Shown here piece after piece: positions 1-64,000 of a stretch of 64,000 nucleotides of DNA. Location: positions 4,865 to 68,864 of the forward strand of contig CALVVO010000001.1 of NCBI GenBank assembly GCA_944363885.1. The letters run 5' to 3'. How positions within the stretch are numbered: position 1 is the stretch's first letter; each line of letters begins with the position of its first letter. The stretch is from an uncultured Bacilli bacterium (GTDB taxonomy: Bacteria > Bacillota_I > Bacilli_A > RF39 > UBA660). The notes below the pieces were generated by a model that was not told where the DNA came from, made no database searches, and was given only the letters and a program-made list of their open reading frames with translations. The position numbers and the translations under genes were made by a program.

Positions 1-183
1 CTAGATGAAGCAAATGTTGAACGTTTTGGAAAATATTTAGACAATTATAAAGGTAAAACGCAACTTCTTATAATTACCCATAAGAAAAAAACAATGGAAT
101 TTGTCGATTTATTATATGGCGTTACCATGGAAGAAAGCGGAGTTAGTAAATTAGTTAGTGTTAAACTAGAAACAAAAGAATAG
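1..183 (+). CDS. 3' end of an SMC/RecN-type chromosome-maintenance ATPase gene (partial; start lies outside the window)
   Basis: Frame 1 gives ...QLLIITHKKKTMEFVDLLYGVTMEESGVSKLVSVKLETKE*. This matches the conserved C-terminal signature/D-loop region of SMC-family ATPases. Stop TAG at 181-183. Confidence 0.5.
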   Translation, partial: LDEANVERFGKYLDNYKGKTQLLIITHKKKTMEFVDLLYGVTMEESGVSKLVSVKLETKE

Positions 184-257
184 ACGAATATTAAAATTTT
201 TCTTTTTGATTTTTTAAGAATTAATCATTTGCAAAACTAGACATATTTTTCAAATAG

Positions 258-266
258 TGTTATAAT
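258..266 (+). promoter_or_regulatory. Extended -10 promoter element (TGtTATAAT) upstream of rpsU
   Basis: TGTTATAAT lies about 30 nt upstream of the AGGGAGGG RBS and ATG at 296. No clear -35 was seen. Confidence 0.3.
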
Positions 267-295
267 TAAGGCGAGATTGAAGGGAGGGTAGAAAA

Positions 296-487
296 ATGAC
301 TCATGTGGATGTTAAAAATGGTAATGTTGAAGTTGCTTTGAAAAAATTTAAAGTAAAAGTGCAACGTAGTGGTATCCCTTCTGAAATGAAAAAAAGAAAA
401 GAATATTCAAAACCAGGCGTAGTAAGAAGAGAAGCTAAAAAAGAAGCTATCAAAAATGCTAGAAAAAAAAGTAGAAACAATAGATAA
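296..487 (+). CDS. rpsU: 30S ribosomal protein S21
   Basis: 63 aa, basic, sequence MTHVDVKNGNVEVALKKFKVKVQRSGI..., the typical S21 family. Strong RBS AGGGAGGG upstream. Confidence 0.9.
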   Translation: MTHVDVKNGNVEVALKKFKVKVQRSGIPSEMKKRKEYSKPGVVRREAKKEAIKNARKKSRNNR

Positions 488-507
488 AGTTTTAGAAATT
501 GTGATAG

Positions 508-966
508 GTGATTAATATGTTATATGAAAAGTTAATAAACGATATGAAAGAAGCTATGAAGAGCAAGGACAAAGAAACGTTAAGTACTATAAGGCTTCTC
601 AAAAGCGCTATTGATTTATACAAAATTAACAATAAAATGGACAGGAGTACAGTTAGCGATGAAGTTGTAATAGAAATTGCAGCAAAACAAGTTAAAACTC
701 ATAAAGAAAGCATTATTGAATTTAGAAATGCTGGAAGAGAAGACTTAGCAAAAAAGCTTGAAGATGAAATAAAAGTTATAAAAAACTATTTGCCTGAACA
801 ACTAAGCGAAGAAGAAATTGAAAAAGTAATAAATGATATTTTTGAAAAAGTAAAACCAACTGGAAAAAGCGATATGGGCAAAATAATGAAAGAAGTAAAT
901 ATATTATTAAAAGGCAAAGCAGATATGAAAACTGTAAGCGAAATAGTAATGAGTAAACTTAATTAG
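508..966 (+). CDS. yqeY: GatB/YqeY-domain protein
   Basis: 152 aa. It sits directly after rpsU as in B. subtilis (rpsU-yqeY). Lys/Glu-rich helical YqeY-like sequence. Confidence 0.7.
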   Translation: MINMLYEKLINDMKEAMKSKDKETLSTIRLLKSAIDLYKINNKMDRSTVSDEVVIEIAAKQVKTHKESIIEFRNAGREDLAKKLEDEIKVIKNYLPEQLSEEEIEKVINDIFEKVKPTGKSDMGKIMKEVNILLKGKADMKTVSEIVMSKLN

Positions 967-978
967 TTTACTTTTTTA
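952..978 (+). terminator. Rho-independent terminator after yqeY
   Basis: Hairpin AGTAAACT-taatt-AGTTTACT followed by TTTTTT. It overlaps the yqeY stop codon. Confidence 0.5.
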
Positions 979-1000
979 TTTAATAAAATATAATTTAATT

Positions 1001-1879
1001 ATGAAAGAAATAAAAGATTTAGAAATTTTAGAAAATATATGTATGAGCAATTACACTTCATACAAAACAGGCGGAATTGCAAAATATTTAGTATATCCGA
1101 ATACTTTAAAGTCATTAATTGAATTAATAAAATATATTAAAAATAACAGCATAAAACACTTTATTCTAGGTAACGGAACTAATATAATATTTACAGACGA
1201 TTTTTATGATGGAGTAGTTATAAATCTGAAAAAATTAAATAATTTACTAGCTAATAAAAACACCATTTGCGTATCAAGTGGATATAGTTTACAAAAATTA
1301 GTTAGCATTACAATAGAAAAAAGCTTAAGCGGTTTAGAATTTGCTGCAGGAATACCCGGAACTGTAGGCGGAGCAATTTACATGAACGCAGGAGCATATG
1401 CAACTGCGATGTCAGATATAATAGATGAAGTAACTTATTTAGAAAACGATGAAATAAAAACAAAAAAAAGAGAAGAGCTAGAATTTGGCTATAGAAAAAG
1501 CTATTTTAAAAAAAATAAAAGCATAATTATACTAAGCACAAAAATAAAGCTAAAACCCGGAAACAAAAAAGAAATACAAGATAAAATAAAAGAATACACA
1601 GAAAAAAGAATAAAAGCGCAGCCATTAGAATACCCAAACGCAGGAAGCGTATTTAAAAATCCTGATAATATAAGTGCAGGATCATTAATAGAACACAAAC
1701 TAAATTTAAAAGGATACAATATAAATGACGCATACATTTCAACAAAACACGCTAATTTTATAATTAATAAAGGAAATGCAAAAAGCAAAGACATTATAAA
1801 ATTAATAAAAGAAATACAAAAAGAAGCACTAGAAAAAGAAAAAATTAATTTAGAATTAGAACAAGAAATAATTAAATAA
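1001..1879 (+). CDS. murB: UDP-N-acetylenolpyruvoylglucosamine reductase
   Basis: 292 aa. Has the FAD-binding N-terminus (YTSYKTGGIAKYLVYP, GNGTNIIF) and the C-terminal AQPLEYPNAGSVFKNP motif typical of MurB. Confidence 0.85.
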   Translation: MKEIKDLEILENICMSNYTSYKTGGIAKYLVYPNTLKSLIELIKYIKNNSIKHFILGNGTNIIFTDDFYDGVVINLKKLNNLLANKNTICVSSGYSLQKLVSITIEKSLSGLEFAAGIPGTVGGAIYMNAGAYATAMSDIIDEVTYLENDEIKTKKREELEFGYRKSYFKKNKSIIILSTKIKLKPGNKKEIQDKIKEYTEKRIKAQPLEYPNAGSVFKNPDNISAGSLIEHKLNLKGYNINDAYISTKHANFIINKGNAKSKDIIKLIKEIQKEALEKEKINLELEQEIIK

Positions 1880-1918
1880 AAAAACAAAATCTCCATATAA
1901 TTAATAGGAGGTTTTTTT

Positions 1919-2158
1919 ATGTTAAACACCTTTGCAAATTACTTTAAAAACGAAAATTATTCATTACTAATAGCTAGTAATAAATTATACATAAATAATT
2001 ACAATAAAATAATAAATATCAAATCAAATGAAATAATAATAGATGTAAAAGATAAAAGATTATTTATATTTGGAAAAGATTTTATATTAAAAAAGATGGA
2101 TAAATTAGAGTTATACATAACTGGAAGTGTAACAAGGGTAGAAATAAATGAAAGATAA
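1919..2158 (+). CDS. YabP/YqfC-family sporulation protein
   Basis: 79 aa with an alternating hydrophobic beta pattern (LELYITGSVTRVEIN). It sits immediately before a YqfD homolog, as in the B. subtilis yqfC-yqfD pair. RBS AGGAGG. Confidence 0.45.
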   Translation: MLNTFANYFKNENYSLLIASNKLYINNYNKIINIKSNEIIIDVKDKRLFIFGKDFILKKMDKLELYITGSVTRVEINER

Positions 2159-3314
2159 AAAAGTAATAGTAAAAATAAAAAAATATAAAATCTATGAAAT
2201 AATAAAAACACTTTCCAAATACAATATTTACTATAACAAATTAGACAAAAAAGAAGATAATATAACGCTAGAAATAAATTATAAAGACTATAAAAAATTA
2301 AAAGCATTATTTAAAAAAAATGTTAAAATAATAAAACAAACAGGAATATACGGGTTAATTGAGACGCTTAAAAAACATTATATTTTTATAATCTCAATAA
2401 TACTAAGTTACTTTGTTATACTTATTCTTTCAAATGTCTGCTTTGGAATAAATATAGAAACCAACAATAACGAGTTAAAAAAAATAATTATAGAAGAACT
2501 TGATGAATTTGAAATAAAAGAATATAAATTTAAAAAAGACTACAACGAATTAACTAAAATAAAAAACAAAATATTAGAAGACAACAAAGACAAATTAGAA
2601 TGGTTAGAAATAACAGAAAACGGTGTATATTATAACATATCACTAACAGAAAGAATAATTAAAGAAACTCCTAATGTAGAAAACGAAATAATGGACATAG
2701 TAAGTACAAAAGATGCACTTATACAAAAAGTAATTATAAGAAAAGGAACAGATATAAAATATGTAAATGATTACGTAAAAAAGGGTGAAGTAATAATATC
2801 AGGCAATATAATAAAAAATGAAGAAGTCGTGGGCAATGTAATACCTGATGGAGATATATATGGAGAAGTATGGTATACAGTAACTACAACAGTTCCGTAC
2901 AATTTTATTGAATACACAAGTACAGGAGAAAAAGTCAATCACTACTACATAAGCTTTTTAGGAAATAAAATGACAATACTGGGAAAATTTGATTATAATA
3001 ACGTATTTATAAGAGAAGAAACAATTATAGATAAGCCATACATATTCTTTAAATTAATGAAAGAAGAAAAAGAAATATTTGAATATAAAGAGCTAACTCT
3101 AAGCAGCAGTGAAGCATACGAAGAAGCATTAAAAAGAAGCGACAAAAGCATTAATGCAAAACTAAATGATGACGAATACATAATAGACAAAAAAGTTTTG
3201 AAAAAGAATGAGTTTAGTAGTAAAATAGAAATAGAAGTATTTTATAGGGTTTATGAAAACATAGGAAAGTTAGAAAAAAGAATAACAAATTTAAATGAAG
3301 AGGAGCAAATATAA
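2148..3314 (+). CDS. YqfD-family sporulation protein (stage IV sporulation-like)
   Basis: 388 aa. The N-terminal approximately 90 aa plus a single TM helix (IFIISIILSYFVILILSNV), followed by a long extracytoplasmic domain, parallel B. subtilis YqfD. It overlaps the yqfC-like gene by 11 nt. Confidence 0.7.
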   Translation: MKDKKVIVKIKKYKIYEIIKTLSKYNIYYNKLDKKEDNITLEINYKDYKKLKALFKKNVKIIKQTGIYGLIETLKKHYIFIISIILSYFVILILSNVCFGINIETNNNELKKIIIEELDEFEIKEYKFKKDYNELTKIKNKILEDNKDKLEWLEITENGVYYNISLTERIIKETPNVENEIMDIVSTKDALIQKVIIRKGTDIKYVNDYVKKGEVIISGNIIKNEEVVGNVIPDGDIYGEVWYTVTTTVPYNFIEYTSTGEKVNHYYISFLGNKMTILGKFDYNNVFIREETIIDKPYIFFKLMKEEKEIFEYKELTLSSSEAYEEALKRSDKSINAKLNDDEYIIDKKVLKKNEFSSKIEIEVFYRVYENIGKLEKRITNLNEEEQI

Positions 3315-3922
3315 TGGTAAAAAGCACTTTTTTTGATATTATTGATACTGCATGGCCAACATTAGTAATTTTTTTAATCGTAATTATATTACTTAGAATA
3401 ATGTATTTAAAACAAAATAAAAAGAAATTTGTATTTCATGAAGAATTAATACTATTATTATTTGTCACATACATATTATTACTTTTTGAACTTGTAACTA
3501 TAAGAGATGTTGAATTTGGTGGGGTAAACTGGATGCCATTTAGGGAAATTTTGAGATATGATTTTGGCACTGATTTATTTTATAAACAAGTAATAGGAAA
3601 CATAATTTTATTTATTCCTTTTGGCTATTTTGCAACTTATTATTCCAAATTAACTAAGATTAGACACATATTTTTTATAACATTTATAACCAGTACTACC
3701 ATTGAAATCGTTCAAAGATTCATTGGTAGAAGTTTTGACGTTGACGATATAATATTAAATGTAGTAGGTGGAATTATTGGCTTTTTACTATTCATTGGTT
3801 TAGATGCAATAAGAAAAAAACTACCTAAAATATTTCAAAATGATTTGTTTTATAATATTTTGGCAATAATATTACTTATTTTAATAGTATTATACTTGTT
3901 TGGTACAGTAAGGATTGGTTAA
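3314..3922 (+). CDS. VanZ-family membrane protein
   Basis: 202 aa with four TM helices and VanZ-like motifs (WMPFREI...GNIILFIPFGYF...DVDDIILNVVGGIIGF). Confidence 0.7.
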   Translation: MVKSTFFDIIDTAWPTLVIFLIVIILLRIMYLKQNKKKFVFHEELILLLFVTYILLLFELVTIRDVEFGGVNWMPFREILRYDFGTDLFYKQVIGNIILFIPFGYFATYYSKLTKIRHIFFITFITSTTIEIVQRFIGRSFDVDDIILNVVGGIIGFLLFIGLDAIRKKLPKIFQNDLFYNILAIILLILIVLYLFGTVRIG

Positions 3923-4360
3923 ATGATAGAAGTATATAATGAAACAAACAGCGACGCTTATATAAAAGACATAAAAAGTGTATTAAAACTTGGCTTAAAA
4001 CACATGAATATTAAAGATTCATATATAAGTGTAGTTATAGTTGACAAAGATAAAATACATGAAATAAATAAAACATACAGAAATGTAGACAAAGTAACAG
4101 ATGTCATTTCATTTGCATTTGAAGATAACGGGGGAATTACTCCAGATGGGTTAAGAATACTTGGCGAAATATACTTATGTATGGACAAAGCAAAAGAACA
4201 AGCCATTGAATACGGACACAGCGATAAAAGAGAGATATGTTATTTAGTTACACATGGACTATTACATCTACTTGGATATGATCACGAAAAAGAAGAAGAC
4301 AAAAAAGAAATGAGAATAAAAGAAGAAGAGATATTGGAGTTTTATGATGCGAATAGATGA
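3923..4360 (+). CDS. ybeY: rRNA maturation endoribonuclease YbeY
   Basis: 145 aa with the HGLLHLLGYDHE zinc-binding motif. Confidence 0.9.
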   Translation: MIEVYNETNSDAYIKDIKSVLKLGLKHMNIKDSYISVVIVDKDKIHEINKTYRNVDKVTDVISFAFEDNGGITPDGLRILGEIYLCMDKAKEQAIEYGHSDKREICYLVTHGLLHLLGYDHEKEEDKKEMRIKEEEILEFYDANR

Positions 4361-4748
4361 AAGAAAAAAATTAAGAGGAATTAAAAGACTAAAAAGCAGT
4401 TTAAAATTTGCTTTTGACGGATTAAAATACGCTTATAAAAATGAACAAAGCATGACAGTACACATAATCATTACCATATTAGTAATAATATTTGGTGTAA
4501 TATTTAAAATAAATAGTTTAGAATGGATTGCAGTCATATTTTGCATAGGTATAATGATGTGTTTAGAATTAGTAAACACTAGTATTGAAGCTGTAGTTGA
4601 TTTAGTCACAGAAAAATATAATGAAAAAGCCAAAGTAGCAAAAGACGTAGCTGCCGCAGTATCAGTTATGTTTAGCTTTACTTCAATAATAATTGGATTA
4701 ATAATATTTATACCAAAAGCAATTGAATTTATAAGGAGTATAATATGA
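4344..4748 (+). CDS. dgkA: Diacylglycerol/undecaprenol kinase
   Basis: 134 aa with three TM helices and the LELVNTSIEAVVDL motif of the DgkA family. Position after ybeY matches B. subtilis. Confidence 0.85.
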   Translation: MMRIDERKKLRGIKRLKSSLKFAFDGLKYAYKNEQSMTVHIIITILVIIFGVIFKINSLEWIAVIFCIGIMMCLELVNTSIEAVVDLVTEKYNEKAKVAKDVAAAVSVMFSFTSIIIGLIIFIPKAIEFIRSII

Positions 4749-5125
4749 AAGAAAAATTAGAAAAATTATTAAACAATAGTTACGCACCATATTCTGGTGT
4801 CCACTTTGCATGCATAGTAGAAACAGAAAACGGTAACTTTTATAGCGGAGTTAATGTTGAAAACGCATCATATGGTGGAACGATATGTGCTGAAAGAAAT
4901 GCAATCAATAATGCAATAGCGAACGGAGAAAAAAACATAAAAGTAGTTTATTTGATGACTGATAAAATAGATATTTGTTACCCATGCCATATATGTAAAC
5001 AAACATTCCTAGAATTTTTAGACAGTAAAGTTATATTTAATCTAATGACAAAAAACGGGAAAATGGAAGTTTTGACATATGAAGAGGTAATGAATAGAAA
5101 TTTTAGCAAGGAAGATTTAAAATGA
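4745..5125 (+). CDS. cdd: Cytidine deaminase
   Basis: 126 aa with zinc ligand motifs CAERNAI and PCHICKQ. Confidence 0.9.
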   Translation: MKEKLEKLLNNSYAPYSGVHFACIVETENGNFYSGVNVENASYGGTICAERNAINNAIANGEKNIKVVYLMTDKIDICYPCHICKQTFLEFLDSKVIFNLMTKNGKMEVLTYEEVMNRNFSKEDLK

Positions 5126-6000
5126 AAAGCGGTTTTGTTAGTATAATAGGTAGACCAAATGTGGGTAAAAGCACATTATTGAACACTATTGTTGGTGAAA
5201 AAATAGCAATTACAAGTGATAAACCACAGACAACTAGAAACTTAATACAAGGAATATATAACGACATTGACACACAAATAGTATTTATAGATACGCCAGG
5301 AATACATAAACCAATAAACAAGCTAGGTAATAAAATGAATGCACAATCCTATTATAGTATTGATGACGTAGACGTTTTAATGCTTGTAATGGATTCATCG
5401 AGCGAGCTTGGAAGTGGAGATAAATTTGTACTTGATAAATTATCTTACACTTTAAAGCCTGTAATACTAGTTTTAAATAAAATAGATAAACTTACAAATG
5501 AAGAATTACTATTAAAGATTACTGAGTATAAAGACATATACGATTTTGCGGATATTGTACCTATTTCAGCATTAAAAAAAGATAATGTAAATAGATTAAT
5601 AGACGTAATAAAAAAATATTTGCCAGATAATGTAAAATACTTTATGAATGATGAAATAACAAGTGCTAGTGATGAATTTAGAATATGTGAAGCAGTTAGA
5701 GAAAGCATATTAAATTTAACTAATGATGAAGTACCATACTCAGTAACTTGCGTAATAAACAACATTGAAAAAGGCAAAGATATAATGAACATTTACGTAG
5801 ATATAATAGTAGACCGAGAGAATTTAAAAAAGATAATTATTGGAAAAAAAGGAATAAAACTAAAAGAAATAGGAATAAAAGCAAGAGGTGAAATTGAAAA
5901 GATCTTAGGCTGTCAAGTTTACTTAGAACTATACGTTAAAACGCTAAAAAAATGGAGAGATAAAGAAAAATATTTAACAGATTTAGGATTTAATGAATAA
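5122..6000 (+). CDS. era: GTPase Era
   Basis: 292 aa. G1 motif GRPNVGKST, DTPG, NKID, and a C-terminal KH domain (IIGKKGIKLKEIG). Confidence 0.95.
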   Translation: MKSGFVSIIGRPNVGKSTLLNTIVGEKIAITSDKPQTTRNLIQGIYNDIDTQIVFIDTPGIHKPINKLGNKMNAQSYYSIDDVDVLMLVMDSSSELGSGDKFVLDKLSYTLKPVILVLNKIDKLTNEELLLKITEYKDIYDFADIVPISALKKDNVNRLIDVIKKYLPDNVKYFMNDEITSASDEFRICEAVRESILNLTNDEVPYSVTCVINNIEKGKDIMNIYVDIIVDRENLKKIIIGKKGIKLKEIGIKARGEIEKILGCQVYLELYVKTLKKWRDKEKYLTDLGFNE

Positions 6001-6132
6001 ATTATCACAAATAGCATCAATATATATTAGGTGATAAAATTTGAAAAAAGATAAATTATGGGAAACATTTAAAAAAAGTGGCAAAATAGAAGATTATCTA
6101 AAATACAAGAAAGGTAGTAAAAACAAAGATTA

Positions 6133-6864
6133 ATGAAAATAGTTAGTACAGAAGGATTTGTAGTATCTACAACAAAATACAGTGAAAACTCAAAAATATT
6201 AAATATTCTAACAAAAGATTATGGATTAATTGGAGTTATATCAAAAAGTTGCATGTCTAGTAAAAGTGCACTTAGAACAGTGAGTGAAAGATTTATATAT
6301 GCAAACTTTAACATTAATTATAAAGAAGGTAAATTAAGCACATTAATAAGTGCAGATATAATAAATTACTTTAAATACATAAGAAGTGATATAAACTTAA
6401 TTGGATATTTAACATATTTAACTGAAATAACAACAGATGTATATAAGCAGAGTAATGATATAGAAATATATAAAATGTTTATCGCAACACTACTCAAAAT
6501 TGAACAAAAACTAGATCCTTTGGTACTAACTAACATTTTAGAAATAAAATATTTAGATTATCTAGGTGTTGGATTAAATTTAAATTGCTGTACATTATGT
6601 GGAAGCAAAAACATAGTTGCAATATCTCATAAACAAGGTGGTTTTTTATGTAAAAACTGTTATGATAATAGTGGATTTACAAATAAAAGTGCATTAAAAA
6701 CAATAAGACTATATTATTATGTTGATATAGAAAAAATAAGTGAATTAAATATATCTAATGATACAAAAGTAGAAATAGATAATTTTTTAAATCATTATTA
6801 TAAAGATTACACTGGGTTATATATAAAAAGTAAGGAATTTTTAAATAATCTAAAAACACATTAG
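6133..6864 (+). CDS. recO: DNA repair protein RecO
   Basis: 243 aa with an N-terminal OB fold (EGFVVSTTKYSENSKIL) and a C-terminal zinc-binding pair CTLCGS...CKNCY. Confidence 0.85.
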   Translation: MKIVSTEGFVVSTTKYSENSKILNILTKDYGLIGVISKSCMSSKSALRTVSERFIYANFNINYKEGKLSTLISADIINYFKYIRSDINLIGYLTYLTEITTDVYKQSNDIEIYKMFIATLLKIEQKLDPLVLTNILEIKYLDYLGVGLNLNCCTLCGSKNIVAISHKQGGFLCKNCYDNSGFTNKSALKTIRLYYYVDIEKISELNISNDTKVEIDNFLNHYYKDYTGLYIKSKEFLNNLKTH

Positions 6865-7198
6865 ATTTCTAAAAACATTTGTACTTTTTTACAATTTTTA
6901 ATTTTTAGGCATTTATAGCATATTTAAACTTTTGCCTTTAGTTATTATTTCTAACATAAAATATTATCGCTGTTGTGTAAAGTCAAAACAAATTTTTGTA
7001 AAGCAATTTTAAATCTATATTCTTATACATAATTAACAATAACACCTATAATACTGGGCTAAAATCAAAAATTTTGTTTAAAAACAACTTTACACTAATT
7101 AAATAATTTTACTAAAAATCAAAATAATACGTGACCTGGTATAACCAGTAATGATATACTTATAATATAATAAAAAGAAAAAATAGAGTTCAAGGAGT

Positions 7199-7396
7199 AT
7201 GAAAATTATGTATGACTTTAAAGAAGATTATTCAGACGATGTAATAAAACCTTTAGAAGAAGAAGTAAACAGATTAAGAAGGCTTAAGGTAAAAAAGAAA
7301 TTTCTCTGGACAAAATTTGATGAAGAAAAACTAGAAGAGAAAGAATTATTATTATTGCAAAAATTTGAAAAATTAGGCAGTATGTTAGAAGACTAA
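7199..7396 (+). CDS. Small hypothetical protein
   Basis: 65 aa, charged and helical, with a good RBS GGAG 8 nt upstream. No recognisable family. Confidence 0.35.
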   Translation: MKIMYDFKEDYSDDVIKPLEEEVNRLRRLKVKKKFLWTKFDEEKLEEKELLLLQKFEKLGSMLED

Positions 7397-7437
7397 TTGT
7401 AATTATACTAAAACATGCTAGGTTTTAAAATTTTTAG

Positions 7438-7465
7438 TTGCAAAAAATTAATAATGTATTATAAT
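7438..7465 (+). promoter_or_regulatory. Sigma-A type promoter for the glyQS leader
   Basis: TTGCAA, a 16-nt spacer, then TATAAT, just upstream of the T-box leader. Confidence 0.45.
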
Positions 7466-7469
7466 AAAT

Positions 7470-7585
7470 ATTATGAGGCGAAGATGAAAGGTTGGAAACT
7501 TTCTAGTCATATATGAAGAGGGATTCTTTTAGAATAAATTAGGTGGAACCGCGGACAGAATGTTCGTCCTAATGAATTTTAAAAG
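7470..7585 (+). promoter_or_regulatory. T-box riboswitch leader (glycine-specific expected)
   Basis: Conserved T-box sequence AAATTAGGTGGAACCGCGG at 7537-7554. It overlaps the terminator hairpin GGACAGAATGTTCGTCC plus a U-run at 7553-7580. It precedes the glycyl-tRNA synthetase gene. Confidence 0.8.
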
Positions 7586-7610
7586 TTTTTTTATTTTAAG
7601 GAGGAAAATT

Positions 7611-8990
7611 ATGAAAGAATTAAAAATGGAAGATGTTGTGAATTATTGTAAACAATATGGATTTATTTTTCAAGGAAGTGAAATTTATGGTGGACTTGCC
7701 AATAGTTGGGACTATGGCCCACTCGGAACATTATTAAAAGAAAATGTTCGAAATGCATGGAAAAAAAAGTTTATACAAGAAAACGAATACAACGTTGGTT
7801 TAGATTCAGCAATTCTCATGAATCCAGAAGTTTGGGTAGCAAGTGGGCATGTTGCTAGTTTTGCAGATCCACTTATAGATTGCAAAAAATGCAAAGCACG
7901 TGAAAGAGCCGATAAATTAATAGAAGAAGCAACAAACGGAAGAGAAACTGGAGATGGATGGAGTAATGAAAAATTAGAAAATTACATAAAAGAAAACCAT
8001 ATAAAATGCCCAAAATGTGGCAGCGAAGAATTCACTCCAATAAGAAAATTCAACTTACTATTTGAAACATCATTAGGAGTAACAGAAGATAGTAAAAATG
8101 TGATTTACTTAAGAGGGGAAACAGCACAGGGTGTATTTGTAAATTTTAAAAACGTAGAAAGAAGCATGAGGCTTAAATTACCTTTTGGAATTTGCCAAAC
8201 AGGTAAAGCATTTAGAAATGAAATCACTCCAGGTAATTTTATATTTAGAACAAGAGAGTTTGAACAAATGGAGCATGAATTTTTCTGTAAACCAGGAACA
8301 GATCTAGAATGGTTTAAGTATTGGAAAGAATTTTGTATGAATTTTTTATACTCACTAGGAATACGACAAGAAAATTTAAGATTTAGAGATCATTCAAAAG
8401 AAGAATTAAGTTTTTATAGTAAAGCTACTACAGACATAGAATACAAATTTCCGATGGGTTGGGGCGAACTATGGGGTATAGCTGATAGAACAGACTATGA
8501 CTTAGGGGTTCACACATCACATAGTGGAGAAGATTTGTCTTACCACGATCAAGAAACAAATGAGAAATATTTGCCATATGTCATAGAACCATCAGTCGGA
8601 TTAGACAGATTACTTTTATCAGTTTTATGTGATGCATATCATAAGGAACAACTAGAAAATGGAGAGGATAGAGAAGTATTAAAATTACATCCATATTTAT
8701 CACCTTACAAAGTTGCAGTACTTCCACTAGTCAAAAAATTTCATAGTGAAAAAGCAAAAGAAATATATAAAAATTTATCTAAAGAATTTATGTGCTCATT
8801 CGATGAAACACAAAGCATTGGGAAAAGATATAGAAGGCAAGACGTAGTGGGGACACCATTTTCAGTTACTGTCGATGATGATACATTAAACAATGGAACA
8901 GTTACTGTTAGAGATAGAGACACAATGGAACAAACAACAATAAAAGTTGAAAATCTAATAAATTACATTAAAGAAAGAATCACTTTTTAG
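7611..8990 (+). CDS. glyQS: Glycine--tRNA ligase (homodimeric class II type)
   Basis: 460 aa from the ATG at 7611 (RBS AAGGAGG). Class II motifs and a C-terminal anticodon-binding domain. The longer ORF-track start at 7560 lies inside the T-box terminator and was rejected. Confidence 0.95.
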
Positions 8991-9075
8991 TGGTTTTTTT
9001 ATTTTTTTATTTTTTATTTGATTACATAGTTAATATGTGATAAAATTAAATAGAAGATATGGAGAGTGACTATAA

Positions 9076-9477
9076 ATGGCATTTGGAAAATTAAAAAGCA
9101 TTTTTGGTGAAGAAGTAATAGAAGGCGCTAGCGAAGACGAATACTATTCTGTTTCAGCAGAAGAATCACTTAGGAAAGGTGCAGAAGGTGGCAATAAAAT
9201 GATATTAGTCGAGCCAAGAGCATATTCTGAAAGCCAACAAATTGCAGATCATTTAAAAAGCAGAAATTCTGTAGTAGTTAATTTTAAAAGAGTTACAAGT
9301 GATCAAGCCAAAAGAATTATTGACTTTTTAAGTGGTACATTATATGCTATTGGTGGAGACTTACAAAAAATAGGCGGAGGAATATACTTATGTACTCCAA
9401 AAAACGTCAACGTACAAGGCAAGATAACAGAAGACGATAAAAATATAGAGGATAATGAAGATTTAAGAGAATGGTAA
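9076..9477 (+). CDS. sepF: Cell division protein SepF
   Basis: 133 aa. Conserved C-terminal SepF domain ([28 protein letters not shown]...[19 protein letters not shown]). Confidence 0.85.
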
Positions 9478-9496
9478 ATAAATAAAGAGGTGTCAT

Positions 9497-9937
9497 ATGA
9501 ATAAGTTTGATACGTCATTTCGTGGTTATAATAAAGAACAAGTAAAAGCATATTTTGACCACGTTATAAAACAATATGAAAACTTATTAAACGAGAAAAA
9601 AGCAGTAGATAAACAATTAGAATTGGTAAAAGAAAGATTAGCTCACTACGAAAACATTGAGTCTACTTTAAATCGCGCTATTATGACAGCAGAAACAGCT
9701 GGAGATGAAATAAAAAGAGTAGCAAGAACTGAAGCAGAAAGTTTAATAAATGAAGCTAAACGAAACGCAAACAGAATAATAAACGATGCATTACTAAAAG
9801 CCGAAAGAGCACAATCAGACACCGATAAATTAAGAAGAAACATAATACTTTACAAAAACAGATTAAAATCAATTATAGAAAGTCAACTTGAAATAATTGA
9901 AGAAATAGATAAAATTGACTTTAGACGAGACGAATAA
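9497..9937 (+). CDS. divIVA: DivIVA-domain cell division/septum-site protein
   Basis: 146 aa. DivIVA N-terminal motif (FDTSFRGYNKEQVKAYFDHV) followed by a coiled coil. The sepF...divIVA-ileS order matches B. subtilis. Confidence 0.8.
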   Translation: MNKFDTSFRGYNKEQVKAYFDHVIKQYENLLNEKKAVDKQLELVKERLAHYENIESTLNRAIMTAETAGDEIKRVARTEAESLINEAKRNANRIINDALLKAERAQSDTDKLRRNIILYKNRLKSIIESQLEIIEEIDKIDFRRDE

Positions 9938-9947
9938 CGTCTTTTTT
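9928..9947 (+). terminator. Rho-independent terminator after divIVA
   Basis: AGACG-aataa-CGTCT hairpin followed by TTTTT. The divIVA stop codon sits in the loop. Confidence 0.45.
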
Positions 9948-9949
9948 AA

Positions 9950-9978
9950 TTGACAATCAGTTTTAATTGCAATATAAT
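9950..9978 (+). promoter_or_regulatory. Consensus sigma-A promoter for the ileS leader
   Basis: TTGACA (9950-9955), a 17-nt spacer, then TATAAT (9973-9978). Textbook spacing. Confidence 0.6.
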
Positions 9979-9984
9979 CAACTT

Positions 9985-10195
9985 ATAACAAATGAAGAAA
10001 CCGGTAATATACATAATTATTTAGAGAAATTGTGGTCGGTGAAAACAATTATAATTAGTATATTATAGATCAGTTCTGATGTTATTTTTTGAAAATAAGT
10101 AGAAAAATACGGATTTACTCACGTTAAGAGTTTGAGAAGCAAATAAGGTGGTACCACGTAAAAATCACGTCCTTTTATGGGCGTTTTTATTTTGA
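9985..10195 (+). promoter_or_regulatory. T-box riboswitch leader (isoleucine-specific expected)
   Basis: T-box sequence AAATAAGGTGGTACCACG at 10141-10158, followed by a terminator with GGGCGTTTTTATTTT. An ATC-containing candidate specifier region lies upstream. It precedes ileS. Confidence 0.8.
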
Positions 10196-10206
10196 AAGGA
10201 GAAAAT

Positions 10207-13200
10207 ATGAAATTAGATAATAACTACAACTTTATCGAACATGAAAAAGAAATATTAGATTTTTGGGAGAAAGATAATACTTTTAAAAAACTATTAGAAA
10301 AAAATAAAGATGGGAAAAAATACAGATTTATAGATGGCCCTATTACTGCCAATAATAGTATGAAGATACATCATGTATGGGGACGCACATTAAAAGACAC
10401 ATTTTTAAGATATAAAGCTATGAATGGATATACATCACATTATAGAAATGGTTTTGATGGTCAAGGATTATGGGTAGAAGTCGAAGTAGAAAAAGAATTA
10501 GGATTTAAGACAAAAAAAGAAATAGAAGAATACGGGTTAGATAAATTTACAGAAGCATGTGTTAACAGAGTTAAAAAATATGCAGAAATAATAACTGAAC
10601 AATCAAAAAAACTAGGGCAATGGATGGACTGGAACAACTCCTATTACACATTAACAGATGAAAACATAACAAGCATTTGGTATTTTTTAAAAAAATGTCA
10701 TGAAAACGAATGGATTGTAGAAAGTTACAGACCAATGCCATGGTGTAAAAGATGCGGAACAAGTTTAAGCGAACACGAAATGAGTGGAAGCTATCACGAC
10801 GTTGAACACGAAGCAGTATTTTTTAAATTACCATTAAAAGATAGAGAAGAAAATATACTAGTTTGGACAACAACACCATGGACATTATCAGCTAACGTAG
10901 CATTAGCAGTACATCCTGATTTAGAATATGCTAGCATAAAATTTGATAAAGAAGAAAAACCATTAATAATGTGTTTAGATGTATACGAAAAAAGATTTAA
11001 AAAAGATGGTGGAAAAATACTAAAAACATTTAAAGGCAAAGAACTTGATGGTCTAGAATACGAAACATGTTTTCCAGAATTAGAAAAACAAGATTTTGTA
11101 CATAAAATAGTTTTATGGGAAGACGTAAGTAACGAAGATGGTTCAGGGGTTGTGCATATAGCTCCTGGATGTGGTGCAGAAGACTTTGATTTAGGTATGA
11201 AAATAGGATTACCAATAGTAATACCAGTAGATGAAAATGGTGTATTTTACGAAGGATTTGGTTTCTACAGCGGAAAGAAAGCAGACGAAGTTCCAGAATT
11301 AGTATTTGAAGAATTAAAAAAACGAGGAAAATTATACTTTACACATAAAATAAAACACAGTTATCCATTTTGTTGGAGATGTAAAGAAGACATAATATTC
11401 AGATTAGATAAAGGATATGCTATTGCAGTTGATGAACTAAGGCCAAAATTAATAGCAAACGCTAAAAAAGTTAAATGGTATCCAGAATATCAAGGAAAAC
11501 GTATGATAGACTGGCTAGAGAATATGTCAAATTGGAACATTTCAAGAAAAAGATTTTATGGTTTACCTTTACCATTTTATAAATGCGAATGTGGTCATTT
11601 AACAGTAGTCGGTTCAAAAGAAGAATTAAAAGAATTAAGCACTGACAAAAACTTAGTAGACAATATTAAAGAATTGCATAGACCATGGATTGACGAAATA
11701 AAAATAAAATGTCCAAAATGCGGAAAAGAAGTTAGCAGAGTTACTGAAGTTGGAGACGTATGGCTAGATGCTGGAATTGTACCATTTAGCACATTAAAAT
11801 ATTTTACAGATAAAGAATATTGGAAAAGCTATTTCCCAGCTGAATACGTAGTTGAAATGCACGAACAAATAAGATTATGGTTTTATTCAATGCTATTTAT
11901 GAGTACAGTTATAGAAGGCGTTCCACCTTACGAGGCAGTTGGCACACATGGAATGGTTCAAGCAGAAGACGGAAGCAAATTTTCAAAAACTGGATTTAAT
12001 ATTAGTTTTGAAGAAGCTACAGACAAAATAGGAGTAGACGCATCAAGATATTTATATGCAAGTGCCAATCCAGTAAACAACGTTAGATTTGGTTTTAACC
12101 TTGGTGATGAAGCCAAAAGAAAATTAATGTCGCTTTGGAATATGGTTATTTTCTTTAACACATATGCAAGCATTGACAAAGTCGATTTAACAAATTTCAA
12201 ACCAAATATTAGTGATCTTACTACAATCGATAAATGGTTAATCAAAATTACAGACGATTTTATTGAATCTAGTACAGCTGCTATGAATAATTACAGTTCA
12301 AAAGACGTTTGTGACAATTTTGAAAAATACGTCGACGATGTATCAAACTTTTATATAAGAGTAAATAGAAGAAGATATTGGAAAAGTGAAGATGATATAG
12401 ATAAAAAAATTGCCTATTATGTATTATTTAATGCAATTAAAACCGCAACTCTTATAATGGCACCTATAATTCCATTTATGACAGAATATATATGGCAAAA
12501 CCTAATAAAAACATATGATAAAAATTCTGAGTCATCAGTTCATTTAAGTAATTGGCCAAAAACAAGTGGATACAACATAGAAGATACAATACTAAAATAT
12601 ACTGACTACGCTAGAAATATAATAACAATAGGTTTAAAACTAAGAAATGAAAACTCAATTAAAGTAAGACAACCACTAAGTACAATATATCTAGAAAGTA
12701 AAAATTACGATGAAAACGTTAAAAAATATGAAGAAATAATTAAAAGCGAATTAAACATAAAAGAACTAAAAGTACTAGAAAACTTTGACGAACTTAAAGA
12801 CGAATATATCACACTTAACTTTAAAAATGCAGGTATGAAATTTAAAGGAGACGTAAACAAAGTAAAAGAATTACTTGAAAATGTCAAAGATGATAAGAAA
12901 TTAATTAATGAGTTAAAAAATAAAGGCGAGTTTAAATTAGACAAATACACATTAGAAAAAGATTTAATTGTAATAAACTACAAAGAAAAAGACACAATAA
13001 GAATTGCAAGTGAAAATAATTTAACAGTTGGTTTAAACATAGAGATAACAAAAGAATTAAAAGAAGAAGGTTTATTAAGGGATATCATTAGAGAGTGCCA
13101 AGTATTTAGAAAGAATGCTGGATATAATGTTAGTGATAGAATAAATATAGAATTTATTACAGATAATGAGGAAATAAAAAATGTAATAAATAATAATAAA

Positions 13201-13314
13201 AACGTTATAGAAAGCGAATTACTTGCAACAATAAGTGAAGTAAGTAAACCAACATTTGAATCAGATACTGAAGATAAAACATTACATGTAAAAATGATAG
13301 TAAAAAGTCACTAA
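10207..13314 (+). CDS. ileS: Isoleucine--tRNA ligase
   Basis: 1035 aa from the ATG at 10207 (RBS AAAGGAG). Class I synthetase with an editing domain and zinc-binding Cys pairs (WCKRCGT, CWRCKE, CECGH, CPKCGK). Confidence 0.95.
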   Translation: MKLDNNYNFIEHEKEILDFWEKDNTFKKLLEKNKDGKKYRFIDGPITANNSMKIHHVWGRTLKDTFLRYKAMNGYTSHYRNGFDGQGLWVEVEVEKELGFKTKKEIEEYGLDKFTEACVNRVKKYAEIITEQSKKLGQWMDWNNSYYTLTDENITSIWYFLKKCHENEWIVESYRPMPWCKRCGTSLSEHEMSGSYHDVEHEAVFFKLPLKDREENILVWTTTPWTLSANVALAVHPDLEYASIKFDKEEKPLIMCLDVYEKRFKKDGGKILKTFKGKELDGLEYETCFPELEKQDFVHKIVLWEDVSNEDGSGVVHIAPGCGAEDFDLGMKIGLPIVIPVDENGVFYEGFGFYSGKKADEVPELVFEELKKRGKLYFTHKIKHSYPFCWRCKEDIIFRLDKGYAIAVDELRPKLIANAKKVKWYPEYQGKRMIDWLENMSNWNISRKRFYGLPLPFYKCECGHLTVVGSKEELKELSTDKNLVDNIKELHRPWIDEIKIKCPKCGKEVSRVTEVGDVWLDAGIVPFSTLKYFTDKEYWKSYFPAEYVVEMHEQIRLWFYSMLFMSTVIEGVPPYEAVGTHGMVQAEDGSKFSKTGFNISFEEATDKIGVDASRYLYASANPVNNVRFGFNLGDEAKRKLMSLWNMVIFFNTYASIDKVDLTNFKPNISDLTTIDKWLIKITDDFIESSTAAMNNYSSKDVCDNFEKYVDDVSNFYIRVNRRRYWKSEDDIDKKIAYYVLFNAIKTATLIMAPIIPFMTEYIWQNLIKTYDKNSESSVHLSNWPKTSGYNIEDTILKYTDYARNIITIGLKLRNENSIKVRQPLSTIYLESKNYDENVKKYEEIIKSELNIKELKVLENFDELKDEYITLNFKNAGMKFKGDVNKVKELLENVKDDKKLINELKNKGEFKLDKYTLEKDLIVINYKEKDTIRIASENNLTVGLNIEITKELKEEGLLRDIIRECQVFRKNAGYNVSDRINIEFITDNEEIKNVINNNKNVIESELLATISEVSKPTFESDTEDKTLHVKMIVKSH

Positions 13315-13365
13315 TAAAAAGCGACTTTTTTCATACTTTAAAAACAAAAGAATATCATTAAGTAG

Positions 13366-14067
13366 GTGAAAAAAGTGTTAAAAAAAATTTTAGAATTTAT
13401 AAGAAATTTAAAAATATTTACAACATCATACTCAATAAATGTTTTCCCTGAACCTTTAACAAAAGAGGAAGAAGAAAAATACATTGAATTAATGATGAAA
13501 GGAGACAAAAACGCAAGAAGTGTGCTTATAGAGCATAATCTTAGATTAGTCGCACACATAGTAAAAAAATTTGAAAGTTTTAAAGAAGATACAGACGACC
13601 TAATAAGCATCGGAACAATTGGGCTAATAAAGGGAATAGATTCATATAAAGTAAATAAAGATGTGAGAATAACAACATATTCAGCTAGATGCATTGAAAA
13701 TGAGATTTTAATGTACATTAGAAGCAATAAAAAGAACCAAAATAATGTAAGTTTAGATGATTCGATTGGATTTGATAAAGAAGGAAACGAAATAACATTA
13801 TTAGATATACTAAAAGAAACAGATAATGAAGTCAATGATAAGTTATATGTAAAAGAAAATATAACATTATTAAAAAGTTACATAGATTGTCTAAGTGATA
13901 GAGAAAAAGAAGTAATAATTAATAGATATGGTTTACTAAATAGAGAAGAAAAAACACAAAAAGAAATTGCAAAAGAAATGAAAATATCTAGAAGTTATGT
14001 ATCAAGAATTGAAAAAAGGGCACTAGTAAAAATGCTAAGAGAATTTTTAAAAAATAACAACATGTAA
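13366..14067 (+). CDS. sigK: RNA polymerase sporulation sigma factor SigK (intact, with pro-sequence)
   Basis: 233 aa. Near-colinear with B. subtilis SigK (VFPEPLTKEEEEKYIELMMKGD...HNLRLVAHIVKKFE...TYSARCIENEILMYIR...ISRSYVSRIEKRAL). It has an N-terminal pro-sequence and no intervening element. GTG start at 13366 or 13375. Confidence 0.85.
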   Translation: MKKVLKKILEFIRNLKIFTTSYSINVFPEPLTKEEEEKYIELMMKGDKNARSVLIEHNLRLVAHIVKKFESFKEDTDDLISIGTIGLIKGIDSYKVNKDVRITTYSARCIENEILMYIRSNKKNQNNVSLDDSIGFDKEGNEITLLDILKETDNEVNDKLYVKENITLLKSYIDCLSDREKEVIINRYGLLNREEKTQKEIAKEMKISRSYVSRIEKRALVKMLREFLKNNNM

Positions 14068-14082
14068 TGAATATTGTTGCTA

Positions 14083-14116
14083 TAAATTAAAACTAAAAAA
14101 GTTTTAATTTTTTTTA
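14083..14116 (+). terminator. Rho-independent terminator after sigK (AT-only stem)
   Basis: TTAAAACT-aaaaa-AGTTTTAA followed by TTTTTTTT. Confidence 0.45.
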
Positions 14117-14168
14117 AATGGTAAAAAAAGCATCAATATGATAAAATAATTAATAGGAAGTGAGTATT

Positions 14169-15452
14169 ATGTTTATTGACGAAGTCACACTAAAAATAAT
14201 CGCAGGAAAAGGTGGAGATGGTTGCACTTCTTTTCGCCATGAAAAATTTGTTGAAATGGGTGGACCCGATGGTGGAACTGGCGGAAAAGGTGGGAACATA
14301 ATATTCAAAGGAGACGAAGGGTTAAAAACACTAATAGATTTAAGATATAAAAAACTAATAAAAGGCAACAAAGGAGAAAATGGAAAAGGGTCAAACAGAA
14401 CTGGAGCAAAAGGAGAAGACGTGATAATAAAAGTTCCAGTAGGAACTACAGTTACAGACGAAGAAACAGGGCTTATAATTTGTGATATTACAAGAGACAA
14501 AGAAGAATTTATTATAGCAACAGGCGGACGTGGTGGTAAAGGAAACGCAGCATTTAAAACAAACAAAAACAAAGCACCACTTACAAGCGAATACGGATTA
14601 CCAGGTGAAGAAAGAACAATAAAATGCGAGCTTAAATTACTCGCAGATGTTGGGCTTGTTGGTTTACCTTCAGTTGGGAAAAGCAGCATAATAAATACAA
14701 TAAGTCGCGCCAATGCAAAGGTTGCAAGTTATCACTTTACAACATTATCTCCAAACTTAGGTGTAGTTAAAGTAAACGACAAATCATTTGTAGTAGCTGA
14801 TTTGCCAGGACTAATTGAAGGAGCAAGCGAAGGAGTTGGCCTTGGTGACAAATTTCTAAAACACGCGATGAGAACCAAAGTCATAGCTCACGTAGTTGAT
14901 ATGTCAGGAATCGAATATGATCCATACGAAAGTTATATTAAAGTAGAAAATGAGTTAAAAAAATATAATGAAAACCTATATAACAAGCCAAGAATAATAA
15001 TAGCAAACAAAATGGATATCAGTAGTTCCAAAGAAAACCTAGAAGAATTTTCTAAAAAAATAAAAAATATCGAAATAATACCAATAAGCACAGTTACAAA
15101 AGAGAATATTGACAAACTCAAATACAAATTACTTGATTTAGTAGAAAAACATAAAGACTCTAGTACATATGAAAACTTAGAATTTGAAAATTATGTATTA
15201 TATGAATTTAAAAACGAAAAACCATACGAAATTGAAAAAGAAAACGAAAACACATGGGTAATTAAAGGAAAAAAATTAGAAGACTTACTAAGAATGACAA
15301 AATTTAACAGTGATGAAGCTATACTAAAATTTGCTAGAAAATTAAAAAGAATGGGAGTAGATGAAAAACTAAAAGAACTAGGGGCAAAAGAAGGGGACAT
15401 CGTTAAAATTTTAGATTTTGAATTTGAATACGAAGAAAGATTAAAATATTAA
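14169..15452 (+). CDS. obg: GTPase Obg/CgtA
   Basis: 427 aa from MFIDEV. Has the Gly-rich Obg fold (GGDGGTGGKGG, GGRGGKGN), a G domain (GLPSVGKSS) and a C-terminal TGS-like domain. RBS AGGAAG. Confidence 0.95.
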   Translation: MFIDEVTLKIIAGKGGDGCTSFRHEKFVEMGGPDGGTGGKGGNIIFKGDEGLKTLIDLRYKKLIKGNKGENGKGSNRTGAKGEDVIIKVPVGTTVTDEETGLIICDITRDKEEFIIATGGRGGKGNAAFKTNKNKAPLTSEYGLPGEERTIKCELKLLADVGLVGLPSVGKSSIINTISRANAKVASYHFTTLSPNLGVVKVNDKSFVVADLPGLIEGASEGVGLGDKFLKHAMRTKVIAHVVDMSGIEYDPYESYIKVENELKKYNENLYNKPRIIIANKMDISSSKENLEEFSKKIKNIEIIPISTVTKENIDKLKYKLLDLVEKHKDSSTYENLEFENYVLYEFKNEKPYEIEKENENTWVIKGKKLEDLLRMTKFNSDEAILKFARKLKRMGVDEKLKELGAKEGDIVKILDFEFEYEERLKY

Positions 15453-15461
15453 GGAGTAATT

Positions 15462-15986
15462 ATGATAGAAATTTTTAGACCAGACGTATATTCAAAAAGC
15501 ATTTTTGATGTTAATTACAAAAAATTAAAAGAAAAAGGAATAAAATGCATATTATTAGACTTAGACAACACAATAGCCCCAGTAAATATAGAAAAGCCAG
15601 ATAATAAAATGAAGAAGTTTTTATATGAATTAAAAGAAAAAGGATTTCATCTAATAATCATGTCAAACTCTCAGAAAAAAAGAGTCGAACCATTTAAAAA
15701 TGAATTAGAATTAGACTCAGCTGCTTTTAGCATGAAACCAAGAAAAGCAAAATACATGAAAATATTAAAAACATTTGGATATAAACCAGAAGAAGTTGCT
15801 GCAATAGGAGATCAATTACTTACTGATGTATTAGGCGCTAATAGAATGCAAATAACAAGCATTTTAGTAAATCCAATGAGCAAAAAAGACGGAATAAGCA
15901 CTAATTTAAACAGAATAATAGAAAGAATGATTATCAAAAGACTAGAAAAAAAAGAACTATTTGAAAGAGGAAAATACTATGACTAA
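15462..15986 (+). CDS. yqeG: YqeG-family HAD-IIIA phosphatase
   Basis: 174 aa with HAD motifs LLDLDNT, IMSNS and GDQLLTD. Position before yqeH matches B. subtilis. Confidence 0.8.
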   Translation: MIEIFRPDVYSKSIFDVNYKKLKEKGIKCILLDLDNTIAPVNIEKPDNKMKKFLYELKEKGFHLIIMSNSQKKRVEPFKNELELDSAAFSMKPRKAKYMKILKTFGYKPEEVAAIGDQLLTDVLGANRMQITSILVNPMSKKDGISTNLNRIIERMIIKRLEKKELFERGKYYD

Positions 15987-16977
15987 AAAATGTATTGGGT
16001 GTGGCGCTGTGCTACAATACACATATCCCAGTATTGAAGGATATGTAAAAAAAGAAGTTTATGAAAAATCAAAGTATTGCGAAAGATGTTTTAAAATCAA
16101 ACATTATGGGAAATTAGATGTACTAGAAATAAAAAAAGACTTTTTGAGTATGATGAGAGACATAAGAAACACAAACGCCGGCATTATTTATTTAATAGAC
16201 ATATTGTCACTAAGTAATACTAATAGCGAATACTTAAAACTATTAGGAAATAATGACATAGTACTACTTACAAAAAAAGACATATTACCAAAAAGTGTAA
16301 AAGACAAAAAAGTAATAAAATACTTTAAAGAAAATTTTAAAACAAGTGCAAATGTTATGGTAATCAGTAGTGTTAAAAAATACAATATAGATTTACTATT
16401 TAAAGAACTCGACAAAAAACCTAAAACATACTATGTGGTAGGCTCAACAAACAGTGGAAAAAGCACATTTATAAATGCACTAGTAAATAGCATTGGAAGA
16501 AAAGGAAATATAACTACAAGTGCATTACCAAATACAACCACAGAATATATAAAGATAAAAATAAATGATAAACTAAGCATCATTGACACACCAGGATTTA
16601 TAGAAAGAAATACTATATATAATTATATTACAATAGACAAAATCAAAGAAATAATGCCTAAAAAAGAAATAAAACCCAAAATCATGCAGACAAAAAGCGG
16701 ATTTACTGTAATTGTAGATGATTTATTAAGAATAGATAACATAGGCAAAGAAAAAGCAAATCTAATATTTTACATGAACAACAATATGAAATTTACAAAA
16801 GTAAAAATAACAACAAAAGACGATTTAAAAAGTTTGCCTAAAAAAAATATTACAACTGATGGAAAAACTGACATAGTTATAAACGGATTAGGTTTTATAA
16901 AAATTACAACAAAATCAAATCTTGTTGTTTACACATTAGACGAAGATATAATAAGTACTAGAAACAAAATGATATAG
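15961..16977 (+). CDS. yqeH: Ribosome biogenesis GTPase YqeH (circularly permuted)
   Basis: 338 aa with an N-terminal zinc ribbon (CIGCG...CERCF) and a permuted G domain (GSTNSGKST). Confidence 0.85.
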   Translation: MKEENTMTKKCIGCGAVLQYTYPSIEGYVKKEVYEKSKYCERCFKIKHYGKLDVLEIKKDFLSMMRDIRNTNAGIIYLIDILSLSNTNSEYLKLLGNNDIVLLTKKDILPKSVKDKKVIKYFKENFKTSANVMVISSVKKYNIDLLFKELDKKPKTYYVVGSTNSGKSTFINALVNSIGRKGNITTSALPNTTTEYIKIKINDKLSIIDTPGFIERNTIYNYITIDKIKEIMPKKEIKPKIMQTKSGFTVIVDDLLRIDNIGKEKANLIFYMNNNMKFTKVKITTKDDLKSLPKKNITTDGKTDIVINGLGFIKITTKSNLVVYTLDEDIISTRNKMI

Positions 16978-16987
16978 AGGTGATAAT

Positions 16988-18730
16988 ATGGGCCGCATTA
17001 AAGTAATGGATGAAACACTAGCTAATAAAATTGCTGCTGGAGAAGTAGTAGAAAGAATATCAAGTGTAGTTAAAGAACTAGTGGAAAACAGCATTGACGC
17101 TCATAGTAATGAAATAAAAGTAGAATTAGTAGCTGCAGGTACAAAAGAAATAAAAGTTACTGATAACGGAGACGGGATGGACGAAGAAGATGCTATATTA
17201 GCATTTACACCGCACGCTACAAGTAAAATAAAAAATGAAAACGATTTATACTTTATAAGTACATTAGGTTTTAGAGGAGAAGCACTTGCAAGTATAGCAA
17301 GCGTAAGTGAAGTAGAACTTACAACAAGTAACGGAAAAACTGGAACTAAAGTATATATAAAAGGCGGGAAACTTTTAGGAAAAGAAGATATAAATTTAAA
17401 CAAAGGAACTAGCATAAATGTAAAGAACCTATTTTATAACACACCAGCAAGACTTAAATTTCTAAAAAGCATGACAACTGAACAAAATAATGTAATCGGT
17501 TTAATTGAAAAATTGTCATTAGCAAATCCAAACATATCATTTGCTCTTTATAGCGACAATAGATTAGTAATAAAAACAACAGGAAGCGGTAACTTATTAA
17601 AAACAATACATGAAATCTTTGGGTATAATATAAGCAAAAATATGATAGAAATCAAGGGAGAAAACCTAGATTATGAAATAAATGGATATATAAGCAACAT
17701 AAACATAAGTAGAAGCAATAAAAACTCAATGATAACCTTAGTAAACTCAAGAATAGTTGAAAATTCATATTTAAATAGAATAATAAAAGAAGCGTATCAT
17801 ACAGTGTTAGCAGAAAATAAGTATCCAATAGTAATAATAAATATAAATACAGATCCTACACTAATCGATGTAAACATACATCCAACAAAACAAGATATAA
17901 AATTTAGTAAAATGGACACATTAGAAGATTTACTATTTAGACTTATAAAAGACAAACTATACAACATTGATAACAGATTTAAAGTAGAAACTAAGAAAGA
18001 AACGTTTGCAAACTATCAAGAATATAATGATTATGAGCCAAAGATTGAAAATATTGTAAACGAAAAAAGTGAAGAAACTTATGAATACGTAGAACAAGAA
18101 GCTATAAACTTTGAACTATTTGAACAAACTAATGAATATAACAAAGATGAAGTAATAATTCATCCGGTTGGCTTAGCGTTAGGAACATATTTGTTTGCAA
18201 ATGACAACGAAAACATATATATGATTGACATACATGCAGCAAATGAAAGAATAAATTATGAAAGATATTTAGAAAAATTAAAAGACGAAAACGTAGCAAC
18301 GACATCAATGCTTATTCCAATTAATATTGAATTACCACTAAATGAATACAACACAATTTTAATGAATAAAGACCTAATAAATAACTTAGGAATAAAATTT
18401 GAAGAATTCGGGATAAACACATTTAGAGTAATAGAACATCCCACATGGTTAAAAATAGGGTATGAAGAAGAAAGCATAAGAAAAATATTTGACTTAATAA
18501 TAAATTACAATGAAAAATTTAATAGGGTAAAATTTAATGATAGACTTGCAATGACACTTGCCTGCAAAATGAGTGTTAAAGCAAACACTAACATAAGTTA
18601 CAACGAACAAGAAGAACTTTTAAAAAGATTATTTAAATGTGAATTCCCATATACATGCCCACACGGAAGGCCAACAATAATAAAGTACACTAAGTATGAA
18701 CTAGAAAAATTATTTAAGAGGGTAGCATGA
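16988..18730 (+). CDS. mutL: DNA mismatch repair protein MutL
   Basis: 580 aa. GHKL ATPase N-terminus (ANKIAAGEVVERISSVVKELVENSIDA, DNGDGM). No adjacent mutS. Confidence 0.9.
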   Translation: MGRIKVMDETLANKIAAGEVVERISSVVKELVENSIDAHSNEIKVELVAAGTKEIKVTDNGDGMDEEDAILAFTPHATSKIKNENDLYFISTLGFRGEALASIASVSEVELTTSNGKTGTKVYIKGGKLLGKEDINLNKGTSINVKNLFYNTPARLKFLKSMTTEQNNVIGLIEKLSLANPNISFALYSDNRLVIKTTGSGNLLKTIHEIFGYNISKNMIEIKGENLDYEINGYISNINISRSNKNSMITLVNSRIVENSYLNRIIKEAYHTVLAENKYPIVIININTDPTLIDVNIHPTKQDIKFSKMDTLEDLLFRLIKDKLYNIDNRFKVETKKETFANYQEYNDYEPKIENIVNEKSEETYEYVEQEAINFELFEQTNEYNKDEVIIHPVGLALGTYLFANDNENIYMIDIHAANERINYERYLEKLKDENVATTSMLIPINIELPLNEYNTILMNKDLINNLGIKFEEFGINTFRVIEHPTWLKIGYEEESIRKIFDLIINYNEKFNRVKFNDRLAMTLACKMSVKANTNISYNEQEELLKRLFKCEFPYTCPHGRPTIIKYTKYELEKLFKRVA

Positions 18731-19599
18731 TAGTAGTAGTCGTAGGCCCCACAGGGATAGGAAAAACAAAATTAAGTATAGAACTTGCAAAAAAATATAA
18801 CGCAGAAATAATAAATGCAGATTCAGTACAAATATACAAAGAAGTAAATATAGCATCAGCTAAAATAAAACCAGAAGAGATGGAAAATATACCACATCAC
18901 ATGTTAAGTATTAAAAGTCTAAAAGAAAAAAGTACGATTTATGATTTTCAAAAAGAAGGGCGAACAATACTTGATAAATTAATAAAAGAAAATAAAAACA
19001 TTATAATAGTAGGTGGGAGTGGATTATATTTAAAAGCATTATTATATAATTATGAACTAGAAGAAGAAATAGAAAATGAATACGATTACAGTTCCTATAC
19101 CAATGAAGAACTAAAAAAAATAGCTGATGAAATAAATATAAATAATTGTATTCATGTAAATAACAGAAAAAGATTAATAAGATTTATCACGTACTATAAA
19201 AAAACAGGAAAAATAATAACAAAAAAAACAAATAAAAATGAAAAAAAATACAATTTTAAGCTAATAGGATTAACAACAGACAGAGAAACTTTAAATAGTC
19301 AAGTAAACAAAAGAGTAGACGAGATGGAAAAAGAAGGTTTAATTGAAGAAGTAAAAAATTTGTATGAAAAAAAATACCCAAAATTAGATTTAATAATAGG
19401 ATGTAAAGAACTAATACCTTACTTTGAAAAACAAATTAGCAAAAACGAAGCAATTGAAAACATAAAAAAAGACACAAGAAAATATTTAAAAAGACAATAT
19501 ACATGGTATAACAATCAAATGAAAGACATAAAGTGGTTTAAAGTAGATATAAATAACTTTAACTCAACAATAAAAGAAGTTATTCAATATTTAAAATAA
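18727..19599 (+). CDS. miaA: tRNA dimethylallyltransferase
   Basis: 290 aa with P-loop GPTGIGKT and ADSVQIYK. The mutL-miaA order is conserved. Confidence 0.9.
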   Translation: MIVVVVGPTGIGKTKLSIELAKKYNAEIINADSVQIYKEVNIASAKIKPEEMENIPHHMLSIKSLKEKSTIYDFQKEGRTILDKLIKENKNIIIVGGSGLYLKALLYNYELEEEIENEYDYSSYTNEELKKIADEININNCIHVNNRKRLIRFITYYKKTGKIITKKTNKNEKKYNFKLIGLTTDRETLNSQVNKRVDEMEKEGLIEEVKNLYEKKYPKLDLIIGCKELIPYFEKQISKNEAIENIKKDTRKYLKRQYTWYNNQMKDIKWFKVDINNFNSTIKEVIQYLK

Positions 19600-19608
19600 C
19601 TTCTTTTT

Positions 19609-20511
19609 TTAGGCTTCTAAATAAAATGATTCATCAAATAAATGCTCTTCAGGATCAAGTTTAAAAAGAGTATCAGTATCAATTAAAAAGTAAGACATTT
19701 GATATTTCGGATTATTGGTATCATTCCAAGTCAAATCCAAATGAACCCAGCTACCATTTAAATAAACCAAATTCCAAACATGTTCATCACTAGATATTTT
19801 AATATTAGGAATATCAAGTTTATCTAAGAATAAAGCCATAGCATCAGAATAGCCAGTACAAATAGCATAACCTTGAACTAAAGCACCATAAGCAGTATTA
19901 GATCTATAACTACTAGTATTATTATTAGCCATTTCTTCATCGTACTCTACATTTTTAATTATATAATTATGAATACTTCTTATTTTTTCAATATTATCAG
20001 ATAAATCATCAATATTTAATTCATACAATATATCAGAAACTCTTTTATTTAATTCTTCTATTTCATTACTAGTATAATTTTTTGAAACACTAATTGAAAC
20101 CGTTCCATTACCAGAAACTTTAGTATTTAAATTTTTAAATGAATTAAAAGGATGAACATAATCATTAACCTTACTAAGTAAGACATTATCATTAGCAATT
20201 GTTTTAACGTCATCTATGCAGTCCTCATACTCACTTGGACAATAAAAAGTAAATTCATCATATCCATCATTAAAAATGTTATAAAAAATATTTAAAATAC
20301 TTTCTTTATCAACCGGAATAAACTCGTCATCATTTTGAAATTTAACATAATCAAAATCTCTTGCATACTCATTTTTTTCTTTAACTTCAACAGTTTTTTC
20401 ATCTGACATAAAACCAGTAAAAAAATCTGTAATTTCATCTATTTTTAAATAAACTAAAAGAATTAAACTTAATAATATAATTGTAAAAACAAGATTAATT
20501 ATTTTATTCAT
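19609..20511 (-). CDS. Transglutaminase-like (papain-fold) domain protein, membrane-anchored
   Basis: 300 aa with an N-terminal TM anchor. It has a transglutaminase-like core with candidate catalytic Cys/His/Asp residues (YAICTGYSDAMALF...EHVWNLVYLNGSWVHLDLTW). Confidence 0.65.
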   Translation of the reverse strand: MNKIINLVFTIILLSLILLVYLKIDEITDFFTGFMSDEKTVEVKEKNEYARDFDYVKFQNDDEFIPVDKESILNIFYNIFNDGYDEFTFYCPSEYEDCIDDVKTIANDNVLLSKVNDYVHPFNSFKNLNTKVSGNGTVSISVSKNYTSNEIEELNKRVSDILYELNIDDLSDNIEKIRSIHNYIIKNVEYDEEMANNNTSSYRSNTAYGALVQGYAICTGYSDAMALFLDKLDIPNIKISSDEHVWNLVYLNGSWVHLDLTWNDTNNPKYQMSYFLIDTDTLFKLDPEEHLFDESFYLEA

Positions 20512-20574
20512 TTTTTCACCTATAAACTATTTTATTATATATTTATATAATTATCAACCAAAATAAAAAAACGG

Positions 20575-20844
20575 TTATTTACCGCTTATTTCATTAACTT
20601 TTTTTGCTAATCTAGATTTTTGTCTACTAGCTGTGTTTTTCTTAATTATTCCAATTTTTTGTGCCTTATCAATTCTTTTAGTAGCAGTTTGTAAATTTTT
20701 TACAGCTTCTTCTAAATTATTTTCTTGAACACTTTTTTCTACTTTTTTAATAGCAGTTTTCATACTTGATTTAAAATCATTATTTAAAACACTTTTTTTC
20801 TTACTTGTTAAAATTCTTTTTTTAACACCTTTAATATTTGCCAT
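20575..20844 (-). CDS. rpsT: 30S ribosomal protein S20
   Basis: 89 aa, MANIKGVKKRI...SRLAKKVN, the typical S20 family. Confidence 0.9.
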   Translation of the reverse strand: MANIKGVKKRILTSKKKSVLNNDFKSSMKTAIKKVEKSVQENNLEEAVKNLQTATKRIDKAQKIGIIKKNTASRQKSRLAKKVNEISGK

Positions 20845-20929
20845 TTAAATCTTCCTCCCTTAAGTACAAAATAATTCTACCAAAAAACTGTATAAAAAGC
20901 AAATATAAAATAGAAAATAATATTAAGGA

Positions 20930-21676
20930 GTGACTATGGAAAAAGATGATATTATAATTGAAACAGCAGAAAAATTTATTAATGCAAGTGAAATTGAAAA
21001 CAAAATACGAAAAAACAAAAATATAAGTATTTCAGAAATAGAACTTGATAAAAAGACAGCAGAAAAAATAGGAAAAAATAAAGGAAAATATATTACAATA
21101 TATTTTGAAAAAATAGAAAGTAATGTTGAAACAATATTAAAAGAATTAGAAGTAAATTTAAAAAACACTATCAAATATTTAAATATTAAAAAAAACAGTA
21201 AAATATTAGTCATAGGTTTAGGAAATAAAAACATTACTAGCGATTCTTTAGGATACTTAGTTATAGAAAAAATGGATATAGACAATAACATATATAAAAT
21301 ATACAAAGAAGTAGAAGGATTAAGTAATATAAATACATTTGAATTTGTAAAAATGCTATCAAAAAAACTTGAAGTAAATTTAATAATTATTATAGATTCA
21401 TTATCAGCAAAAAATATAGAAAGATTAAACAAAACTATTCAAATATCTACCGGCGGCATAAAACCCGGAAGTGCATTATTAAACACATCATATGAGATAA
21501 GTGAAAAAACAATGAAAATACCAGTAATAGCAATTGGAGTACCAACCATAATAAATATGAATAAATTTTTAAAAGAAAAACCAAAAGAAGAACTAATAGT
21601 TACAAGCAAAGATATAGATATAGAAATAGAAAATATAGCAACAATGTTAAGTATTGTAATAAATAGAATATTATGA
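20930..21676 (+). CDS. gpr: Spore germination protease GPR (compact form)
   Basis: 248 aa colinear with B. subtilis GPR core motifs (ILVIGLGNKNITSDSLG, IDSLSAKNIERLNKTIQISTGGIKPGS, IPVIAIGVPT). The rpsT-gpr-spoIIP order matches B. subtilis. The C-terminal approximately 120 aa seen in Bacillus GPR is absent. Confidence 0.75.
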   Translation: MTMEKDDIIIETAEKFINASEIENKIRKNKNISISEIELDKKTAEKIGKNKGKYITIYFEKIESNVETILKELEVNLKNTIKYLNIKKNSKILVIGLGNKNITSDSLGYLVIEKMDIDNNIYKIYKEVEGLSNINTFEFVKMLSKKLEVNLIIIIDSLSAKNIERLNKTIQISTGGIKPGSALLNTSYEISEKTMKIPVIAIGVPTIINMNKFLKEKPKEELIVTSKDIDIEIENIATMLSIVINRIL

Positions 21677-21734
21677 CATAAAACGAGTAATTTTTCATTC
21701 TCTTCTTATTATAATTCTAATAAAGGAGAGTGTT

Positions 21735-22706
21735 ATGAAAAAGTTTAAAAGTAAAAAGAAAAGTTTTAACGTTAAAATATTGTTTTACATATTTATATTT
21801 TTACTATCATTTAATGCTACTATAAAATTATGTTTAGGGCGAGATGGAGATAATAAAGAATTTTTGATAAGTATGTTACTAGGAGACATGTTAAAAAATG
21901 AAAATGTAATAGTTTCAAGTTTAAGTGCCAAATTGAGCGAACCAAAAGAAATGATATATAATTCATTAAACAAAATAGTAAATAAAGATAATCTAAGTGT
22001 ATTTTCAAATATAGAAGACGATGACTTTGATTATGAAAATGAAAAAACAAACTATATAGAAGACCCAAATCCAATAAACGTAGAAGAACCAATTGTTTAT
22101 ATTTATAACTCTCATCAAACAGAAGAATATTCTTCAAGTAATCCTTTGGATTATAGTGTAAAACCAAATGTAATGATTGCTTCATATGTAATGAAAGAAT
22201 ATATGAATGATAATGGCGTCCCAGCTATTGTAGAAACAGCTAACATAAAAGATTATTTAACTAGTAATGGTTTAAAATACAATAAAAGCTACGTTGCAAG
22301 CAAATATTATATAGAGCAAGCATTAAATAAATACAGTTCAATTAAATATCTTATAGATATACATAGAGATAGTGCGACAATTGATAAAACACTATACGAA
22401 CAAGACGGGAAAAGTTATGCAAGAATACTTTTTGTTGTTGGAATGGAACATGAAGGGTATGAAAGTAATTTAAATTTAGCGACAACATTAAATGAAAAAA
22501 TAAAAGAAAAATACCCTGGTATAAGCAGAGGAATCAGCAAAAAAAGTGGTAGCAACGTAAACGGAATATACAATCAAGATATGAGTGAAAACGCAATGTT
22601 AATCGAAATAGGTGGAGTAGATAACGAAATAGAACAAGTATATAATACAATAAATGCAATAAGCGAAATAATAGTTAACTACATAAAGGGACAAAACAAT
22701 GGATAA
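21735..22706 (+). CDS. spoIIP: Stage II sporulation protein P
   Basis: 323 aa with a signal anchor and an amidase-like SpoIIP domain (IYIYNSHQTEEY, IDIHRDS, ARILFVVG). It follows gpr. Confidence 0.8.
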   Translation: MKKFKSKKKSFNVKILFYIFIFLLSFNATIKLCLGRDGDNKEFLISMLLGDMLKNENVIVSSLSAKLSEPKEMIYNSLNKIVNKDNLSVFSNIEDDDFDYENEKTNYIEDPNPINVEEPIVYIYNSHQTEEYSSSNPLDYSVKPNVMIASYVMKEYMNDNGVPAIVETANIKDYLTSNGLKYNKSYVASKYYIEQALNKYSSIKYLIDIHRDSATIDKTLYEQDGKSYARILFVVGMEHEGYESNLNLATTLNEKIKEKYPGISRGISKKSGSNVNGIYNQDMSENAMLIEIGGVDNEIEQVYNTINAISEIIVNYIKGQNNG

Positions 22707-23028
22707 AAAAAAGAAGAAAAACTATTTTGGAATACTCATGGGTATATCATTTATAGTATTTCTTGTTCTTTATTTTGCACAACTAAATGGATATTATGAC
22801 TATACAAATTATAATAAAATGCAAATAACTAAGGAAGCAATGGAACAGTTTGAAAAAGATGTAAGCGAAGGAAAAAACATTGAAATAGAAGATTATTTAG
22901 AATTCACGTATACAGACTATTCAAATGGAATGTCAAATTTAGGAATAAAAACTGGTGCATTCATTGAAAAACTAATGGTAGATGGAATAGGAGAGACTAT
23001 AAAAATATTTAAAATTCTATTTACATAA
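22699..23028 (+). CDS. Small membrane protein at the position of yqxA
   Basis: 109 aa with one TM helix. It overlaps the spoIIP stop by 8 nt, as yqxA follows spoIIP in B. subtilis. Confidence 0.4.
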   Translation: MDKKKKKNYFGILMGISFIVFLVLYFAQLNGYYDYTNYNKMQITKEAMEQFEKDVSEGKNIEIEDYLEFTYTDYSNGMSNLGIKTGAFIEKLMVDGIGETIKIFKILFT

Positions 23029-23112
23029 AAAAAGAGAACTTTTTACTACTAGTAGTGAAATACTTAAATCCCTTAAATAATTCAGTTCTCTAATATAATA
23101 TATGAAAAATAA

Positions 23113-23466
23113 CTATTTTTGTTCTACTAATAATGAAGCACATTTTCTATAAGTCCTAGTAAGTAATCCTCTGCCAAGTAAAGTACCACCAAAATATCTA
23201 ACAACAATAATAAGTACATTATCAAGTTTTTTCTGCTCAATAACATCAAGAATAGGTTTACCTGCAGAATTACTAGGCTCTTTATCTTCATATTTTTTAA
23301 CATAATTACCGATTTTGTAAGCATATACTATATGTTTACATTTTTTATGCTCAATTTTTAGCATATTTAAAATACTATTTATTTCATCTAACGATTCAAT
23401 AAAATATAAATATCCATAAAATTTACTTTTCTTTTCTTCTACATATCTTTCATTTAACTTTTTCAT
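23113..23466 (-). CDS. IMPACT/YigZ-family N-terminal domain protein (short)
   Basis: 117 aa with IMPACT-domain motifs (KSKFYGYLYFIES, EPSNSAGKPIL, VVRYFGGTLLGRGLL). It lacks the C-terminal domain of full-length YigZ. Confidence 0.65.
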   Translation of the reverse strand: MKKLNERYVEEKKSKFYGYLYFIESLDEINSILNMLKIEHKKCKHIVYAYKIGNYVKKYEDKEPSNSAGKPILDVIEQKKLDNVLIIVVRYFGGTLLGRGLLTRTYRKCASLLVEQK

Positions 23467-23503
23467 AACATTATTTTACAATATATTTTATCAAATTTAA
23501 ATC

Positions 23504-25423
23504 TTAACTATTTTTTAATTTCATAGAAAATTCATCATCATTAATTGGAATTTTTATAATATTTGATAAAGTAGACTCAACGTCATTTACATCAATTTCT
23601 AATAAATTTGCAATAGTTTCATTGGATAGTTTCTTGCCATTTAAAATCATACTTTTTAATAAAATAACCATTGTTTCAACTGTTGAAATAGATAGATTAT
23701 TTGCTAAAGAATCAATATAAGAAGCATTTATTAATTTTTTTATTTTTTTATAATCTTCAAGTGACAAAGTTAAATTTGGTTCACCTTCATAATAATTATT
23801 TTCAGGTTTTTCTTTGTTAGACTCATCAAGTTTTCGCTTGTTTTGTAATTTTTTTTTCATTTTAGGAATTAAAGAAAGATAGAAAATAGAGTGATTTTCT
23901 TTAGACCAAGATGGATCAGTACTAGGGTGTTCTAAATCATCGCCGTAACGCAATCTGATTAATTCCTTTTCATCGTCGTTAAGTTGAAAAAGCATATTAT
24001 CAATTTCTTCTTTTGAAAAATCACTAAAATATTCATATATACTTTTTAACTTTCTACCCTTATGAACAGGTTTAGCCGCATTTTTTAGTAATCTTTTCAT
24101 TTTAGGAATTAAAGAACGATAAAAAACAGAGTAATTTTTTCTAGACCAAGATGAGTCAGTAACAGGATGTTCTAAATCATTGCCATAATGCATTCTTACT
24201 AATTCTTTCTCATCTTCATTAAGTTGTGACAACATATTATCTATTTCTTCTTTTGAAAAATCACTAAAATATTCATAAATAGTTTTCAATTTTCTATTTT
24301 TATAAATAGGTTTAGTCATATTTTTTAGTAATCTTTTCATTTTAGGAACTAATATACCATAAAATGAATAAGCGTTTTCTTTAGACCAAGATGGATCAGT
24401 AACAAGATGTTCTAAATCATCACCGTAGCGCATTCTTACTAATTCTTTCTCATCTTCATTAAGTTGTGACAACATATTATCTATTTCATCTTTCGAAAAA
24501 TCACTAAAAAGTTCATAAATAGTTTTTAATTTTCTATTTTTATAAATAGGTTTAGTCGTATTTTTTAGTAATCTTTTCATTTTTGGAACTAAGAAACGAT
24601 AAAAGATATAGCTATTTTCTCTAGTCCAAGATGGATCAGTAACAGGATGTTCTAAATCATCGCCGTAGCGCATTCTTACTAATTCTTTCTCATTTTCATT
24701 AAGTTGTGATAACATATTGTCTATTTCTTCTTTTGAAAAATCACTAAAATATTCATAAATAGGTTTTAACCTTCTTTTATTTTGAAACTCATTATTTTCT
24801 AATTGTAATTTTATTGTTTTTAAAGTTGCTGTTATAATTCTAGAAACATACGATTGAGATATTTTCATTTGAGAACTAATTTCATTTTGATTAAGTGGTT
24901 CACAATTAAAACCAAAATACAGCATAATAATTTGCTTTTCACGTTCGGGCAAATTTTCAATTACTCTTCTCACTTCGTCATATAATTCTTTTTCTTCAAT
25001 AGAAAAAACAAAATCTTCATCAGAATCCATTAATATATCCTTTAAAAACAATTCACTACCATCTTTATTTGTAGAAATAGGAGAAGTTAAACTAACATGT
25101 TCTTTATGTGTTTTATTTTTTCGTATGAACAATAAAATCTCATTATCTATACATTTCATAGCATAGGTAGAAAACTTAACTTCTCTATTTATATCAAAAG
25201 TATCCACTGCTTTTATTAAACCCATTAATCCAATTGAAACCAACTCGTCCATATCGTATGGATAAGAAGAAAATTTACCAGGAACTCTATATAATACTAA
25301 TTTAATATTATGGTTTATAATAATTTCTCTAGATTTTAAATCGCCATTTTGAAATCTAATAAAATATTCTACAATCTCTTTATCATCAAGTGGCTTTGGC
25401 AAATTATTTTCAACAAACAACAT
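23504..25423 (-). CDS. Sporulation-type (SigE/SigK-clade) sigma-70 factor fused to four tandem region-4-like repeats and a C-terminal helical domain
   Basis: 639 aa. Residues 1 to approximately 212 form a complete sigma (LPKPLDDKEIVEYFIRFQNGD, NIKLVLYRV, STYAMKCIDNEILLFIRKNK, LPEREKQIIMLYFGF...ISQSYVSRI) with no pro-sequence. Residues approximately 213-535 are four 79-81 aa repeats (IYEYFSDFSKEEIDNMLSQLNEDEKELVRMRYGDDLEHPVTDPSW...IPKMKRLLKN), each resembling region 4.1 plus a degenerate helix. The final approximately 100 aa form another helical module. Confidence 0.65.
   Translation of the reverse strand: MLFVENNLPKPLDDKEIVEYFIRFQNGDLKSREIIINHNIKLVLYRVPGKFSSYPYDMDELVSIGLMGLIKAVDTFDINREVKFSTYAMKCIDNEILLFIRKNKTHKEHVSLTSPISTNKDGSELFLKDILMDSDEDFVFSIEEKELYDEVRRVIENLPEREKQIIMLYFGFNCEPLNQNEISSQMKISQSYVSRIITATLKTIKLQLENNEFQNKRRLKPIYEYFSDFSKEEIDNMLSQLNENEKELVRMRYGDDLEHPVTDPSWTRENSYIFYRFLVPKMKRLLKNTTKPIYKNRKLKTIYELFSDFSKDEIDNMLSQLNEDEKELVRMRYGDDLEHLVTDPSWSKENAYSFYGILVPKMKRLLKNMTKPIYKNRKLKTIYEYFSDFSKEEIDNMLSQLNEDEKELVRMHYGNDLEHPVTDSSWSRKNYSVFYRSLIPKMKRLLKNAAKPVHKGRKLKSIYEYFSDFSKEEIDNMLFQLNDDEKELIRLRYGDDLEHPSTDPSWSKENHSIFYLSLIPKMKKKLQNKRKLDESNKEKPENNYYEGEPNLTLSLEDYKKIKKLINASYIDSLANNLSISTVETMVILLKSMILNGKKLSNETIANLLEIDVNDVESTLSNIIKIPINDDEFSMKLKNS
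23822..24787. repeat. Four diverged tandem DNA repeats of about 240 bp (coding, inside the sigma-fusion gene)
   Basis: Recurring blocks, for example ...TCATCTTCATTAAGTTGTGACAACATATTATCTATTTCTTCTTTTGAAAAATCACTAAAATATTCATAAATAG..., with a period of about 237-241 bp. Copies are roughly 85-90% identical and in frame. Confidence 0.8.
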
Positions 25424-25536
25424 AGATATATTCCTCCAATAAAATATCTTTTATTTTAACACTTAAACTATAATTAATCCAGTTAAAAATAGCAAAATAT
25501 TTAAAATAATATTTATTTAAAATTAATAATAAATAA

Positions 25537-25544
25537 TGTATAAT
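25537..25544 (+). promoter_or_regulatory. Extended -10 element (TGTATAAT) upstream of uvrC
   Basis: TGTATAAT lies 17 nt upstream of the uvrC ATG, within the divergent intergenic region shared with the sigma-fusion gene. Confidence 0.3.
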
Positions 25545-25560
25545 TTATATAGTGATTTTT

Positions 25561-27315
25561 ATGATAAAAGAAAAATTAAAATTATTGCCTAAAAAAAGCG
25601 GTTGTTATTTAATGAAAAACAGCGAAGGAATAGTAATTTATGTTGGAAAAGCAAAAAACTTATTCAATCGTGTAAAAAGTTATTTTACTGGTAGAGTCAC
25701 TGGCAAAACAAAAAAATTAGTTAGTGAAATTGTAGACTTTGAATATATAGTTACAGGTAGCGAATTAGAAGCATTTATATTAGAAATAAATTTAATAAAA
25801 AAATACGACCCAAAATATAACATACTTTTAAAAGATGATAAAAGTTATCCATACATTGAATTAACGAACGAAAAATATCCAAGATTAATAGTAAAAAGAG
25901 AAATAAATATAAATAAAAAGAAAACTGATTTATATGGTCCATATCCAAACGTATATGCAGCAAGAAGACTAGTTAACTTAATAAATAGATTATACCCACT
26001 AAAAAAATGTGATAAAATGCCCAAAAAAGAATGTTTATATTATCACATTGAAGAATGTTTAGGATACTGCATACACAAAGATTTAGATATAACTGAAATG
26101 TTAAACGAAATAAAACAAATATTAAATGGCAATGACGAAATATTAATAAACAAATTATATGATAAAATTAACAAACACTCAGAAAACATGAATTATGAGC
26201 AAGCACTTGAATTAAAAAAAGAACTAGACTACATAAAAGTAGTATTTGAAAAGCAAAAAGTTGAATTAAATGACGGAATAAATAGAGACATATTTAACTA
26301 TTACACAGATAAAGGATACATAAGTATTGAATCATTCTTTTTAAGAAACGGTAAATTAGTAGGCGGAAATAACAAAATACTTCCAATCATAAGCGACGAA
26401 AAAGAAACACTAGAATACTATATAGTAGACTTTTATTCAAAGAAAAACATCGCGCCTAAAGAAGTCATAGTTCCAGATGTAGTTAATACAGAAATGCTAG
26501 CTAAAATAATAGAAACTAAAGTAATAAATGTACAAAAAGGAACAAAAAAACGAATATTTGACATGGCATATGAAAATGCAAAAATAAACTTTGAAACGTC
26601 TATTGAATTAATATATAGAAACGAAGAAAGAAACTATGATGCCAATACTAATTTAGGAAAAATTCTTGGAATTAAAAACTTGCATGTAATAGAAGCATTT
26701 GATAACTCAAACTTATTTGGAACATTTACTGTTTCAGCAATGGTAACATTTATAGATGGAATACCCTCAAAAAAAGATTATAGAAAATTTAAAATCAGTT
26801 TTGAAGGTAACGACGATGTAGGAAGCATGAAAGAAGTAATATATAGAAGATATTTTAAAGTGTTAATGAATAATTTAAGAAAGCCCGACTTAATACTAGT
26901 AGATGGAGCAATTAATCAAATAAATGCAGCTAAAAGCGTATTAGATGATTTAAATTTAAAAATAAAAGTATGTGGTTTAAAAAAAGATAAACATCATAAA
27001 ATATGTGCCTTAATAGATGGCGATACATTAAAAGAAATTAATATTGAAAAAAACGATAACGTGTTCTTCCTTTTAACAAGAATAAGTGATGAAGTACACA
27101 GATTTACAATAAATTATCATCGAGCAATTAGAAGCAAAAGCAATCTAAACAGCTTATTAGACGAAGTTGAAGGGCTAGGAACTGTGAGAAAAAAAGAATT
27201 AATGAAAGAATTTGGATCATTAAAAAAATTAAAAGAAGCAAGTTTAGAAGAAATAGAAAAAATAGTACCAAAAAAAGTTGCATTAACACTGTATAATTTT
27301 TTAAAAAATAAATAA
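25561..27315 (+). CDS. uvrC: Excinuclease ABC subunit C
   Basis: 584 aa from MIKEKLKLLPKKSGCYLMKN. GIY-YIG N-terminus (IYVGKAKNLFNRVKSYF), UvrBC domain, RNase H-like and HhH C-terminus. Confidence 0.95.
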   Translation: MIKEKLKLLPKKSGCYLMKNSEGIVIYVGKAKNLFNRVKSYFTGRVTGKTKKLVSEIVDFEYIVTGSELEAFILEINLIKKYDPKYNILLKDDKSYPYIELTNEKYPRLIVKREININKKKTDLYGPYPNVYAARRLVNLINRLYPLKKCDKMPKKECLYYHIEECLGYCIHKDLDITEMLNEIKQILNGNDEILINKLYDKINKHSENMNYEQALELKKELDYIKVVFEKQKVELNDGINRDIFNYYTDKGYISIESFFLRNGKLVGGNNKILPIISDEKETLEYYIVDFYSKKNIAPKEVIVPDVVNTEMLAKIIETKVINVQKGTKKRIFDMAYENAKINFETSIELIYRNEERNYDANTNLGKILGIKNLHVIEAFDNSNLFGTFTVSAMVTFIDGIPSKKDYRKFKISFEGNDDVGSMKEVIYRRYFKVLMNNLRKPDLILVDGAINQINAAKSVLDDLNLKIKVCGLKKDKHHKICALIDGDTLKEINIEKNDNVFFLLTRISDEVHRFTINYHRAIRSKSNLNSLLDEVEGLGTVRKKELMKEFGSLKKLKEASLEEIEKIVPKKVALTLYNFLKNK

Positions 27316-27336
27316 GTTATTTAAAAATATTGTAAC

Positions 27337-28182
27337 TTGTTGTATAATGAAAATATGAAAAAAAATAGGAAAGTTTTTAATTATGAACAACCAAAGTATA
27401 TTTATTTGCCTTATGAAAGCAAGGAAAATGTAAAAATTCCCGCAGATGGCAATGTTTTAGTAAGCACGGAAATTTCAACATATAATGGAAAAACAATTAC
27501 AAGTTCAGTATCAGGAAAAATACTAGGAAGCAGTAATGTTTATTTAAATAATAAACCAATAAATGCCATTGCAATAGAAAATGATTTTAAGGATTTAAAA
27601 AGAGAAGTTGTGAAAAGCAGGTCATTTTTTGATTATGGTAAAAACGATATAAGAAATATATTAAAAGAAAATAAATTAGAAAAGTCAAAAATGGATCCGA
27701 TTGTACTAGAAATAAAATATGAAAAAAATTATGATGAAAGCGATTATTTATTAGTAAAAGAATATGCAAATGATATACTAGAAACACTAGATAAAATTGC
27801 ATACGGTTATGACATTAAACACATATATTTAGTAGTGAACAAAAAAGACAAAGCAGTAAGAGATGAATTTTTAAACTATCTAGGTACTTATTTAAATATA
27901 GATTTAGTTAAAAAATTAAAAATTGAACATGCAAGTTTTAATGTAGAAGAAATAGTAAATTTAAATAATATATTTAAAATAAAGGCAAGAAGTAGATACA
28001 TATACTTAACTATAAACAATAAAGGAATCGTTTATTTGGTAAAAACAAAAAAATATCAAAAATTAAAAGAGCTTTTAATTGCATTAAATATTACAAGTAA
28101 CAATATGTATGACATAAACAAAAACAAACTCAACGATCTCGAAGTTTTAAATGGAGACATTAGAACAATAATAGTAAAATAG
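27337..28182 (+). CDS. Hypothetical protein
   Basis: 281 aa with no recognisable motifs. It lies between uvrC and holA. Confidence 0.4.
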   Translation: MLYNENMKKNRKVFNYEQPKYIYLPYESKENVKIPADGNVLVSTEISTYNGKTITSSVSGKILGSSNVYLNNKPINAIAIENDFKDLKREVVKSRSFFDYGKNDIRNILKENKLEKSKMDPIVLEIKYEKNYDESDYLLVKEYANDILETLDKIAYGYDIKHIYLVVNKKDKAVRDEFLNYLGTYLNIDLVKKLKIEHASFNVEEIVNLNNIFKIKARSRYIYLTINNKGIVYLVKTKKYQKLKELLIALNITSNNMYDINKNKLNDLEVLNGDIRTIIVK

Positions 28183-28190
28183 GTGGTTTT

Positions 28191-29129
28191 ATGTATTTAG
28201 TATATGGCAATAGTTTAGTAGAAATAAAAGAAAAAATAAATAAAATCATAGAAACTATTAATACAAGCAACATAATTAAGTATAATTACACAGAAACTGA
28301 CATAGACTTAATATTAGAAGATGCCTGTTATTTTAGTATGTTTGATGATAAAAAATGCATAGTTATCAGTGACTGTATATTTTTAACTAGCAAAGAAAAA
28401 GATTCTGCAAATATAGATAAATTACTTAGATATATTAAAAATCCAAATGAAAAAACAATAATAATTTTTAGCCTTAATGAAGAAAAACTAGATGAAAGAA
28501 AAAAAATAACAAAAGAATTAAAAAAATGTTGTGAAGTTTTTACATTCAATAAAAAAGATAACAAAAATATAATTTCTATAATTATGGAAAACTTAAATAA
28601 TGAAAACTATGATATAGAATCAGCCGCATTAAACGAATTATTAGTAAGGTGTGAAAATAATAAAGATACAATATTAAATGAACTAGAAAAACTAAAAATG
28701 TATAAAATAAACGATAAAAAAATAGAATTAAATGATGTTATTGTAGTAGTCCCAAAATCATTAGAAAACAATATTTATAAATTAACAAATGCAATATCAG
28801 AAAAAAACAAAAATGAAATATTTCGAATATATAAAGAATTAATTGATAATAAAACTGACGAATTTATAATAATAGGGCTACTTGAAAGCCAATTTAGATT
28901 GTTCCTTTCAATTAAAGTTCTCTTAGAAGACGGGAAGAATCAATATGAAATAAATGAAGTACTAAAAGAGCATCCATACAGAATACAACTAGGAATAAAA
29001 GAATCAGTAAAATTCAAAAAAAAGGAATTAATAAATTATTTAGAAAAATTATATGAAATAGATAAAAGTAAAAAAACTGGAGAAATATGTGAAAACAATT
29101 CTTTGGAAATGTTTTTATTAGAAATGTGA
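28191..29129 (+). CDS. holA: DNA polymerase III delta subunit
   Basis: 312 aa. The N-terminus MYLVYGNSLVEIKEKINKI and the length resemble Firmicute HolA (YqeN). Confidence 0.65.
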   Translation: MYLVYGNSLVEIKEKINKIIETINTSNIIKYNYTETDIDLILEDACYFSMFDDKKCIVISDCIFLTSKEKDSANIDKLLRYIKNPNEKTIIIFSLNEEKLDERKKITKELKKCCEVFTFNKKDNKNIISIIMENLNNENYDIESAALNELLVRCENNKDTILNELEKLKMYKINDKKIELNDVIVVVPKSLENNIYKLTNAISEKNKNEIFRIYKELIDNKTDEFIIIGLLESQFRLFLSIKVLLEDGKNQYEINEVLKEHPYRIQLGIKESVKFKKKELINYLEKLYEIDKSKKTGEICENNSLEMFLLEM

Positions 29130-29136
29130 GGAAAAA

Positions 29137-29793
29137 ATGGGAAAATTAGATAAAATAGAAATACCAAAATACAGTTTAAGCGAAGAAATTATAAATGGAA
29201 TTACTCATGGAATAGGAAGCTTACTATCAGTTACAGCATTAGTGTTGACTGTAGTTTTTAGTGCAATTCACAAAAACCCATGGGCAGTAGTAGCTTCAGC
29301 AATATATGGTTCAACATTAATAATACTATATACAATGTCTACAATATATCATTCTTTAAAAGTCAACAAAGGTAAAAAAGTATTAAGAATAATAGATCAC
29401 TGTAGTATTTATTTATTAATTGCCGGGACATACACTCCATATACGTTAGTCACTTTAAATGGTGCTTTAGGCTGGACATTTTTTGGAATTGTTTGGGGTG
29501 CAGCAATAATTGGCATAATATTAAATGCCATCGACATAAAAAAATTTAAAGTTATATCGATGATAATGTATTTACTCATGGGCTGGGTTATTATTGCAGC
29601 GATTAAACCTTTATATAATGCATTAGATATAAGAGGATTATGGTTATTATTAAGTGGCGGAATCATTTATACCATTGGTGCGGTTTTCTATGGAATTGGA
29701 AAAAAACACAAATACATGCACGGAATGTTTCATCTTTTTGTATTAGCAGCAAGCATATTACATTTTTTCTCAATATTCTTATATGTAATATAA
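29137..29793 (+). CDS. Hemolysin III/PAQR-family channel protein
   Basis: 218 aa with seven TM helices and conserved His residues (NGITHGIG, HSLK, IDHCSIY, HLFVL). Confidence 0.85.
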   Translation: MGKLDKIEIPKYSLSEEIINGITHGIGSLLSVTALVLTVVFSAIHKNPWAVVASAIYGSTLIILYTMSTIYHSLKVNKGKKVLRIIDHCSIYLLIAGTYTPYTLVTLNGALGWTFFGIVWGAAIIGIILNAIDIKKFKVISMIMYLLMGWVIIAAIKPLYNALDIRGLWLLLSGGIIYTIGAVFYGIGKKHKYMHGMFHLFVLAASILHFFSIFLYVI

Positions 29794-29932
29794 TTACTAT
29801 AAAATTAATTTAAAATGATTTTACAATAAAAATACATAAAATATTTCAAATATAAATCTGACTTTGACATTTACATTAAAAATAAATATAATTAATTAAA
29901 TTAAAGAAAATTAAATAATAAGAGGTTTAATT

Positions 29933-30454
29933 ATGGATGCAATTAAAATATTAATAGACGAAGACAAAAAGGATTATAAATGCTATGACATACTAAAATC
30001 ATTACTAAATTCTAATTTAAAATTTAAAAACTTAGTTGAAAAAGGCATTGAAGAAGGCAAATTAAGTGGTTTTAATGAACAATTATGGAATATGATTAGA
30101 GCACAAAATGTAAGAGGAATAGATAACTTTGAAGAAGTTTTTGTCGATGGAGCCAATTTAGGATGTTGTACTTCAGCATCAAAACAACTTAGCTACTCAT
30201 TTAGCAAATGTTATATCTGTGGAGGAGTCTTACCAATATTGGCTGGCACTAAAAATTGTCCAGATGGAAGTCATACCTGGATATCAATCAACTCAAAAGT
30301 TATAGATACATCTCTAATGCTAATAATTGACGAAAGTTATTCAAAAAATTTTGGTTATATAGAAGAAAATAGATATGACCCAAATAGAAACCCATATTAT
30401 TTAGCTGCAAAAGAATGGACAAATGACGAAGAAATAAGAAAAAAACATATTTAA
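29933..30454 (+). CDS. Hypothetical Cys-containing protein (possible small thiol hydrolase fold)
   Basis: 173 aa with GANLGCCTSASKQ, CYICGG and CPDGSHTW segments. No confident family assignment. Confidence 0.4.
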   Translation: MDAIKILIDEDKKDYKCYDILKSLLNSNLKFKNLVEKGIEEGKLSGFNEQLWNMIRAQNVRGIDNFEEVFVDGANLGCCTSASKQLSYSFSKCYICGGVLPILAGTKNCPDGSHTWISINSKVIDTSLMLIIDESYSKNFGYIEENRYDPNRNPYYLAAKEWTNDEEIRKKHI

Positions 30455-30504
30455 AAACCACATATTTTTTTACTAAAAATACATTAAAACATATTTTAAA
30501 ATAC

Positions 30505-30533
30505 TTGCTGTTTTATAGTTTTAAATATATAAT
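30505..30533 (+). promoter_or_regulatory. Sigma-A type promoter upstream of nusB
   Basis: TTGCTG, a 17-nt spacer, then TATAAT. Confidence 0.4.
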
Positions 30534-30550
30534 GGGATAGGTGGTACATA

Positions 30551-30961
30551 ATGAGAGTTAATAGAACATTACTTAGAGAAAAAATAATGACAATTCTGTA
30601 TCAAATATATATTTATAGAAAAGATAACATTAAATTTAACGTAAATGATGTTATAAAAGAAAATGTTGAGATAGATAATGAATTTGTTAATAAAATTGTC
30701 AATGGAGTACTTGAAAAAGAAAAAGAATTAGATAAATTGATAGATAAATATATGATTGGCTGGACAACAAAGAGACTTGGCAATATTGACCAAGCAATCT
30801 TTAGAATGAGCGTATACGAACTTTTATATTACGATACTCCCAATATTGTCTGTATTAATGAAGGAATAGAACTTTGCAAAAAATATAGTGATGAAAAAGT
30901 AACAGGTCTTTTAAACAGTGTACTTGACAAAATATATGACTTAGAGGTAAAAGATGAATGA
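30551..30961 (+). CDS. nusB: Transcription antitermination factor NusB
   Basis: 136 aa all-helical NusB family (REKIMTILYQIY...AIFRMSVYELLY). Confidence 0.85.
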   Translation: MRVNRTLLREKIMTILYQIYIYRKDNIKFNVNDVIKENVEIDNEFVNKIVNGVLEKEKELDKLIDKYMIGWTTKRLGNIDQAIFRMSVYELLYYDTPNIVCINEGIELCKKYSDEKVTGLLNSVLDKIYDLEVKDE

Positions 30962-32279
30962 ACAAGTTCTAAGTGTAACTGACGTCAACAGATATATAAA
31001 AGACCTTTTTACAATGGATGGATTTTTAAATAATGTTACAGTAAAAGGAGAAATAAGTAATCTAAAAATTCATGGAAGAGGGCATTTATATTTCAGTTTA
31101 AAAGACGAAAACAGTAAAATTAATTGTGTAATGTTTAACTATGCTCCAAAAGTTTCTTTTGAACTAAATGACGGCATGAGTGTACAAGTAAAAGGTAGAG
31201 TAAACGTATATGAAGCAAGTGGTAGCTATCAAATATATGTAAATGAAATGACTAATGATGGAGTAGGAAACTTATACCAATTATTTGAAGAACTAAAAAA
31301 ACGATTAAATAATGAAGGCCTTTTTGATGAAACACATAAACAAAAATTACCAAGGATACCTAAAAAAATAGGTGTCATCACAGCTCCAACAGGAGCAGCA
31401 GTAAAAGACATTATAAGTACGATTAACAAAAGATACCCATTATGTGAAATATTAATTTTTCCAACTTTAGTCCAGGGAGATGGAGCTAAAGAAAATATTG
31501 TAAAAATGATAGAAAAAGCTAACGAAACAGACGTAGATCTAATAATACTAGGACGTGGTGGAGGATCAATCGAAGACTTATGGGCATTTAATGAGGAGAT
31601 AGTGGCAAGAAGTATATATAATAGTAAGATACCTATTATCAGTGCTGTAGGCCATGAAATAGACTTTACAATAAGTGACTTTGTTGCAGACTTAAGAGCC
31701 CCAACACCAACAGGAGCAGCATTAATGGCCGTGCCAGATCAATACGAAATAATGCGATATTTAAACGAATATAAAGGTAGAATTACAAATGTATTAAATA
31801 ACAAACTAAAAAGCGCAAATGAAAAATTAAGCTCAGCTGCAAATAGTTTTATACTCAAAAACATACTAAGTTTGTATTCACCAAAAGAACAAAAACTCGA
31901 CATATTAATTGATAAATTAAATGGACTAATTAATAATAAAATTAGTTATAATACAAATAAATTAAATCAGTTGTTAATAAAATTAAAAGGATTAAATCCT
32001 AGTGAAAAAATTGATTATAATATAGAAAAAATAAAACGACTAGAAAAAAATTTAAATAATTCCATTAGTAACATAATTAAATTTAAAAGCAAAGAACTAA
32101 CAAATTCACAAACAAAAATAGAATTATTAAATCCAACTAATATATTAGATAAAGGTTATTCAATAATAAAAATAAATGACAAAATTATAAAAAGTAAAAA
32201 TGATGTAAAAATAAGTGATAACTTAGATATAATTTTAAAAGACGGAATAATAAATAGTGAAGTAAAAGGAGTGAAATGA
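30954..32279 (+). CDS. xseA: Exodeoxyribonuclease VII large subunit
   Basis: 441 aa with an N-terminal OB fold (VKGEISNLKIHGRGHLYFSLKD), a catalytic core (GVITAPTGAAVKDI, ILGRGGGSIEDLWAFN) and a coiled-coil tail. Confidence 0.9.
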   Translation: MNEQVLSVTDVNRYIKDLFTMDGFLNNVTVKGEISNLKIHGRGHLYFSLKDENSKINCVMFNYAPKVSFELNDGMSVQVKGRVNVYEASGSYQIYVNEMTNDGVGNLYQLFEELKKRLNNEGLFDETHKQKLPRIPKKIGVITAPTGAAVKDIISTINKRYPLCEILIFPTLVQGDGAKENIVKMIEKANETDVDLIILGRGGGSIEDLWAFNEEIVARSIYNSKIPIISAVGHEIDFTISDFVADLRAPTPTGAALMAVPDQYEIMRYLNEYKGRITNVLNNKLKSANEKLSSAANSFILKNILSLYSPKEQKLDILIDKLNGLINNKISYNTNKLNQLLIKLKGLNPSEKIDYNIEKIKRLEKNLNNSISNIIKFKSKELTNSQTKIELLNPTNILDKGYSIIKINDKIIKSKNDVKISDNLDIILKDGIINSEVKGVK

Positions 32280-32497
32280 TGGAAAACGAAACATTTGAAA
32301 GTGCATTATTAAAATTAGAAGACATAATAAGAGAACTAGAAAGTGGAGAAATTGATTTAGACAAAAGTTTAGATAAATATAAAGAAGCAACAACACTTGT
32401 AAACTTTTGTAGTGATAAACTAAAAAATGCACAAGAAACAGTAAATAAAATATTAAAAGAAGATGGAACTTTTGAAGATTTCAATACTAACGAATAA
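32276..32497 (+). CDS. xseB: Exodeoxyribonuclease VII small subunit
   Basis: 73 aa. The motif FESALLKLEDIIRELESGEIDLDKSL is typical of XseB. It overlaps the xseA stop. Confidence 0.85.
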   Translation: MMENETFESALLKLEDIIRELESGEIDLDKSLDKYKEATTLVNFCSDKLKNAQETVNKILKEDGTFEDFNTNE

Positions 32498-32533
32498 CAA
32501 AAGAATTAATTTATAAAATTTAAGGAGAAAAAA

Positions 32534-32881
32534 ATGGATAAAGTAAATTCAAATGACTATTTAAACAAGGACGTACTAGTGAAAATTGATAGAAAGCTTG
32601 GCTCAAAGCATCCGAAGCACGGATTTATTTACACGTTATAATTATGGTTATATTCCTAATACTATAAGCGGAGACGGTGAAGAATTAGATGCATACGTAT
32701 TAGGAGTATATGAACCATTGAAGAATTTGAAGGAAAAGTAATTGCTATTATTCATAGAACTAACGATGAAGATGATAAATTAGTCGTAGCACCAAAAAAT
32801 ATTAATTATTCTGATGACGCTATAAAAGCACTTACAGAATTTCAAGAAAGATTTTTTAACTCAATTATAATTAGAAAATAA
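32534..32881 (+). pseudogene. Inorganic-pyrophosphatase-like gene disrupted by two frameshifts
   Basis: Three consecutive frames read MDKVNSNDYLNKDVLVKIDRKLGSKHPKHGFIYTL* / YNYGYIPNTISGDGEELDAYVLGVYEPLKNLKEK* / EEFEGKVIAIIHRTNDEDDKLVVAPKNINYSDDAIKALTEFQERFFNSIIIRK*. Together these resemble a compact family-I PPase core (NYG[FY]IP.T...DG[DE].LD..VL). RBS AAGGAGA upstream. Confidence 0.45.
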
Positions 32882-32890
32882 AAAAGTAAG

Positions 32891-32924
32891 ACTAATACTC
32901 AAATTTCCAAAGTATTAGTTTTTT
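32891..32924 (+). terminator. Hairpin plus T-run element (copy 1)
   Basis: CTAATACT-caaatttccaa-AGTATTAG followed by TTTTTT. Confidence 0.5.
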
Positions 32925-33068
32925 ATATATATAATTTACAGTAATATTAATAAAAAAATATACCTGAAAAACAATAAAATTCAAAATATGAAGTAATAAA
33001 TTAACTTAATATTAAGTCATGTAATGAAAATAAATTAGCTATTAAAACAAAAAAATGGCAAAAATTTC

Positions 33069-33101
33069 TAATACTTAAATTTCCAAAGTATTAGTTTTTT
33101 T
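33069..33101 (+). terminator. Hairpin plus T-run element (copy 2, near-identical to copy 1)
   Basis: CTAATACT-taaatttccaa-AGTATTAG followed by TTTTTTT. It lies 177 bp downstream of copy 1 and 33 bp before the spoIVB start. Confidence 0.45.
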
Positions 33102-33133
33102 ATTGTAAATATTAATAGTGAGGTGTTAAATTA

Positions 33134-34108
33134 ATGAAAAAAATTATGATATCACTTCTATTAGCCATAATTATGCCATTAGAACTACTTGCTTATTCAG
33201 AATATATAATACCTGGTGGAGAAAACATCGGAATAACTATAAATTCTAAAGGCTTAACAGTAGTAGGTTTTTATAAAGTCGATGATAAATATATTGGAAA
33301 AGAAACACTTAAAGTAGGAGATATAATTACAAAAATAGAAGGGAGTGAAGTAACCACCATCGATGAAATGACTAAAACGATATCTTCAAACATCAAAGAT
33401 GAAAAAATAAACATAACAATAGAACGAAATGGTAAAACAATTGAAACATATTTAAACATTATAAAAGAAGATAATGTATTTAAAACTGGATTATACATTA
33501 AAGAAAAAATAAACGGAGTAGGGACACTTACATATATAGACCCAGTGACTAAAATCTATGGTGCTTTAGGGCATGAAATAACTATGAATGAGACAAATAA
33601 TATAGTAGAAGTAAGATCAGGTAACATTTATGAAAGTTATGTAAACAGTATAGATAGAAGCGCTAATGGAACAGTAGGAAGCAAAAACGCTACAATTGAT
33701 TTTAAAAGTACATTAGGAACTATTGTTGAAAACACAAAAAAAGGAATATTCGGTAGTTATGAAGTAAATATGCCTAATACTGAACCATTAAAGGTTGCAG
33801 ACTTTGATGAAATACAAATAGGAAAAGCATACACATATACAACAATAGATGGAGAAAACAAAGAAAAATATGAAATAGAAATTACAAAAAAAGAAGAAAA
33901 AAGTATAGATACCTCTAAAGCGATAAGTTTTAAAATCACTGATGAAAAATTACTAGAAGAGACTGGAGGAGTAGTACAAGGAATGAGCGGAAGCCCTATA
34001 ATACAAAATAATAAAATAATAGGCGCGGTAACTCACGTAGTAGTAGATGATGTAACAAAAGGTTATGCAATATTTATTAGAACAATGTTAGAAGAAGGCG
34101 AAAATTAG
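33134..34108 (+). CDS. spoIVB: Stage IV sporulation protein B (SpoIVB peptidase, S55)
   Basis: 324 aa with a signal peptide and PDZ domain (LKVGDIITKIEGSEV). Protease motifs GALGHEI and QGMSGSPII. It follows xseAB as in B. subtilis (...recN-spoIVB). Confidence 0.85.
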   Translation: MKKIMISLLLAIIMPLELLAYSEYIIPGGENIGITINSKGLTVVGFYKVDDKYIGKETLKVGDIITKIEGSEVTTIDEMTKTISSNIKDEKINITIERNGKTIETYLNIIKEDNVFKTGLYIKEKINGVGTLTYIDPVTKIYGALGHEITMNETNNIVEVRSGNIYESYVNSIDRSANGTVGSKNATIDFKSTLGTIVENTKKGIFGSYEVNMPNTEPLKVADFDEIQIGKAYTYTTIDGENKEKYEIEITKKEEKSIDTSKAISFKITDEKLLEETGGVVQGMSGSPIIQNNKIIGAVTHVVVDDVTKGYAIFIRTMLEEGEN

Positions 34109-34192
34109 CCTTTTTTCATGTGTAAAACATTATACAACATATATAAAAATACAACTTTAATATGATATAATACATAAGCAAAGGAGTATATT

Positions 34193-34906
34193 ATGAACGA
34201 TGAATATAAAATACCAAACCATGTAGGAATAATAATGGATGGAAATGGTAGATGGGCCACAGAACGAGGGCTCAAAAGAAGTGCTGGACATGCGGCAGGA
34301 TATAAAACATTAAAAAAGTTAGCAGTACATATATTAAATAAAGGTGTAAAATATCTATCAGTATATGCATTCTCAACTGAAAATTTTAAAAGAGATGTAG
34401 AAGAAGTAAATTACTTGATGAATTTATTTGTTAGCAAATTTAAAGAAGAAAAAGACTATTTTATGAAAAAAAATATAAAAGTAGTATTTTCCGGATTAAA
34501 AGATCCATTAAGAAATGACGTTTGGGAAAGTATGCAAGAAATTAGTGAAATGACAAAAAACAACAACGGTGGAACATTTAATATACTATTAAACTACGGC
34601 GGGCAAAGCGAAATAGTAGAAGCCACTAAAAAAATAGTTAATGATGTAATAAATAAAAACATAAGTATTGAAGACATAAACACAGAAAGTTTTAGCCACT
34701 ACTTATTTCAAGATTTACCACCAATTGATTTTATGATTAGAACTAGTGGGGAAGTGAGAGTAAGCAACTTTATGTTATACCAAATAGCTTATGCTGAAAT
34801 GTATTTTCCGAAAGTATATTTTCCAGATTTTGATGAAAAAGAATTTGATATTGCATTAGACGTATATAACAAAAGGGATAGACGTTTTGGAGGAATAAAA
34901 AAATAG
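34193..34906 (+). CDS. uppS: Undecaprenyl diphosphate synthase
   Basis: 237 aa with HVGIIMDGNGRWA, SVYAFSTENFKR and NYGG motifs. Confidence 0.9.
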   Translation: MNDEYKIPNHVGIIMDGNGRWATERGLKRSAGHAAGYKTLKKLAVHILNKGVKYLSVYAFSTENFKRDVEEVNYLMNLFVSKFKEEKDYFMKKNIKVVFSGLKDPLRNDVWESMQEISEMTKNNNGGTFNILLNYGGQSEIVEATKKIVNDVINKNISIEDINTESFSHYLFQDLPPIDFMIRTSGEVRVSNFMLYQIAYAEMYFPKVYFPDFDEKEFDIALDVYNKRDRRFGGIKK

Positions 34907-35094
34907 TTTAAAACTATTTTTTTTTATAAAAAGAATAACATTATAATACTTGATAACATTCCAAGAGTTAAAAGTAAAACAAAACCCCAAGTACATACTC
35001 GTAATAATATCTTTTTCGTTTTCTTTTTCATACAATCACCAAAATAATTATAATATATTTTGCATAGTTTTTAAATAGATAAATATAATTAAGT

Positions 35095-35682
35095 ATGAAA
35101 AAAATAATTAATAAAAAATTTAATTTACCAGTAATTGTAACATTTTTAATTGGAATAGTTTTTGGAATAATATTTATATTTTTTATTAGTGAAGTGGACA
35201 AACTTATCATAAAATCAGAAATAGAAGAATATTTGAGTTTAGTAAGTAATTCTAGTAACACATTAAATTCCATATTAAATAGTTTTAAGAATAACTTACT
35301 ATATTTAACGATAATTTGGGTATCTTCTATAACAATTATATTTACACCAATAGTATTCTTTGTTATATTTTATAAAGGATTTTTAACAGGTTTTTTAATG
35401 AGTAGTTTTATAATGATATTTGGCATAAAAGGTTTTATATATAGTTTAATATTTACATTTCCACATGAAATAATAAACATAATAGTTTTTATACTTTTCT
35501 CAATAATAATGGTATCAATAAGTTACAAAATAATGAAATCTATATACAAGAACGACACAATAAACCTACGAATATTTTGCAAAAAAGTATTCATTTTATA
35601 TATTGCATTTATACTAGTCTTGCTAATTAGCAGCATATTAGAAATATATTTAAATCACTTTATATTAGGTATTTTTTTCTAA
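35095..35682 (+). CDS. spoIIM: Stage II sporulation protein M
   Basis: 195 aa. Multi-TM SpoIIM/DUF95-like architecture (N-terminal TM, soluble helix, four TMs, FPHEIINIIVF segment). Confidence 0.6.
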   Translation: MKKIINKKFNLPVIVTFLIGIVFGIIFIFFISEVDKLIIKSEIEEYLSLVSNSSNTLNSILNSFKNNLLYLTIIWVSSITIIFTPIVFFVIFYKGFLTGFLMSSFIMIFGIKGFIYSLIFTFPHEIINIIVFILFSIIMVSISYKIMKSIYKNDTINLRIFCKKVFILYIAFILVLLISSILEIYLNHFILGIFF

Positions 35683-35714
35683 ATATGTTATACTTTTGTT
35701 AGGTGATTTATCTT

Positions 35715-36806
35715 ATGAAAGTTGTAGTTGGAATAAGTGGTGGAGTTGATAGTGCTGTTGCAGCATACCTACTTATAAAAGAAGGATATGATGTAGTAGG
35801 CCTTTTCATGAAGAATTGGGATAGTAATATAAACAATGATCCAGAAGGAATAACAGAAGGCATATGCCCACAAGAACAAGACTTTATTGATGCAAAAAAT
35901 GCATGTGATATATTAGGTATACCACTTTATAGAGTAGATTTCATAAAAGAATATTGGGATAACGTTTTCACATACTTCTTAAAAGAACTTGAGAAAGGTA
36001 GAACGCCTAACCCAGATATTATGTGTAATAAATATATAAAATTTGATTTATTTTTAAAAGAAGCAAAAAAACTAGGCGCAGACAAAGTAGCAACAGGCCA
36101 TTATGCAAGAATAGAAGGTAATAAACTTTTAAGAGCAGTTGATCTAAACAAAGACCAAACATACTTTTTGTCCCAAGTAAAAGTAGATAATTTTAAAGAC
36201 ATTTTATTTCCAATAGGTAATTTAACCAAACCAGAAGTCAGAAAAATTGCAAAAGAAATAGGATTAAACGTAGCAGATAAAAAAGATAGTACAGGAATAT
36301 GCTTTATCGGAGAAAGGCATTATCAACAATTCGTACAAAACTACATAAAAGGAAGAGAAGGAGACATCGTAAATGTTGAAACAAACGAAGTAATTGGCAA
36401 ACATAATGGTTTAATAAACTATACAATAGGTCAAAGAAGAAACGTTGGATTAAGCGGTGACGATAAAAGGCACTACGTATGTGGGAAAAATGTTGAAAAA
36501 AACATATTATACGTTGCATACGGAGAGGATAACAAATATCTTATGAGTGATGAAGCAGTCATAGAAGAAATGAACTATATAGGTAGTGAAAAGCCAACAT
36601 TTGCAACTTGTAAATTTAGATATAGAGCAGAAGACGTACCAATAAGAATAGAATATCTAAATGAAAAAGAAATAATAGTGAGATACGACTCTGCAAAAGC
36701 TGTTACGCCAGGCCAAGCATGCGTAATATATTTAGGAAATGAATGCATTGGTGGCGGAATTATCAAAGAAGTTAGGAAAAATGGAGAAAAGCTTTGGTAT
36801 CTATAA
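35715..36806 (+). CDS. mnmA: tRNA-specific 2-thiouridylase MnmA
   Basis: 363 aa from MKVVVGISGGVDSAV (PP-loop). Catalytic Cys motifs and a C-terminal beta-barrel. RBS AGGTGA, with ATG at 35715. Confidence 0.9.
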   Translation: MKVVVGISGGVDSAVAAYLLIKEGYDVVGLFMKNWDSNINNDPEGITEGICPQEQDFIDAKNACDILGIPLYRVDFIKEYWDNVFTYFLKELEKGRTPNPDIMCNKYIKFDLFLKEAKKLGADKVATGHYARIEGNKLLRAVDLNKDQTYFLSQVKVDNFKDILFPIGNLTKPEVRKIAKEIGLNVADKKDSTGICFIGERHYQQFVQNYIKGREGDIVNVETNEVIGKHNGLINYTIGQRRNVGLSGDDKRHYVCGKNVEKNILYVAYGEDNKYLMSDEAVIEEMNYIGSEKPTFATCKFRYRAEDVPIRIEYLNEKEIIVRYDSAKAVTPGQACVIYLGNECIGGGIIKEVRKNGEKLWYL

Positions 36807-36880
36807 AATGTAAATTGACACTTGACAGTTATATGTAAAGTGTTTTATAATGATTATAGTAAAGAGGTTAGGAGATTAAT

Positions 36881-37660
36881 ATGAGGAAATTAAGTGATTT
36901 ATTACAAGAAGCTGGTGTTTCAAAAGTTAAATTGGCTAAATATTTAGGAGTATCAAGACAAATGGTTTACAACTATTTAGAATTAAACAGCATAGAAAAT
37001 TGGCCAAGTGAAAAGAGAATTTTAATATGCAAATTATTAGGTATAAGTGAAGAAAAACCAGATGAAGGCTTAGAAAAATTAAAAGTGACTGCCGAATTAA
37101 TGGAGGATATTGAAACAAGACTGGACGCAGCAAATAGGAATTCTAATAATGCAGATATTTATTTTAATATGAACAATTTATCAAAAGACGAACACACATT
37201 AATAAATGACCTTATCTTTTTAATTAAAGAGAAATTTAGCGATGAAAAAAACAAGGACACATATTACGAATTTTTATATTTATATCATGTGTTACAATCA
37301 ATAGATAATATACCTGAAATTAAGTACATATTTGCATACTTAAGCAAAACTTTAGGTTTAACAGATCCAAACGAATATAAATTTGATGAAAATTCACAAT
37401 TTATTTTAGAAAGCATAGTATTCACTGCAATGAACTTATATAATAATGGTGGAGCAACTAAAAGCAAACTTATTGCATCTCACGACAGATTTGTGCAAGA
37501 AATCGAAAGCAAAAAAGAAGAAGCTTTAAGTAGAACTCAACAAATAAACACTATAAAATTACAGGCATTAAGAGAATTAGGATATACTTCATTAACTAGC
37601 GAAAATGCTCAAGAAGTTTTAAATAAAATAGCAGAAATTGAAACAAGAAAAGTGGGATAA
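36881..37660 (+). CDS. Helix-turn-helix domain protein (putative regulator)
   Basis: 259 aa. N-terminal HTH (VSKVKLAKYLGVSRQMVYNYLE); the rest is uncharacterised. Confidence 0.5.
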   Translation: MRKLSDLLQEAGVSKVKLAKYLGVSRQMVYNYLELNSIENWPSEKRILICKLLGISEEKPDEGLEKLKVTAELMEDIETRLDAANRNSNNADIYFNMNNLSKDEHTLINDLIFLIKEKFSDEKNKDTYYEFLYLYHVLQSIDNIPEIKYIFAYLSKTLGLTDPNEYKFDENSQFILESIVFTAMNLYNNGGATKSKLIASHDRFVQEIESKKEEALSRTQQINTIKLQALRELGYTSLTSENAQEVLNKIAEIETRKVG

Positions 37661-37720
37661 ACAAATAGCTATTTTTCTACTTTCTCAACTTCCGATAATA
37701 TATATTATGTTAAGTTATAA

Positions 37721-38470
37721 CTAAAACAATAAATGATTAATTAATATTATCACTACTCCCAGCAACATACCCAACTTAATTTGCTTACCTTCATTATATT
37801 TAATAGCTTCTGGAAACAATTCATTTATAGAAATTGTTATCATAATTCCAGCAACTATTATTAATACATAACTTATTGTAAGCATATTTATATATTGTTT
37901 CAAAAAAAGAAATGCTACTATAGCCCCTAAGGGTTCAGCTAAAGCAGAGATAAACGTGTAAAGTATGCCCCTCCCCTTTTTACCCGTAGAATAGTAGAGT
38001 GGAACAGCTATGCTAATGCCTTCAGGTATATTATGCATCATAATAGCTAAACTAAGGCTTATACCAATACTTAAATCACTATAAGAAGTCATAAAAGTTG
38101 CAATTCCCTCAGGAAAATTGTGTAACATAAGTGCAATCATATTTAATATACCCAACTTAAAGAGGTTTGAATCTTTACTCTTGTTTACCTTAATATTTCT
38201 ATCTAATATGCTAACTAATATTGCCCCTACTATGAATAAAACAACCGTTATAATTATACTTTTAATCAAGCTAAAATTGCTATTTAGTTCAATAAAAGAC
38301 GATGGTAATAAATCAATTATTGAAATAGTTATCATAACACTCAAAGAAAAACTTAAACAAAATGATATGAATTTTTCTTTATTTTTAATTTTAAAAAATA
38401 CTATACAGCCACCTATTACTGTTGAAAGTCCAGCAATAGTTGTTATTATTAATGCTATTATCTCTCTCAT
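37721..38470 (-). CDS. zupT: ZIP-family zinc/metal transporter
   Basis: 249 aa with eight TM helices and HNFPEGIATF / HNIPEGISIAVP metal-binding motifs. Confidence 0.85.
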   Translation of the reverse strand: MREIIALIITTIAGLSTVIGGCIVFFKIKNKEKFISFCLSFSLSVMITISIIDLLPSSFIELNSNFSLIKSIIITVVLFIVGAILVSILDRNIKVNKSKDSNLFKLGILNMIALMLHNFPEGIATFMTSYSDLSIGISLSLAIMMHNIPEGISIAVPLYYSTGKKGRGILYTFISALAEPLGAIVAFLFLKQYINMLTISYVLIIVAGIMITISINELFPEAIKYNEGKQIKLGMLLGVVIILINHLLF

Positions 38471-38512
38471 ATTAAATATTATTTAAAACATTTTAATTAA
38501 TTACTCCTTATC

Positions 38513-41110
38513 TTAATCGTCATTAAATATTCTTACAATAAATGGTTTTAGTAGTTCTATTACTATAAATGAAACCAAATTAATAATTATAACGTATAAA
38601 AATTGAGCCCAAGTAATTGTAACTAAACCAAATAATTTACCTATCGGTGTAAAGAATACTAACATTTGCACAAACATTAAGCCTAGTATACCAATATTTA
38701 AATATTTATTCGAAAATATACCTTTTGTATATATCTGTTCTTTTAAACTTCTACAGTTGTATACAAATACAAACTCATTTATCACTACACTCAATAACGC
38801 TAATGTTTGAGCTACGCTAGAACCTAAATCTAGAAAATGGTAGTACACTATTAGGCTTATTCCAGCTTCAAGTATTACTGATATTATAAGAAAAGCAGTA
38901 AAATACTTTGTAAATATTTTTTTGTTTAAACCATTTGGTTTTCTATCCATTATATTTTTTGATGCACTTTCAAATGCTAACGTTATAGATGGTATAGTAT
39001 CAGCAATTAAGTCTATATAAAGAACATGTATTGCAGAAATAATTGTATTTCCTGTAAACATTCCGACTAATATAATTACTATTTCAGTAAAATTACTTGA
39101 CAAATTATAAAGAATGTTTGATATTACATTATCATAAATTCTTCTTCCCTCACTTACAGCAGTAGTTATAGTGCTGTAACTATCATCAAGTAAAATAATA
39201 TCAGAAACATCTTTTGTAACATCCGTTCCACTTTTTCCCATGCCTATTCCAACGTTTGCTAGTTTGATTGCTGGAGCATCATTTACACCGTCTCCTGTCA
39301 TTGCAACCACCCTACCTTCTCGTTGTAAAACTTTTACTATTTTTAATTTATGTTCTGGGCTAACTCTTGCAAATACTGAATATTTATTTATATATTCTTC
39401 TAACTCATCATCAGACAAATTATCTAACTGTGAAGCATTAATGCATTCCTGTTCACTATTACAGATTCCTACTTCTTTAGCAATACTAGTTGCTGTCGCT
39501 AAATTATCACCAGTTAACATGATTGGCCTAATATTGGCTTTCTTACACGTATTTATTGCTTCAACTATATTTTCCCTTACTGGATCTTTTAAACCTACTA
39601 AACCTAGTAAAATCAAATCATTTTCTTCTCTTACATAATTAGTTTCATTTTCAAGACTTTTATACGCAAAAGCGAGTACTTTTAATCCTTCCCTAGCCAT
39701 CTTTATTTCTGCATCTATATAGTAGTCTTTAATACTTTCACTAATTTTTACTATTTTGCCATCAACTAATACTTCTTTAGATTTTTTTAACAAAGATTCA
39801 AAACTACCTTTAGTATAAATATACTTTTTATCATTTATTTCACAAATTACACTCATCATCTTTCTATCTGAGTCAAAAGGCAATTCATGAATAACTTTAA
39901 AATCTATTTCATCAAGTTTATGTTCACTTAGAAAGTTTTTTATTGCTACATCTACAGAGTCACCATAATATTCATTTTTATCGTTTATATGCGCAGTATT
40001 ACATATATTCATAACTTCAATTAGTTGCTGTTCTTCAGTTAAATTTACTTTATCCTTTACTTTAGAATAACAATATAATTCAATCACTTCAAGTTTATTT
40101 TCAGTAATTGTTCCCGTTTTATCAGTACATATTATATTTGTTGCACCTAACGTTTCTATAGCAGCTAGATTTCTAACAATTGACTTTTTTTTAGCCATTT
40201 GACTTACACCAATTGATAAAGTAGCAGTTATAGCAATTGGTAAACATTCTGGAACACTTGCAACTATCATTGATATACATAACATTGCAATATTTAAAAC
40301 AGTATAATCATTTATAATTCCGTAAACCAAAACAAAACATACTAATATACTTGCAATAATTGTGATAAATTTGCTTATTTTTTCTACTTTAACTTGTAAA
40401 GGTGTTAAAGGTTCTTCATCTGTATCTATGACTTTAGCTATTTTACCTAGTTCGGTATTCATTCCAGTAGCAGTAACTATCGCTTCTAGTTTTCCTGAAA
40501 CTAAAATAGTTCCACTATAAACCATATTAGATCTTTCTGAAATTGAAACTTTTTTATTAATAATTATATTATTCTTTTCTACGTTTAAACTTTCACCAGT
40601 TAAAATAGACTCATCAACTTTTGCATAATAACTTTCAATTATTCTTGCATCAGCCGGTATTTTATCTCCTGATTCCAATAATATTATGTCACCTATCACT
40701 AAATTCTTAGCATCTATTTTCTTATATTTGTTATTTCTTTTAACGCTTACATAATTAGTAGTATACTTTTTTAATTTACCAATTGCATCTTCTGCTTTAG
40801 ATTCTTGCAAAAATCCCATAAAACAATTAATCATTGATGTGCCAAGTATAACAATAGGTTCTAAAAAATCACCATTCTCTAAAATAGCATATATAAGAGA
40901 CAAAAAGCCAACGACCAATAAAAGTATAATCATTATATTTTTAAACTGTTTTAAAAATAACTCAATCTTGGTTTTTTTATTTTGTTCAACTAATACATTT
41001 TTACCGTATTTTTTTAATAATTTTTTATGATTAGAAGGACTTAACCCCTTACTTGATGTGTTAAATTCTTTATATAGTTCTTCTATAGTTTTTTGATATA
41101 TTTCTTTCAT
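38513..41110 (-). CDS. P-type cation-transporting ATPase (Ca2+-type, P2)
   Basis: 865 aa with DKTGTIT phosphorylation site, TGDNLATA, MTGDGVNDAPAIK and ten TM helices. Confidence 0.85.
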   Translation of the reverse strand: MKEIYQKTIEELYKEFNTSSKGLSPSNHKKLLKKYGKNVLVEQNKKTKIELFLKQFKNIMIILLLVVGFLSLIYAILENGDFLEPIVILGTSMINCFMGFLQESKAEDAIGKLKKYTTNYVSVKRNNKYKKIDAKNLVIGDIILLESGDKIPADARIIESYYAKVDESILTGESLNVEKNNIIINKKVSISERSNMVYSGTILVSGKLEAIVTATGMNTELGKIAKVIDTDEEPLTPLQVKVEKISKFITIIASILVCFVLVYGIINDYTVLNIAMLCISMIVASVPECLPIAITATLSIGVSQMAKKKSIVRNLAAIETLGATNIICTDKTGTITENKLEVIELYCYSKVKDKVNLTEEQQLIEVMNICNTAHINDKNEYYGDSVDVAIKNFLSEHKLDEIDFKVIHELPFDSDRKMMSVICEINDKKYIYTKGSFESLLKKSKEVLVDGKIVKISESIKDYYIDAEIKMAREGLKVLAFAYKSLENETNYVREENDLILLGLVGLKDPVRENIVEAINTCKKANIRPIMLTGDNLATATSIAKEVGICNSEQECINASQLDNLSDDELEEYINKYSVFARVSPEHKLKIVKVLQREGRVVAMTGDGVNDAPAIKLANVGIGMGKSGTDVTKDVSDIILLDDSYSTITTAVSEGRRIYDNVISNILYNLSSNFTEIVIILVGMFTGNTIISAIHVLYIDLIADTIPSITLAFESASKNIMDRKPNGLNKKIFTKYFTAFLIISVILEAGISLIVYYHFLDLGSSVAQTLALLSVVINEFVFVYNCRSLKEQIYTKGIFSNKYLNIGILGLMFVQMLVFFTPIGKLFGLVTITWAQFLYVIIINLVSFIVIELLKPFIVRIFNDD

Positions 41111-41251
41111 AACAATACCTTTCTACTTAACAATTATACAATAATATATTAGTATTTACAAATGTAAACCAATTATTTCCAATGAATTAAATATTATTTA
41201 AGTATTAATAGTTTTTTAATGACAATAATAATAACAGGTGGTGATAAAATA

Positions 41252-41401
41252 ATGGCTAATAGTAGAAATACAAGTAGAAATAGTAGTAAAAACTCTAGTA
41301 GAAATACTAGCAAAAACTCTAGTAGAAATTCTAGTAGAAACAGTAGTCGTAACTCAAGCAGAAACTCTTCTAGAAATAGTAGTAGAAATTCATGCAAATA
41401 G
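41252..41401 (+). CDS. Putative 49-aa Ser/Arg/Asn-rich tandem-repeat micro-protein (SRNSS)n
   Basis: RBS AGGTGGTGA 7 nt before ATG 41252. Sequence MANSRNTSRNSSKNSSRNTSKNSSRNSSRNSSRNSSRNSSRNSSRNSCK*, encoded by about nine 15-bp tandem repeats. It is followed immediately by a strong terminator. Confidence 0.35.
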   Translation: MANSRNTSRNSSKNSSRNTSKNSSRNSSRNSSRNSSRNSSRNSSRNSCK

Positions 41402-41409
41402 TCATTATA

Positions 41410-41437
41410 AAAGAGACGATGTGAGTCTCTTTTTTTA
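41410..41437. terminator. Bidirectional Rho-independent terminator between the micro-ORF and deoB
   Basis: AAGAGAC-gatgtga-GTCTCTT is flanked by an A-run upstream and TTTTTTT downstream. The deoB stop codon (minus strand) lies at 41435-41437. Confidence 0.6.
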
Positions 41438-42592
41438 ATGCAATAACTCCAAAAAACTAGTTCCAGTCTTAAGTGTATCATCTATATCAAAGTTATCAAT
41501 TATTGTTGCGCCTATATCAGCAAAAGTATCTCTTGCATCAAGCTCTCCAGTTGATTTCATACTAGTACTATAAGCTATCATAGGGACATTTTCTCTAGTA
41601 TGATCAGTACCAGTATATGTAGGATCATTACCATGGTCAGCAGTAAAAATAACCAAATCTGTTGGTTTTAATCTATTTAAGAAAATAGGCAAATAATAAT
41701 TAAGTTCTTCTAATGCCCTTAAATAACCATCTCTATCCCTTCTATGACCATATAATGTATCAAAATCATTTAGATTTAAAAAACATAAACCTTTAAAATC
41801 ACTTTTTGCAACGTCAATTAATTTCATAAGCCCATCTATATTATTAGTTGTTTTTATTGAAGTAGTAATACTCTTATTAGCAAAAATATCACCTATTTTG
41901 CCTAAAGCTAAAACTTCTATTCGATTATTATATAATAAATCAAGGTAATTTTCTTTTGGAACAACCGTAAAATCTTTTCTTCTAGGAGTTCTCACAAATT
42001 CTCCAGGCTTGCCAATAAATGGTCTTGCTATTACCCTACCTATCTTATATTTATCAGTTAAGACAATTTCACTAATTTTTTTACAAATATTGTATAATTC
42101 CTGAACAGGAACAATAGACTCATGTGCTGCAACCTGAAGAACAGAATCAGCAGAAGTATAAATAATAATTGCTCCAGTTTTCATATGCATTTCACCTAAT
42201 TCTTCAATTATTTCCGTACCAGAAGCTACAACATTACCAATCACTTCTCTACCAACCGCGTGTTGCACTTCACTAATTAATTCCAAAGGAAAACCATCAG
42301 GATAAGTTTGAAAAGGCTTTTCTTCAATCAAACCCATCATCTCATAATGCCCGTTTAATGTATCTTTTGCCAAATTTTTAGGTTTCATAGTAGTCCTATA
42401 TCCAATCGTACGTTCTTTATTCACCCCTACTAAATTTAAAAAACCTAATTTTTCCAAAACATTTAAATTATAATTACCCTTTTCAATAATATGACCAAGA
42501 GTATTGGCTCCTTCATCACCATACTTTACAGCATCAGCAGTCGCTCCAACACCCAAGCTATCCAAAACTATTAAAAAAATCCTATCGTACAT
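41435..42592 (-). CDS. deoB: Phosphopentomutase
   Basis: 385 aa. N-terminus RIFLIVLDSLGVGATADA and the metal-dependent alkaline-phosphatase-like core. Confidence 0.9.
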   Translation of the reverse strand: MYDRIFLIVLDSLGVGATADAVKYGDEGANTLGHIIEKGNYNLNVLEKLGFLNLVGVNKERTIGYRTTMKPKNLAKDTLNGHYEMMGLIEEKPFQTYPDGFPLELISEVQHAVGREVIGNVVASGTEIIEELGEMHMKTGAIIIYTSADSVLQVAAHESIVPVQELYNICKKISEIVLTDKYKIGRVIARPFIGKPGEFVRTPRRKDFTVVPKENYLDLLYNNRIEVLALGKIGDIFANKSITTSIKTTNNIDGLMKLIDVAKSDFKGLCFLNLNDFDTLYGHRRDRDGYLRALEELNYYLPIFLNRLKPTDLVIFTADHGNDPTYTGTDHTRENVPMIAYSTSMKSTGELDARDTFADIGATIIDNFDIDDTLKTGTSFLELLH

Positions 42593-42595
42593 AAA

Positions 42596-43486
42596 CTATT
42601 TTCCTTTCTTACTTCTACTATGAAATGCAATATAATTATCCTTTAATTCATGATTTACAATATGAGTATAAATATTTGTAGTATTTATATTTTCATGACC
42701 AAGTAACAACTGAATACTTCTTAAATCAGCACCGCCTATTAATAAATGAGTTGCAAAACTATGTCTCAATACATGCGGCGTTAAATATGCTTTTATATTA
42801 CACTTCTTTTTTAGTTCATTTAATATAAAATTAAAACCATTCCTAGTCATTTTTCTACCAAAATTATTGGGATAAATCTCATCAATTATATTATTTTTTA
42901 GTATTTTTGACCTATACTCTTCAATATAAATTTTATTATATTTTAATGCTACAGAACCAATCGGCACAATTCTTTCTTTATTTCCCTTACCTAAAACTCT
43001 TAAAGTACACATTTCAAAATCAATATCATTTACTTTTAAATTAACTAATTCACTAACTCTAAGACCGGTAGCATAAATTAATTCAAGCATAGCCTTATTT
43101 CTATAATCCAAAGGAGATATTAAAGGAATATTTAAAAGCCTTTCAACTTCTTCCTTTGTCAAATATTTAGGCAAAGCTTTTTCCAACTTGAGTAAATCAA
43201 TATCTTTCACAACACTTTCTTTATTATAATAAGCAAAAAACTGCCTTATAATAGTTATTTCATGATTTAAACTTTTTGCTTTTTCTAATTTTTTATTAGC
43301 AATCAAAATATTTTTCAAATCACTTTTACTACATAAAATTAAATCTTTTTTAGATTCTTTTTCAAGTTTATTTAAAGTATACATATAACTTTCAACAGTA
43401 TTATTACTCATTTTTCTTTCAATTCTTAAGTAATCTAAAAAATCAATTATCTCTTTACTCATATCTACCCTACTTAAATATAACAC
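42596..43486 (-). CDS. xerD: Tyrosine site-specific recombinase XerD/RipX-type
   Basis: 296 aa with the C-terminal catalytic motif HVLRHSFATHLLIGGADLRSIQLLLGHENINTTNIYTHI. The xerD-deoB adjacency matches B. subtilis ripX-drm. Confidence 0.8.
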   Translation of the reverse strand: MLYLSRVDMSKEIIDFLDYLRIERKMSNNTVESYMYTLNKLEKESKKDLILCSKSDLKNILIANKKLEKAKSLNHEITIIRQFFAYYNKESVVKDIDLLKLEKALPKYLTKEEVERLLNIPLISPLDYRNKAMLELIYATGLRVSELVNLKVNDIDFEMCTLRVLGKGNKERIVPIGSVALKYNKIYIEEYRSKILKNNIIDEIYPNNFGRKMTRNGFNFILNELKKKCNIKAYLTPHVLRHSFATHLLIGGADLRSIQLLLGHENINTTNIYTHIVNHELKDNYIAFHSRSKKGK

Positions 43487-43560
43487 AAATGCTTGTTTTT
43501 ATCAAATTTGACTGTTTTTATGTTTACGTTTTTATGTTAAAATATATTTAAGGAGATTAT

Positions 43561-44760
43561 ATGGAACTACTACAAAATGAATTAAGACCAAAGACATTAA
43601 ATGATGTTATAGGTCAAAAACATTTGATTGGCGAAGGAAAAATGTTAAGTAATTTAGTAAAAAACAAGAAATTATTTAACATAATTTTATATGGAAAAAG
43701 TGGCATTGGAAAAACCACTATTGCATTATGTTTAATAAACGATTTAGGTTTTAGATATAGAATGTTAAATGCAACAATAAACAGTAAAAAAGATTTTGAA
43801 GTTGTATTTGAAGAAGCAAAGATGTATGGAGAACTAGTACTTATTGTAGATGAGATACATAGAATGAATAAAGACAAACAAGATCTTTTACTAAGTTACA
43901 TTGAAAGTGGTTTAATAATTTTGATTGGTTTAACTTCATCTAACCCTTTTCATAGTATAAACCCTGCGATTAGAAGTAGATGTGAACTAATTGAATTAAA
44001 AAATATTGAAGAAGAAGACATAGTTCTAGCAATAAAAAACATTAAAAAAGTTTATAAAGATTTAAGCATTGATGAAAAAACAATAAAACATATTGCACAT
44101 ATTTCAAATGGCGATTTAAGAAGTGCTTATAATTTAGTAGAATTTTGTTATTATAGTTTTGGTCCAGAATTTTCTATAGACCAAATTGAAGAAGTAAATT
44201 CAAATTCCAAATTCTATTATGATAAAAATGAAGATGGGTATTATGATGTTATCAGTGCATTTCAAAAAAGTATCAGAGGAAGTGACGTAAATGCAGCATT
44301 ACATTATCTAGCAAGATTAATTGAAGTTGGAGACTTTGATATCTTATATAGAAGAATGCTTGTCATCGCATACGAAGACATAGGTTTAGCTAATCCAAGT
44401 TTACCATCAAGAGTTTTATCAGCTATAGAAGCAAGTGAAAGATTAGGTTTGCCTGAATTATATAAACCACTTGCCTGCGTAGTTATAGATATGGCTTTAA
44501 GTCCAAAAAGCAATTCAGTTGAAACGGCCATAAATAATGCTAAAAATGAATTAAATAAAGGAGGAATTGGCAGAGTTCCAAGACATATAACAACTACAAG
44601 TAAAGATTATAAATATCCACATAATTACCCAAATCACTGGGTAAATCAACAATATCTTCCAGACAATATAAAAAATAGTATTTATTATATTCCTGGAGAT
44701 AATAAATATGAAACCGAATTAAATAATTACCACAAAAAGATAACTGAAAACAAAAAATAG
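43561..44760 (+). CDS. rarA: Replication-associated recombination protein A (AAA+ ATPase)
   Basis: 399 aa with GKSGIGKTTIA Walker A, DEIHRMNK Walker B and a C-terminal MgsA domain. Confidence 0.9.
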   Translation: MELLQNELRPKTLNDVIGQKHLIGEGKMLSNLVKNKKLFNIILYGKSGIGKTTIALCLINDLGFRYRMLNATINSKKDFEVVFEEAKMYGELVLIVDEIHRMNKDKQDLLLSYIESGLIILIGLTSSNPFHSINPAIRSRCELIELKNIEEEDIVLAIKNIKKVYKDLSIDEKTIKHIAHISNGDLRSAYNLVEFCYYSFGPEFSIDQIEEVNSNSKFYYDKNEDGYYDVISAFQKSIRGSDVNAALHYLARLIEVGDFDILYRRMLVIAYEDIGLANPSLPSRVLSAIEASERLGLPELYKPLACVVIDMALSPKSNSVETAINNAKNELNKGGIGRVPRHITTTSKDYKYPHNYPNHWVNQQYLPDNIKNSIYYIPGDNKYETELNNYHKKITENKK

Positions 44761-44764
44761 AAAT

Positions 44765-45442
44765 TTAATTTTCTATTTTTATTATATCATTAATAATTGC
44801 ATTACAAATTAATAAGCCAGCTATAGCTGGGACATAAGATATTGAGCCTAAGACATTAATATCTTTTTTTACTTCTTCACTATAAACAACAGTAGTATAT
44901 TTTTGTTCATCTAGTGATAAACTTTTCCTAATCTTCTTCGCTAAAGGACAATATTTTGTATTATTCAATGTATCAATTTTAAATTTAGTACCATCTAATT
45001 TTTTTGCTGTACCCATAGATGAAATAATCTTAATATCATTTCTATAACAAAACTTTATAAGTTCAATTTTTGCATCAACATCATCACAAGCATCAATAAC
45101 GTAATCAAAATCATTATCTATAATATCTTGTATATTTTCCTTAGTTAAAAAAATAGAAAATTTATTTACAATTACATCAGGATTAATTTGTAGCACTCTT
45201 TTAGCAGCCTCATTAACCTTAAGTTCACCTATATTGTTTGATGTAGATATTATTTGCCTATTTAAATTTGTAGAATCAATTTTGTCACCATCAATTAAAG
45301 TAATATTCATAACTCCAGATCTAACGAGTCCTTCTAAAACATAGCCACCCACTCCACCAATACCTACAATAGCAATTTTAATATTTTGTAATTTATTTAA
45401 ATTTTCTTTTCCAATAAGACTTTCTAATCTATCTAAATTCAT
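44765..45442 (-). CDS. tcdA: tRNA threonylcarbamoyladenosine dehydratase (ThiF/MoeB-family)
   Basis: 225 aa with a Rossmann motif (IAIVGIGGVGGYVLEGLVRSGV, IDGDKIDSTNLNRQ). Confidence 0.75.
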   Translation of the reverse strand: MNLDRLESLIGKENLNKLQNIKIAIVGIGGVGGYVLEGLVRSGVMNITLIDGDKIDSTNLNRQIISTSNNIGELKVNEAAKRVLQINPDVIVNKFSIFLTKENIQDIIDNDFDYVIDACDDVDAKIELIKFCYRNDIKIISSMGTAKKLDGTKFKIDTLNNTKYCPLAKKIRKSLSLDEQKYTTVVYSEEVKKDINVLGSISYVPAIAGLLICNAIINDIIKIEN

Positions 45443-45690
45443 ACGTACTCCAAATCATAAAAAAGCCCAAAGATACGACTGCCGTTTAAATAAATCTCGC
45501 CGTAGACGAGGTGGTAAGCAACATAATGCCATTAGGATTCTTAGTAAACTAAGCATTCAACACAGCACATTAATTATGCTCCCAAGAAAATTAAATAGTC
45601 GGTTTATTTGTTACGACAATCATTATCTTCAGGTAATTTTATTATATCATATATTTATAAAAAATATACTTAAAGCGTAAAATCTTTACA

Positions 45691-46467
45691 TTATTCTTTT
45701 TTACTATAATAACTAATAATAGTATTTAAATTAACATTCTTAGTACTATTCATAATATTAACGTCTGCGCCTTTATATAACTCATTTAATTCTGTTATTA
45801 GCTTTTTCATTTCATTCCTTTTGCCCATATTCTTTTCAGTTACCTTACATGCGCAATCGAGGAAAGTTAAATTATTATAGTTTACCCAAGATATAATATC
45901 TTTTTCTCTAACGTAATAAAGAGGTCTAATAAGTTTAATAGGCTTAAAATTAACTGACGATAAAATTGGCATCATAGTTTTAAATTCACCATTATAAATC
46001 ATAGACATAAGTACTGTTTCAATAACATCATCAAAATGGTGCCCTAGAGCAATCTTATTACAACCTAATTTCATAGCTTCACTATATAAAGCCCCTCTTC
46101 TCTTTCTTGCACATAAATAACATATATCTTTTTCCCCATTTATTTGGTCAAAAATATTGCTATTAAATATATGTAACTTTAAATTAAGTTTAGTTGCATT
46201 TTGATGTATTAAATCCAAATGTTTTGTTCTATATCCAGGATTCATCAAAATATAGCAAAGATCAAAATTAATTTTACCATGTTTTTGTAACTCTTCCATA
46301 CATTTTGCTAGCAAAAAAGAATCCTTACCACCACTAATACAGACAGCAATTTTATCCCCATCTTCTATCAAATTAAATTCTTGAACAGCCTTAACAAAAT
46401 TACGCCATATTTCCTTTCTATATTTTTTTATAATACTATTTTCTACCTTCTGCTTCACTTCTTTCAT
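45691..46467 (-). CDS. ttcA: tRNA 2-thiocytidine biosynthesis protein TtcA-family PP-loop ATPase
   Basis: 258 aa, colinear with TtcA (IAVCISGGKDSFLLAKC, CYLCARKRRGALY, KIALGHHFDDVIETVLMSMIYNGEFKTMMP, DCAC). Confidence 0.8.
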   Translation of the reverse strand: MKEVKQKVENSIIKKYRKEIWRNFVKAVQEFNLIEDGDKIAVCISGGKDSFLLAKCMEELQKHGKINFDLCYILMNPGYRTKHLDLIHQNATKLNLKLHIFNSNIFDQINGEKDICYLCARKRRGALYSEAMKLGCNKIALGHHFDDVIETVLMSMIYNGEFKTMMPILSSVNFKPIKLIRPLYYVREKDIISWVNYNNLTFLDCACKVTEKNMGKRNEMKKLITELNELYKGADVNIMNSTKNVNLNTIISYYSKKE

Positions 46468-47950
46468 TTTTTTCCCTTTTTCTCAACTCAAGTTTTATTC
46501 CATCTTCATCCTTTTCAGACAATCTTAAAGATTCTATACTTTCAGAATTATCAAAAATCTCATAAAGAATATCTTCAAACAATTGGTCAACTACAACATT
46601 AAGCGCTCTTGCCCCAGTTTTATACTTCAAAGCATAAATAGCTAATTTATCATAAAGATCATCACTTGTTTCAAAATCAATTCCTAACTTTTCAAGTTCA
46701 GCCTTATACCTATTTAATGGGCTCAAAGTAGACATTTTTAAAATTTTAATAAAATCTTCCTTTTTAAGTTCATTCATTTGAACAATAGTTCTAAATCTTC
46801 CCATGAATTCTAAAGGCATTCCAAATTTTTGAAAGTCTTCAATAGTAATTTCAGGATTAGTATCAACAGTATGAGTTTCACCTGAAAATCCAATAGGTTT
46901 ACTTTTTGATAATTTACCTTCCCTTAGTTCAGTAAATGCACCACATGCAACTATAGTAAGTTTAGAAGTATCAAACTGAATTGTACCTCCAGCATACTGT
47001 AAAGGAAAAACTCCGCCCTCAATAATTGCAAGTAAATTTTTCAAAACATCACTTTTACTAACTGCACTATCACCATTAGTGCCAGCTTTCTTGTCAATTT
47101 CATCCAAAACTAAAATACTTTTTTCAGCGAGTTCTTGATTCATATTAGCATTTTCAAGTAAATTATATAAAATATCTTCTACATCTCCGCCTTTATAGCC
47201 TGATTCAGTATATTTTGTCATGTCTTCAATCCACAAAGGGACCCCAACTCTTTTACTAAGTGACCTAAGTATTTGAGTTTTACCTACGCCAGTAGGTCCA
47301 TAAATTAAAATATTACTTTTCATCTCTTTGCCATCAAACATTAAGTTTTTATATACAGCCGTAATAATCTTTTTTATAGGCTCATCTTGTGAAATAACCT
47401 CAGTTTTAACATCTTCATATAATTGACTAATTTTAGCCAATTTATTTTCACTTTCACACACTATTTCACCTTTACTAGAATGATTATCTAACAAAATATT
47501 TAATTGCTGTTGTATTACATCTAATATCTCTCTTGATTCAAGAATTGTTTCAACTTGCTTTTTTATACTATAAAAATTATTACCAAGTTCAGACGGAGCT
47601 AAATCATTAACATCATAATTATCTATAACAAAAACTTTCTCTTCAAAATCAAATCTAGCAACAAATGCTTCTTTTCTACACTTTAATAAAAAATTTTGAA
47701 AAACCCCATTAAAACCAAAACGCTTAAAAATCGATGAAAAGCTCAAAACATGACTAAAAGCAGTATCAAAGTTTAAATACAAACTATCACTAATGCTAGG
47801 CACTAAATAATGAGATAAATAATCATAGAAAAGATTATTTTCACTATTGTATTCCCCTAAGCAAACACGAACCGGAACAAAATAAATTCCATCTTCTTTA
47901 ACAATTTTTTTATTTAATACTGCACAACTACATTTAAACATAAAAATCAC
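46436..47950 (-). CDS. HslU/ClpX-like AAA+ ATPase with a novel approximately 180-aa N-terminal domain
   Basis: 504 aa. The AAA core (ILIYGPTGVGKTQILRSLSK...TKYTESGYKGGDVEDIL...ILVLDEIDKK) is most like HslU or ClpX. The N-terminus has Cys residues (CSCAV...VRVC) but is not a ClpX C4 zinc finger. No adjacent hslV or clpP. Confidence 0.6.
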   Translation of the reverse strand: MIFMFKCSCAVLNKKIVKEDGIYFVPVRVCLGEYNSENNLFYDYLSHYLVPSISDSLYLNFDTAFSHVLSFSSIFKRFGFNGVFQNFLLKCRKEAFVARFDFEEKVFVIDNYDVNDLAPSELGNNFYSIKKQVETILESREILDVIQQQLNILLDNHSSKGEIVCESENKLAKISQLYEDVKTEVISQDEPIKKIITAVYKNLMFDGKEMKSNILIYGPTGVGKTQILRSLSKRVGVPLWIEDMTKYTESGYKGGDVEDILYNLLENANMNQELAEKSILVLDEIDKKAGTNGDSAVSKSDVLKNLLAIIEGGVFPLQYAGGTIQFDTSKLTIVACGAFTELREGKLSKSKPIGFSGETHTVDTNPEITIEDFQKFGMPLEFMGRFRTIVQMNELKKEDFIKILKMSTLSPLNRYKAELEKLGIDFETSDDLYDKLAIYALKYKTGARALNVVVDQLFEDILYEIFDNSESIESLRLSEKDEDGIKLELRKREKNERSEAEGRK

Positions 47951-49660
47951 CTAAAATTTGATACCTAATTCCTTTAATTGCTTATCATTTGCTTTACTTG
48001 GAGCATTAGTCATCAAACAAGAAGCACTTTGTGTTTTAGGAAACGCAACAACATCTTTAATATTATCAGTACCACAAAGAATCATTGTAATTCTATCAAG
48101 TCCTGGAGCAATACCACCATGAGGAGGAGCACCATACTTAAACGCTTCTAACAAATAACCAAATTTTCTTTGAGCTTCTTCTTCGCTTATACCTAATTTT
48201 TCAAAAACTTTACTTTGAATTTTTTTATCATGAATTCTTATACTTCCACTTGCTAATTCATAACCATTTAAAACAATATCATAACTTCTAGCATAACAAT
48301 TTTCTGGGTCATCTAAAGCATTAACATCTTTAGGCATTGTAAATGGATGATGTGCAGACACGTATCTATTCTCTTCTTCATTCCATTCAAACATAGGAAA
48401 ATCAGTAATCCATAGAAAATTAAATTTATCTTTAGGAATAATATCTAAATATCTTGCCACATTTATTCTTAATGCACCTAAAGCCTGTAAAACCCTATTC
48501 TTATCACCAGCAATAATAAACACAATATCGCCACTCTCTAATCCAAGATAATTCTTAATACTATCTTTTTCATTATCAGACAAAGAATTTGCAATATTAC
48601 CCGTAAATTCATTATTATATTTAACGAAGAACAAATTATCGATTTTATAATTTTTTAAGTCAACAGCTAACTCATCAACTTTTTTTCTAGAAAACATTGC
48701 ATCACTTTTTTTTGTAACAATCGCACCTATAAAATCTTTTTGTAACAAAGATAACTTATTTTCACTTAAAATATCAGTTATATCACTAATAAGCATATCA
48801 AACCTAGTATCAGGTTTATCAGTACCATAATTATTAATAGCATCAGTATATGTCATTCTCTTAAAAGGAATTTCTAAATCAATATCTTTAACATTTTTCA
48901 TTATCTCTTTAAACATTCCTTCAACTACTTCAAAGATATCTTCTTCATTTACAAAAGACATTTCAATATCTATTTGAGTAAACTCAGGTTGTCTATCAGC
49001 TCTTAAATCTTCATCTCTAAAACATCTTGCAATTTGATAATATTTTTCAAAACCAGCAACCATCAATAATTGTTTGAATAACTGAGGAGATTGTGGCAAA
49101 GCATAGAACGTTCCTTTTTGTATTCTAGAGGGAACCAAATAGTCTCTAGCACCTTCAGGGCTAGTAGCAGTTAATATAGGTGTTTCAACTTCAACAAAAC
49201 CTAAATTATCTAAATATTTTCTTACACTTTGAGTTATTTTATGTCTTGTCATTAAATAACTTTGTAACTCTTCTTTTCTTAAATCTAAATATCTATGTTT
49301 TAATCTTAATTCTTCACTAACATTATCACTTTTAATATCAAAAGGCAAAGGCATAGATGTATTTAAAATTTCAAGATTAGTAACATCTATTTCAATTTCA
49401 CCAGTAGGAATTTCAGTATTAGGGTTACTTCTTTTAACAATAGTTCCATTTACTTTTAAAACATATTCATTTTTTATTTCTAAAGCCTTTTCGTAATTAA
49501 TGTTATCACTATTTACAACTAATTGTATAATTCCTGATCTATCTCTTAAATCAATAAAAATCAAATTACCAAGTTTTCTTATCTTACTCGCCCAGCCATA
49601 AAGTTCAACCGTTTCACCAACATTTTTAATATTCAGCTGAGCATTACTTATTTTTTTCAT
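47951..49660 (-). CDS. aspS: Aspartate--tRNA ligase
   Basis: 569 aa with an N-terminal OB fold, class II motifs (FRDEDLRADRQPEFTQID, GGIAPGLDR) and the bacterial insertion domain. It lies immediately downstream of hisS, as in B. subtilis. Confidence 0.95.
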   Translation of the reverse strand: MKKISNAQLNIKNVGETVELYGWASKIRKLGNLIFIDLRDRSGIIQLVVNSDNINYEKALEIKNEYVLKVNGTIVKRSNPNTEIPTGEIEIDVTNLEILNTSMPLPFDIKSDNVSEELRLKHRYLDLRKEELQSYLMTRHKITQSVRKYLDNLGFVEVETPILTATSPEGARDYLVPSRIQKGTFYALPQSPQLFKQLLMVAGFEKYYQIARCFRDEDLRADRQPEFTQIDIEMSFVNEEDIFEVVEGMFKEIMKNVKDIDLEIPFKRMTYTDAINNYGTDKPDTRFDMLISDITDILSENKLSLLQKDFIGAIVTKKSDAMFSRKKVDELAVDLKNYKIDNLFFVKYNNEFTGNIANSLSDNEKDSIKNYLGLESGDIVFIIAGDKNRVLQALGALRINVARYLDIIPKDKFNFLWITDFPMFEWNEEENRYVSAHHPFTMPKDVNALDDPENCYARSYDIVLNGYELASGSIRIHDKKIQSKVFEKLGISEEEAQRKFGYLLEAFKYGAPPHGGIAPGLDRITMILCGTDNIKDVVAFPKTQSASCLMTNAPSKANDKQLKELGIKF

Positions 49661-49669
49661 ACTTCCTCC

Positions 49670-50923
49670 TTAATAATAAGTATTAAAATAATCAATTATT
49701 TCATCATTTTTAACACTAACTTGTTCTTTAGTCTTATTATCTTTAATTGTGACATACCCACCAAGCATCTCATCTTCTCCAATTATAACGACAAAACTAG
49801 GATTTAATTCGTCAACTATTTTCCATTGTTGTTTCATATTTTTGTTTTCATAACATATTTCAGATACGTACCCATTGCTTCTCAAATCATTATTTAATTT
49901 ATAAGGAAACGCATCATTCGTTAAATTCATCACATAAATATCTATATCATTTTCTATTTTAAATTCTTCATCACTTACTAATGCAGTAATTATTCTCTCA
50001 ATTCCGATAGCAAAACCAACAGCAGTAGTATCTGGTCCATCTAACATACGAACTAAATTATCATATCTTCCGCCACCGCATATAGTACTAGCTAAACCTA
50101 ATCTTTCATCAGAAGATACTATTTCAAAAACAGTATGAGTATAATAATCTAGGCCTCTCACTAATGTAGTATCAACTTCATAATCAATTCCTAACTCATT
50201 CAAACTATCTTTAACACTATTAAAATAGTTTATACTGTCTTCATTTAAAAAATCAATTGTCTTTGGTGCATTTTTAATGTAATCCCGGCTCCCATCATAT
50301 TTACAATCTAAAATGCGTAGAGGATTTCTATCAAATCTATCTTTACACAAATCACATAAATTATCATAATCTTTGCTAATATATTCCTTTAAAATATCTT
50401 TATATTTATTTCTACTTTCATTATCACCTAAAGTATTAATCTTAACCTTTAAATCTTTAATACCAATACCTTCTAAATACTTATAAGCCATATAAATTAT
50501 ATCCGCATCTAAGCGAGCACTTTTAGCTCCAATAACTTCAATACCAAACTGAGTAAATTCTCTAAGTCTTCCGTTTTGTGGTCTTTCATATCTAAAGCAA
50601 GAACCAAAATAATAATATTTTTTAAGTCTATTATAAGAGTACTCTTTATTTTCAATATAACTTCTAACAATACCAGCAGTAAATTCAGGTCTAAGAGTCA
50701 TTTCTCTTCCGCCTTTATCTATAAAATCATAAGTTTCTTTATTTACAATATCAGTACTTTCTCCCACACCTCTTTTATACAAATTACTTGATTCAAAAGT
50801 AGGAACTTTTATATACTCAAAATTATTAAGTTTCATAAAATCATGAGTGTACATCTCAATGTTATTAAAAATCTTCCCCTTTTCACCAAATAAATCAATA
50901 GTTCCCTTAGGCTTTTGTAACAT
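49670..50923 (-). CDS. hisS: Histidine--tRNA ligase
   Basis: 417 aa from MLQKPKGTIDL, preceded by RBS AGGAG 8 nt upstream. The longer ORF-track start at 50989 was rejected. Class II motifs and a C-terminal anticodon-binding domain. Confidence 0.9.
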   Translation of the reverse strand: MLQKPKGTIDLFGEKGKIFNNIEMYTHDFMKLNNFEYIKVPTFESSNLYKRGVGESTDIVNKETYDFIDKGGREMTLRPEFTAGIVRSYIENKEYSYNRLKKYYYFGSCFRYERPQNGRLREFTQFGIEVIGAKSARLDADIIYMAYKYLEGIGIKDLKVKINTLGDNESRNKYKDILKEYISKDYDNLCDLCKDRFDRNPLRILDCKYDGSRDYIKNAPKTIDFLNEDSINYFNSVKDSLNELGIDYEVDTTLVRGLDYYTHTVFEIVSSDERLGLASTICGGGRYDNLVRMLDGPDTTAVGFAIGIERIITALVSDEEFKIENDIDIYVMNLTNDAFPYKLNNDLRSNGYVSEICYENKNMKQQWKIVDELNPSFVVIIGEDEMLGGYVTIKDNKTKEQVSVKNDEIIDYFNTYY

Positions 50924-51007
50924 AAAAATCACTCCTAAATTTCTTTTATTATAACACTCATCAAAATATAAGTAAATTTTTTTATACAATTTTTCATATA
51001 TTTAAAT

Positions 51008-52312
51008 ATGATTAAAAAGTTATTTAAAAACAAATTTTTTGCTTCAACATTTATTTTATTAACTGGAGGCTTTTTATCTAAATTTTTAGGATTTATTTTA
51101 AGAATAATTATTTCAAGATATCTAGGTACCGAAGGCTTAGGCTTATATAGTTTATTAATGCCTACTTTTTCATTATTTATTGTAATTGCAACGTTATCTT
51201 TCCCAATTGCGATTAGTAAATTAGTTGCAATACCGAAAAGAAGTAGCAAAAAAGTTATTTTTTCAATTATACCAGTATCATTATTATTTAACATTATAAC
51301 AATTATAGTCTTATTTATCATATCAAGACCACTTGCAACTATATTTTTAAAAGAAGAGCGACTTATTTATCCAATAATATGTATTGGTTTCACACTTCCT
51401 TTTATTGGGCTTTCAAGTATAATTAAAGGCTATTTTTGGGGTAAACAAAGAATGCTTCCATATATTTTATCAAATATAAGCGAGCAAATCTTAAGACTTG
51501 CAATTTTAATAATATGTATCCCAAAATGTATAAAAATAAGTGTTGAACTAACAATATCAGTAATAATATTAGTAAATATATTAAGTGAAAGCTTTTCAGT
51601 TATTGTAATGCTTCTTGGTCTTCCAAAAGGAGTAAAAATACAAAAAGAAGATATTAAACCAAACAAAAGAGACATAAAAGATGTATTAAATATAAGTGTT
51701 CCATCGACCTCAAGTAAAGTTGTAGGTAGTTTAGCACACTTTTTCGAACCAATTATTTTAACAAATGTTTTATTATATGTTGGATATTCAAAAAATTTTA
51801 TCTTAACCGAATATGGAATTATAAATGGTTATGTACTAGGTTTACTACTTATTCCACAGTTTTTTACTCAATCAATTTCTACAGCATTAATACCAGAACT
51901 ATCAAAGTATTTTTACATTGGAAATAAGAAAAAATGCATAACAAGAATTAAACAAATTGTTTCATTAAGCCTACTTATTGGATTAGTATCTACAATCATA
52001 ATATATCTTTTTCCAAACTATTTTTTAAATTTAATTTATAACACAAATTTAGGAGTAAATTACATAAAAGTATTAGCCCCATTCATGTTAATGTATTTTA
52101 TAGATATGCCATTATCAAATTCATTACAGGCACTAGATAAATCTAAAAAAAGTATGTATATAACAATAGGAAGTTCAGTTATTAAGCTTTTAATTATTTT
52201 TATCACGTCTTTCTTTAAAATCGGAATGTATTCACTTATCATATCAATTATAGTTAGTCTATTATTCAGTACATTATGTTATATAAAGACAATAAAAAAA
52301 GTTCTATATTAG
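51008..52312 (+). CDS. SpoVB/MurJ-family MOP-superfamily flippase
   Basis: 434 aa with 12+ TM helices. The N-terminus (GGFLSKFLGFILRIIISRYLGTEGLGLYSLLMPTFSLF...PIAISKLVA) closely parallels SpoVB/MurJ. Confidence 0.75.
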   Translation: MIKKLFKNKFFASTFILLTGGFLSKFLGFILRIIISRYLGTEGLGLYSLLMPTFSLFIVIATLSFPIAISKLVAIPKRSSKKVIFSIIPVSLLFNIITIIVLFIISRPLATIFLKEERLIYPIICIGFTLPFIGLSSIIKGYFWGKQRMLPYILSNISEQILRLAILIICIPKCIKISVELTISVIILVNILSESFSVIVMLLGLPKGVKIQKEDIKPNKRDIKDVLNISVPSTSSKVVGSLAHFFEPIILTNVLLYVGYSKNFILTEYGIINGYVLGLLLIPQFFTQSISTALIPELSKYFYIGNKKKCITRIKQIVSLSLLIGLVSTIIIYLFPNYFLNLIYNTNLGVNYIKVLAPFMLMYFIDMPLSNSLQALDKSKKSMYITIGSSVIKLLIIFITSFFKIGMYSLIISIIVSLLFSTLCYIKTIKKVLY

Positions 52313-52962
52313 AACCTTACCAAATCACTTTTTTTAATAATATATGCTTTTTGATTTTTATAAAATGCATAAAATATCTCATCAATAGATGTATTTTCTT
52401 TTCTAATCAATTCTTTAAGCCATTTTTCATCTTTTTTTAAATATCTTAAAGTATCATGTTGAATTATACCATCTAAAATTAAAGGAAACGGGTTCTCGCT
52501 TTTCATTCTTAAAAAATTATATTTAAATACACTCAAATTACCATTATTCTCAAGTATAGCATATTCAACATCATTTATACTTTTTATATCCTTACTACGA
52601 AGATGGACTAATAAATCATCAAGAGTATACCTTTGTTTTACCATTTCCTTAAAATTAATTTTACCTTGATTAATTATAAGTGCTGGCTTACCTTCCATTA
52701 TATTTCTAAACTTATTAAACTTTAAAGACATAAAAGCTGCAATCAATTCAAAAACAACTAAAATTATAATAGGAATAACAGTAAACCATAAACTTTCCTC
52801 TATTTCTTCTATACTTATAGCGACTAATTCAGCAATTAAAATACTTACAACCAAGTCTTGAATACTAAGTTGTCCCACTTCCCTTTTCCCCATTATTCTA
52901 AATATAATCAAAATAAATAAGTAAAAAAAGATAGTCCTATATATTACAATAAATAGTTCCAT
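52309..52962 (-). CDS. DUF421 (YetF/YdfS-like) membrane protein
   Basis: 217 aa from MELFIVIYRTIFFYLFILIIFRIMGKREVGQLSIQDLVV, the DUF421 signature. It overlaps the flippase gene end by 4 nt. Confidence 0.7.
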   Translation of the reverse strand: MELFIVIYRTIFFYLFILIIFRIMGKREVGQLSIQDLVVSILIAELVAISIEEIEESLWFTVIPIIILVVFELIAAFMSLKFNKFRNIMEGKPALIINQGKINFKEMVKQRYTLDDLLVHLRSKDIKSINDVEYAILENNGNLSVFKYNFLRMKSENPFPLILDGIIQHDTLRYLKKDEKWLKELIRKENTSIDEIFYAFYKNQKAYIIKKSDLVRF

Positions 52963-53043
52963 AAAATCACCTACAACTATTATGAGAATAATCATATTTT
53001 TTTAAACAATAAATACAATTAATATAGAAAGAAGGTTAAATAA

Positions 53044-53403
53044 ATGCCAAATTATAAATACATTTTAAAAGGTTTTTTATATTTTATTGTTTCTTTATTA
53101 ATAATACTTGTTTTAACTTCAACTCTTAATTATTTTAATATAATTGGATACAAAACAGTATATATAATATCATTTATAGTGCTTATCATCGCGTCACTTT
53201 TTAGCGGATATTATCTTGCAAAACATAGCGAGCAAAAAGGGTATTTAATAGGAGCATTAATAGGAATTATAAATACATTTTTTCTAATTATATTATCACT
53301 AATATTTTCTAAATTATCATTAATTAGTCTACTATATTATTTTATATTAATGCTTTCTAGCGTAACAGGAGGAATATTTGGAATAAATCATAAAAAAAGA
53401 TAA
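53044..53403 (+). CDS. Small 4-TM membrane protein (Clostridial TIGR04086-like)
   Basis: 119 aa and hydrophobic. GYLIGALIGIIN and GGIFGI segments. Confidence 0.45.
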   Translation: MPNYKYILKGFLYFIVSLLIILVLTSTLNYFNIIGYKTVYIISFIVLIIASLFSGYYLAKHSEQKGYLIGALIGIINTFFLIILSLIFSKLSLISLLYYFILMLSSVTGGIFGINHKKR

Positions 53404-53412
53404 GTTAAAATT

Positions 53413-55784
<2,372 letters not shown>

Positions 55785-55785
55785 A

Positions 55786-57366
55786 TCATTCCTCCATATC
55801 ATTTTTAATTTCTTGGACTATTTTATCACTTGGTACAATTATATCTGCGGTTTTATTATTAAATCCTATAATTACAAATCCATTTCTATTTAATTCATCA
55901 AATACTTTATCACTTTTTATTTTATCTATAGCAGTATCATATATTTTGTTTAATGTTACAAAAGATTTATAATCAAATTCTATTTGATTTCTATCATAAT
56001 ATAGAGCATTTAAAATTTTTTTAATTAACTCAACCAATTCAATAGAATTCAAACTAGTTTTAACATTCCTAACTTCAACTAATTTTTTATCTAAATAGTT
56101 AACCCAAAGATATTTACTACTTATTGTTCTTTGATATTTACAATACTCTTCAAAATCCCAAATAAATTTGTACTGCTTGTAAATATTTTCTTCAAAATAA
56201 TTTTCTTTTTCACTTAATAAAGCCATTAACTTTTTATGAGATTCAATTGGATTTGTAACATCATATTGATTAAAATTCATATGGATGCCGCAATTTTTTT
56301 CAGAAGATACTTGTATTATTCCTTTTGAAAAAATCATTATTTCTTGTAAATTATTCCAAAATTCATAAATTTCTTCTACTTTTAAAGGATCCAAAACTAT
56401 CTCAAATGAATAGTCTCCTATAATTGTACCATCTTTAACAAAATATCCATTTTCACCAACTAATTCTTTTATATTTGCAAGTAATTTTTTTGTAAAAGAA
56501 TATTTATCTCTTTCAAGAGTAACGGAAACCTCTATTTCTAGACCAACTTCGTCATAAGCAATTTTTTCTTTTAATTTTCTTTCATAACCAAATGCAGGTT
56601 TTATATCCAATACCTTATCAAATTTTGCTTCATAATCAAATTTATTTTTTCTAGTATTTCTAACAACTGCTTTTTTCCCCTTTTTATCCTTAAAAATAAC
56701 AGAAGAAAACTTAGATTTATTTTCTAAATAATTAATAACTCCAAGTATGGCATTTATTAGGTTAGAAACCTGCGCTTTATTCTTATGAAAATTTCTATTT
56801 TTCTGACCTATCTCTAATTGAATTGATTTTACACCAGTATCTTTATGTATTCTAGAACATATAGTCCTATTATGCGATCTATAAATTTTATCAATCGTAA
56901 CAGTCCCTAAAGAATATTTATTTAACTCTTTTACAATATCTTTTACAAGTTTTTTATCATTATTAACATTTTTAAATTCATTTACTCCAATATCTAAATC
57001 AGTAATTTCATTTATAGCTAAAGAATGAATATCAATAACATAATCAATATTATTACTTCTCACATATTTTTTTAAATATTCATAATAAAAATTATTCTCT
57101 TTATCATAGTTTGGGTCATAATCAATCTCTTTATTAATATACATAACATGGCAATTTGATAATTCTGAAATAACCCTAATTAAAGAATATGTCAAATAAT
57201 CTTTGCTTTTATTTTCACCATTTTTTTCGTGAGTAAAAGTATGAGGCGCTGACAACAAAATATTATTTGTTCCTTTTTTACAGTTTATTTCCTCAAATTT
57301 CACTAAATTTTTATCTTTTCTATGACTTTTTAAAAGTTTTCTAAATTCTTTTAGCATTTTCACCAT
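55786..57366 (-). CDS. Uncharacterised 526-aa protein, possible N-terminal amidohydrolase-like domain, partner of the ATP-grasp ligase
   Basis: It overlaps the queA stop by 26 nt and is coupled to the ATP-grasp gene. The N-terminal approximately 210 aa carry ILLSAPHTFTHE...YVIDIHSL...IQLEIGQ. The C-terminal approximately 300 aa have no recognisable motif. Confidence 0.55.
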   Translation of the reverse strand: MVKMLKEFRKLLKSHRKDKNLVKFEEINCKKGTNNILLSAPHTFTHEKNGENKSKDYLTYSLIRVISELSNCHVMYINKEIDYDPNYDKENNFYYEYLKKYVRSNNIDYVIDIHSLAINEITDLDIGVNEFKNVNNDKKLVKDIVKELNKYSLGTVTIDKIYRSHNRTICSRIHKDTGVKSIQLEIGQKNRNFHKNKAQVSNLINAILGVINYLENKSKFSSVIFKDKKGKKAVVRNTRKNKFDYEAKFDKVLDIKPAFGYERKLKEKIAYDEVGLEIEVSVTLERDKYSFTKKLLANIKELVGENGYFVKDGTIIGDYSFEIVLDPLKVEEIYEFWNNLQEIMIFSKGIIQVSSEKNCGIHMNFNQYDVTNPIESHKKLMALLSEKENYFEENIYKQYKFIWDFEEYCKYQRTISSKYLWVNYLDKKLVEVRNVKTSLNSIELVELIKKILNALYYDRNQIEFDYKSFVTLNKIYDTAIDKIKSDKVFDELNRNGFVIIGFNNKTADIIVPSDKIVQEIKNDMEE

Positions 57367-58399
57367 CTCCTATTTTATCTGTAATAAACATCGCATCACC
57401 AAAGCTAAAAAATCTGTAATTATTCTTTACTGCTTCATTATATGCTGACAAAATAATTTCTTTACTAGATAATGCACTAACAAGCATAAGTAATGTACTT
57501 TTTGGCAAATGAAAATTAGTAATTAATGCGTCAACTGCTTTAAATTCATATCCAGGATAAATAAAAATATCAGTTTCTTCCCTAATTGCTTTAAATTTTC
57601 CGTATTTACTAATGTTGCTTTCTAACGTTCTAACACTTGTAGTACCAACACAAACTATTCTTCTCTTTTCACTTTTAGCTTTATTTAACTTAGTAGCAAC
57701 TTCTTCCGTTATTTCATACTCTTCTGAATGCATAACATGTTTAGTAACATCTTCTACATTTACAGGTCTAAATGTGCCAAGTCCAACATGCAATGTGATA
57801 TAAAGTACTTCTATTCCCTTATTTTCAATTTCTTCTAATAATTCATTTGTAAAGTGCAAACCAGCAGTTGGTGCTGCAGCACTACCATTTATTTTAGAAT
57901 AAACTGTATTATATCTATCTTTGTATTTAAGTTTTTCATGAATATAAGGCGGTAATGGCATAGTGCCTATTTTACTTATTATTTCTAAAAATACGCCTTT
58001 ATAATCAAATTTAATATGAGTTATTCCTTCTTCTTTTATATCTATTACTGTCCCAGTTAACTCGTCAGAAAATATTAATTTAGTTCCAATTTTTAATCTT
58101 TTTTGTTTTCGTGCCAAACACTCATAAACATCTTTATCTATCTCTTTTAAAAGCAATATTTCAATCGATGCTTTAGTATCTTCTTTTATAGCATAAATTC
58201 TAGATGGTATAACTCTTGTGTTGTTTAAAACTAAAACGTCTCCTTTATTTAGATAATTAATTATATTAAAAAACTTCTCATGAATAATTTCACCAGTAAT
58301 TTTATCCAAAACTAAAAGCTTTGAAAAACTCCTGTTCTCCAAAGGACTTTGCGCAATTAAATGTTCAGGTAAAAAATAATCAAAATCACTTGTTTTCAT
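57341..58399 (-). CDS. queA: S-adenosylmethionine:tRNA ribosyltransferase-isomerase
   Basis: 352 aa from MKTSDFDYFLPEHLIAQSPLENR with a typical QueA N-terminus. Full-length colinearity with QueA. Confidence 0.9.
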   Translation of the reverse strand: MKTSDFDYFLPEHLIAQSPLENRSFSKLLVLDKITGEIIHEKFFNIINYLNKGDVLVLNNTRVIPSRIYAIKEDTKASIEILLLKEIDKDVYECLARKQKRLKIGTKLIFSDELTGTVIDIKEEGITHIKFDYKGVFLEIISKIGTMPLPPYIHEKLKYKDRYNTVYSKINGSAAAPTAGLHFTNELLEEIENKGIEVLYITLHVGLGTFRPVNVEDVTKHVMHSEEYEITEEVATKLNKAKSEKRRIVCVGTTSVRTLESNISKYGKFKAIREETDIFIYPGYEFKAVDALITNFHLPKSTLLMLVSALSSKEIILSAYNEAVKNNYRFFSFGDAMFITDKIGDGENAKRI

Positions 58400-58457
58400 T
58401 TTTAACTCCTTTAAAAAACAAAGTTATTATACTTTGCTTTTTAACATATGTAAAGAT

Positions 58458-58751
58458 TTATTTTATATTATTGTAAGTATTTCTAATATCTTCTTCAGAT
58501 TGTAAACCAACTTGTTCTGCAACAACTTTTCCATCTTTAACATAGACAAGTTTAGGAATACTCATTACTTTATATTCATTTGCTATATTTGGAAATTTAT
58601 CAACGTTTACTTTTATGACACTTATGTCAGTCATATCTTCTAAAATTGGACTTAACATAGTGCAAGGTCCACACCAATCAGCATAAAAATCTATTAAATG
58701 CGTTCCTTCTTTGATTAATTCGTTTAAATTTTCTTTTTCTAAATGTATCAT
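58458..58751 (-). CDS. trxA: Thioredoxin
   Basis: 97 aa with the WCGPC active site. Confidence 0.9.
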   Translation of the reverse strand: MIHLEKENLNELIKEGTHLIDFYADWCGPCTMLSPILEDMTDISVIKVNVDKFPNIANEYKVMSIPKLVYVKDGKVVAEQVGLQSEEDIRNTYNNIK

Positions 58752-59456
58752 TTACTCCTCCTTATATTTTTCAATTAAACTATCTACACCATTAAAAGTC
58801 AACTTATTATTTTCTTTTAATTTTAAAATAGTATTTGAATCAACTACTTTATGTTCCATCATAATATCAAGTGCTGCATAGTTAAATTCATCTATATTTT
58901 CTTCGTTATAGTCATCCTTCAAATTATATATTTCTTCTATTGTACCAGTAGTTTCACTAACAATATCAGTTAAAACCAATGAATGATTTAAAATAAAAGT
59001 TGCAACTTTTGAACTATAAATCGTATTCATAAAAAGAAATGGCTGACTAAGAACAAAAACCAATATAAATATTAGTACATACGCTTCCACAAAACCAACA
59101 ATCGCACCTAATAGTTTAGAAATCATTCCAAGAATAATTGTTGCATTAAATACTTTTTCAATAAATCCAGACACTTTAATTAAAATACCTAGAGCTAGAG
59201 ATAAAATTGCAACGGCTATTAAAAATGCTAATAATTCATAAAGTAATATATTTATTACAACTGCTCCATTTAATATATTGAAAAATGGTAAATATGTATA
59301 CAATATAGTAGCAAGTGGATTCTTTAAATAAAACGCAAGTATAAAAACTATTATAGTTCCAACTAATGTTACAGTACTTTTTATTACTCCACTTTTAAGT
59401 CCACCAAGAATTCCAATAATAAATAAAACGATTATAATTGAATCTAATAAATTCAT
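58752..59456 (-). CDS. cvpA: CvpA-family membrane protein with a C-terminal soluble extension
   Basis: 234 aa from MNLLDSIIIVLFIIGILGGLKSG (RBS AGGAAG) with four TM helices. The C-terminal approximately 70 aa are hydrophilic. Confidence 0.65.
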   Translation of the reverse strand: MNLLDSIIIVLFIIGILGGLKSGVIKSTVTLVGTIIVFILAFYLKNPLATILYTYLPFFNILNGAVVINILLYELLAFLIAVAILSLALGILIKVSGFIEKVFNATIILGMISKLLGAIVGFVEAYVLIFILVFVLSQPFLFMNTIYSSKVATFILNHSLVLTDIVSETTGTIEEIYNLKDDYNEENIDEFNYAALDIMMEHKVVDSNTILKLKENNKLTFNGVDSLIEKYKEE

Positions 59457-59532
59457 TTTATCACTTCCTAGTCTAATTATATTATAAACAAAATTAAAAA
59501 TAAACATAAAAAAAGAAGTTTAACACTTCTTT

Positions 59533-61452
59533 TTATTGTCTAACATATTTATGTTGAACTAGATAGTCAATAATAAATTGCATTTTTTCTTCAGTTGAAG
59601 CACCTGGATTTGTAACTTGATAATATTCTTCATAAGCATCAGCTAATACTCCAGCCAAATCACTAGGTATTGCATAAAATTTCAAATAATAGTCAATATT
59701 TTTAACATTAGTCATAATTGTATCTAATTTACTATCCATACCATTTAATTTAGTAGTAATATTATCAATATTAGTATTTAATGTTCCTAATATATTATTA
59801 TTTTCTTCAACAGTAGTCTTAATTTCAGCAAGTGATGTAGTGAAATCTTGTGTTCTTTGATTTAAAACACTATATCTACCTCTTTCATCAGAAGCTAAAG
59901 TTGCTAAATTTGTACCAAGATCTTTGATATCTTGTCTTATTACATTTTGTCTACCAACGGCATTTGATTCATATGTTGCTAATGAAGATTTTACATCATT
60001 TATTCCATTTATAACGTCATTTGTATTTTTAGATAATGAAGTTATAGAGCTAGAAATATCAGAAAGTGATGATTCTATTCTTGAATTAACTATACTTAAA
60101 TTTCTAAATGAAACATTTACAGTTGATGTTAAATCATTTAATGAACCCTCAATTCTATTTGTTACTATACTCAAATTATTTAATGATGTCCTTGTTTGAT
60201 TAGCATGAGTAGTTAATGTATTTTTAATTCCATTTGTTACTGTACTCAAATTATTTAATGATGTCCTTGTTTGATTAGCATGAGTGGTCAATGTATTTTT
60301 AATTCCATTTGTTACTGTACTCAAATTATTTAATGATGTCTTTGTTTGACTAGCATGAGTAGTTAATGTATCTTTAATTCCATTTGTTACTGTACTCAAA
60401 TTATTTAATGATGTCTTTGTTTGATTAGCATGAGTAGTTAATGTATCTTTAATTCCATTTGTTACTATGCTTAAATTATTTAATGATGTTCTGTTTTCAA
60501 CTATAAATGAATTTAAAGAACTTTGAACATTGTCAATTTTATCACTTAAGAATAATGTATTATTTGCATTATCCTCTAATATTGTCTTTTCTGCATTATC
60601 AATATTATTATTTATTGAATTCATGCTATTAGTAATCATGTTACCTAAATGAGTTCTTGTGTTATTTAAGTCAGTGTGTATTGCATTTTGACTATTAGTA
60701 ATCATATTACCTAAGTCTGTACGCAATGCATTTTCACTATTAGTTATTACATTTGTTAAATGATTTCTTGTGTTACTTAAATCTGTATGTATTGCATTTT
60801 GACTATTTGTAATCATATTACCTAAGTCTGTACGCAATGCATTTTCACTATTAGTTATTACATTTGTTAAATAATCTCTTGTATTACTTAAATCTGTATG
60901 TATTGCATTCTGACTATTGGTAATCATATTACCTAAATGATTTCTTGTATTATCTAAGTCAGTATGTATTGCATTTTGACTATTAGTAATCATATTACCT
61001 AAATGAGTTCTTGTGTTATTTAAGTCAGTATGTATTGCATTCTGACTATTAGATAAAGCAGTTAATAATGCAGATCTTGTATTATTAATATTATTATCCA
61101 AATTAGTATAATTTGTATTTATTAGAACTGTTAAAGCATCTGTTTTTTCAGTAAGACTCTTATCTAATAAATAATATTTTGAACTAATATTAGAATTAAT
61201 ACTTGATTCTGAATCATTAATGTTTTCAATAATTTCATCTTTTGATTCAGTCACAGCTTCATTTAATTCAGTAGTTTGTTTATTATTATTTTCATCTAAG
61301 AATTCAATTTTATCAAGCACATTTGGAATTGAATTACCATTGATATCAAATAATTTTGCAAGAGACAAACCAAGTAAAGTAAATAAAGCAACTAAAATTA
61401 CAACAACTACTACAATTTGTAGTGTTTGATTTTTTTGTTTTTTATTTTTCAT
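59533..61452 (-). CDS. Membrane-anchored Asn/Thr-rich tandem-repeat protein
   Basis: 639 aa with an N-terminal TM anchor (IVVVVVILVALFTLLGLSL). It has about eight 22-aa repeats (ITNSQNAIHTDLxNTRxHLGNM) and then five 25-aa repeats (TSLNNLSTVTNGIKDTLTTHANQTK). The C-terminus is a unique approximately 140-aa domain. Confidence 0.55.
   Translation of the reverse strand: MKNKKQKNQTLQIVVVVVILVALFTLLGLSLAKLFDINGNSIPNVLDKIEFLDENNNKQTTELNEAVTESKDEIIENINDSESSINSNISSKYYLLDKSLTEKTDALTVLINTNYTNLDNNINNTRSALLTALSNSQNAIHTDLNNTRTHLGNMITNSQNAIHTDLDNTRNHLGNMITNSQNAIHTDLSNTRDYLTNVITNSENALRTDLGNMITNSQNAIHTDLSNTRNHLTNVITNSENALRTDLGNMITNSQNAIHTDLNNTRTHLGNMITNSMNSINNNIDNAEKTILEDNANNTLFLSDKIDNVQSSLNSFIVENRTSLNNLSIVTNGIKDTLTTHANQTKTSLNNLSTVTNGIKDTLTTHASQTKTSLNNLSTVTNGIKNTLTTHANQTRTSLNNLSTVTNGIKNTLTTHANQTRTSLNNLSIVTNRIEGSLNDLTSTVNVSFRNLSIVNSRIESSLSDISSSITSLSKNTNDVINGINDVKSSLATYESNAVGRQNVIRQDIKDLGTNLATLASDERGRYSVLNQRTQDFTTSLAEIKTTVEENNNILGTLNTNIDNITTKLNGMDSKLDTIMTNVKNIDYYLKFYAIPSDLAGVLADAYEEYYQVTNPGASTEEKMQFIIDYLVQHKYVRQ
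60100..61080. repeat. Two families of in-frame coding tandem repeats (approximately 66-bp and approximately 75-bp units)
   Basis: The 75-bp units recur near 60171, 60251, 60331 and 60411. The 66-bp units recur across approximately 60550-61080. Confidence 0.7.
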
Positions 61453-61472
61453 ACCTCTACTCCCCTGTATAC

Positions 61473-62633
61473 TTATTTAATTTTTTTATAAGAATTCTCA
61501 TAAAAAATTTTATAATCTTCTATCATATCTTGAATATCATCAACCAATTTATTATTTCTAACAATATCATAATAGTTTTCTAGCTTAGAATCATCTAATT
61601 CTAACCTTTTAACAATATGAAATGCATAATCAGTTTCAATGACATCAGATATTGAGCCAGTACCCAAACCAACAACCACACTTTCAATATTCTCTAACAA
61701 GTCTCCTTTAGCATAATAATAAGTATTATTACCTTTTTCCTGAGCTTCTTCACTATATTTGATGATTAAATCTTCAAAATCAGCGCCATTTATAGCTTCA
61801 GTTAAAATACTATTTGCCAAAGTTTCTTTTTGATTAATTATAGTATCACTTAAATCACTTCCAGTGCTAACATCTATTTTTGCTAGTACAATTTGTTGTA
61901 TTTTAAGATATTTTTCAAAATACTCTTCTTTAGCACTTTCTTTTTCTTCAGTTGTTAAATCATTCTTTTTTCCACTACTATATAATTCTTCAAAAACTTT
62001 ATCATATAACTTATTTATATAATAAAATTTATCATAAGCTGCTTCAGTTATATTGTTTTTTATAAGAAGTTTTTTAAATTCAGACTTTCCACCAACATTA
62101 CTAATAACTTCCTCTTTATTTTCTTCAAGTTCTTCATAATCCTCATCTGATAAAGAGATATTATTATCTTCTGCTATACGTTCCACTGCAGTTAATATTT
62201 TAAGTTCTTCAACAGCTTGTTGTTTAAGGTACTCACCAACAGTCATATTTAATGAAGTAATTTGTTCATCTAAAGTTGCATCAGGTATTTCATAACTTTC
62301 TTTACCAAAATAACTATACTTTAGATTGTATAATTGCATATTTAAATCCGCTTTTGTAAATTTAGTATCATCAATTGTTACAACAGTGAATCCAAGAGAT
62401 ATACTTAAATAAATTAAATAGAAGATTATAAGAATAATTAATCCACTAAGTATACCAAATATGTACTTATGAGATTTAATAAAATTAAATATTTTCCCAA
62501 AAAAACCTTTAATTTTAGATCCCACTTTTTTTGGTTCCTTTACCTCAATCACTCCTTCTTTTTTAGAATTTGTTCTAGTAGTTTTTTTAGTAGTAACTTT
62601 CTTAGATGTAGTTTTACTACCTTTCGTAGCCAT
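61473..62633 (-). CDS. Membrane-anchored PpiC/parvulin-type peptidyl-prolyl isomerase (PrsA-like)
   Basis: 386 aa with a basic N-terminal tail and TM helix. C-terminal parvulin-like segment YYYAKGDLLENIESVVVGLGTGSISDVIETDYAFHIVKRLE. Confidence 0.55.
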   Translation of the reverse strand: MATKGSKTTSKKVTTKKTTRTNSKKEGVIEVKEPKKVGSKIKGFFGKIFNFIKSHKYIFGILSGLIILIIFYLIYLSISLGFTVVTIDDTKFTKADLNMQLYNLKYSYFGKESYEIPDATLDEQITSLNMTVGEYLKQQAVEELKILTAVERIAEDNNISLSDEDYEELEENKEEVISNVGGKSEFKKLLIKNNITEAAYDKFYYINKLYDKVFEELYSSGKKNDLTTEEKESAKEEYFEKYLKIQQIVLAKIDVSTGSDLSDTIINQKETLANSILTEAINGADFEDLIIKYSEEAQEKGNNTYYYAKGDLLENIESVVVGLGTGSISDVIETDYAFHIVKRLELDDSKLENYYDIVRNNKLVDDIQDMIEDYKIFYENSYKKIK

Positions 62634-62880
62634 TCCAATTCCCCCTTTATCATTTGCTCAAGACAATACTATCTCAAGAAATAATGTCTTTTATTCTAGC
62701 ATATTTTTGCTTATTGTCAATCAAAATAATGCTTTTTGTATAGATAAAGGTGCAAAAAATTGTTTTTATAAATTAAAATGGTTCAATATATTATACGTTT
62801 TATGAATAATTTAATTACACAAGAGTAAATAATATAGATTTAAAAAATATAATTTGATAAAATAATTACAGGTGATTTGT

Positions 62881-63792
62881 ATGACTATCGTTTTTAAAGT
62901 AAGTGATAACGTCAAAGAAAAAATGATTGAGTATTACATGGACAAAAGGAAACCTAAAACACCGCCTTATGCTATATTTCAAGCAGTTGAAGCTGACACA
63001 GTAATTACACTTTATGAAAGTGGCAAAGCAATGTTTCAGGGAATAAGTGCTGATGTAGATGCTAATCTTTGGAAAGATATGGAAAAACACTTAAATAACA
63101 TTGATATAGATTTTAATGAAAAACAAAAAGAAAAAACAGACAAAACATATTATTACCTAAATGCAATAGGTAGTGACGAAGTTGGAACTGGTGATTATTT
63201 TTTACCGATTGTCGTATGTGCAACATATGTTAAAAAAACTGATATTGCTTTTTTAGAAAGACTTAAAATTCAAGATTCTAAAAAAATGACTGATGATAAA
63301 ATTAGAAGATGTGCGCCTATCATTATGAATAAAATCCCACACGAATATATAATTATGACTAATAAAGAATATAACGCGACACATACAAGTGATAACATGA
63401 ACAAAATAAAAGCAATTTTACATAATCAAGTATTATATAAAATGACAAATAAAGGTTTTTTGTACGATAAAGTTATAGTAGACCAATTTGCCTACCCTAG
63501 AAGTTATTACGGATATTTAAAAGACGTAAAAGATAAAGTAACGAATATTACATTTATTACAAAAGCAGAAGATAAAAACTTAAGTGTTGCCTGTGCGTCA
63601 GTTATAAGCAGATATGTTTTTTTAACTGAAATGGATAAACTAAATAAAAAATATAATATTACTTTTCCAAAAGGTGCTGGAATAAAAGTTGATGAAGTTG
63701 GAAAAGAACTTGTAAAAAAATATGGCAAAGACATACTTAATGAAATAAGTAAAGTTTCATTTAAAAATACAGAAAAGATTTTAAAAAGTTAG
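62881..63792 (+). CDS. rnhC: Ribonuclease HIII
   Basis: 304 aa from MTIVFKVSD. N-terminal TBP-like domain plus an RNase H fold (GSDEVGTGDYFLPIVV). The cvpA/rnhC neighbourhood matches B. subtilis. Confidence 0.85.
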   Translation: MTIVFKVSDNVKEKMIEYYMDKRKPKTPPYAIFQAVEADTVITLYESGKAMFQGISADVDANLWKDMEKHLNNIDIDFNEKQKEKTDKTYYYLNAIGSDEVGTGDYFLPIVVCATYVKKTDIAFLERLKIQDSKKMTDDKIRRCAPIIMNKIPHEYIIMTNKEYNATHTSDNMNKIKAILHNQVLYKMTNKGFLYDKVIVDQFAYPRSYYGYLKDVKDKVTNITFITKAEDKNLSVACASVISRYVFLTEMDKLNKKYNITFPKGAGIKVDEVGKELVKKYGKDILNEISKVSFKNTEKILKS

Positions 63793-63801
63793 GATTTAAT
63801 T

Positions 63802-64000
63802 ATGAAATATTTGAATATAGATCAGTATACTGCATTAAATGAAACATTAGAAAGTTATACTAATGTTTATCTTAAAAATAGTTTTTATAGAGATAATTTA
63901 AAGTTTTTTTTAGATAAAATCTACGAAATTGGCAATAGTGGAATTGAACGAATTCCTGTTAATTTTAAGAATCTTGATTATATATCTATCAACGATGGTA
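63802..64000 (+). CDS. Start of a hypothetical protein gene (partial; runs off the window)
   Basis: ATG at 63802 follows RBS-like AGGATTTAATT. Open frame MKYLNIDQYTALNETLESYTNVYLKN... to the window end. Confidence 0.3.
   Translation, partial: MKYLNIDQYTALNETLESYTNVYLKNSFYRDNLKFFLDKIYEIGNSGIERIPVNFKNLDYISINDG

Follow-up and report, generated by a model that had tools for sequence, protein, structure and literature searches.

Sigma factors, which rank with the most thoroughly studied proteins of bacteria, are known to be regulated by pro-sequences, by separate anti-sigma factors or by single C-terminal sensor domains. The pro-sequences of SigK and SigE are removed by SpoIVFB or SpoIIGA. SigK of Clostridioides difficile is made without a cleavable pro-sequence, is regulated through skin element excision and has no C-terminal tail. 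ECF41/ECF42-type sigma factors, and SigG1 with its SnoaL_2 domain, have an added C-terminal domain that is believed to modulate the activity of the sigma it belongs to, and they do so without a gene for a separate anti-sigma (PMC4598750, PMC7730460). In the anti-anti-sigma protein PhyR, a sigma-2-like and a sigma-4-like domain are repurposed for protein binding (PMC4598750).

The gene described here lies in a 64,000 nt stretch of DNA that was analysed as a whole (the window). Residues 1-217 of its 639-aa product are a complete SigK/SigE-like sigma domain, which is followed by four tandem A modules and a single B module (Table 1). The stop-to-stop frame spans 23507-25450, and the in-frame TAA leaves at most nine codons upstream of the ATG, so that no pro-sequence can be encoded; the original prediction of a sigma factor lacking a pro-sequence was therefore correct. 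Identical copies of the protein are recorded on 8-9 contigs. The four contigs examined belong to four different ENA assemblies, three of which have the same flanking genes. An assembly artefact, already dismissed in the original prediction, was ruled out by the identical four-repeat protein in at least four independent assemblies. The gene is real, and we are highly confident of its architecture and family membership.

Table 1. Features of the tailed sigma gene and its downstream neighbour (window coordinates).
Feature	Coordinates	Strand	Evidence
CDS, 639 aa; sigma domain, four A modules, B module	23504..25423	-	ORF list
Ribosome-binding site GGAGG, 9 nt gap to ATG at 25423	25433..25437	-	read from sequence
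In-frame TAA upstream of sigma ORF	25451..25453	-	read from sequence
Sigma region 2, residues ~14-104	25112..25384	-	Pfam Sigma70_r2, AF2 helices
Genuine sigma region 4, residues ~138-212, recognition helix ISQSYVSRI	24788..25012	-	Pfam Sigma70_r4
A module 1, residues 218-297	24533..24772	-	repeat HMM, 170 bits
A module 2, residues 298-377	24293..24532	-	repeat HMM, 166 bits
A module 3, residues 378-457	24053..24292	-	repeat HMM, 166 bits
A module 4, residues 458-537, oldest copy	23813..24052	-	repeat HMM, 158 bits
Low-confidence linker, residues 538-551	23771..23812	-	pLDDT <50 at residues 535-549
B module, residues 552-632, predicted sigma-4-like helical domain	23528..23770	-	B HMM, hhalign, AF2
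IMPACT/YigZ gene, N-domain only, 117 aa, 37 bp downstream of sigma	23113..23466	-	Pfam UPF0029, 105 bits

Profile searches aligned the N-terminal part with regions 2 and 4 of sigma factors, in agreement with its earlier assignment to the sigma-70 family. Pfam Sigma70_r2 matched residues 44-104 (47.8 bits, cut-off 24) and Sigma70_r4 scored 85.5 bits (cut-off 24.1), with its best stretch at residues 155-205; the AF2 helices of region 2 cover residues 14-103 at pLDDT 83-94. The best NCBIfam models were those of SigK (TIGR02846 / NF004471: 192.2 bits against a cut-off of 298.65 and 211.2 against 252), followed by those of SigE (TIGR02835 / NF006158: 158.2 against 348.6 and 177.6 against 339), all scores falling below the curated cut-offs. 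The SigK-model alignment begins at profile position 23. Just two sigma genes are present in the window, the other being a conventional sigK 10 kb away (13366-14067, + strand), which had been called intact from the sequence and passes both SigK cut-offs. Its product carries a 24-residue N-terminal extension absent from the tailed sigma and shares 40% identity with it over 208 residues, regions 2.4 and 4.2 included. Within the SigK/SigE clade the tailed sigma is a paralogue, made without a pro-sequence, and its N-terminal domain probably works as an ordinary sigma.

ISQSYVSRI of the tailed sigma aligns with ISRSYVSRI of the window's SigK, and the motif is near-invariant among the SigK/E-like members of the tailed family. 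Going by the Bacillus subtilis sequences, the glutamine in ISQSYVSR is typical of SigE, and SigK has arginine at that place; the -35 recognition helix presumably resembles that of SigE. Orthology to either protein was ruled out by the scores below cut-off, the missing pro-sequence and the true sigK in the window. A spoIIGA-sigE-sigG cluster was not found at the locus, where the flanking genes are uvrC and the IMPACT N-domain gene. Compared with the anti-phage defence sigma MzaA, only region 2 matched in PADLOC (42.6 bits), the tail having no match there, and the MzaA NCBIfam model gave 76.9 against a cut-off of 800, with no full-length match. Assignment to a defence system is unsupported, as the PADLOC match is limited to sigma region 2.

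The four A modules are units of exactly 80 aa each (residues 218-537), detected by Tandem Repeats Finder as a 240-bp unit in 3.8 copies with 86% matches (23854-24775). Pairs of repeats share 75-89% identity in DNA and 69-84% in protein; module 4 shares 75-78% nucleotide identity with the other three. Values of dN/dS among the repeats are 0.26-0.50, which points to purifying selection, and the repeats appear to be maintained by it. They are linked by in-register identical runs of 27-58 nt; repeat number may shift through unequal recombination between them, and a change of copy number by recombination is plausible.

An A profile was built from 12 family members (motif TIYEYF...LRYGxDLxNP...FYxxLxPKMKxLL), and the protein gave four matches to it of 118-124 bits each. 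Pfam detected nothing in the tail except partial sigma-4 matches, such as r4_2 positions 2-29 on residues 392-419 in module 3, and the tail had no match in curated families. By hhalign, A aligned to the family's own sigma-4 with a probability of 88% (E 2.8e-6) and with a deletion exactly at the first helix of the helix-turn-helix (HTH). The AF2 model of the fourth A module plus B (182 aa) has a pLDDT of 86 overall and of 96-98 across most of A (residues 1-70), and in it a 14-residue loop (37-50) replaces HTH helix 1. The repeats are thus helical and region-4-like, as had been proposed, and A is predicted to be a region 4 without the first helix of the HTH. In every A unit the charge over the first 48 residues is -6 or -7, and the C-terminal helix and the linker that close the unit are strongly basic (net charge +6 to +10).

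The B module was matched by its HMM at residues 553-625 (65.4 bits; 562-634 when numbered along the stop-to-stop frame). It aligned to the family's sigma-4 with an hhalign probability of 97.8% (E 9.7e-13), and the B family profile aligned to the solved region 4 of SigA with an E-value of 1.4e-5; the complex of Staphylococcus aureus sigA region 4 with phage G1 ORF67 was among the weak structural matches. The full helix pattern is present in the AF2 model. At the place of the sigma-4 ISQSYVSR, the B consensus reads IeexEViEItKK; acidic or hydrophobic residues occupy the sigma-4 DNA-contact positions, and on average the net charge is -2 in B against +1.8 in sigma-4. B therefore appears, from profiles and model, to keep the region-4 fold with an acidic equivalent of the recognition helix. 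The original prediction of a final helical module of ~100 aa was right as to its helices, but the module is not a generic one, being the best region-4 homologue in the tail. Loss of the DNA-reading residues from the copies was seen in four solved-profile and model comparisons. B sits at the C-terminal end in many of the homologues tested. In the AF2 model of the whole protein (pTM 0.25) every linker has a pLDDT below 50, and the A and B modules are accordingly read as independently folded; the tail is best described, on these predictions, as a string of such domains derived from sigma region 4.

Downstream of the sigma gene, TIGR00257 covers profile positions 12-128 of 205 in the IMPACT/YigZ gene, which had rightly been called truncated: the N-terminal UPF0029 domain alone is present. 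No terminator-like site was found between the two genes, which are probably co-transcribed, and the pair is kept in three of the four assemblies examined, those with contigs reaching far enough. The gene order rpsT-gpr-spoIIP, known from the B. subtilis map, continues in the window with the inverted IMPACT-sigma pair and then with uvrC and holA. An earlier remark that the gene occupies the position of lepA carries no functional weight. Around the minus-strand pair no convincing inverted repeats were found, the only matches being AT-rich and of 72-87%, which leaves an invertible segment unsupported.

Searched against 1.84 billion representatives, the A profile matched 1,093 protein clusters. 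Of the sampled genomes with A modules, almost all were metagenome-assembled genomes (MAGs) of uncultured gut Bacilli or "Tenericutes", many family members coming from MAGs labelled Tenericutes or Mollicutes; the A(n)-B-tailed family is lineage-restricted to uncultured gut Bacilli with small genomes. A scan with a tight A alignment found, among 80 species genomes, 23 SigK/E-like carriers, 42 RpoD-like carriers and 15 proteins without a sigma domain. The RpoD-like sigmas bear up to 15 A copies; in the sigma-less proteins, up to 19 matches to the A profile were counted per protein. Free-standing A-B proteins are present, and A is also fused to a winged-helix and metallophosphoesterase protein. 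Since A occurs on SigK/E-like, RpoD-like and sigma-less proteins alike, it behaves as a portable adaptor. The architecture, which had been called unfamiliar, is not unique: it defines a family of ~1,100 clusters and is present on RpoD-like sigmas too. Full-text searches of the literature turned up no description of a sigma factor in which region-4 modules are repeated.

In close strains the sigma domain is 94-100% identical, the B module 54-97%, and the repeat number varies from 1 to 4. In the closest GTDB genome the tailed sigma gene is broken across two contig ends (L005/L006). Short-read assemblies break at this gene, and variants with few repeats could partly be collapsed assemblies. dnaG was not among the nine upstream neighbours checked (seven RpoD-like loci). 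Paralogues aside, no neighbour cluster occurred at more than seven of the 80 family loci; with no partner gene conserved beside family members, the tail may be self-contained. By tblastn the tail had no match in 50,697 phage records and 72,556 plasmids, no relatives were found in IMG/VR, and PHROGs matches were confined to the sigma core. An origin from a mobile element or phage is unsupported, the tail being absent from the phage, plasmid and IMG/VR data searched.

A lacks the first HTH helix and B is acidic at the residues that would contact the -35 element, from which we infer that neither module would still read DNA. Both probably retain a protein-binding role of the sigma-4 fold. They could form a multivalent docking or tethering tail whose target would be RNA polymerase (e.g. 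the beta flap) or a partner that binds sigma-4, and the tail would then tune how the sigma engages the core enzyme or regulators. The reading we tentatively favour, at slightly less than an even chance, is that a functional sigma bears a multivalent tail that is blind to DNA and serves in protein docking or regulation. Two observations count against docking: the basic C-terminal helix and linker of A (+6 to +10) could bind nucleic acid non-specifically, and the fast divergence of B (to 54% identity) could reflect relaxed constraint. A bolder version, rather unlikely in our judgement, is that the array of DNA-blind pseudo-region-4 domains, variable in copy number, quick to evolve and joined to RpoD-like as well as alternative sigmas throughout a lineage of gut Bacilli, is an unrecognised form of sigma control. 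It would compete, or serve as a decoy, in a multivalent way at the hub of sigma-4 interactions. Its targets would be the beta flap, anti-sigma proteins or phage appropriators, and allele replacement at strain level would reflect the arms race.

Descent of A and B from a DNA-binding domain, the basic end of each A unit and the low GC content of the genome (~25%) would also suit a tail that contacts DNA upstream of the -35 element, as a multivalent -35/UP-like binder or an AT-rich tether whose reach is set by the number of A units. The missing HTH helix in A, the negative net charge of B with its acidic or hydrophobic contact positions, and the acidic first 48 residues of every A unit make this improbable, and the multivalent -35 binder of the original prediction is disfavoured on the same grounds. 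The tail might instead act as an anti-sigma in cis, folding onto sigma-2/sigma-4 or vying for the beta flap with the genuine region 4, so that the sigma would remain silent until freed by a signal or protease; the tail would stand in for a pro-sequence or a separate anti-sigma. The absent pro-sequence, the lack of a conserved anti-sigma-like neighbour gene and the precedent of ECF sigmas with regulatory C-terminal extensions (PMC4598750, PMC7730460) agree with this, but AF2 shows no confident contact between tail and sigma (pTM 0.25), strains vary freely in repeat number, and A/B on sigma-less proteins and arrays of up to 19 units would be left unexplained. We consider it unlikely.

Pseudo-region-4 modules that soak up inhibitors or appropriators aimed at region 4, for example of the phage AsiA or G1-ORF67 type, would protect the genuine region 4, with an arms race driving variation. 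A conserved sigma domain against a variable B module and repeat number in close strains, the free-standing A-B proteins, the G1 ORF67 complex among the weak structural matches and the sigma-like decoy domain of PhyR (PMC4598750) are in line with such a role. It is nevertheless doubtful to a considerable degree, given that no inhibitor is known for the lineage, that neither PADLOC matches to the tail nor relatives in phages, plasmids or viral contigs were found, and that dN/dS between repeats is below 1. Mis-assembled repeats, or a tail that is a non-functional remnant, would account for the assembly breaks, the split gene in the closest GTDB genome and, in part, the variants with fewer repeats. 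This is extremely unlikely in view of the identical four-repeat protein in at least four independent assemblies, the difference of 11-25% between repeats at the DNA level under purifying selection, the intact reading frame and a module common to 1,093 clusters.

Region 4 duplicated up to 19 times behind a working sigma fits neither regulation by pro-sequences, nor by separate anti-sigma factors, nor by single C-terminal sensor domains. The family is restricted to uncultured gut bacteria with reduced genomes, relatives of Mollicutes and Erysipelotrichales. Should the tail dock on RNA polymerase or on regulators that bind sigma-4, it would add a new layer, built into the protein, to sigma competition or protection, and would serve as a compact model of how regulatory decoys arise by domain duplication. 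A and B deserve family models of their own, as their carriers are now annotated simply as "sigma-70 family".

Among known systems, SigK and SigE are closest in the N-terminal 212 aa, which align end-to-end with their models (211 and 178 bits). The tailed sigma differs from both in its 420-aa tail of four A modules and B, in lacking a pro-sequence and in scoring below the cut-offs, and from SigE also in that its gene is not beside spoIIGA or sigG. With C. difficile SigK it shares membership of the SigK clade and the lack of a cleavable pro-sequence, but its window also holds a conventional pro-SigK. PhyR is a separate protein of Alphaproteobacteria that combines a receiver domain with a single sigma-like unit, neither fused to an active sigma nor repeated. 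ECF41/ECF42 sigmas and SigG1 likewise combine a complete sigma with an additional C-terminal domain. The core of the tailed sigma is SigK/E-like, however, and not the group 4 core with a SnoaL-like or TPR-like extension that defines ECF41/42. Those proteins belong to group 4 (ECF) and carry a single extension unrelated to sigma domains, whereas the tailed family consists of group-3-like or RpoD-like sigmas with tandem copies derived from region 4.

The sigma gene encodes a protein of 639 aa in one unbroken ORF and is a real gene under selection. The identical protein is on record on 8–9 contigs, and the four contigs examined belong to four separate ENA assemblies, three of them with the same neighbours, so an assembly artefact was ruled out as the source of the four repeats. 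Sigma70_r2 and Sigma70_r4 both exceeded their Pfam cut-offs. The top NCBIfam models were SigK, at 211 bits against a cut-off of 252, and SigE, at 178 against 339; both scores are under the cut-offs, which makes the protein a paralogue in the SigK/SigE clade and an orthologue of neither. With an in-frame TAA so close upstream of the ATG, no SigE/SigK-type pro-sequence is possible, and the protein is a complete, pro-less SigK/E-like sigma.

Features of the window and of related loci (L-numbers, loci from the repeat-profile scan)
Feature	Location	Strand	Remarks
Sigma gene	23504-25423	-	
GGAGG	9 nt 5' of sigma-gene ATG	-	
In-frame TAA	9 codons farther 5' of sigma-gene ATG		
IMPACT/YigZ homologue	23113-23466	-	UPF0029 N-terminal domain only, 117 aa, profile positions 12-128 of 205
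sigK	13366-14067	+	
Transglutaminase-core protein	19609-20511	-	300 aa
GC skew sign flip	about 36000-38500		
6S/SsrS RNA, full-length match	45460-45638	-	47.4 bits; Rfam gathering score 46.4
ORF	59533-61452	-	639 aa
ORF	61473-62633	-	386 aa
Split orthologue halves	L005:5323-6303; L006:1-804		
Tandem paralogue clusters of three and four genes	L086:8001-13824; L075:2601-5958		L086 on 1.37-Mb contig
Repeat + winged-helix + metallophosphoesterase, example	L047:5801-7081		
Recombinase-bearing loci	L013, L014, L015, L019, L023, L024, L031		~150-350 bp 5' of family gene
316-aa proteins	L028:1244-2194; L029:3476-4423; L034:6678-7631; L053:6681-7634		

Tandem Repeats Finder reported a 240 bp unit in 3.8 copies at 86% identity, and at protein level exactly four 80-aa units (A) were counted, at residues 218–537. 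Pairwise DNA identity between the copies was 75–89%, the fourth being the most diverged, and pairwise dN/dS was 0.26–0.50, indicating that each copy is kept under purifying selection. Sequence like the last ~100 aa (B) was C-terminal in many homologues tested, and in one A and B alternate. For a single repeat, Pfam and NCBIfam gave just partial, sub-threshold region-4 matches, and no dedicated family was found among the newer precomputed Pfam labels.

The modular tail descends from sigma region 4. In a profile of the last A and B, built from 30 members of the A/B family (proteins with this type of tail), the B part matched solved SigA region 4 structures (E 1.4e-5) and the A part weakly matched their region 4.1. 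When the profiles were aligned to one of the region 4 found in the family itself, B gave a probability of 97.8% (E 9.7e-13, 57 columns) and A 88% (E 2.8e-6, 56 columns), the A alignment having a gap of 6 residues at the first HTH helix. The AlphaFold2 model of the fourth A with B had a pLDDT of 86 (96–98 over most of A). In it, A consists of a short helix and two further ones, then a loop of 14 residues and a long helix, and B has the full sigma-4 helix pattern. For the whole protein pTM was 0.25 and the linkers between all modules were of low confidence, so that it resembles beads on a string. The original prediction for this gene, a SigE/SigK-like sigma without pro-sequence fused to four region-4-like modules, was correct, and stood against all the refutations it had named.

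A word-indexed search returned >400 relatives, among them near-identical proteins of 639, 559, 479 and 399 aa (4, 3, 2 and 1 repeats, respectively) and more distant proteins in which the repeat number rises to as many as 10. When 1.84 billion cluster representatives were searched exhaustively with an HMM of A, 1,093 proteins matched at E <=1e-3, of which 657 at E <=1e-10, with up to 19 A matches and lengths up to 1,862 aa. The fusion was sought in related genomes, as had been proposed. Scanning one genome per GTDB species recovered 80 loci: 23 tailed SigK/E-like sigmas, 42 tailed RpoD-like sigmas (225–329 bits on RpoD models in the four checked against NCBIfam) and 15 sigma-less genes, two of them truncated by contig ends. 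Free A-B proteins and pure A arrays are among the sigma-less products. The sigma gene therefore belongs to a lineage-restricted family whose tail also sits on RpoD-like sigmas. The genomes were nearly all MAGs of uncultured gut bacteria, obtained from human, rabbit and ruminant samples and bearing the labels Bacilli, Tenericutes, Mollicutes or Erysipelotrichaceae; Clostridium sp. CAG:417 was also among them. Of the six largest proteins examined, three bear a sigma domain, and these are all RpoD-like with 10–15 A units; no informative extra domain was seen in any of the six. No relatives were found in phage, plasmid and viral-contig collections, and no published account of a repeated region-4 sigma architecture in a literature search.

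Paralogues often lie in tandem, and no other conserved neighbour was found across the 80 loci. Directly upstream on the same strand, 7/80 loci carry a tyrosine recombinase (Phage_integrase and SAM-like domain, ~365 aa), beside SigK/E-like, RpoD-like and A-phosphoesterase genes; it could reflect mobile islands or recombinase-driven variation. At four loci, the neighbour of an RpoD-like family gene encodes a protein that matches the RNA polymerase alpha C-terminal domain weakly and below threshold.

For the 15 closest relatives, sigma-domain identity could be scored in 14: it was 94–100% in 12, and 86% and 92% in the remaining pair. Their last A was 71–89% identical, B fell into identity classes of about 97%, 80% and 54%, and repeat number was 1–4. 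The repeats share identical in-register stretches of 27–58 nt, so that unequal recombination is plausible. The orthologue in uncultured Bacilli MAG BRZ_BP__bin85, the closest GTDB genome, is broken inside the repeats at two contig ends, so repeat counts from short-read MAGs are unreliable; certain short forms may be collapsed assemblies, which cannot explain the B alleles.

The truncated IMPACT form, predicted as the neighbour of the sigma gene, is kept in the three assemblies with contigs long enough. The pair (23113-25423) is among very few minus-strand units in a 37-kb plus-strand block, and hence runs against the direction of replication inferred there; no inverted repeats flanking it were found. 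Genes are almost all on the plus strand at 1–37.7 kb and almost all on the minus strand beyond, and where the blocks converge, at the GC skew flip, looks like a replication terminus region. The 6S/SsrS RNA was the sole Rfam match. The two large ORFs at 59533-61452 and 61473-62633 had no NCBIfam match at E <=1e-10; the longer is not lepA, and its sharing the sigma protein's length is coincidence. The transglutaminase-core protein partially matched a Mycoplasma 'MAG6410 family' lipoprotein model, which fits a Mollicutes-related lineage. A published study describes the RFN20, RF39 and ML615J-28 orders as having small genomes and incomplete sets of sporulation genes (PMC10868615); the presence of gpr, spoIIP, yqfD and sigK in the window agrees with this.

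The A/B modules are probably unable to read DNA in the sigma-4 manner. A is without one HTH helix in both the AlphaFold2 model and the profile-profile alignment; in B, the DNA-contacting T-R-E-R-I-R-Q of Thermus SigA aligns to e-e-e-e-v-i-e, and mean net charge across the family is -2 for B and +1.8 for genuine region 4. Each A unit is a charge dipole (first 48 aa -6 or -7, last 32 aa +6 to +10), so its basic helix and linker may contact nucleic acids non-specifically. The tail may alternatively be a DNA tether, a decoy or an auto-inhibitor. A is also fused to non-sigma proteins: in L011, L014, L015, L024 and L047 one A is joined to a calcineurin-like metallophosphoesterase and a winged-helix-like segment, without a sigma, which suggests a portable adaptor and favours this over a dedicated auto-inhibitor. 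We infer that the tail would be a multivalent, DNA-blind device for protein docking or regulation; the sigma-4 fold is known to bind the beta flap, anti-sigma factors and activators. What was a single odd gene becomes an undescribed sigma-tail family of clear interest to transcription specialists.

The window holds two sigma genes only. The other, predicted to be an intact conventional sigK, passed both SigK cut-offs, and its product is 40% identical to the sigma protein over 208 residues. The recognition helix of the sigma protein, ISQSYVSRI, is almost invariant among SigK/E-like family members; its glutamine corresponds to the SigE state in B. subtilis, where the SigK state is arginine. Compared with the sigma protein, the window's SigK has 24 additional N-terminal residues.

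Follow-up and report, generated by a model that had tools for sequence, protein, structure and literature searches.

A conserved Ser/Arg/Asn-rich micro-gene of RF39-like gut Bacilli with a promoter predicted to be of the forespore type

A short open reading frame beside the phosphopentomutase gene deoB, at 41252..41401 on the + strand of the window (the whole 64-kb stretch of DNA that was analysed), is a real monocistronic protein-coding gene that was previously unannotated. The reading that we favor with modest confidence, on the basis of sequence comparison, is that its 49-residue product is a lineage-specific, SASP-like forespore protein and not a CotG-like one.

Layout of the locus

The elements recognized at the locus, together with the GPR endopeptidase gene found elsewhere in the window, were the following:

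41169..41181, + strand: conserved upstream block CCAATTATTTCCA (family consensus CCAAATATTGCCA), 55-67 nt 5' of the ribosome-binding site, from an information-content profile and alignment
41202..41207, + strand: predicted -35 box GTATTA of the forespore type (sigF/sigG), from a matrix trained on C. difficile; family consensus (T)GAATTA
41221..41230, + strand: predicted -10 box GACAATAATA, 13 nt past the 6-mer -35 box; family consensus gaCCATAATA, which at this spacing corresponds to GAATT-N17-CATAATA
41236..41245, + strand: Shine-Dalgarno sequence AGGTGGTGAT, 6 nt 5' of the ATG, from the sequence
41252..41401, + strand: coding sequence of 49 residues and a stop codon, from the sequence and ORF reading; product MANSRNTSRNSSKNSSRNTSKNSSRNSSRNSSRNSSRNSSRNSSRNSCK
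41260..41389, + strand: degenerate tandem array of S-S/T-R/K-N units, from Tandem Repeats Finder (12 nt x 10.8 copies, 68% matches)
41409..41436, no strand assigned: bidirectional intrinsic terminator, AAAAGAGAC-GATGTGA-GTCTCTTTT plus a T run, from fold energy
20937-21676, in the window: GPR endopeptidase gene gpr

The frame extended from the ATG at 41252 through 49 codons to a TAG stop codon at 41399-41401. The Shine-Dalgarno sequence AGGTGGTGAT preceded a start codon only once within the 64-kb window and was unchanged in 40 of 42 family loci, while two loci (L033 and L046) carried AAGGAGGT. A 21-mer that included it matched 29 metagenome stretches, and in 27 of these a family ORF followed. 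A 60-residue version of the protein that begins at the in-frame ATG at 41219 was considered and rejected. Because that ATG was limited to the closest relatives and lacked a ribosome-binding site of its own, the true start is 41252.

The ORF list contained no gene downstream on the same strand. The next gene, deoB (41435..42592, - strand), was convergent, and the neighborhood also included genes for a P-type ATPase and a ZIP transporter, xerD and rarA. The other genomic contexts of the family included a ZIP transporter and a 454-residue protein without a family match here.

The terminator had a 9 bp stem (41409-41417 paired with 41425-41433) with a folding energy of -13.7 kcal/mol (z = -3.85 relative to shuffled sequences), and since the hairpin overlaps the deoB stop codon (41435-41437), it can serve both the micro-ORF and deoB. 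An automated terminator scan did not call the hairpin, probably since an A/T extension swallows the T tail, and it was confirmed by folding. The median energy for 50 distinct family downstream regions was -13.8 kcal/mol compared to -4.8 kcal/mol for shuffles, and a strong A/T-flanked hairpin was present in all but one (L014) of the 45 family structures shown, with a stem sequence that varied between subfamilies.

The first-pass annotation had described a stand-alone gene rather than a leader peptide, with a strong ribosome-binding site ahead of ATG 41252, its own terminator, and a hairpin common to both strands, and all of these elements were borne out. Its dismissal of an antisense Leu-rich frame as an artefact also held. 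This 95-residue ORF, 41194..41481, began inside deoB on the same strand, crossed the terminator and had a start that was not conserved; that other frames of the array are open follows from the set of codons it uses. An Rfam scan of the window at the gathering threshold gave nothing at the micro-ORF locus. The sole Rfam match in the window was 6S RNA, at 45460-45638.

The protein family and its repeats

The peptide consisted of 11 four-residue units of the form S-S/T-R/K-N (SRNT, SRNS, SKNS and so on). Tandem Repeats Finder reported a period of 12 nt at 41260-41389, as well as the multiples 24, 36 and 48, with 68-77% matches, so that the repeat had a period of 12 nt or 4 residues and not, as was earlier proposed, of 15 bp or 5 residues (SRNSS). 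Asparagine, serine and arginine accounted for 72% of the residues, or 92% when alanine, lysine and threonine were counted as well. There were 12 basic residues among the 49 and no acidic ones, giving a net charge of approximately +12 and a pI of about 12. An AlphaFold2 model from the single sequence had a mean pLDDT of 61 and no secondary structure, a prediction that fits intrinsic disorder but is otherwise uninformative.

The family comprised 46 distinct proteins from about 70 independent loci, 35-57 residues in length and with a net charge of +8 to +13. At 42 loci around deoB (33 distinct proteins), an S/R/N-rich ORF shared the ribosome-binding site and the start, and metagenomes added 27 further instances. 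Proline, phenylalanine, tryptophan, tyrosine, isoleucine and leucine were absent from all 46 proteins, histidine occurred once in total, and the N-terminus was MAN or MTN in 36 of them. The lineages differed in the type of repeat, which was a 4-mer, a 6-mer (SRSNNS in L030) or irregular, with the composition kept. Similarly, the frame, the start, the ribosome-binding site and the terminator were kept while the repeat pattern drifted.

The sequence of the window locus was the same in six loci, which came from five independent metagenome or MAG samples. When it was compared with the relative L005, in which deoB was 97% identical, 28 of the 150 nucleotides differed, and there were 14 synonymous codon changes versus 6 mostly conservative non-synonymous ones. 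These comparisons indicate that the micro-ORF is under protein-level constraint and is conserved across many diverged genomes. The relatives of deoB came from uncultured Bacilli or 'Tenericutes' gut MAGs (UMGS1513, CAG:628 and CAG:611, for example), and the sequence data place the family in RF39-like uncultured gut Bacilli.

The promoter and the rival readings

A profile of information content, computed from 51 distinct upstream sequences in register at the ribosome-binding site, revealed GAATT-N17-CATAATA as the sole conserved promoter-like element of the family. The G and the ATT of the -35 box were conserved across the family, while the -10 box in the window had A where the family has C, at the first position of CATAATA. 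Transcription is predicted to start at about 41235-41238, leaving a leader of approximately 16 nt. The mapped promoter of C. difficile sspA, TGAATT-N17-CATAATA, had the same architecture, but the likeness is confined to the promoter; the family proteins are unrelated to SspA, which is an alpha/beta-type SASP.

Candidate promoters were scored with position-weight matrices derived from experimentally mapped promoters of C. difficile (PMC7438776 Tables S5, S6), a distant species, and applied to a genome of 26% G+C. A permissive regular-expression search for the forespore consensus gave approximately 38 matches in the window and was too unselective at this base composition; the trained matrices and control upstream regions were used instead. 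The site in the window scored 14.8 bits with the forespore matrix, above the 99th percentile of the controls. The median was 13.1 bits for the family, 14.2 bits for the training set and 7.0 bits for the controls, and 64% of the family members exceeded the control 95th percentile of 11.5 bits. The best site also fell at a near-constant place in 28 of 33 members, where the -10 box ended 18-25 nt before the ATG (18-21 nt in 26 of them). The gpr gene of this genome, which is known as a forespore gene, scored 13.1 bits, while spoIVB, in the same window, had a low score of 9.1 bits. Sites of at least 12.5 bits numbered 31 in 128 kb, mostly inside genes, and such sites arise by chance. The promoter of the micro-ORF looks like a forespore (sigF/sigG) promoter, as a prediction from its sequence.

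The alternative that survives best is that the gene encodes a small polycation made vegetatively or constitutively with no link to sporulation. It could be an RNA chaperone in a reduced genome, or a protein that associates with the nucleoid or the ribosome. An abundant nucleic-acid-binding protein would agree with the extreme basic charge, with the disorder and with so strong a ribosome-binding site, and CATAAT agrees with the sigA hexamer TATAAT at five of six positions. However, a conserved pair of sigA-type -35 and -10 boxes was absent, the sigA consensus score having a family median of 9.0 against 9.5 for the controls with inconsistent positions, and the conserved G-A-T-T box 17 nt before CATAATA fits forespore promoters and not TTGACA. 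A sigA promoter with TTNCCA as the -35 box was also rejected; the distance to any -10-like box was about 22 nt and the scores were at the control level. We consider a vegetative role possible but unlikely.

The first-pass annotation had suggested a coat or scaffold protein like CotG, which would be a mother-cell product that a CotH-type kinase phosphorylates. B. subtilis CotG is likewise a Ser/Arg/Lys-rich tandem-repeat protein of a spore former, and the present organism carries sporulation genes. CotG is approximately 195 residues long, is made in the mother cell under sigK, is encoded beside cotH and has 13-residue repeats of Lys, Ser, Arg, Tyr and His. None of this was seen here: the peptide is about one-fourth as long, has four-residue units and contains neither Tyr nor His, and there was no CotH domain among the neighbors, nor an adjoining divergent gene for a cotH-type kinase. 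Moreover, the sigK and sigE matrices gave background scores, with medians of 5.2 and 6.7 bits compared to control medians of 5.9 and 6.2 bits, and the control 95th percentile was exceeded by one of 33 members for sigK and by none of 33 for sigE. The suggestion was not upheld, and we now regard a CotG-like protein as improbable.

The possibility, also raised earlier, that the array is a contingency locus of variable repeat length, or a non-coding microsatellite with an incidental open frame, is still more improbable and is largely refuted. In its favor are the tandem array with its 10.8 units, the stop-free other frames, and one relative (L006) that has exactly one 12-nt unit fewer, with the NSCK end retained. 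Against this, 1) the units are degenerate, with 72% identity in DNA and 84% in protein and with serine codons of both the AGY and TCN families, 2) each unit spans a whole number of codons, 3) the start, ribosome-binding site, stop and terminator are conserved even where the repeat is irregular or of another period, and 4) the length is fixed within the species-level groups of 39, 41, 43 and 49 residues sampled from many metagenomes. It is because of this constant length that the locus is not considered a contingency locus or microsatellite. The frame-breaking length variation in relatives that had been named as the mark of a non-coding microsatellite was not seen. Equally improbable is a leader or attenuator peptide, or the precursor of a bacteriocin or of a ribosomally synthesized peptide that is then modified; the small size is compatible with such a product, as is a cysteine, found in 35 of the 46 proteins and frequently close to the C-terminus, but the terminator lies directly past the stop codon with no same-strand gene beyond it, genes for modification, transport or immunity were not found nearby in the contexts examined, and a hydrophobic or signal segment is wholly absent.

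Comparison with small spore proteins

The SASP-like reading is placed in context by the gene content of the window, which included sigK (SigK above the NCBIfam cut-off), gpr, spoIIP, spoIVB, spoIIM, yqfC/yqfD and spoVB and which makes the previously suggested link to sporulation plausible. RF39 is predicted to be able to form spores (PMC10868615). A tblastn search of the DNA examined with approximate sequences of SspA, SspF-like proteins and SpoVT, aimed at further forespore promoters from the lineage, gave no match and thus no alpha/beta-type SASP gene.

Because the GAATT-N17-CATAATA element is conserved, we infer that RNA polymerase with sigF or sigG would transcribe the gene in the forespore. 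A SASP-like product would be made late in sporulation and kept in the spore core until germination, when it would be used or removed. In the most speculative step, the polycation, with a basic residue most often at every fourth position, would most likely coat nucleic acid, either DNA or rRNA. Alternatively, it may serve as a nitrogen-rich, readily catabolized reserve of Ser, Arg and Asn, as the gamma-type SASP does in Bacillus.

A bolder proposal, which we advance tentatively and think unlikely, is that in RF39-like gut bacteria a protamine-like, repeat-built Ser/Arg/Asn polycation packages or protects the chromosome of the spore or its ribosomes, a second and sequence-unrelated solution beside the alpha/beta SASPs. 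The peptide would at the same time be a nitrogen-rich store that an auxotroph with a reduced genome could ferment at germination. Selection would then act on composition and on the spacing of charges, not on sequence, and this would account for the reinvention of the repeat unit in each lineage.

Several genes of known spore proteins share features with this locus. Each ssp gene is monocistronic and has a strong ribosome-binding site, and the encoded proteins begin with MAN.., MAS.. and similar sequences. The alpha/beta SASPs are folded, DNA-binding helix proteins (PF00269), while the gamma-type SASP SspE, which begins with MANSNN, serves as an amino-acid reserve for germination. SASP genes are sigG-dependent, and the minor SASPs SspK-P are lineage-restricted proteins of 34-50 residues; for the B. 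subtilis minor SASPs together with Tlp, the range is 34-83 residues (PMC3533761).

The family resembled the minor SASPs of Bacillus (SspK, L, M, N, O, P and others) in its size, its hydrophilic character without a hydrophobic core, its restriction to a lineage, and in being monocistronic, with a strong ribosome-binding site, its own terminator, a predicted sigG-like promoter and an M-A/T-N start. It differed from them in its far more extreme composition, its tandem repeats and its net charge of about +12. The resemblance to SspE lay in low complexity, internal repeats and richness in Asn and Gln, SspE being expressed in the forespore and the family predicted to be so. In contrast, SspE is about 84 residues long, is not strongly basic and has GPR cleavage sites, whereas the GPR cleavage motif E-[FI]-[AG]-S-E occurred in none of the 46 family members. 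Protamines and eukaryotic RS domains, which bind nucleic acids, are also short, disordered, Arg/Ser-rich polycations, a likeness of composition only; in protamines the basic residues are clustered, while in the family the density of arginine is lower, with one basic residue per four.

RF39 is a widespread, uncultured gut order with reduced genomes, in which sporulation is known only as a genomic prediction (PMC10868615). If the SASP-like reading is correct, a conserved, strongly translated micro-gene behind a forespore-type promoter would provide an independent line of evidence for a forespore program that still works in RF39. The small spore proteins, a class known to be lineage-specific and poorly understood, would also gain a new family of extreme composition.

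Database searches with the peptide gave no real match in Pfam (E <= 1, 49- and 60-residue versions) or NCBIfam, and specifically none to the SASP domain PF00269, to SASP_gamma, or to the named minor SASP families (SspH, I, K, N, O, P and Tlp). A phmmer search of a 5.8-billion-cluster protein collection returned nothing at E <= 0.01, and an exact look-up of ten family members in the same collection, of about 15 billion proteins, found none of them. Among 1.84 billion cluster representatives, phmmer gave nine matches, all of them long proteins (142-806 residues) with no small relative. These were rejected as relatives; the five that were inspected were repeat proteins of an unrelated kind, and the matches were compositional. 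Every tryptic peptide of the 49-residue protein is four residues long, so that standard trypsin proteomics is blind to it; the mass calculated for the protein without Met1 is about 5295 Da, leaving aside any modification. The family, for which Pfam and NCBIfam have no model, shows how gene catalogues overlook real genes. On one JGI contig, Ga0245193_100217, a gene with exactly the product of the micro-ORF had been called.

The micro-ORF and its relatives

The micro-ORF product is MANSRNTSRNSSKNSSRNTSKNSSRNSSRNSSRNSSRNSSRNSSRNSCK, encoded by 49 codons, and the start, ribosome-binding site and hairpin terminator described by the first-pass annotation were all present.

41252-41401, + strand: micro-ORF, ATG at 41252, TAG stop at 41399-41401
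41236-41245, + strand: ribosome-binding site AGGTGGTGAT, 6 nt 5' of the ATG
41409-41436: terminator hairpin AAAAGAGAC-GATGTGA-GTCTCTTTT with a T run, downstream of the micro-ORF

The terminator had a fold of -13.7 kcal/mol (z = -3.85 vs shuffles) and overlapped the stop codon of a convergent 385-aa gene (41435..42592, - strand), which encodes a metalloenzyme-superfamily protein, the phosphopentomutase that the annotation called deoB. The observation was only partly confirmed because the repeat had been misdescribed as 15-bp units encoding 5-mers: Tandem Repeats Finder gave a period of 12 nt and its multiples at 41260-41389, and the peptide, with 1.86 N atoms per residue, consists of eleven 4-residue units (SRNT, SRNS, SKNS etc.).

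The micro-ORF DNA was found base-for-base identical on contigs of four other metagenome samples, and the exact 49-aa product is already a JGI gene call. When 80 deoB loci of different species were scanned, 42, the window's species counted in, carried a related ORF (33 distinct proteins of 35-57 aa, rich in Ser, Arg, Asn, Ala and Lys), usually convergent just 3' of deoB. In these ORFs (A)AGGTGGTGAT lay 4-6 nt before the start codon, which was ATG, occasionally GTG or TTG, and the N-terminus was mostly M-A-N or M-T-N. The 21-mer ATAATAATAACAGGTGGTGAT matched 29 stretches among 241 million metagenome records; in 27 a family ORF followed directly, and the other two were one and the same unrelated coding sequence. 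Some subfamilies lie away from deoB, flanked by a ZIP transporter gene on one side and a gene for a 454-aa protein on the other, so the deoB linkage reflects synteny, not function.

In total, 46 distinct proteins were collected, with a net charge of +8 to +13, averaging about 0.27 for each residue. All of them lacked Pro, Phe, Trp, Tyr, Ile and Leu, 39 of the 46 had no hydrophobic residue after Met1, and 35 had at least one Cys. The commonest spacing from one basic residue to the next was 4 (249 of 503 gaps).

Several observations indicate a coding gene, 1) the 12-nt units of the micro-ORF are 72% identical in DNA and 84% in peptide, with mixed Ser codons (AGT/AGC and TCT/TCA), 2) 28 of 150 nt differ between the micro-ORFs of the window and of locus L005, with 14 codon changes synonymous and 6 non-synonymous (mostly conservative), although the two deoB proteins share 97% identity, 3) the relative at L006 has exactly one 12-nt unit fewer and retains the C-terminal NSCK and the terminator, 4) composition, start, ribosome-binding site and terminator are kept in lineages with 6-mer repeats (SRSNNS x 8 at L030) or irregular ones, and 5) length is constant within species-level groups (39, 41, 43 or 49 aa in many metagenomes). 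The 50 distinct downstream regions had a median fold of -13.8 kcal/mol vs -4.8 for shuffles, and all but L014 of the 45 downstream structures printed had a strong A/T-flanked hairpin, with stem sequences that vary between subfamilies. The suggested contingency locus is disfavored, since phase variation does not fit this coding, length and terminator evidence. The other frames, the Leu-rich antisense frame included, also lack stops because of the codon set, and their starts are not conserved; the antisense ORF of the window starts within deoB and runs across the terminator, and its earlier dismissal as an artefact was upheld.

Predicted forespore promoter

Upstream regions were aligned (33 regions), and an information profile of 51 distinct regions, anchored on the ribosome-binding site, revealed three conserved blocks 5' of that site.

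Block 1, -67..-55 (window 41169-41181): CCAAATATTGCCA
Block 2, about -36..-30: (T)GAATTA
Block 3, -13..-1: CCATAATAATAAC

Blocks 2 and 3 together form GAATT-N17-CATAATA, an arrangement shared with the C. difficile sspA promoter, a sigG promoter mapped by experiment, TACCT GAATT AAAAATGTTTAAAATCA CATAATA TTATCA (PMC7438776 Table S5). Two-block matrices were trained on mapped C. difficile promoters (PMC7438776), 51 forespore (sigF and/or sigG), 32 sigE and 25 sigK, and scores for the 130 nt 5' of each family member were compared with those of 600 control regions upstream of other genes at the same loci.

Promoter model scores (bits): family median; control median; control 95th/99th percentile; training median
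Forespore (sigF/sigG): 13.1; 7.0; 11.5/13.8; 14.2
sigE: 6.7; 6.2; 11.4/13.8; 14.7
sigK: 5.2; 5.9; 11.0/12.9; 14.7

With the forespore model 64% of the family exceeded the control 95th percentile, and with the sigE and sigK models essentially none did. The -10 end of the best forespore site lay 18-25 nt before the ATG in 28 of 33 members, and at 18-21 nt in 26. The sigA consensus scored at control level, at inconsistent positions. The predicted site in the window scored 14.8 bits.

41202-41230, + strand: GTATTA (41202-41207), 13 nt, GACAATAATA (41221-41230)

The gpr gene of the same genome, a forespore gene in model organisms, scored 13.1 bits, and the spoIVB upstream region only 9.1. C. difficile is distant from this organism, and AT-rich DNA often holds sites of this kind (31 scoring 12.5 bits or more in 128 kb, mostly within genes); the forespore assignment is made because the family conserves both the element and its position and no alternative promoter was found.

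Block CCAAATATTGCCA was retained even at loci such as L021, L022 and L045, where it coincides in part with the opening codons of a divergent ZIP gene; its reverse complement, GGAAATAATT, resembles an opposite-facing forespore -10 box (site 41199-41171, 14.0 bits).

Sporulation context and a SASP-like reading

The window has 26% G+C. The nearest deoB relatives (88-99% identity) were from uncultured Bacilli or 'Tenericutes' gut MAGs, with Clostridium sp. CAG:628 and Mycoplasma sp. CAG:611 among the remoter ones; the organism belongs to an RF39-like group. RF39 was predicted to be able to form spores by a genomic survey (PMC10868615). The window encodes SigK, scoring above the NCBIfam cut-off, as well as GPR endopeptidase, SpoIIP, SpoIVB, SpoIIM, YqfC, YqfD, SpoVB and a YetF-family protein, and the spore-former premise was judged reasonable.

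The micro-ORF has the hallmarks of ssp genes: it is monocistronic, with a very strong ribosome-binding site, its own terminator and a forespore-type predicted promoter, and the family products are hydrophilic, 35-57 aa long, with an M-A/T-N N-terminus. SASP genes depend on sigG, and minor SASPs are 34-50 aa long and restricted to narrow lineages (PMC3533761). The family resembles minor SASPs in size but differs in sequence: it matched no Pfam or NCBIfam entry, known SASP families included, and the GPR cleavage motif was absent from all 46 proteins. Because these hallmarks come without a SASP match or GPR motif, the family reads, on sequence, as a lineage-specific SASP-like protein. Judging from composition, the protein would most likely be a polycation bound to nucleic acid in the spore, and might in addition serve as a store of Ser, Arg and Asn. 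The CotG-like coat protein proposed earlier fails on its three testable defining features, as the family has neither a cotH neighbour, nor a mother-cell promoter, nor the CotG size and repeat type.

A small lineage-specific forespore protein is a known kind of thing; this family is set apart as compositionally extreme, repeat-built and strongly basic. Ten members were all absent from a collection of ~15 billion proteins, and a search of 1.84 billion representatives matched only long, unrelated low-complexity proteins. Each tryptic peptide of the micro-ORF product is only four residues, making it invisible to trypsin-based proteomics. The family is a clean case of a conserved gene unseen by catalogues and such proteomics, and bears on whether uncultured RF39 truly sporulate.

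Other observations in the window

Sporulation genes are dense in the window (1919-3314, 13366-14067, 20937-22706, 33134-34108, 35095-35682, 51008-52312 and 52309-53403), comprising yqfC/yqfD, sigK, gpr-spoIIP, spoIVB, spoIIM, spoVB, a YetF-family gene and a DUF3792 gene. The encoded GPR is short (~246 aa), and gpr-spoIIP adjoins rpsT, as in Bacillus. The 24-mer AAATTTCCAAAGTATTAGTTTTTT occurs twice 5' of spoIVB (32901-32924 and 33077-33100, intergenic) and holds TTTCCA and AGTATTA, motifs also present upstream of the micro-ORF. Between xseB and spoIVB, a frame whose translation, read by eye, resembles family I inorganic pyrophosphatase (32534-32880, + strand; ...NYGYIPNTISGDGEELDAYVLG...) is probably a pseudogene, since two frameshifts break it.

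Two further forespore-type promoter-like sites were seen. One (GAATAA-15-GTAAATAATA, 62804-62834, + strand, 14.8 bits), 5' of the RNase HIII gene (62872..63792), could be a chance occurrence. The other (AAATAA-13-GTAAATACTA, 41178-41150, - strand, 14.5 bits) is 39 nt upstream of a P-type cation ATPase gene (38513..41110, - strand) divergent from the micro-ORF. Precedents would exist for a sporulation-expressed Ca2+ ATPase; in C. difficile, the putative calcium-transporting ATPase CD2833 appears among the sigE-dependent genes (PMC7438776 Table S6).

A 639-aa ORF (23504-25423, - strand) encodes sigma-70 regions 2 and 4 (residues 44-205), extended C-terminally by ~430 aa that lack a clear domain; as a sigma-factor fusion it is unusually long. 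Another 639-aa ORF (59533-61452, - strand) carries two long tandem arrays that stay in frame (60151-60496 and 60646-61085), with units of 75 nt x 4.6 copies (94% matches) and 111 nt x 2.6 copies (93%), and has a weak apolipoprotein-like (helical repeat) Pfam match below cut-off. A 6S RNA (RF00013; 45460-45638, - strand; 47.4 bits, barely above the gathering score) lies between a ThiF-family gene and tilS.

Follow-up and report, generated by a model that had tools for sequence, protein, structure and literature searches.

ClpX is among the best-understood AAA+ machines, and its choice of substrates has been attributed to a zinc-binding N-domain, the RKH loops and the pore loops. Its activity is not confined to degradation, as illustrated by the action of ClpX on MuA and of mitochondrial ClpX on ALAS, and the group of mitochondrial CLPX and Mcx1 includes members that work as ClpP-independent chaperones. 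Firmicutes contain in ClpC and ClpE alternative partners of ClpP, which dock by a loop tripeptide and whose own N-domains set the repertoire of substrates and adaptors. To our knowledge, the proteostasis machinery of the abundant, uncultured gut Bacilli with small genomes is essentially unstudied. The gene described here, a ClpX-like AAA+ gene designated X, was found in such an organism, in a stretch of DNA of 64 kb (the window). It represents an uncharacterised family of ClpX paralogs with a new, probable targeting domain, on which literature searches retrieved neither a description nor an experiment on any member.

Gene X and its locus

X is contained in an intact open reading frame of 504 codons (46436..47950, minus strand, as are all features described below). 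This frame had been noted in a sequence-only reading of the locus and is real, although its start has to be moved from the GTG at 47950 to the ATG at 47941. The latter is the likely start, since it follows a Shine-Dalgarno-like AGGTGA (47947..47952, as read from the sequence) with a spacer of 5 nt and since the resulting product of 501 residues is already on record as P0001, which was called in exactly this form on at least ten metagenome contigs. The GTG is the first in-frame start past the stop codon of aspS (47951..47953) but it resides within the ribosome-binding site, which itself overlaps with this stop codon. The coding sequence thus extends over 46436..47941 and ends with a TAG (46436..46438).

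The placement of X proposed at the outset, directly after aspS and with an overlap of 32 nt with ttcA, was confirmed. Upstream of X are hisS (49670..50923) and, immediately adjacent, aspS (47951..49660), whereas the terminal 32 nt of X (46436..46467) are shared with ttcA (45691..46467), which encodes a TtcA-like PP-loop tRNA thiolase scoring 202.6 bits against the NCBIfam TtcA model with a cut-off of 272. The intergenic gaps of 9 nt in the hisS-aspS-X stretch and the absence of terminator-like sites on the minus strand between hisS, aspS, X and ttcA suggest that the four genes form a single transcription unit. Scanning such AT-rich DNA for promoters gave no useful signal (50 sites compared to 47 expected).

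The gene order hisS-(aspS)-X-ttcA-tcdA is found again in five other lineages, where the homologs at the syntenic position are 36–54% identical to X across the AAA+ part, and throughout the six lineages X and ttcA either overlap or are separated by a gap of 0–3 nt. On viral contigs, we found no homolog carrying the N-domain, and the phage matches comprise the ClpX core alone. Both this absence and the conserved position point to a cellular function that is inherited vertically. A different context is found for the family member P0050, which is not accompanied by ttcA and is located beside a restriction-modification pair and transposases. This neighbourhood, together with weak PADLOC matches to DolB (E 6e-11) and IetA, might hint at a mobile or defence-associated ATPase, but these matches span the P-loop region only, the locus of X is syntenic housekeeping DNA of unremarkable composition and the viral homologs lack the N-domain. 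A role in defence was for these weak and local matches rejected.

The AAA+ motor and its relatives

The large AAA+ subdomain of X (46769..47443, residues 167–391, Pfam AAA_2/AAA) is collinear with its counterpart in ClpX and contains no I-domain insertion. It is followed by the small subdomain (46547..46768, residues 392–465, Pfam ClpB_D2-small) and, in an AF2 model, by a C-terminal β-hairpin with a charged tail of low confidence (46439..46546, residues 466–501). As judged from its motifs, the motor is shown to be complete. The Walker A motif GPTGVGKT (47276..47299, residues 215–222) contains the invariant positions G215, G218, K221 and T222, and all five residues of the Walker B motif D-E-I-D-K (47090..47104, residues 280–284) are invariant, as are G443, A444 and R445 (46607..46609) of the sensor-2 motif G-A-R. 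The pore-1 loop G-Y-K-G (47189..47200, residues 248–251) is the counterpart of GYVG in ClpX, and R382 in the sequence EFMGR (46796..46798) is by alignment equivalent to R307 of ClpX, which acts as arginine finger (PMC12383707). The catalytic residues are invariant in an alignment of 33 and in another of 23 members.

The motifs listed in the sequence-only reading, GPTGVGKT, TESGYKGGDVEDIL and LDEIDK, were all found in the protein, whereas its view of an HslU-like core did not hold. In a scan against NCBIfam, X matches ClpX with 183.5 bits (E 6e-54) and HslU with 99.9 bits (E 1.5e-28), and a profile of the X family searched against the PDB aligns to E. coli ClpX in a single collinear stretch (E 1.1e-81, profile positions 159–481 against ClpX residues 58–406), while its match to HslU (E 4e-49) is broken into three stretches. 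By these comparisons the core is of the ClpX and not of the HslU type. In favor of HslU, the Walker A string of X is the same as that of HslU, but the score of 99.9 bits compares with a cut-off of 362.45 bits for TIGR00390, and both an I-domain in X and an hslV gene in the window are absent. The identity as HslU is in light of the missing I-domain, the fragmented match and the lack of hslV effectively refuted, and the notion that X would be either an ATPase of this type or the mobile or defence-associated ATPase considered above is scarcely credible.

Despite its relationship to ClpX, X is found well below the curated thresholds of this family, with 183.5 compared to 359 bits for NF003745 and 164.4 compared to 370.75 bits for TIGR00382, thus reaching half of the HMM cut-off at an identity to ClpX of about 33%. 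In the pore-1 loop, the translocating tyrosine is kept and a lysine occupies the position of Val154, the residue that in ClpX touches the ssrA degron (PMC12383707); among relatives of X this loop reads GYKG, GYVG, GYQG or GYYG. The RKH loop, a feature reported to occur in the ClpX family alone (PMC12383707), is missing in X, where the profile alignment displays a gap of six residues exactly at 'RKHPQQ' of ClpX and the segment at this position reads 'YAGG'. Likewise, the C4 zinc finger (PF06689 zf-C4_ClpX) has no Pfam match in X or in 45 homologous N-domains, and X contains no CxxC...CxxC pattern.

The distance to canonical ClpX is also reflected in pairwise scores. X aligns with the canonical proteins of E. 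coli and of the genome L047 with 142–150 bits, whereas the latter two score 500 bits against each other, and the L047 protein retains CxxC twice, GYVG and RKH. X is by these scores part of a ClpX-like paralog clade that is separate from canonical ClpX. In L047, tig-clpP-clpX(zf-C4) is located 5 kb from P0067, a more distant paralog without the N-domain. These scores, the presence of P0067 beside canonical ClpXP and the unrecognised N-domain all support the earlier proposal, which envisaged a specialised unfoldase or a ClpX paralog bearing an adaptor. Proteins of the X family are currently labelled in databases only as 'AAA family ATPase', and among the matches listed in a pattern search of genome contigs (at least 600), most are distant ClpX homologs.

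It could still be envisaged that X is the only ClpX of its lineage, a housekeeping ortholog that has swapped its N-domain and drifted in a reduced genome. A canonical clpX was not found in the window, the IGF loop described below is retained and proteins often evolve fast in lineages with small genomes and low GC content. However, canonical ClpX is strongly conserved even in L047 with its GC content of 28%, the clade contains several co-resident paralogs, with two from the X clade in L001 and, in L049, a row of three AAA-domain genes, of which the second and the third are candidate paralogs, and the more distant P0067 coexists with canonical ClpXP. We thus regard this scenario as improbable.

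The IGF loop and ClpP

ClpX docks to ClpP by its IGF loop (PMC12383707). In X, the tripeptide I-G-F (46886..46894, residues 350–352) is aligned with Ile268-Gly269-Phe270 of ClpX and embedded in the sequence P-I-G-F-S-G (residues 349–354). Within 56 family members, its first position is I, V or M in 55, and G and F are each found in 55, whereas flanking positions of the loop are conserved in at most 31. The loop is dispensable in a sister subfamily (P0103 type, 16 of 117 homologs), where it is wholly deleted, which argues that its retention in X is under selection. Both a docking tripeptide and the pore-1 tyrosine, features whose presence had been left to be checked, are thus found and conserved.

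The sequence-only reading had remarked that neither hslV nor clpP is adjacent to X, and this applies to the whole window, where tblastn searches with the E. coli sequences of ClpX, ClpP and HslV as queries identified no clpP, no hslV and no second clpX. For ClpX, the result was independently confirmed with PDB and NCBIfam. Likewise, none of the N-domain-bearing homologs examined has a clpP gene at a distance of up to 10 kb. At least one comparable genome, L047, does encode ClpP. Given the conserved IGF and pore-1 tyrosine, the orphan character of the gene may merely mean that clpP is encoded elsewhere.

A distinct reading is that of a ClpP-independent remodelling chaperone, which would take apart or unfold particular proteins but leave them undegraded, with targets that might include neighbouring proteins of translation and tRNA modification such as the Fe-S enzyme TtcA. 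Besides the missing clpP in the vicinity of N-domain-bearing members, this reading would account for the tight coupling of X and ttcA conserved in six lineages and for the genome L052, which keeps a stand-alone N-domain beside ttcA without the motor, and the IGF-less sisters are examples, within this radiation, of ClpX-like motors that work without ClpP. Conversely, it is difficult to see why IGF would be nearly invariant, with the remainder of the loop variable, if there were no docking partner of the ClpP type, adjacency within a housekeeping operon is weak evidence for function and P0050 is found in a different context without ttcA. Although it has to be taken seriously, we thus consider a chaperone of this kind unlikely.

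The N-terminal domain and the function of X

The N-terminus of X was initially described as an unrecognised domain of about 180 residues that contains cysteines. It is indeed neither a C4 zinc finger nor another known domain, but it is not a single unit of this size, since only about 122 residues are compact and these are followed by a helix of about 30 residues and a disordered linker. The α/β domain (47576..47941, residues 1–122) consists in the AF2 model of seven strands (residues 5–15, 18–32, 37–40, 45–49, 60–67, 91–98 and 103–110) and three helices (50–56, 68–75 and 80–88), and with a pLDDT of 92.3 and a pTM of 0.84 for residues 1–125 it is predicted as a confident, autonomous fold. The full-length model connects it to the motor by a long helix (47480..47566, residues 126–154) and a predicted disordered linker (47444..47479, residues 155–166, pLDDT below 50 for residues 154–166), whose length and sequence differ between aligned relatives. 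Conservation within the domain is limited to the invariant G29 and to F38 (at least 90%). The emphasis on cysteines was of no significance, as the four respective columns contain a Cys in 1, 5, 6 and 2 of 45 homologs, and a zinc or metal site was for this lack of conservation rejected.

The domain has no match in Pfam, the PDB or the viral structures of BFVD. A search of 1.84 billion proteins with the profile A4, whose first row is X itself, retrieved 134 clusters at E ≤ 1e-3, with 62 representative clusters at E ≤ 1e-10, and all matches but one begin within the first 25 residues. Its carriers are solely ClpX-like ATPases, where it resides at the N-terminus, or stand-alone proteins of about 180 residues, a distribution as expected of a targeting module. 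It is a family without known relatives, which would constitute a new domain family once defined. In L050, an additional stand-alone copy precedes the full-length gene, and in L052 the stand-alone gene adjoins ttcA with no neighbouring AAA+ gene, suggesting that the domain may function without this motor. These two cases and the conserved coupling of X with ttcA would fit a scheme where the N-domain is an autonomous module tied to the TtcA-like tRNA 2-thiocytidine synthetase, an Fe-S protein, where the motor is devoted to the remodelling or quality control of proteins of tRNA thiolation or translation and where stand-alone domains serve as adaptors in trans, which we judge to be rather improbable.

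Our results are best explained, and with reasonable probability, by X being a hexameric unfoldase of the ClpX type that belongs to a family of paralogs in low-GC, uncultured Bacilli of the gut, would partner with ClpP and carries its own N-domain. In this protein, the canonical zinc-finger N-domain is replaced by the unrelated α/β domain, tethered by helix and flexible linker. The ring would dock on ClpP through its IGF loops and pass on substrates, as an alternative partner beside canonical ClpX comparable to ClpC and ClpE in other Firmicutes, and it would be expressed from a housekeeping operon together with hisS, aspS and ttcA. Substrates or adaptors would be chosen by the new N-domain instead of by recognition of the RKH or ssrA type. 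Since a domain without known relatives has replaced the zinc-finger head, X probably selects different targets than ClpX. Against a partner of ClpP speak the surroundings of X and its N-domain-bearing homologs, where no clpP was found, and the sequence of X itself, which is devoid of two hallmarks of ClpX (zinc-binding domain and RKH loop) and falls well short of the ClpX thresholds. The family appears to keep the element for ClpP docking, to drop both ClpX-specific recognition elements and to add a new fold, and it constitutes a natural experiment in the re-targeting of a ClpX motor. Defining its N-domain might bring to light new adaptors or degrons and might also connect the family with tRNA modification.

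Among known systems, HslU belongs to the same Clp/Hsp100-type AAA+ clade and closely resembles X in its Walker A and pore-loop strings, but it contains an I-domain of about 130 residues in its large subdomain, where in X Walker B follows Walker A at a distance of 58 residues, it partners with HslV and it does not share the IGF loop of X. ClpC and ClpE have in common with X the concept of one ClpP served by several unfoldases with different N-domains, although they are Hsp100 proteins with two rings (D1 and D2), in contrast to the single ClpX-type ring of X, and the profile match is weak (E ~1e-22). Mitochondrial CLPX and yeast Mcx1 (PDB 9ykx, 9dvy) are motors of the ClpX family with divergent N-termini and are closer in the profile search (E 1e-66 to 1e-67), yet they are eukaryotic and organellar, match in two stretches and contain N-terminal regions that are unrelated to that of X. 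The closest resemblance is thus found to ClpX itself (NF003745/TIGR00382; PDB 8e91, 6wr2, 3hws), which shares the single AAA+ module with its ClpB_D2-small lid, both Walker motifs, the pore-1 tyrosine, arginine finger, sensor-2 and an IGF-type tripeptide. Unlike ClpX, X carries a 122-residue α/β domain and helix in place of the C4 zinc-binding N-domain, its RKH loop is deleted, GYVG is changed to GYKG and, instead of the context tig-clpP-clpX, its gene is embedded in hisS-aspS-X-ttcA.

Gene and chromosomal context

The gene for the ClpX-like protein is located in an AT-rich stretch (~27% GC) that reads cleanly with genetic code 11. On the minus strand, an unbroken frame extends from 47950 to 46436 and comprises 504 codons when counted from a GTG. 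This triplet is part of a Shine-Dalgarno-like hexamer (AGGTGA, 47952..47947) placed 5 nt upstream of an ATG at 47941, and the 501-residue product of the latter exactly matches a database entry (P0001) found on at least 10 contigs from human-gut metagenomes, the longest of 93.9 kb. Because of both features, we take the gene to span 46436..47941. It is preceded by aspS (47951..49660) and hisS (49670..50923), in each case after a gap of 9 nt, and its 3' end overlaps by 32 nt with a TtcA-like PP-loop gene (45691..46467), beyond which a TcdA-like gene is followed by rarA and xerD, as the sequence-only reading had described for the immediate surroundings. A 6S/SsrS RNA (45460..45638, minus strand; full-length model, 47.4 bits against a gathering score of 46.4) resides between ttcA and tcdA on the operon strand and contains a terminator-like hairpin at 45510..45496. 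T-box regulation of hisS-aspS is common to many Firmicutes; here, an Rfam scan at the gathering threshold detected no T-box leader upstream of hisS (50924..51007), where just ~85 nt separate this gene from a divergent spoVB/murJ-like gene.

The order hisS-(aspS)-X-ttcA-(x)-tcdA-rarA, where X denotes the gene under study, recurs in the related contigs L001, L043, L045 and L050, where the AAA+ part shows an identity of 36-54% and X and ttcA either overlap or are 0-3 nt apart, and its ttcA-tcdA portion is also present in L052. Upstream of hisS, L001 encodes a second, longer paralog (3561-5396, 611 aa) with an N-terminal domain of the same type, and a ClpX-like gene is found likewise in L004. In L049, three adjoining AAA-domain genes (10001-16067; 697, 775 and 465 aa), the first of which we studied as a ClpX-like paralog, precede hisS-aspS. 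The recurrent context, the presence in viral contigs of ClpX-core homologs only, with the N-terminal domain not found, and PADLOC matches that are weak and limited to the P-loop give X the appearance of a chromosomal gene that is stable and inherited vertically, within a translation/tRNA-modification operon, and not that of a mobile or defence element. Its coupling to ttcA may reflect function or merely operon inertia.

Other loci of the window include a minus-strand ORF of 639 residues (23504..25423), either a fusion or a sigma-factor-like protein of unusual length: sigma-70 regions 2 and 4 fall within its N-terminal 205 residues, and residues 392-419 give another region-4-like match. At 53708..58399 (minus strand), the queuosine genes queA and tgt flank an ATP-grasp gene (RimK/GSH-S-like) and a 526-residue ORF without a Pfam match; the same four-gene order is found in the identical metagenome contigs L037-L039, and in the related L043 queA adjoins tgt and the insert is absent. 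Another 639-residue ORF (59533..61452, minus strand), whose sole match is a weak, below-threshold one to apolipoprotein-type helical repeats, is probably a long coiled-coil protein.

A motor of the ClpX type

The sequence-only reading had described an HslU/ClpX-like core, of which the ClpX part stands and the HslU part does not. In NCBIfam, ClpX (NF003745) ranks first with 183.5 bits (E 6e-54) over a single stretch, whereas HslU scores 99.9 bits split over three. Equally, a full-length profile of 33 family members aligns with E. coli ClpX in the PDB in one collinear stretch (E 1.1e-81, ClpX residues 58-406) and with HslU in three pieces (E 4e-49), since the I-domain has no counterpart in our protein. 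A family member elsewhere (P0050) does adjoin a restriction-modification pair and transposases; beside the fragmented HslU match and the P-loop-confined PADLOC matches, an HslU-type or defence-associated ATPase appears highly implausible.

Walker A (GPTGVGKT, residues 215-222), Walker B (DEIDK, 280-284), the arginine finger R382 and the sensor-2 arginine R445 (GAR) are invariant across the family, so that ATPase activity is to be expected of the protein. The pore-1 loop, singled out in the sequence-only reading, retains its tyrosine but reads GYKG instead of GYVG, and in the profile alignment the RKHPQQ of ClpX falls exactly into a six-residue gap of the family. A canonical ClpX from a comparable 28%-GC Bacilli contig (L047) contains two CxxC pairs, GYVG, RKH and MGF. 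Our protein scores 142-150 bits against this ClpX and that of E. coli, compared to 500 bits between those two; with members of its own radiation it attains 187-323 bits, and it falls short of the curated ClpX cut-offs. By sequence criteria it is a ClpX-like paralog and no ClpX ortholog in the annotation sense. That it would instead be the sole ClpX of its lineage, which has drifted, we consider quite improbable in view of these scores, even if tblastn with E. coli ClpP, ClpX and HslV sequences detected no further clpX within the 64 kb; neither clpP nor hslV was found in this search, in agreement with their initially noted absence next to the gene.

An N-terminal domain without known relatives

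In a full-length AlphaFold2 model based on a 33-sequence alignment, the N-terminal region consists of three parts, a defined domain (residues 1 to ~122), a long helix (126-154) and a disordered segment (154-166) ahead of the AAA+ module. Residues 1-125 alone, modelled with 29 homologous domains, reach a pLDDT of 92.3 and a pTM of 0.84. Foldseek detected no relative of this alpha/beta domain in the PDB (best E 0.22, TM-scores <=0.29) or among viral predicted structures (best E 0.17), and Pfam returned nothing consistent over 45 homologous domains, so that the domain is indeed unrecognised, as first proposed. Its description as Cys-containing has turned out to be uninformative, since the four cysteine columns hold Cys in 1, 5, 6 and 2 of 45 sequences, which also led us to reject a zinc site; only G29 (invariant) and F38 (>=90%) are conserved.

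A 45-member profile of the domain, searched against 1.84 billion representative proteins, matched 134 clusters at E <= 1e-3, 62 of them also at E <= 1e-10; in all cases but one, the match begins within the first 25 residues. The domain is either fused to a ClpX-like motor in proteins of ~470-515 residues such as ours, part of a longer form with an extended helical linker (~575-630 residues), duplicated in tandem in one protein (P0230), or stands alone, with just the linker helix and a conserved short tail behind it (~170-190 residues). The short proteins of this last group are encoded by genuine genes at the corresponding chromosomal position: one of 183 residues (2955-3506) in L050 is placed between hisS and a 487-residue protein combining domain and motor, followed by ttcA and tcdA, and in L052, where the AAA+ module is absent, one of 179 residues (2391-2930) directly precedes ttcA and tcdA. 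Among the few matches with a source name, none stems from a cultured organism; they are called just 'AAA family ATPase' or 'AAA domain-containing protein' and their source MAGs are labelled Bacilli, Tenericutes or Mycoplasmatota.

The docking loop and a putative partnership with ClpP

In ClpX, the IGF tripeptide enters hydrophobic clefts of ClpP (PMC12383707). This tripeptide, also singled out in the sequence-only reading, is present within the sequence PIGFSG (residues 349-354), where I350-G351-F352 align with I268-G269-F270 of ClpX in the profile alignment. Among 56 relatives bearing the N-terminal domain, its three positions are conserved as I/V/M, G and F in 55 sequences each, whereas flanking positions agree in at most 31 and the loop varies in length. 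In the 117 best homologs, [ILVM]G[FYL] is kept in 96, changed in 5 and lost with the entire loop in 16, which constitute a distinct subfamily of ~455 residues (type P0103) and are presumably ClpP-independent ClpX-like motors. In this subfamily (e.g. P0077, P0083, P0085, P0100, P0113), which belongs to the same radiation, DEFD replaces DEID in Walker B. The loss of the loop in some relatives but its near-invariance in the subfamily of our protein is the strongest argument for docking on a ClpP-like partner. ClpP itself was seen in L047 only, where an intact tig-clpP-clpX(zf-C4) cluster is located 5 kb away from P0067, a more remote paralog of 386 residues without the N-terminal domain, and the partnership is thus putative. 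A ClpP-independent remodeller, possibly tied to the TtcA encoded by the overlapping gene, would have precedent in the loop-deleted motors; next to the conserved tripeptide, it appears rather unlikely.

We consider it reasonably probable that the protein is an alternative partner of ClpP. A ClpX-type hexamer would hydrolyse ATP and grip substrates with its pore-1 tyrosines, and its six IGF loops would dock it on ClpP. In E. coli ClpX, the ssrA degron makes contacts with the RKH loop and with Val154 (PMC12383707); with both this loop and the zinc-binding domain absent, classical ClpX degrons should not be recognised, and the tethered N-terminal domain would instead recruit substrates or adaptors. 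The combination of a retained IGF tripeptide with a lost zinc-binding domain and RKH loop was not described in the literature searched. The family is uncharacterised and merits specialist attention and a domain-family entry; its motor belongs to a known type, and on present evidence it does not amount to a categorically new system. In its proposed role, the protein would resemble ClpC and ClpE of Firmicutes, which are likewise alternative partners of ClpP.

Follow-up and report, generated by a model that had tools for sequence, protein, structure and literature searches.

The bacterial queuosine pathway is considered essentially complete. To our knowledge, queuosine stands alone among tRNA modifications in being widely salvaged and exchanged by gut communities. 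Only one primary alkylamine is known to us in this pathway, the aminomethyl amine of preQ1. Many gut Bacillota are without QueDECF and salvage preQ1 or preQ0 (PMC11130926), and the Tgt of E. coli tolerates a wide range of preQ1 derivatives (PMC10103133). In the literature that we searched, neither an amide ligase nor an amidohydrolase is assigned to the queuosine pathway, and a search on amide ligases, ATP-grasp enzymes and FGase together with queuosine found no description of the gene cassette reported here.

Amide ligation to amines is well described elsewhere. The glutamine-synthetase (GS)-fold ligases GS, GCL, PuuA, GmaS and PafA activate a glutamyl carboxylate and join it to an amine, and gamma-glutamylation pathways pair a ligase of this fold with a hydrolase. 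Amidoligase_2 (PF12224) was reportedly predicted by Iyer, Abhiman, Burroughs and Aravind in 2009 to be a GS-like 'COOH-NH2 ligase' family; its usual partner, according to the Pfam description, is a GAT-like thiol peptidase or an AIG2 cyclotransferase. Among amidohydrolases, PghP, PghL and YndL are poly-gamma-glutamate hydrolases of phages and Bacillus.

A two-module gene between queA and tgt

The window analyzed here, 64,000 nucleotides from an uncultured Bacilli bacterium, carries a tight operon with the gene order queA, X, a RimK-like ATP-grasp gene and tgt. Gene X (55786..57366 including the stop codon, minus strand) is an ATG-to-stop open reading frame for a protein of 526 amino acids with two modules, a hydrolase and a ligase, in whose sequence the strings ILLSAPHTFTHE, YVIDIHSLAINE and IQLEIGQKNRNF are all present. 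It is not a chance reading frame, since a first search gave 37 homologues, a profile search with the C-terminal domain gave 107, and tblastn in species-representative genomes confirmed 36 loci. All 36 of these species-level MAG loci with gene X modules come from uncultured low-GC gut Bacilli.

The 3' end of queA (57341..58399, minus strand), which encodes tRNA preQ1(34) S-adenosylmethionine ribosyltransferase-isomerase (PF02547 E=6e-134; NF001140 471 bits), overlaps the start of X by 26 nt. The tRNA guanosine(34) transglycosylase gene tgt lies at 53708..54907 on the minus strand (PF01702 E=9e-153; TIGR00430 503 bits); most tgt homologues align only from residue 22-25 onward, and its true start is probably M25, at 54835. 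The best promoter-like site, TTTACA-17-TATAAT (58426..58454, minus strand, 11/12 matches), lies in the gap between trx and queA and is a candidate operon promoter, only suggestive in that the total of promoter-like sites does not exceed shuffled expectation. From the queA-X junction to the end of tgt, the minus strand has no terminator-like site; the sole one is inside the queA coding sequence. Neither a riboswitch nor another queuosine gene was found alongside the cassette, a lack that speaks against a queuosine role, and the one RNA element that Rfam gave, in a search for a preQ1 riboswitch or other RNA, is a 6S RNA in another part of the window. When the ORFs of 38 loci were clustered, only syntenic housekeeping genes recurred, with no transporter, carrier protein or precursor peptide as a recurrent accessory. 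The insertions in three loci (L019, L025 and L031) are unrelated singletons.

The hydrolase and ligase modules

Gene X is firmly identified as a fusion of an FGase-type zinc amidohydrolase with a GS-fold amide ligase, and we hold the domain identities and the intact active sites of the cassette to be highly likely. No curated family model (Pfam, NCBIfam) reaches its threshold with the protein, the NCBIfam models giving no match, and searches of the PDB sequences with X and its domain profiles gave only noise, kinship to solved structures showing at the level of the fold only. The earlier description of X as an orphan is thus right as to curated models; yet the protein has many homologues, and both of its modules can be placed by fold or family.

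The N-module (residues 1 to ~215; 56722..57366, minus strand) is an FGase/PghP-like Zn amidohydrolase with the alpha/beta fold common to FGase, PghP and the M14 carboxypeptidases. The Pfam FGase model (PF05013) scores X at 13.5 bits (E=0.08), below the cut-off of 28.9; among 34 members of the X family it matches four (best E=4.5e-5), and Gamma_PGA_hydro matches eight (best E=0.003). The tie to PF05013 is transitive: the N-domain profile brings in 32 standalone relatives (E 1e-33 to 1e-45), of which 13 have precomputed matches to that family. Three FGase-like relatives that stand alone (P0119, P0126 and P0130) lie in gene contexts with no link to queuosine genes. The candidate site residues are H42, H46, H73, D84, D112, H114, E185 and R191; of these, H42, H73, D84, D112, H114 and E185 follow the order of H40, H78, H103 and E165 of PghP. 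Conservation among the homologues is high for P41 (39/40), H42 (40/40), H73 (36/40), D84 (39/40), D112 (38/40), H114 (39/40), Q183 (39/39) and E185 (38/39), whereas the position equivalent to Glu45 of PghP is H46, a tentative third Zn ligand conserved in only 30/40, with Q in seven. The earlier note had suggested an amidohydrolase-like N-terminal domain, and this is borne out by the fold and by active-site residues conserved in 40 copies; of the PH..H and D.HS segments that it singled out, P41, H42, D112 and H114 are conserved, as H46 is in part, while the Ser of 'HS' is mostly Gly in the homologues.

A Lys-rich linker (residues ~216-245; 56632..56721, minus strand) follows, marked by alignment gaps (columns ~233-262) and by low pLDDT, 44-53 at the end of the model of the N-module and 66 at the start of that of the C-module; it includes an insertion found only in the fused type-A proteins.

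The C-module (residues ~246-526; 55789..56631, minus strand), a divergent Amidoligase_2 / GS-fold carboxylate-amine ligase, has the glutamine-synthetase / GCL / PafA catalytic fold and is thus far from the unrecognizable stretch of ~300 residues described before; X bears a 'writer' of its own. Its motifs are GLE277-I-E279, R286, D312-x-T314, FE322, C359-G-x-H362-x-N364-x-N366, H377 and E431-x-R433-N434, and the last of them is followed by an alpha/beta tail of ~80 residues that is missing in a shorter subgroup. Judging by motif order, its conserved acidic, His and Arg residues, which would serve metal, ATP and acyl-phosphate chemistry, correspond to E129/E131, E212/E220, H269 and E357/R359 of GS. 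E277, E279, E322, H362, N364, E431 and R433 are invariant in 42/42 active ligase copies and replaced in duplicated 'pseudo-ligase' copies, a contrast that indicates selection on catalysis. Taken over the 40 hydrolase and 42 active ligase copies, the active-site residues of both modules are essentially invariant, and a purely scaffolding role, which had also been proposed for X, is therefore unlikely. The C-terminal "EE" of X was considered as a RimK-type acceptor tail and rejected, as it is not conserved in homologues.

PF12224 gives no match to the X protein at E<=1, and weak matches in 9 of 34 members (best E=0.0028). In a search of 1.84 billion representatives with the C-domain profile (hmmsearch), the family itself proved tiny (30 representatives at E<=1e-10) and was followed by proteins with E-values of 6e-8 to 2e-5. 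Of nine such proteins tested from beyond the family, eight score 24.7-43.7 bits with PF12224, above its gathering threshold of 22 bits.

The ATP-grasp neighbor

The gene between X and tgt (54897..55802, minus strand) encodes a RimK-family ATP-grasp alpha-L-glutamate ligase of 301 amino acids (PF08443 E=3e-30), its start overlapping the end of X by 17 nt. It scores 149.4 bits with TIGR00768, over the cut-off of 143.4; the next-best models are MptN, LysX and CofF, and all the equivalog models (RimK S6 ligase, MptN, LysX, CofF) stay far below their cut-offs (MptN 107 vs 350 bits). Both the ATP-grasp protein (pI 9.7) and the N-module (pI 9.5) are basic, a weak hint of acidic substrates. The ATP-grasp gene accompanies X in 25 of the 36 loci and is missing from L001, L010 and all of the solo loci described below. 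Being dispensable in this way (missing in ~10 loci), it is not the constant partner of the hydrolase, as the writer-eraser pair drawn in the earlier note would have it; that partner is the ligase module.

QueA fusions and a probable tie to queuosine

Of particular weight is the position of the modules. They lie between queA and tgt in ~27 of the 36 species-level loci, a placement that recurs in three or more of the tree's deep clades for the ligase, and the QueA proteins of most of these loci are only 57-68% identical to each other. In 18 of the 36 loci the hydrolase module is fused in frame to the C-terminus of a full-length QueA, the QueA of these species being 57-65% identical to that of the window. 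The fusion ORFs were read directly in four of the 18, public gene calls record such fusions as proteins of 552, 560 and 564 amino acids (one cluster with n=44), and the Queuosine_synth domain of Pfam is complete in the fusion, covering residues 1-344. An artefact of ORF calling was considered and rejected on the strength of the direct reading and of the same proteins in independent public gene calls. The fusions show that many deposited "QueA" proteins contain a hydrolase domain of ~210 residues that has gone without annotation. The queA-tgt location and the QueA-hydrolase fusion in 18 species, the main contextual clue, were absent from the earlier note.

Conserved clustering and fusion with signature queuosine genes, by which an accessory enzyme of the pathway would be recognized, are both found here. 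We regard a functional tie of the cassette to queuosine or 7-deazaguanine metabolism as reasonably probable, and the QueA fusion suggests that queuosine metabolism includes a step, so far undescribed, in which an amide is formed and removed.

The same context could nevertheless have arisen if the cassette were a generic gamma-glutamyl, peptide-tagging or amine-detoxifying module, as predicted for Amidoligase_2/RimK plus peptidase systems, which makes or trims a small glutamate metabolite, a protein poly-glutamate tail or a cell-envelope component, which merely settled between queA and tgt in some ancestral genome, and whose fusion to QueA came about through the overlap of the genes; where genomes are compact and AT-rich, a lost stop codon can produce a fusion. 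Eight or nine solo X loci in unrelated housekeeping contexts, without queA, tgt or ATP-grasp, do indicate that adjacency to queA and tgt is not obligatory, and a Mur-ligase gene lies near two of them (L006 and L018). Flanking synteny (cvpA, trx, DUF421, a murJ-like gene) is also broadly conserved across the loci, so the association of X with queA and tgt could partly be gene order inherited within one bacterial lineage. Moreover, the nearest characterized hydrolases cleave N-formyl-Glu or poly-gamma-Glu, RimK glutamylates ribosomal protein S6, and the ATP-grasp protein matches phrog_2599, 'S6 glutaminyl transferase'. Against a module unrelated to queuosine, however, the QueA-hydrolase fusion has been kept across 18 species and throughout a cluster of 44 variant sequences, several deep clades share the queA-tgt placement, the solo copies being interspersed, and the cassette exchange described below takes place at precisely this site. 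Nor is a gene for a carrier protein or precursor peptide present, the overlap of the cassette genes leaving no space for one. On this evidence we consider such a module unlikely.

A possible masking of preQ1

If the cassette does serve queuosine, the bifunctional X protein and the ATP-grasp enzyme may, tentatively, be an accessory module of the pathway, with presumed chemistry on preQ1. In a fuller form, which we put forward as somewhat doubtful in its entirety, these uncultured gut Bacilli would have an undescribed branch in which the GS-fold and RimK-type ligases place glutamate or oligoglutamate on the 7-aminomethyl group of preQ1, either as free base or at position 34 of tRNA, and an eraser tethered to QueA takes it off again. 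The C-module would use ATP to join a carboxylate to an amine, here the exocyclic aminomethyl amine of salvaged or synthesized preQ1, and the N-module would cleave the same type of amide. Other GS-fold ligases suggest that the acyl group would most likely be gamma-glutamyl, and the ATP-grasp enzyme, where present, might cap the acyl-preQ1 with a glutamate in alpha linkage, much as CofF and MptN cap cofactors. Acylation would trap or buffer the preQ1 base; Tgt could take N-substituted preQ1, after which the hydrolase would restore the free amine needed by QueA. Such masking would account for a hydrolase fused to the ligase, as in the window, or to QueA, as in 18 relatives. A ligase and a hydrolase acting on one bond would look futile unless they are parted in time or by the state of the substrate, free base versus tRNA, and we rate this specific masking and unmasking of the preQ1 amine by the cassette as rather doubtful.

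The operon and the QueA fusion fit equally well if the ligase, with or without the ATP-grasp enzyme, hypermodifies preQ1-, oQ- or Q-tRNA with an amino acid to give an end product, and the hydrolase reverses this. The resulting nucleoside, of the Q family but so far undescribed, would be the amide counterpart of glutamyl-Q, and its reversal might tune NAU/NAC decoding; GluQ, made by GluQRS, is a precedent for amino-acid-bearing Q derivatives. Ligase and hydrolase are without exception inherited together, the N-module and the ATP-grasp protein, both basic, could bind RNA, and the alpha/beta tail of the ligase could act as a docking domain. But the amine is secondary and hindered after the QueA step, Q is without a carboxylate, and Pfam detects no RNA-binding domain; a stable mark on preQ1-tRNA would, furthermore, rival QueA, and yet it is QueA that carries the eraser. 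Computation separates neither a lasting mark on tRNA nor the transient masking of preQ1 from the other, and the lasting mark we judge quite unlikely.

Exchange of the cassette between sister species

X and the ATP-grasp gene form a replaceable cassette of ~2.5 kb (54875..57400, minus strand), bounded by sharp drops in identity to the corresponding locus of a sister species (L026). In windows of 150 nt, identity is 84-97% down to ~57,400, then 35-69% to ~54,875, and beyond that mostly 93-99%, with one window of 86%; overall, nucleotide identity is ~55% inside the cassette vs 84-99% in the flanks. The X tree is likewise incongruent with the similarity of the flanks: L008 has a tgt identity of 85% and an X identity of 92%, whereas L026 has 96% and 45%. 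The cassette has, we conclude, been swapped between sister species, which is unusual for a housekeeping step and counts against the queuosine model.

A swap this sharply bounded and the incongruent trees would be accounted for by diversifying selection if the cassette altered a Q-family wobble base or its precursor, evading anticodon nucleases or the factors of phages or competitors, and phages are rich in Amidoligase_2 proteins. Genes for nucleobase hypermodification are found together with this family (PMC8989533). Such a role in conflict or immunity is very improbable, given that PADLOC gives no match for the N-module, C-module or ATP-grasp protein (E<=1), that X has no PHROG match, that the cassette contains no mobile-element genes, toxins or nucleases, and that there is no hypervariable spectrum, only two or three architectures with proteins well conserved within each type.

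Implications

If the queuosine reading is true, the cassette adds enzymes, and possibly a new 7-deazaguanine conjugate, to the queuosine pathway, in a poorly known, uncultured and genome-reduced gut lineage. For the large uncharacterized Amidoligase_2 family, which is widespread in phages near nucleobase-hypermodification genes, it would also set a substrate in a concrete context for the first time. Reversible acylation of preQ1, if it occurs, would bring either a natural 7-deazaguanine derivative or tRNA nucleoside that is new, or a protect, retain and deprotect mode of salvage that is not known from any tRNA modification.

Comparison with described systems

Among ligases, the C-module differs from Amidoligase_2 (PF12224) in its added ~80-residue C-terminal tail, in its place in a queA-tgt operon and in its partners, which are an FGase-type Zn hydrolase and a RimK-like ATP-grasp enzyme in place of a GAT-like thiol peptidase or AIG2 protein; no GATase or AIG2 gene occurs in any gene X locus. 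PuuA/PuuD (putrescine), GmaS (methylamine) and the aniline/1-naphthylamine ligases (8wwu, 9qur) employ full-size, oligomeric GS homologues of ~430-490 residues, unlike the minimal 285-residue domain of X. These gamma-glutamylation pathways for amines serve catabolism and have GATase-type hydrolases, whereas the hydrolase of X is a metallo-enzyme and its context is tRNA modification.

The N-module is just 14-16% identical to the solved structures of the FGase family (PF05013; 2q7s, 2odf) and of PghP/PghL/YndL (PF05908; 3a9l, 5onj), and has His or Gln at the second metal-ligand position, where FGase and PghP have Glu. It is cytoplasmic and operonic with tRNA-modification genes, whereas FGase and PghP act in histidine catabolism or capsule degradation, and its fusions to an amide ligase or to QueA are architectures undescribed for those families.

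The neighboring ATP-grasp protein, an optional member of the gene X cassette, passes the model TIGR00768, in a family whose members CofF, MptN and LysX/ArgX are ligases of small molecules or carrier proteins. The pathway from LysX to LysK is a precedent for protecting an amine by ligation, transforming the product and releasing it with a metallo-hydrolase, although, unlike in LysX systems, no LysW-like carrier gene stands beside the ATP-grasp gene here.

Finally, X is not homologous to QueA, Tgt, QueG/H, GluQRS, QueK, QueL, Qng1 or QPTR/QueT. Its likeness to the known queuosine pathway is one of position and linkage, with X lying between queA and tgt and the hydrolase physically fused to QueA, and GluQRS provides a precedent for the addition of glutamate to a Q-family base.

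Modules of the X protein

Gene X (55786..57366, minus strand) is an ATG-to-stop reading frame of 526 aa containing the strings quoted in the earlier note, and such a length is unlikely to be due to chance in AT-rich DNA (the G+C of the window is ~25%), where stop codons are frequent. Conservation among its homologues, of which a first search gave 37 and a C-domain profile search 107 (with X loci confirmed in 36 species-representative genomes), marks it as a gene, and the 526-aa protein read from the sequence is upheld. Uncultured gut Bacilli of low G+C, variously labelled Bacilli, Bacillota, Tenericutes and Erysipelotrichia, are the source of all homologues; the "Muribaculaceae" labels on one batch are probably submitter errors, since its synteny is that of the Bacilli type. 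No curated model recognises X; NCBIfam yields no match, and the only one in Pfam is to FGase (E=0.08).

In the family alignment two modules can be told apart, with a variable linker rich in Lys between them; the C-terminal one is also found by itself, as standalone proteins. The profile of the N-terminal module (N-module, residues 1 to ~215; AF2 model pLDDT 91) recovers standalone proteins of ~200-220 aa, 13 of 32 with precomputed PF05013 matches. The zinc ligands of PghL/PghP are His, Glu and His, alongside a catalytic Glu and one more His (PMC6506827); the conserved residues of X follow the same order, namely H42 (40/40), H46 (30/40), H73 (36/40), H114 (39/40) and E185 (38/39), and there is almost no variation at D84, D112 and R191. 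By these residues the zinc-amidohydrolase-type site is predicted to be intact. The amidohydrolase-like or zinc-hydrolase fold had been guessed correctly for the N-terminus, and the "eraser" role suggested with it is plausible.

Several variants of this module were seen. A solo X in L018, one of the homologous loci from related MAGs (those with L numbers), has D112N, H114Y and E185G in the hydrolase with the ligase residues intact (55-1494), and may be a ligase-only derivative. Immediately upstream of a gene in which the hydrolase is fused to QueA, L021 has an extra, more divergent FGase-like paralogue of 316 aa (4023-4973) and L019 a second N-module match (4314-4919). Tandem double-FGase proteins (P0037, P0118 and P0130) occur elsewhere in the same bacteria.

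The C-terminal module (C-module, residues ~246-526; AF2 model pLDDT 89), in which the earlier note recognised nothing, is a ligase. The family is very small: an exhaustive hmmsearch of 1.84 billion representatives gives 94 hits at E<=1e-3, of which 30 reach E<=1e-10, and the remote tail of that search consists of genuine PF12224 Amidoligase_2 proteins (8 of 9 tested exceed the gathering threshold); the best viral-model matches are phage proteins annotated "Amidoligase enzyme". Invariant in 42/42 active copies are E277-x-E279, R286, D312, T314, E322, C359, H362-x-N364-x-N366, H377 and E431-x-R433-N434, which by motif order we take to correspond to E129/E131, E212/E220, H269 and E357/R359 of GS, its residues for metal, ATP and phosphate. 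The GS-type ligase site is intact, and X is a bifunctional protein with zinc-amidohydrolase-type and GS-type ligase sites. A subgroup of shorter, divergent ligases (P0112-P0117, 230-242 aa, e.g. from 'Bacilli bacterium PM5-3') has NIK where the others have the NFN motif and is without the ~80-aa C-terminal tail.

Gene order and architectures

Read along the minus strand, the genes are trx, queA, X, ATP-grasp and tgt; there is an overlap of 26 nt where queA ends and X begins, and one of 17 nt where X ends and the ATP-grasp gene begins. The gap between trx and queA contains the best promoter-like site, and no minus-strand terminator-like site was found from the queA-X junction to the end of tgt, the sole one being within the queA coding sequence. 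The ATP-grasp gene (54897..55802, minus strand) encodes a RimK-family alpha-L-glutamate ligase (TIGR00768, 149 bits vs. a cut-off of 143); the next-best models, MptN, LysX and CofF, each score below their own equivalog cut-offs. The annotated tgt (53708-54907, minus strand) begins with a 24-aa hydrophobic extension to which most homologues do not align; the true start is probably M25, at 54835, in which case tgt would not overlap the ATP-grasp gene after all. Its product keeps what are presumably bacterial preQ1-type residues, DEC...P (Cys158) and GGVSVGE (Val233).

Tabulation of tblastn matches of the window proteins over all loci gives four architectures. In A (the window, L007, L008 and L009) the order is queA, fused N+C, ATP-grasp and tgt; L010 and L001 have this order without the ATP-grasp. 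In B (18 loci) QueA and the N-module form one ORF of 552-568 aa, followed by a standalone C-module (283-293 aa), ATP-grasp and tgt; in L032 the N-module has a gene of its own. In C (L003, L020 and L022) queA is followed by a standalone C-module, an N-module joined to a pseudo-ligase that has lost the ligase residues (432 aa), ATP-grasp and tgt. In D a solo N+C gene stands in an unrelated housekeeping context (L006, L011-L016 and L018); in L041, also of solo type, the gene is split over two ORFs. The hydrolase and ligase modules always travel together, fused or adjacent, and the ATP-grasp, proposed earlier as the hydrolase's partner, is an optional third component, absent from L010 and L001; the constant partner is the ligase module.

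The paralogue of L003 (8878-10176), L020 and L022 combines an intact hydrolase with a degenerate ligase (E277K, E279N, E322S, H362T, N364R) and adjoins a standalone ligase that is active; in P0150 (734 aa) hydrolase, pseudo-ligase and active ligase are joined in one triple fusion. The pseudo-ligase may be a scaffold or regulator. A different neighbourhood is conserved around solo X in L006, L011, L012 and L014, made up of ffh, the gene for a DUF2207-like membrane protein and X itself. Next to X is encoded a small repeat protein rich in Cys (MFNKCCQPRMNMCCEPR…), which lies upstream in L006 and downstream in the other three.

QueA and the hydrolase form one polypeptide in many species. The fusion ORFs were read directly in L026, L021, L025 and L031, and public gene calls made independently likewise give them as one protein, one cluster having 44 members from NCBI, ENA, JGI and Logan. 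Pfam assigns residues 1-344 to a complete Queuosine_synth domain and has almost no match in the last ~210 aa, which explains why the fusion has been overlooked so far.

When the ligase module is placed in a neighbour-joining tree, the type B copies form a monophyletic group with type C as its sister, type A is another clade, and L001 (queA-X-tgt) falls among the solo genes, so that placement between queA and tgt covers the deepest splits of the family.

Replacement of the cassette

The flanking proteins of L017, L026 and L029 (cvpA, trx, queA, tgt and a 104-aa protein) are 92-99% identical to those of the window, vs. 35% for the hydrolase, 45-46% for the ligase and 39-40% for the ATP-grasp; these loci are of architecture B and the window of A. 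Nucleotide identity along the pairwise alignment is 84-97% to ~57,400, 35-69% to ~54,875 and then mostly 93-99%, with one alignment window at 86%; overall the cassette of X and ATP-grasp (54875-57400) is ~55% identical vs. 84-99% for its flanks. These drops indicate that it was swapped as a unit between sister species, exactly from the end of queA to the start of tgt. L008 is the converse case, with a more divergent tgt (85%) and a near-identical X (92%), and the X phylogeny disagrees with flank similarity.

Other features of the window

A 639-aa protein (59533-61452, minus strand) has an N-terminal TM segment and is built of tandem repeats, ~20-25 aa long and of two families (…NTR.HLGNMITNSQNAIHTDL… and …TKTSLNNLSTVTNGIK.TLTTHANQ…). 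By the blastn pattern, the window does not have the same repeat number as L026, L017 and L029, and the protein is probably one of variable type at the cell surface. Cumulative GC skew peaks at ~37,000-38,500, where genes on the plus strand (1-37.6 kb) converge with those on the minus strand (37.7-64 kb), an arrangement that suggests a replication-terminus-like region. Rfam finds no preQ1 riboswitch in the window, its only match being 6S RNA (45460-45638, minus strand; RF00013, 47.4 bits vs. a gathering score of 46.4).

A possible role in queuosine modification

The earlier note missed any link to queuosine (Q), although X adjoins queA and the hydrolase is QueA-fused in 18 loci; we infer that the system acts on the Q pathway. 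In the reaction of GS-fold ligases an amine receives a (gamma-)glutamyl carboxylate, and the 7-aminomethyl of the precursor base preQ1 is the sole primary alkylamine of the pathway as well as the atom that QueA alkylates. On this basis we propose reversible acylation of preQ1: the ligase would acylate it, most likely by gamma-glutamylation, the RimK-type enzyme would optionally cap the product with alpha-glutamate, as in CofF/MptN cofactor capping, and the QueA-tethered hydrolase would afterwards deprotect the amine. The purpose might be to retain or buffer a salvaged base that is scarce, much as folate and F420 are polyglutamylated, or to control the timing of QueA action. Such masking appears feasible, since many gut Bacillota lack QueDECF and rely on salvaged preQ1 or preQ0 (PMC11130926), and bacterial Tgt is tolerant of many different preQ1 derivatives (PMC10103133). 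That the cassette marks new queuosine chemistry is less likely than not, though the chance is considerable.

Alternatively, the ligases could make a new end-product nucleoside on tRNA, with the hydrolase as its eraser. The module might also be unconnected to Q, its position being inherited gene order, as the solo X copies, the conserved flanking synteny and the lack of any other Q-related accessory gene would allow; the recurrent and stable QueA fusion speaks against this. A module driven by conflict, which the cassette swap might suggest, finds no defence-family or phage-family matches.

Relation to known systems

The literature searched contains no description of an FGase-type and Amidoligase_2 system or of its queA-tgt setting. 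The constituent superfamilies of the cassette are already known, and ligase-peptidase pairings were reportedly predicted earlier, by Iyer et al. 2009. What is new is the pairing of an FGase-type hydrolase with a minimal Amidoligase_2, the fusion to QueA and the embedding between queA and tgt, and the restriction of the system to an uncultured lineage of gut Bacilli.
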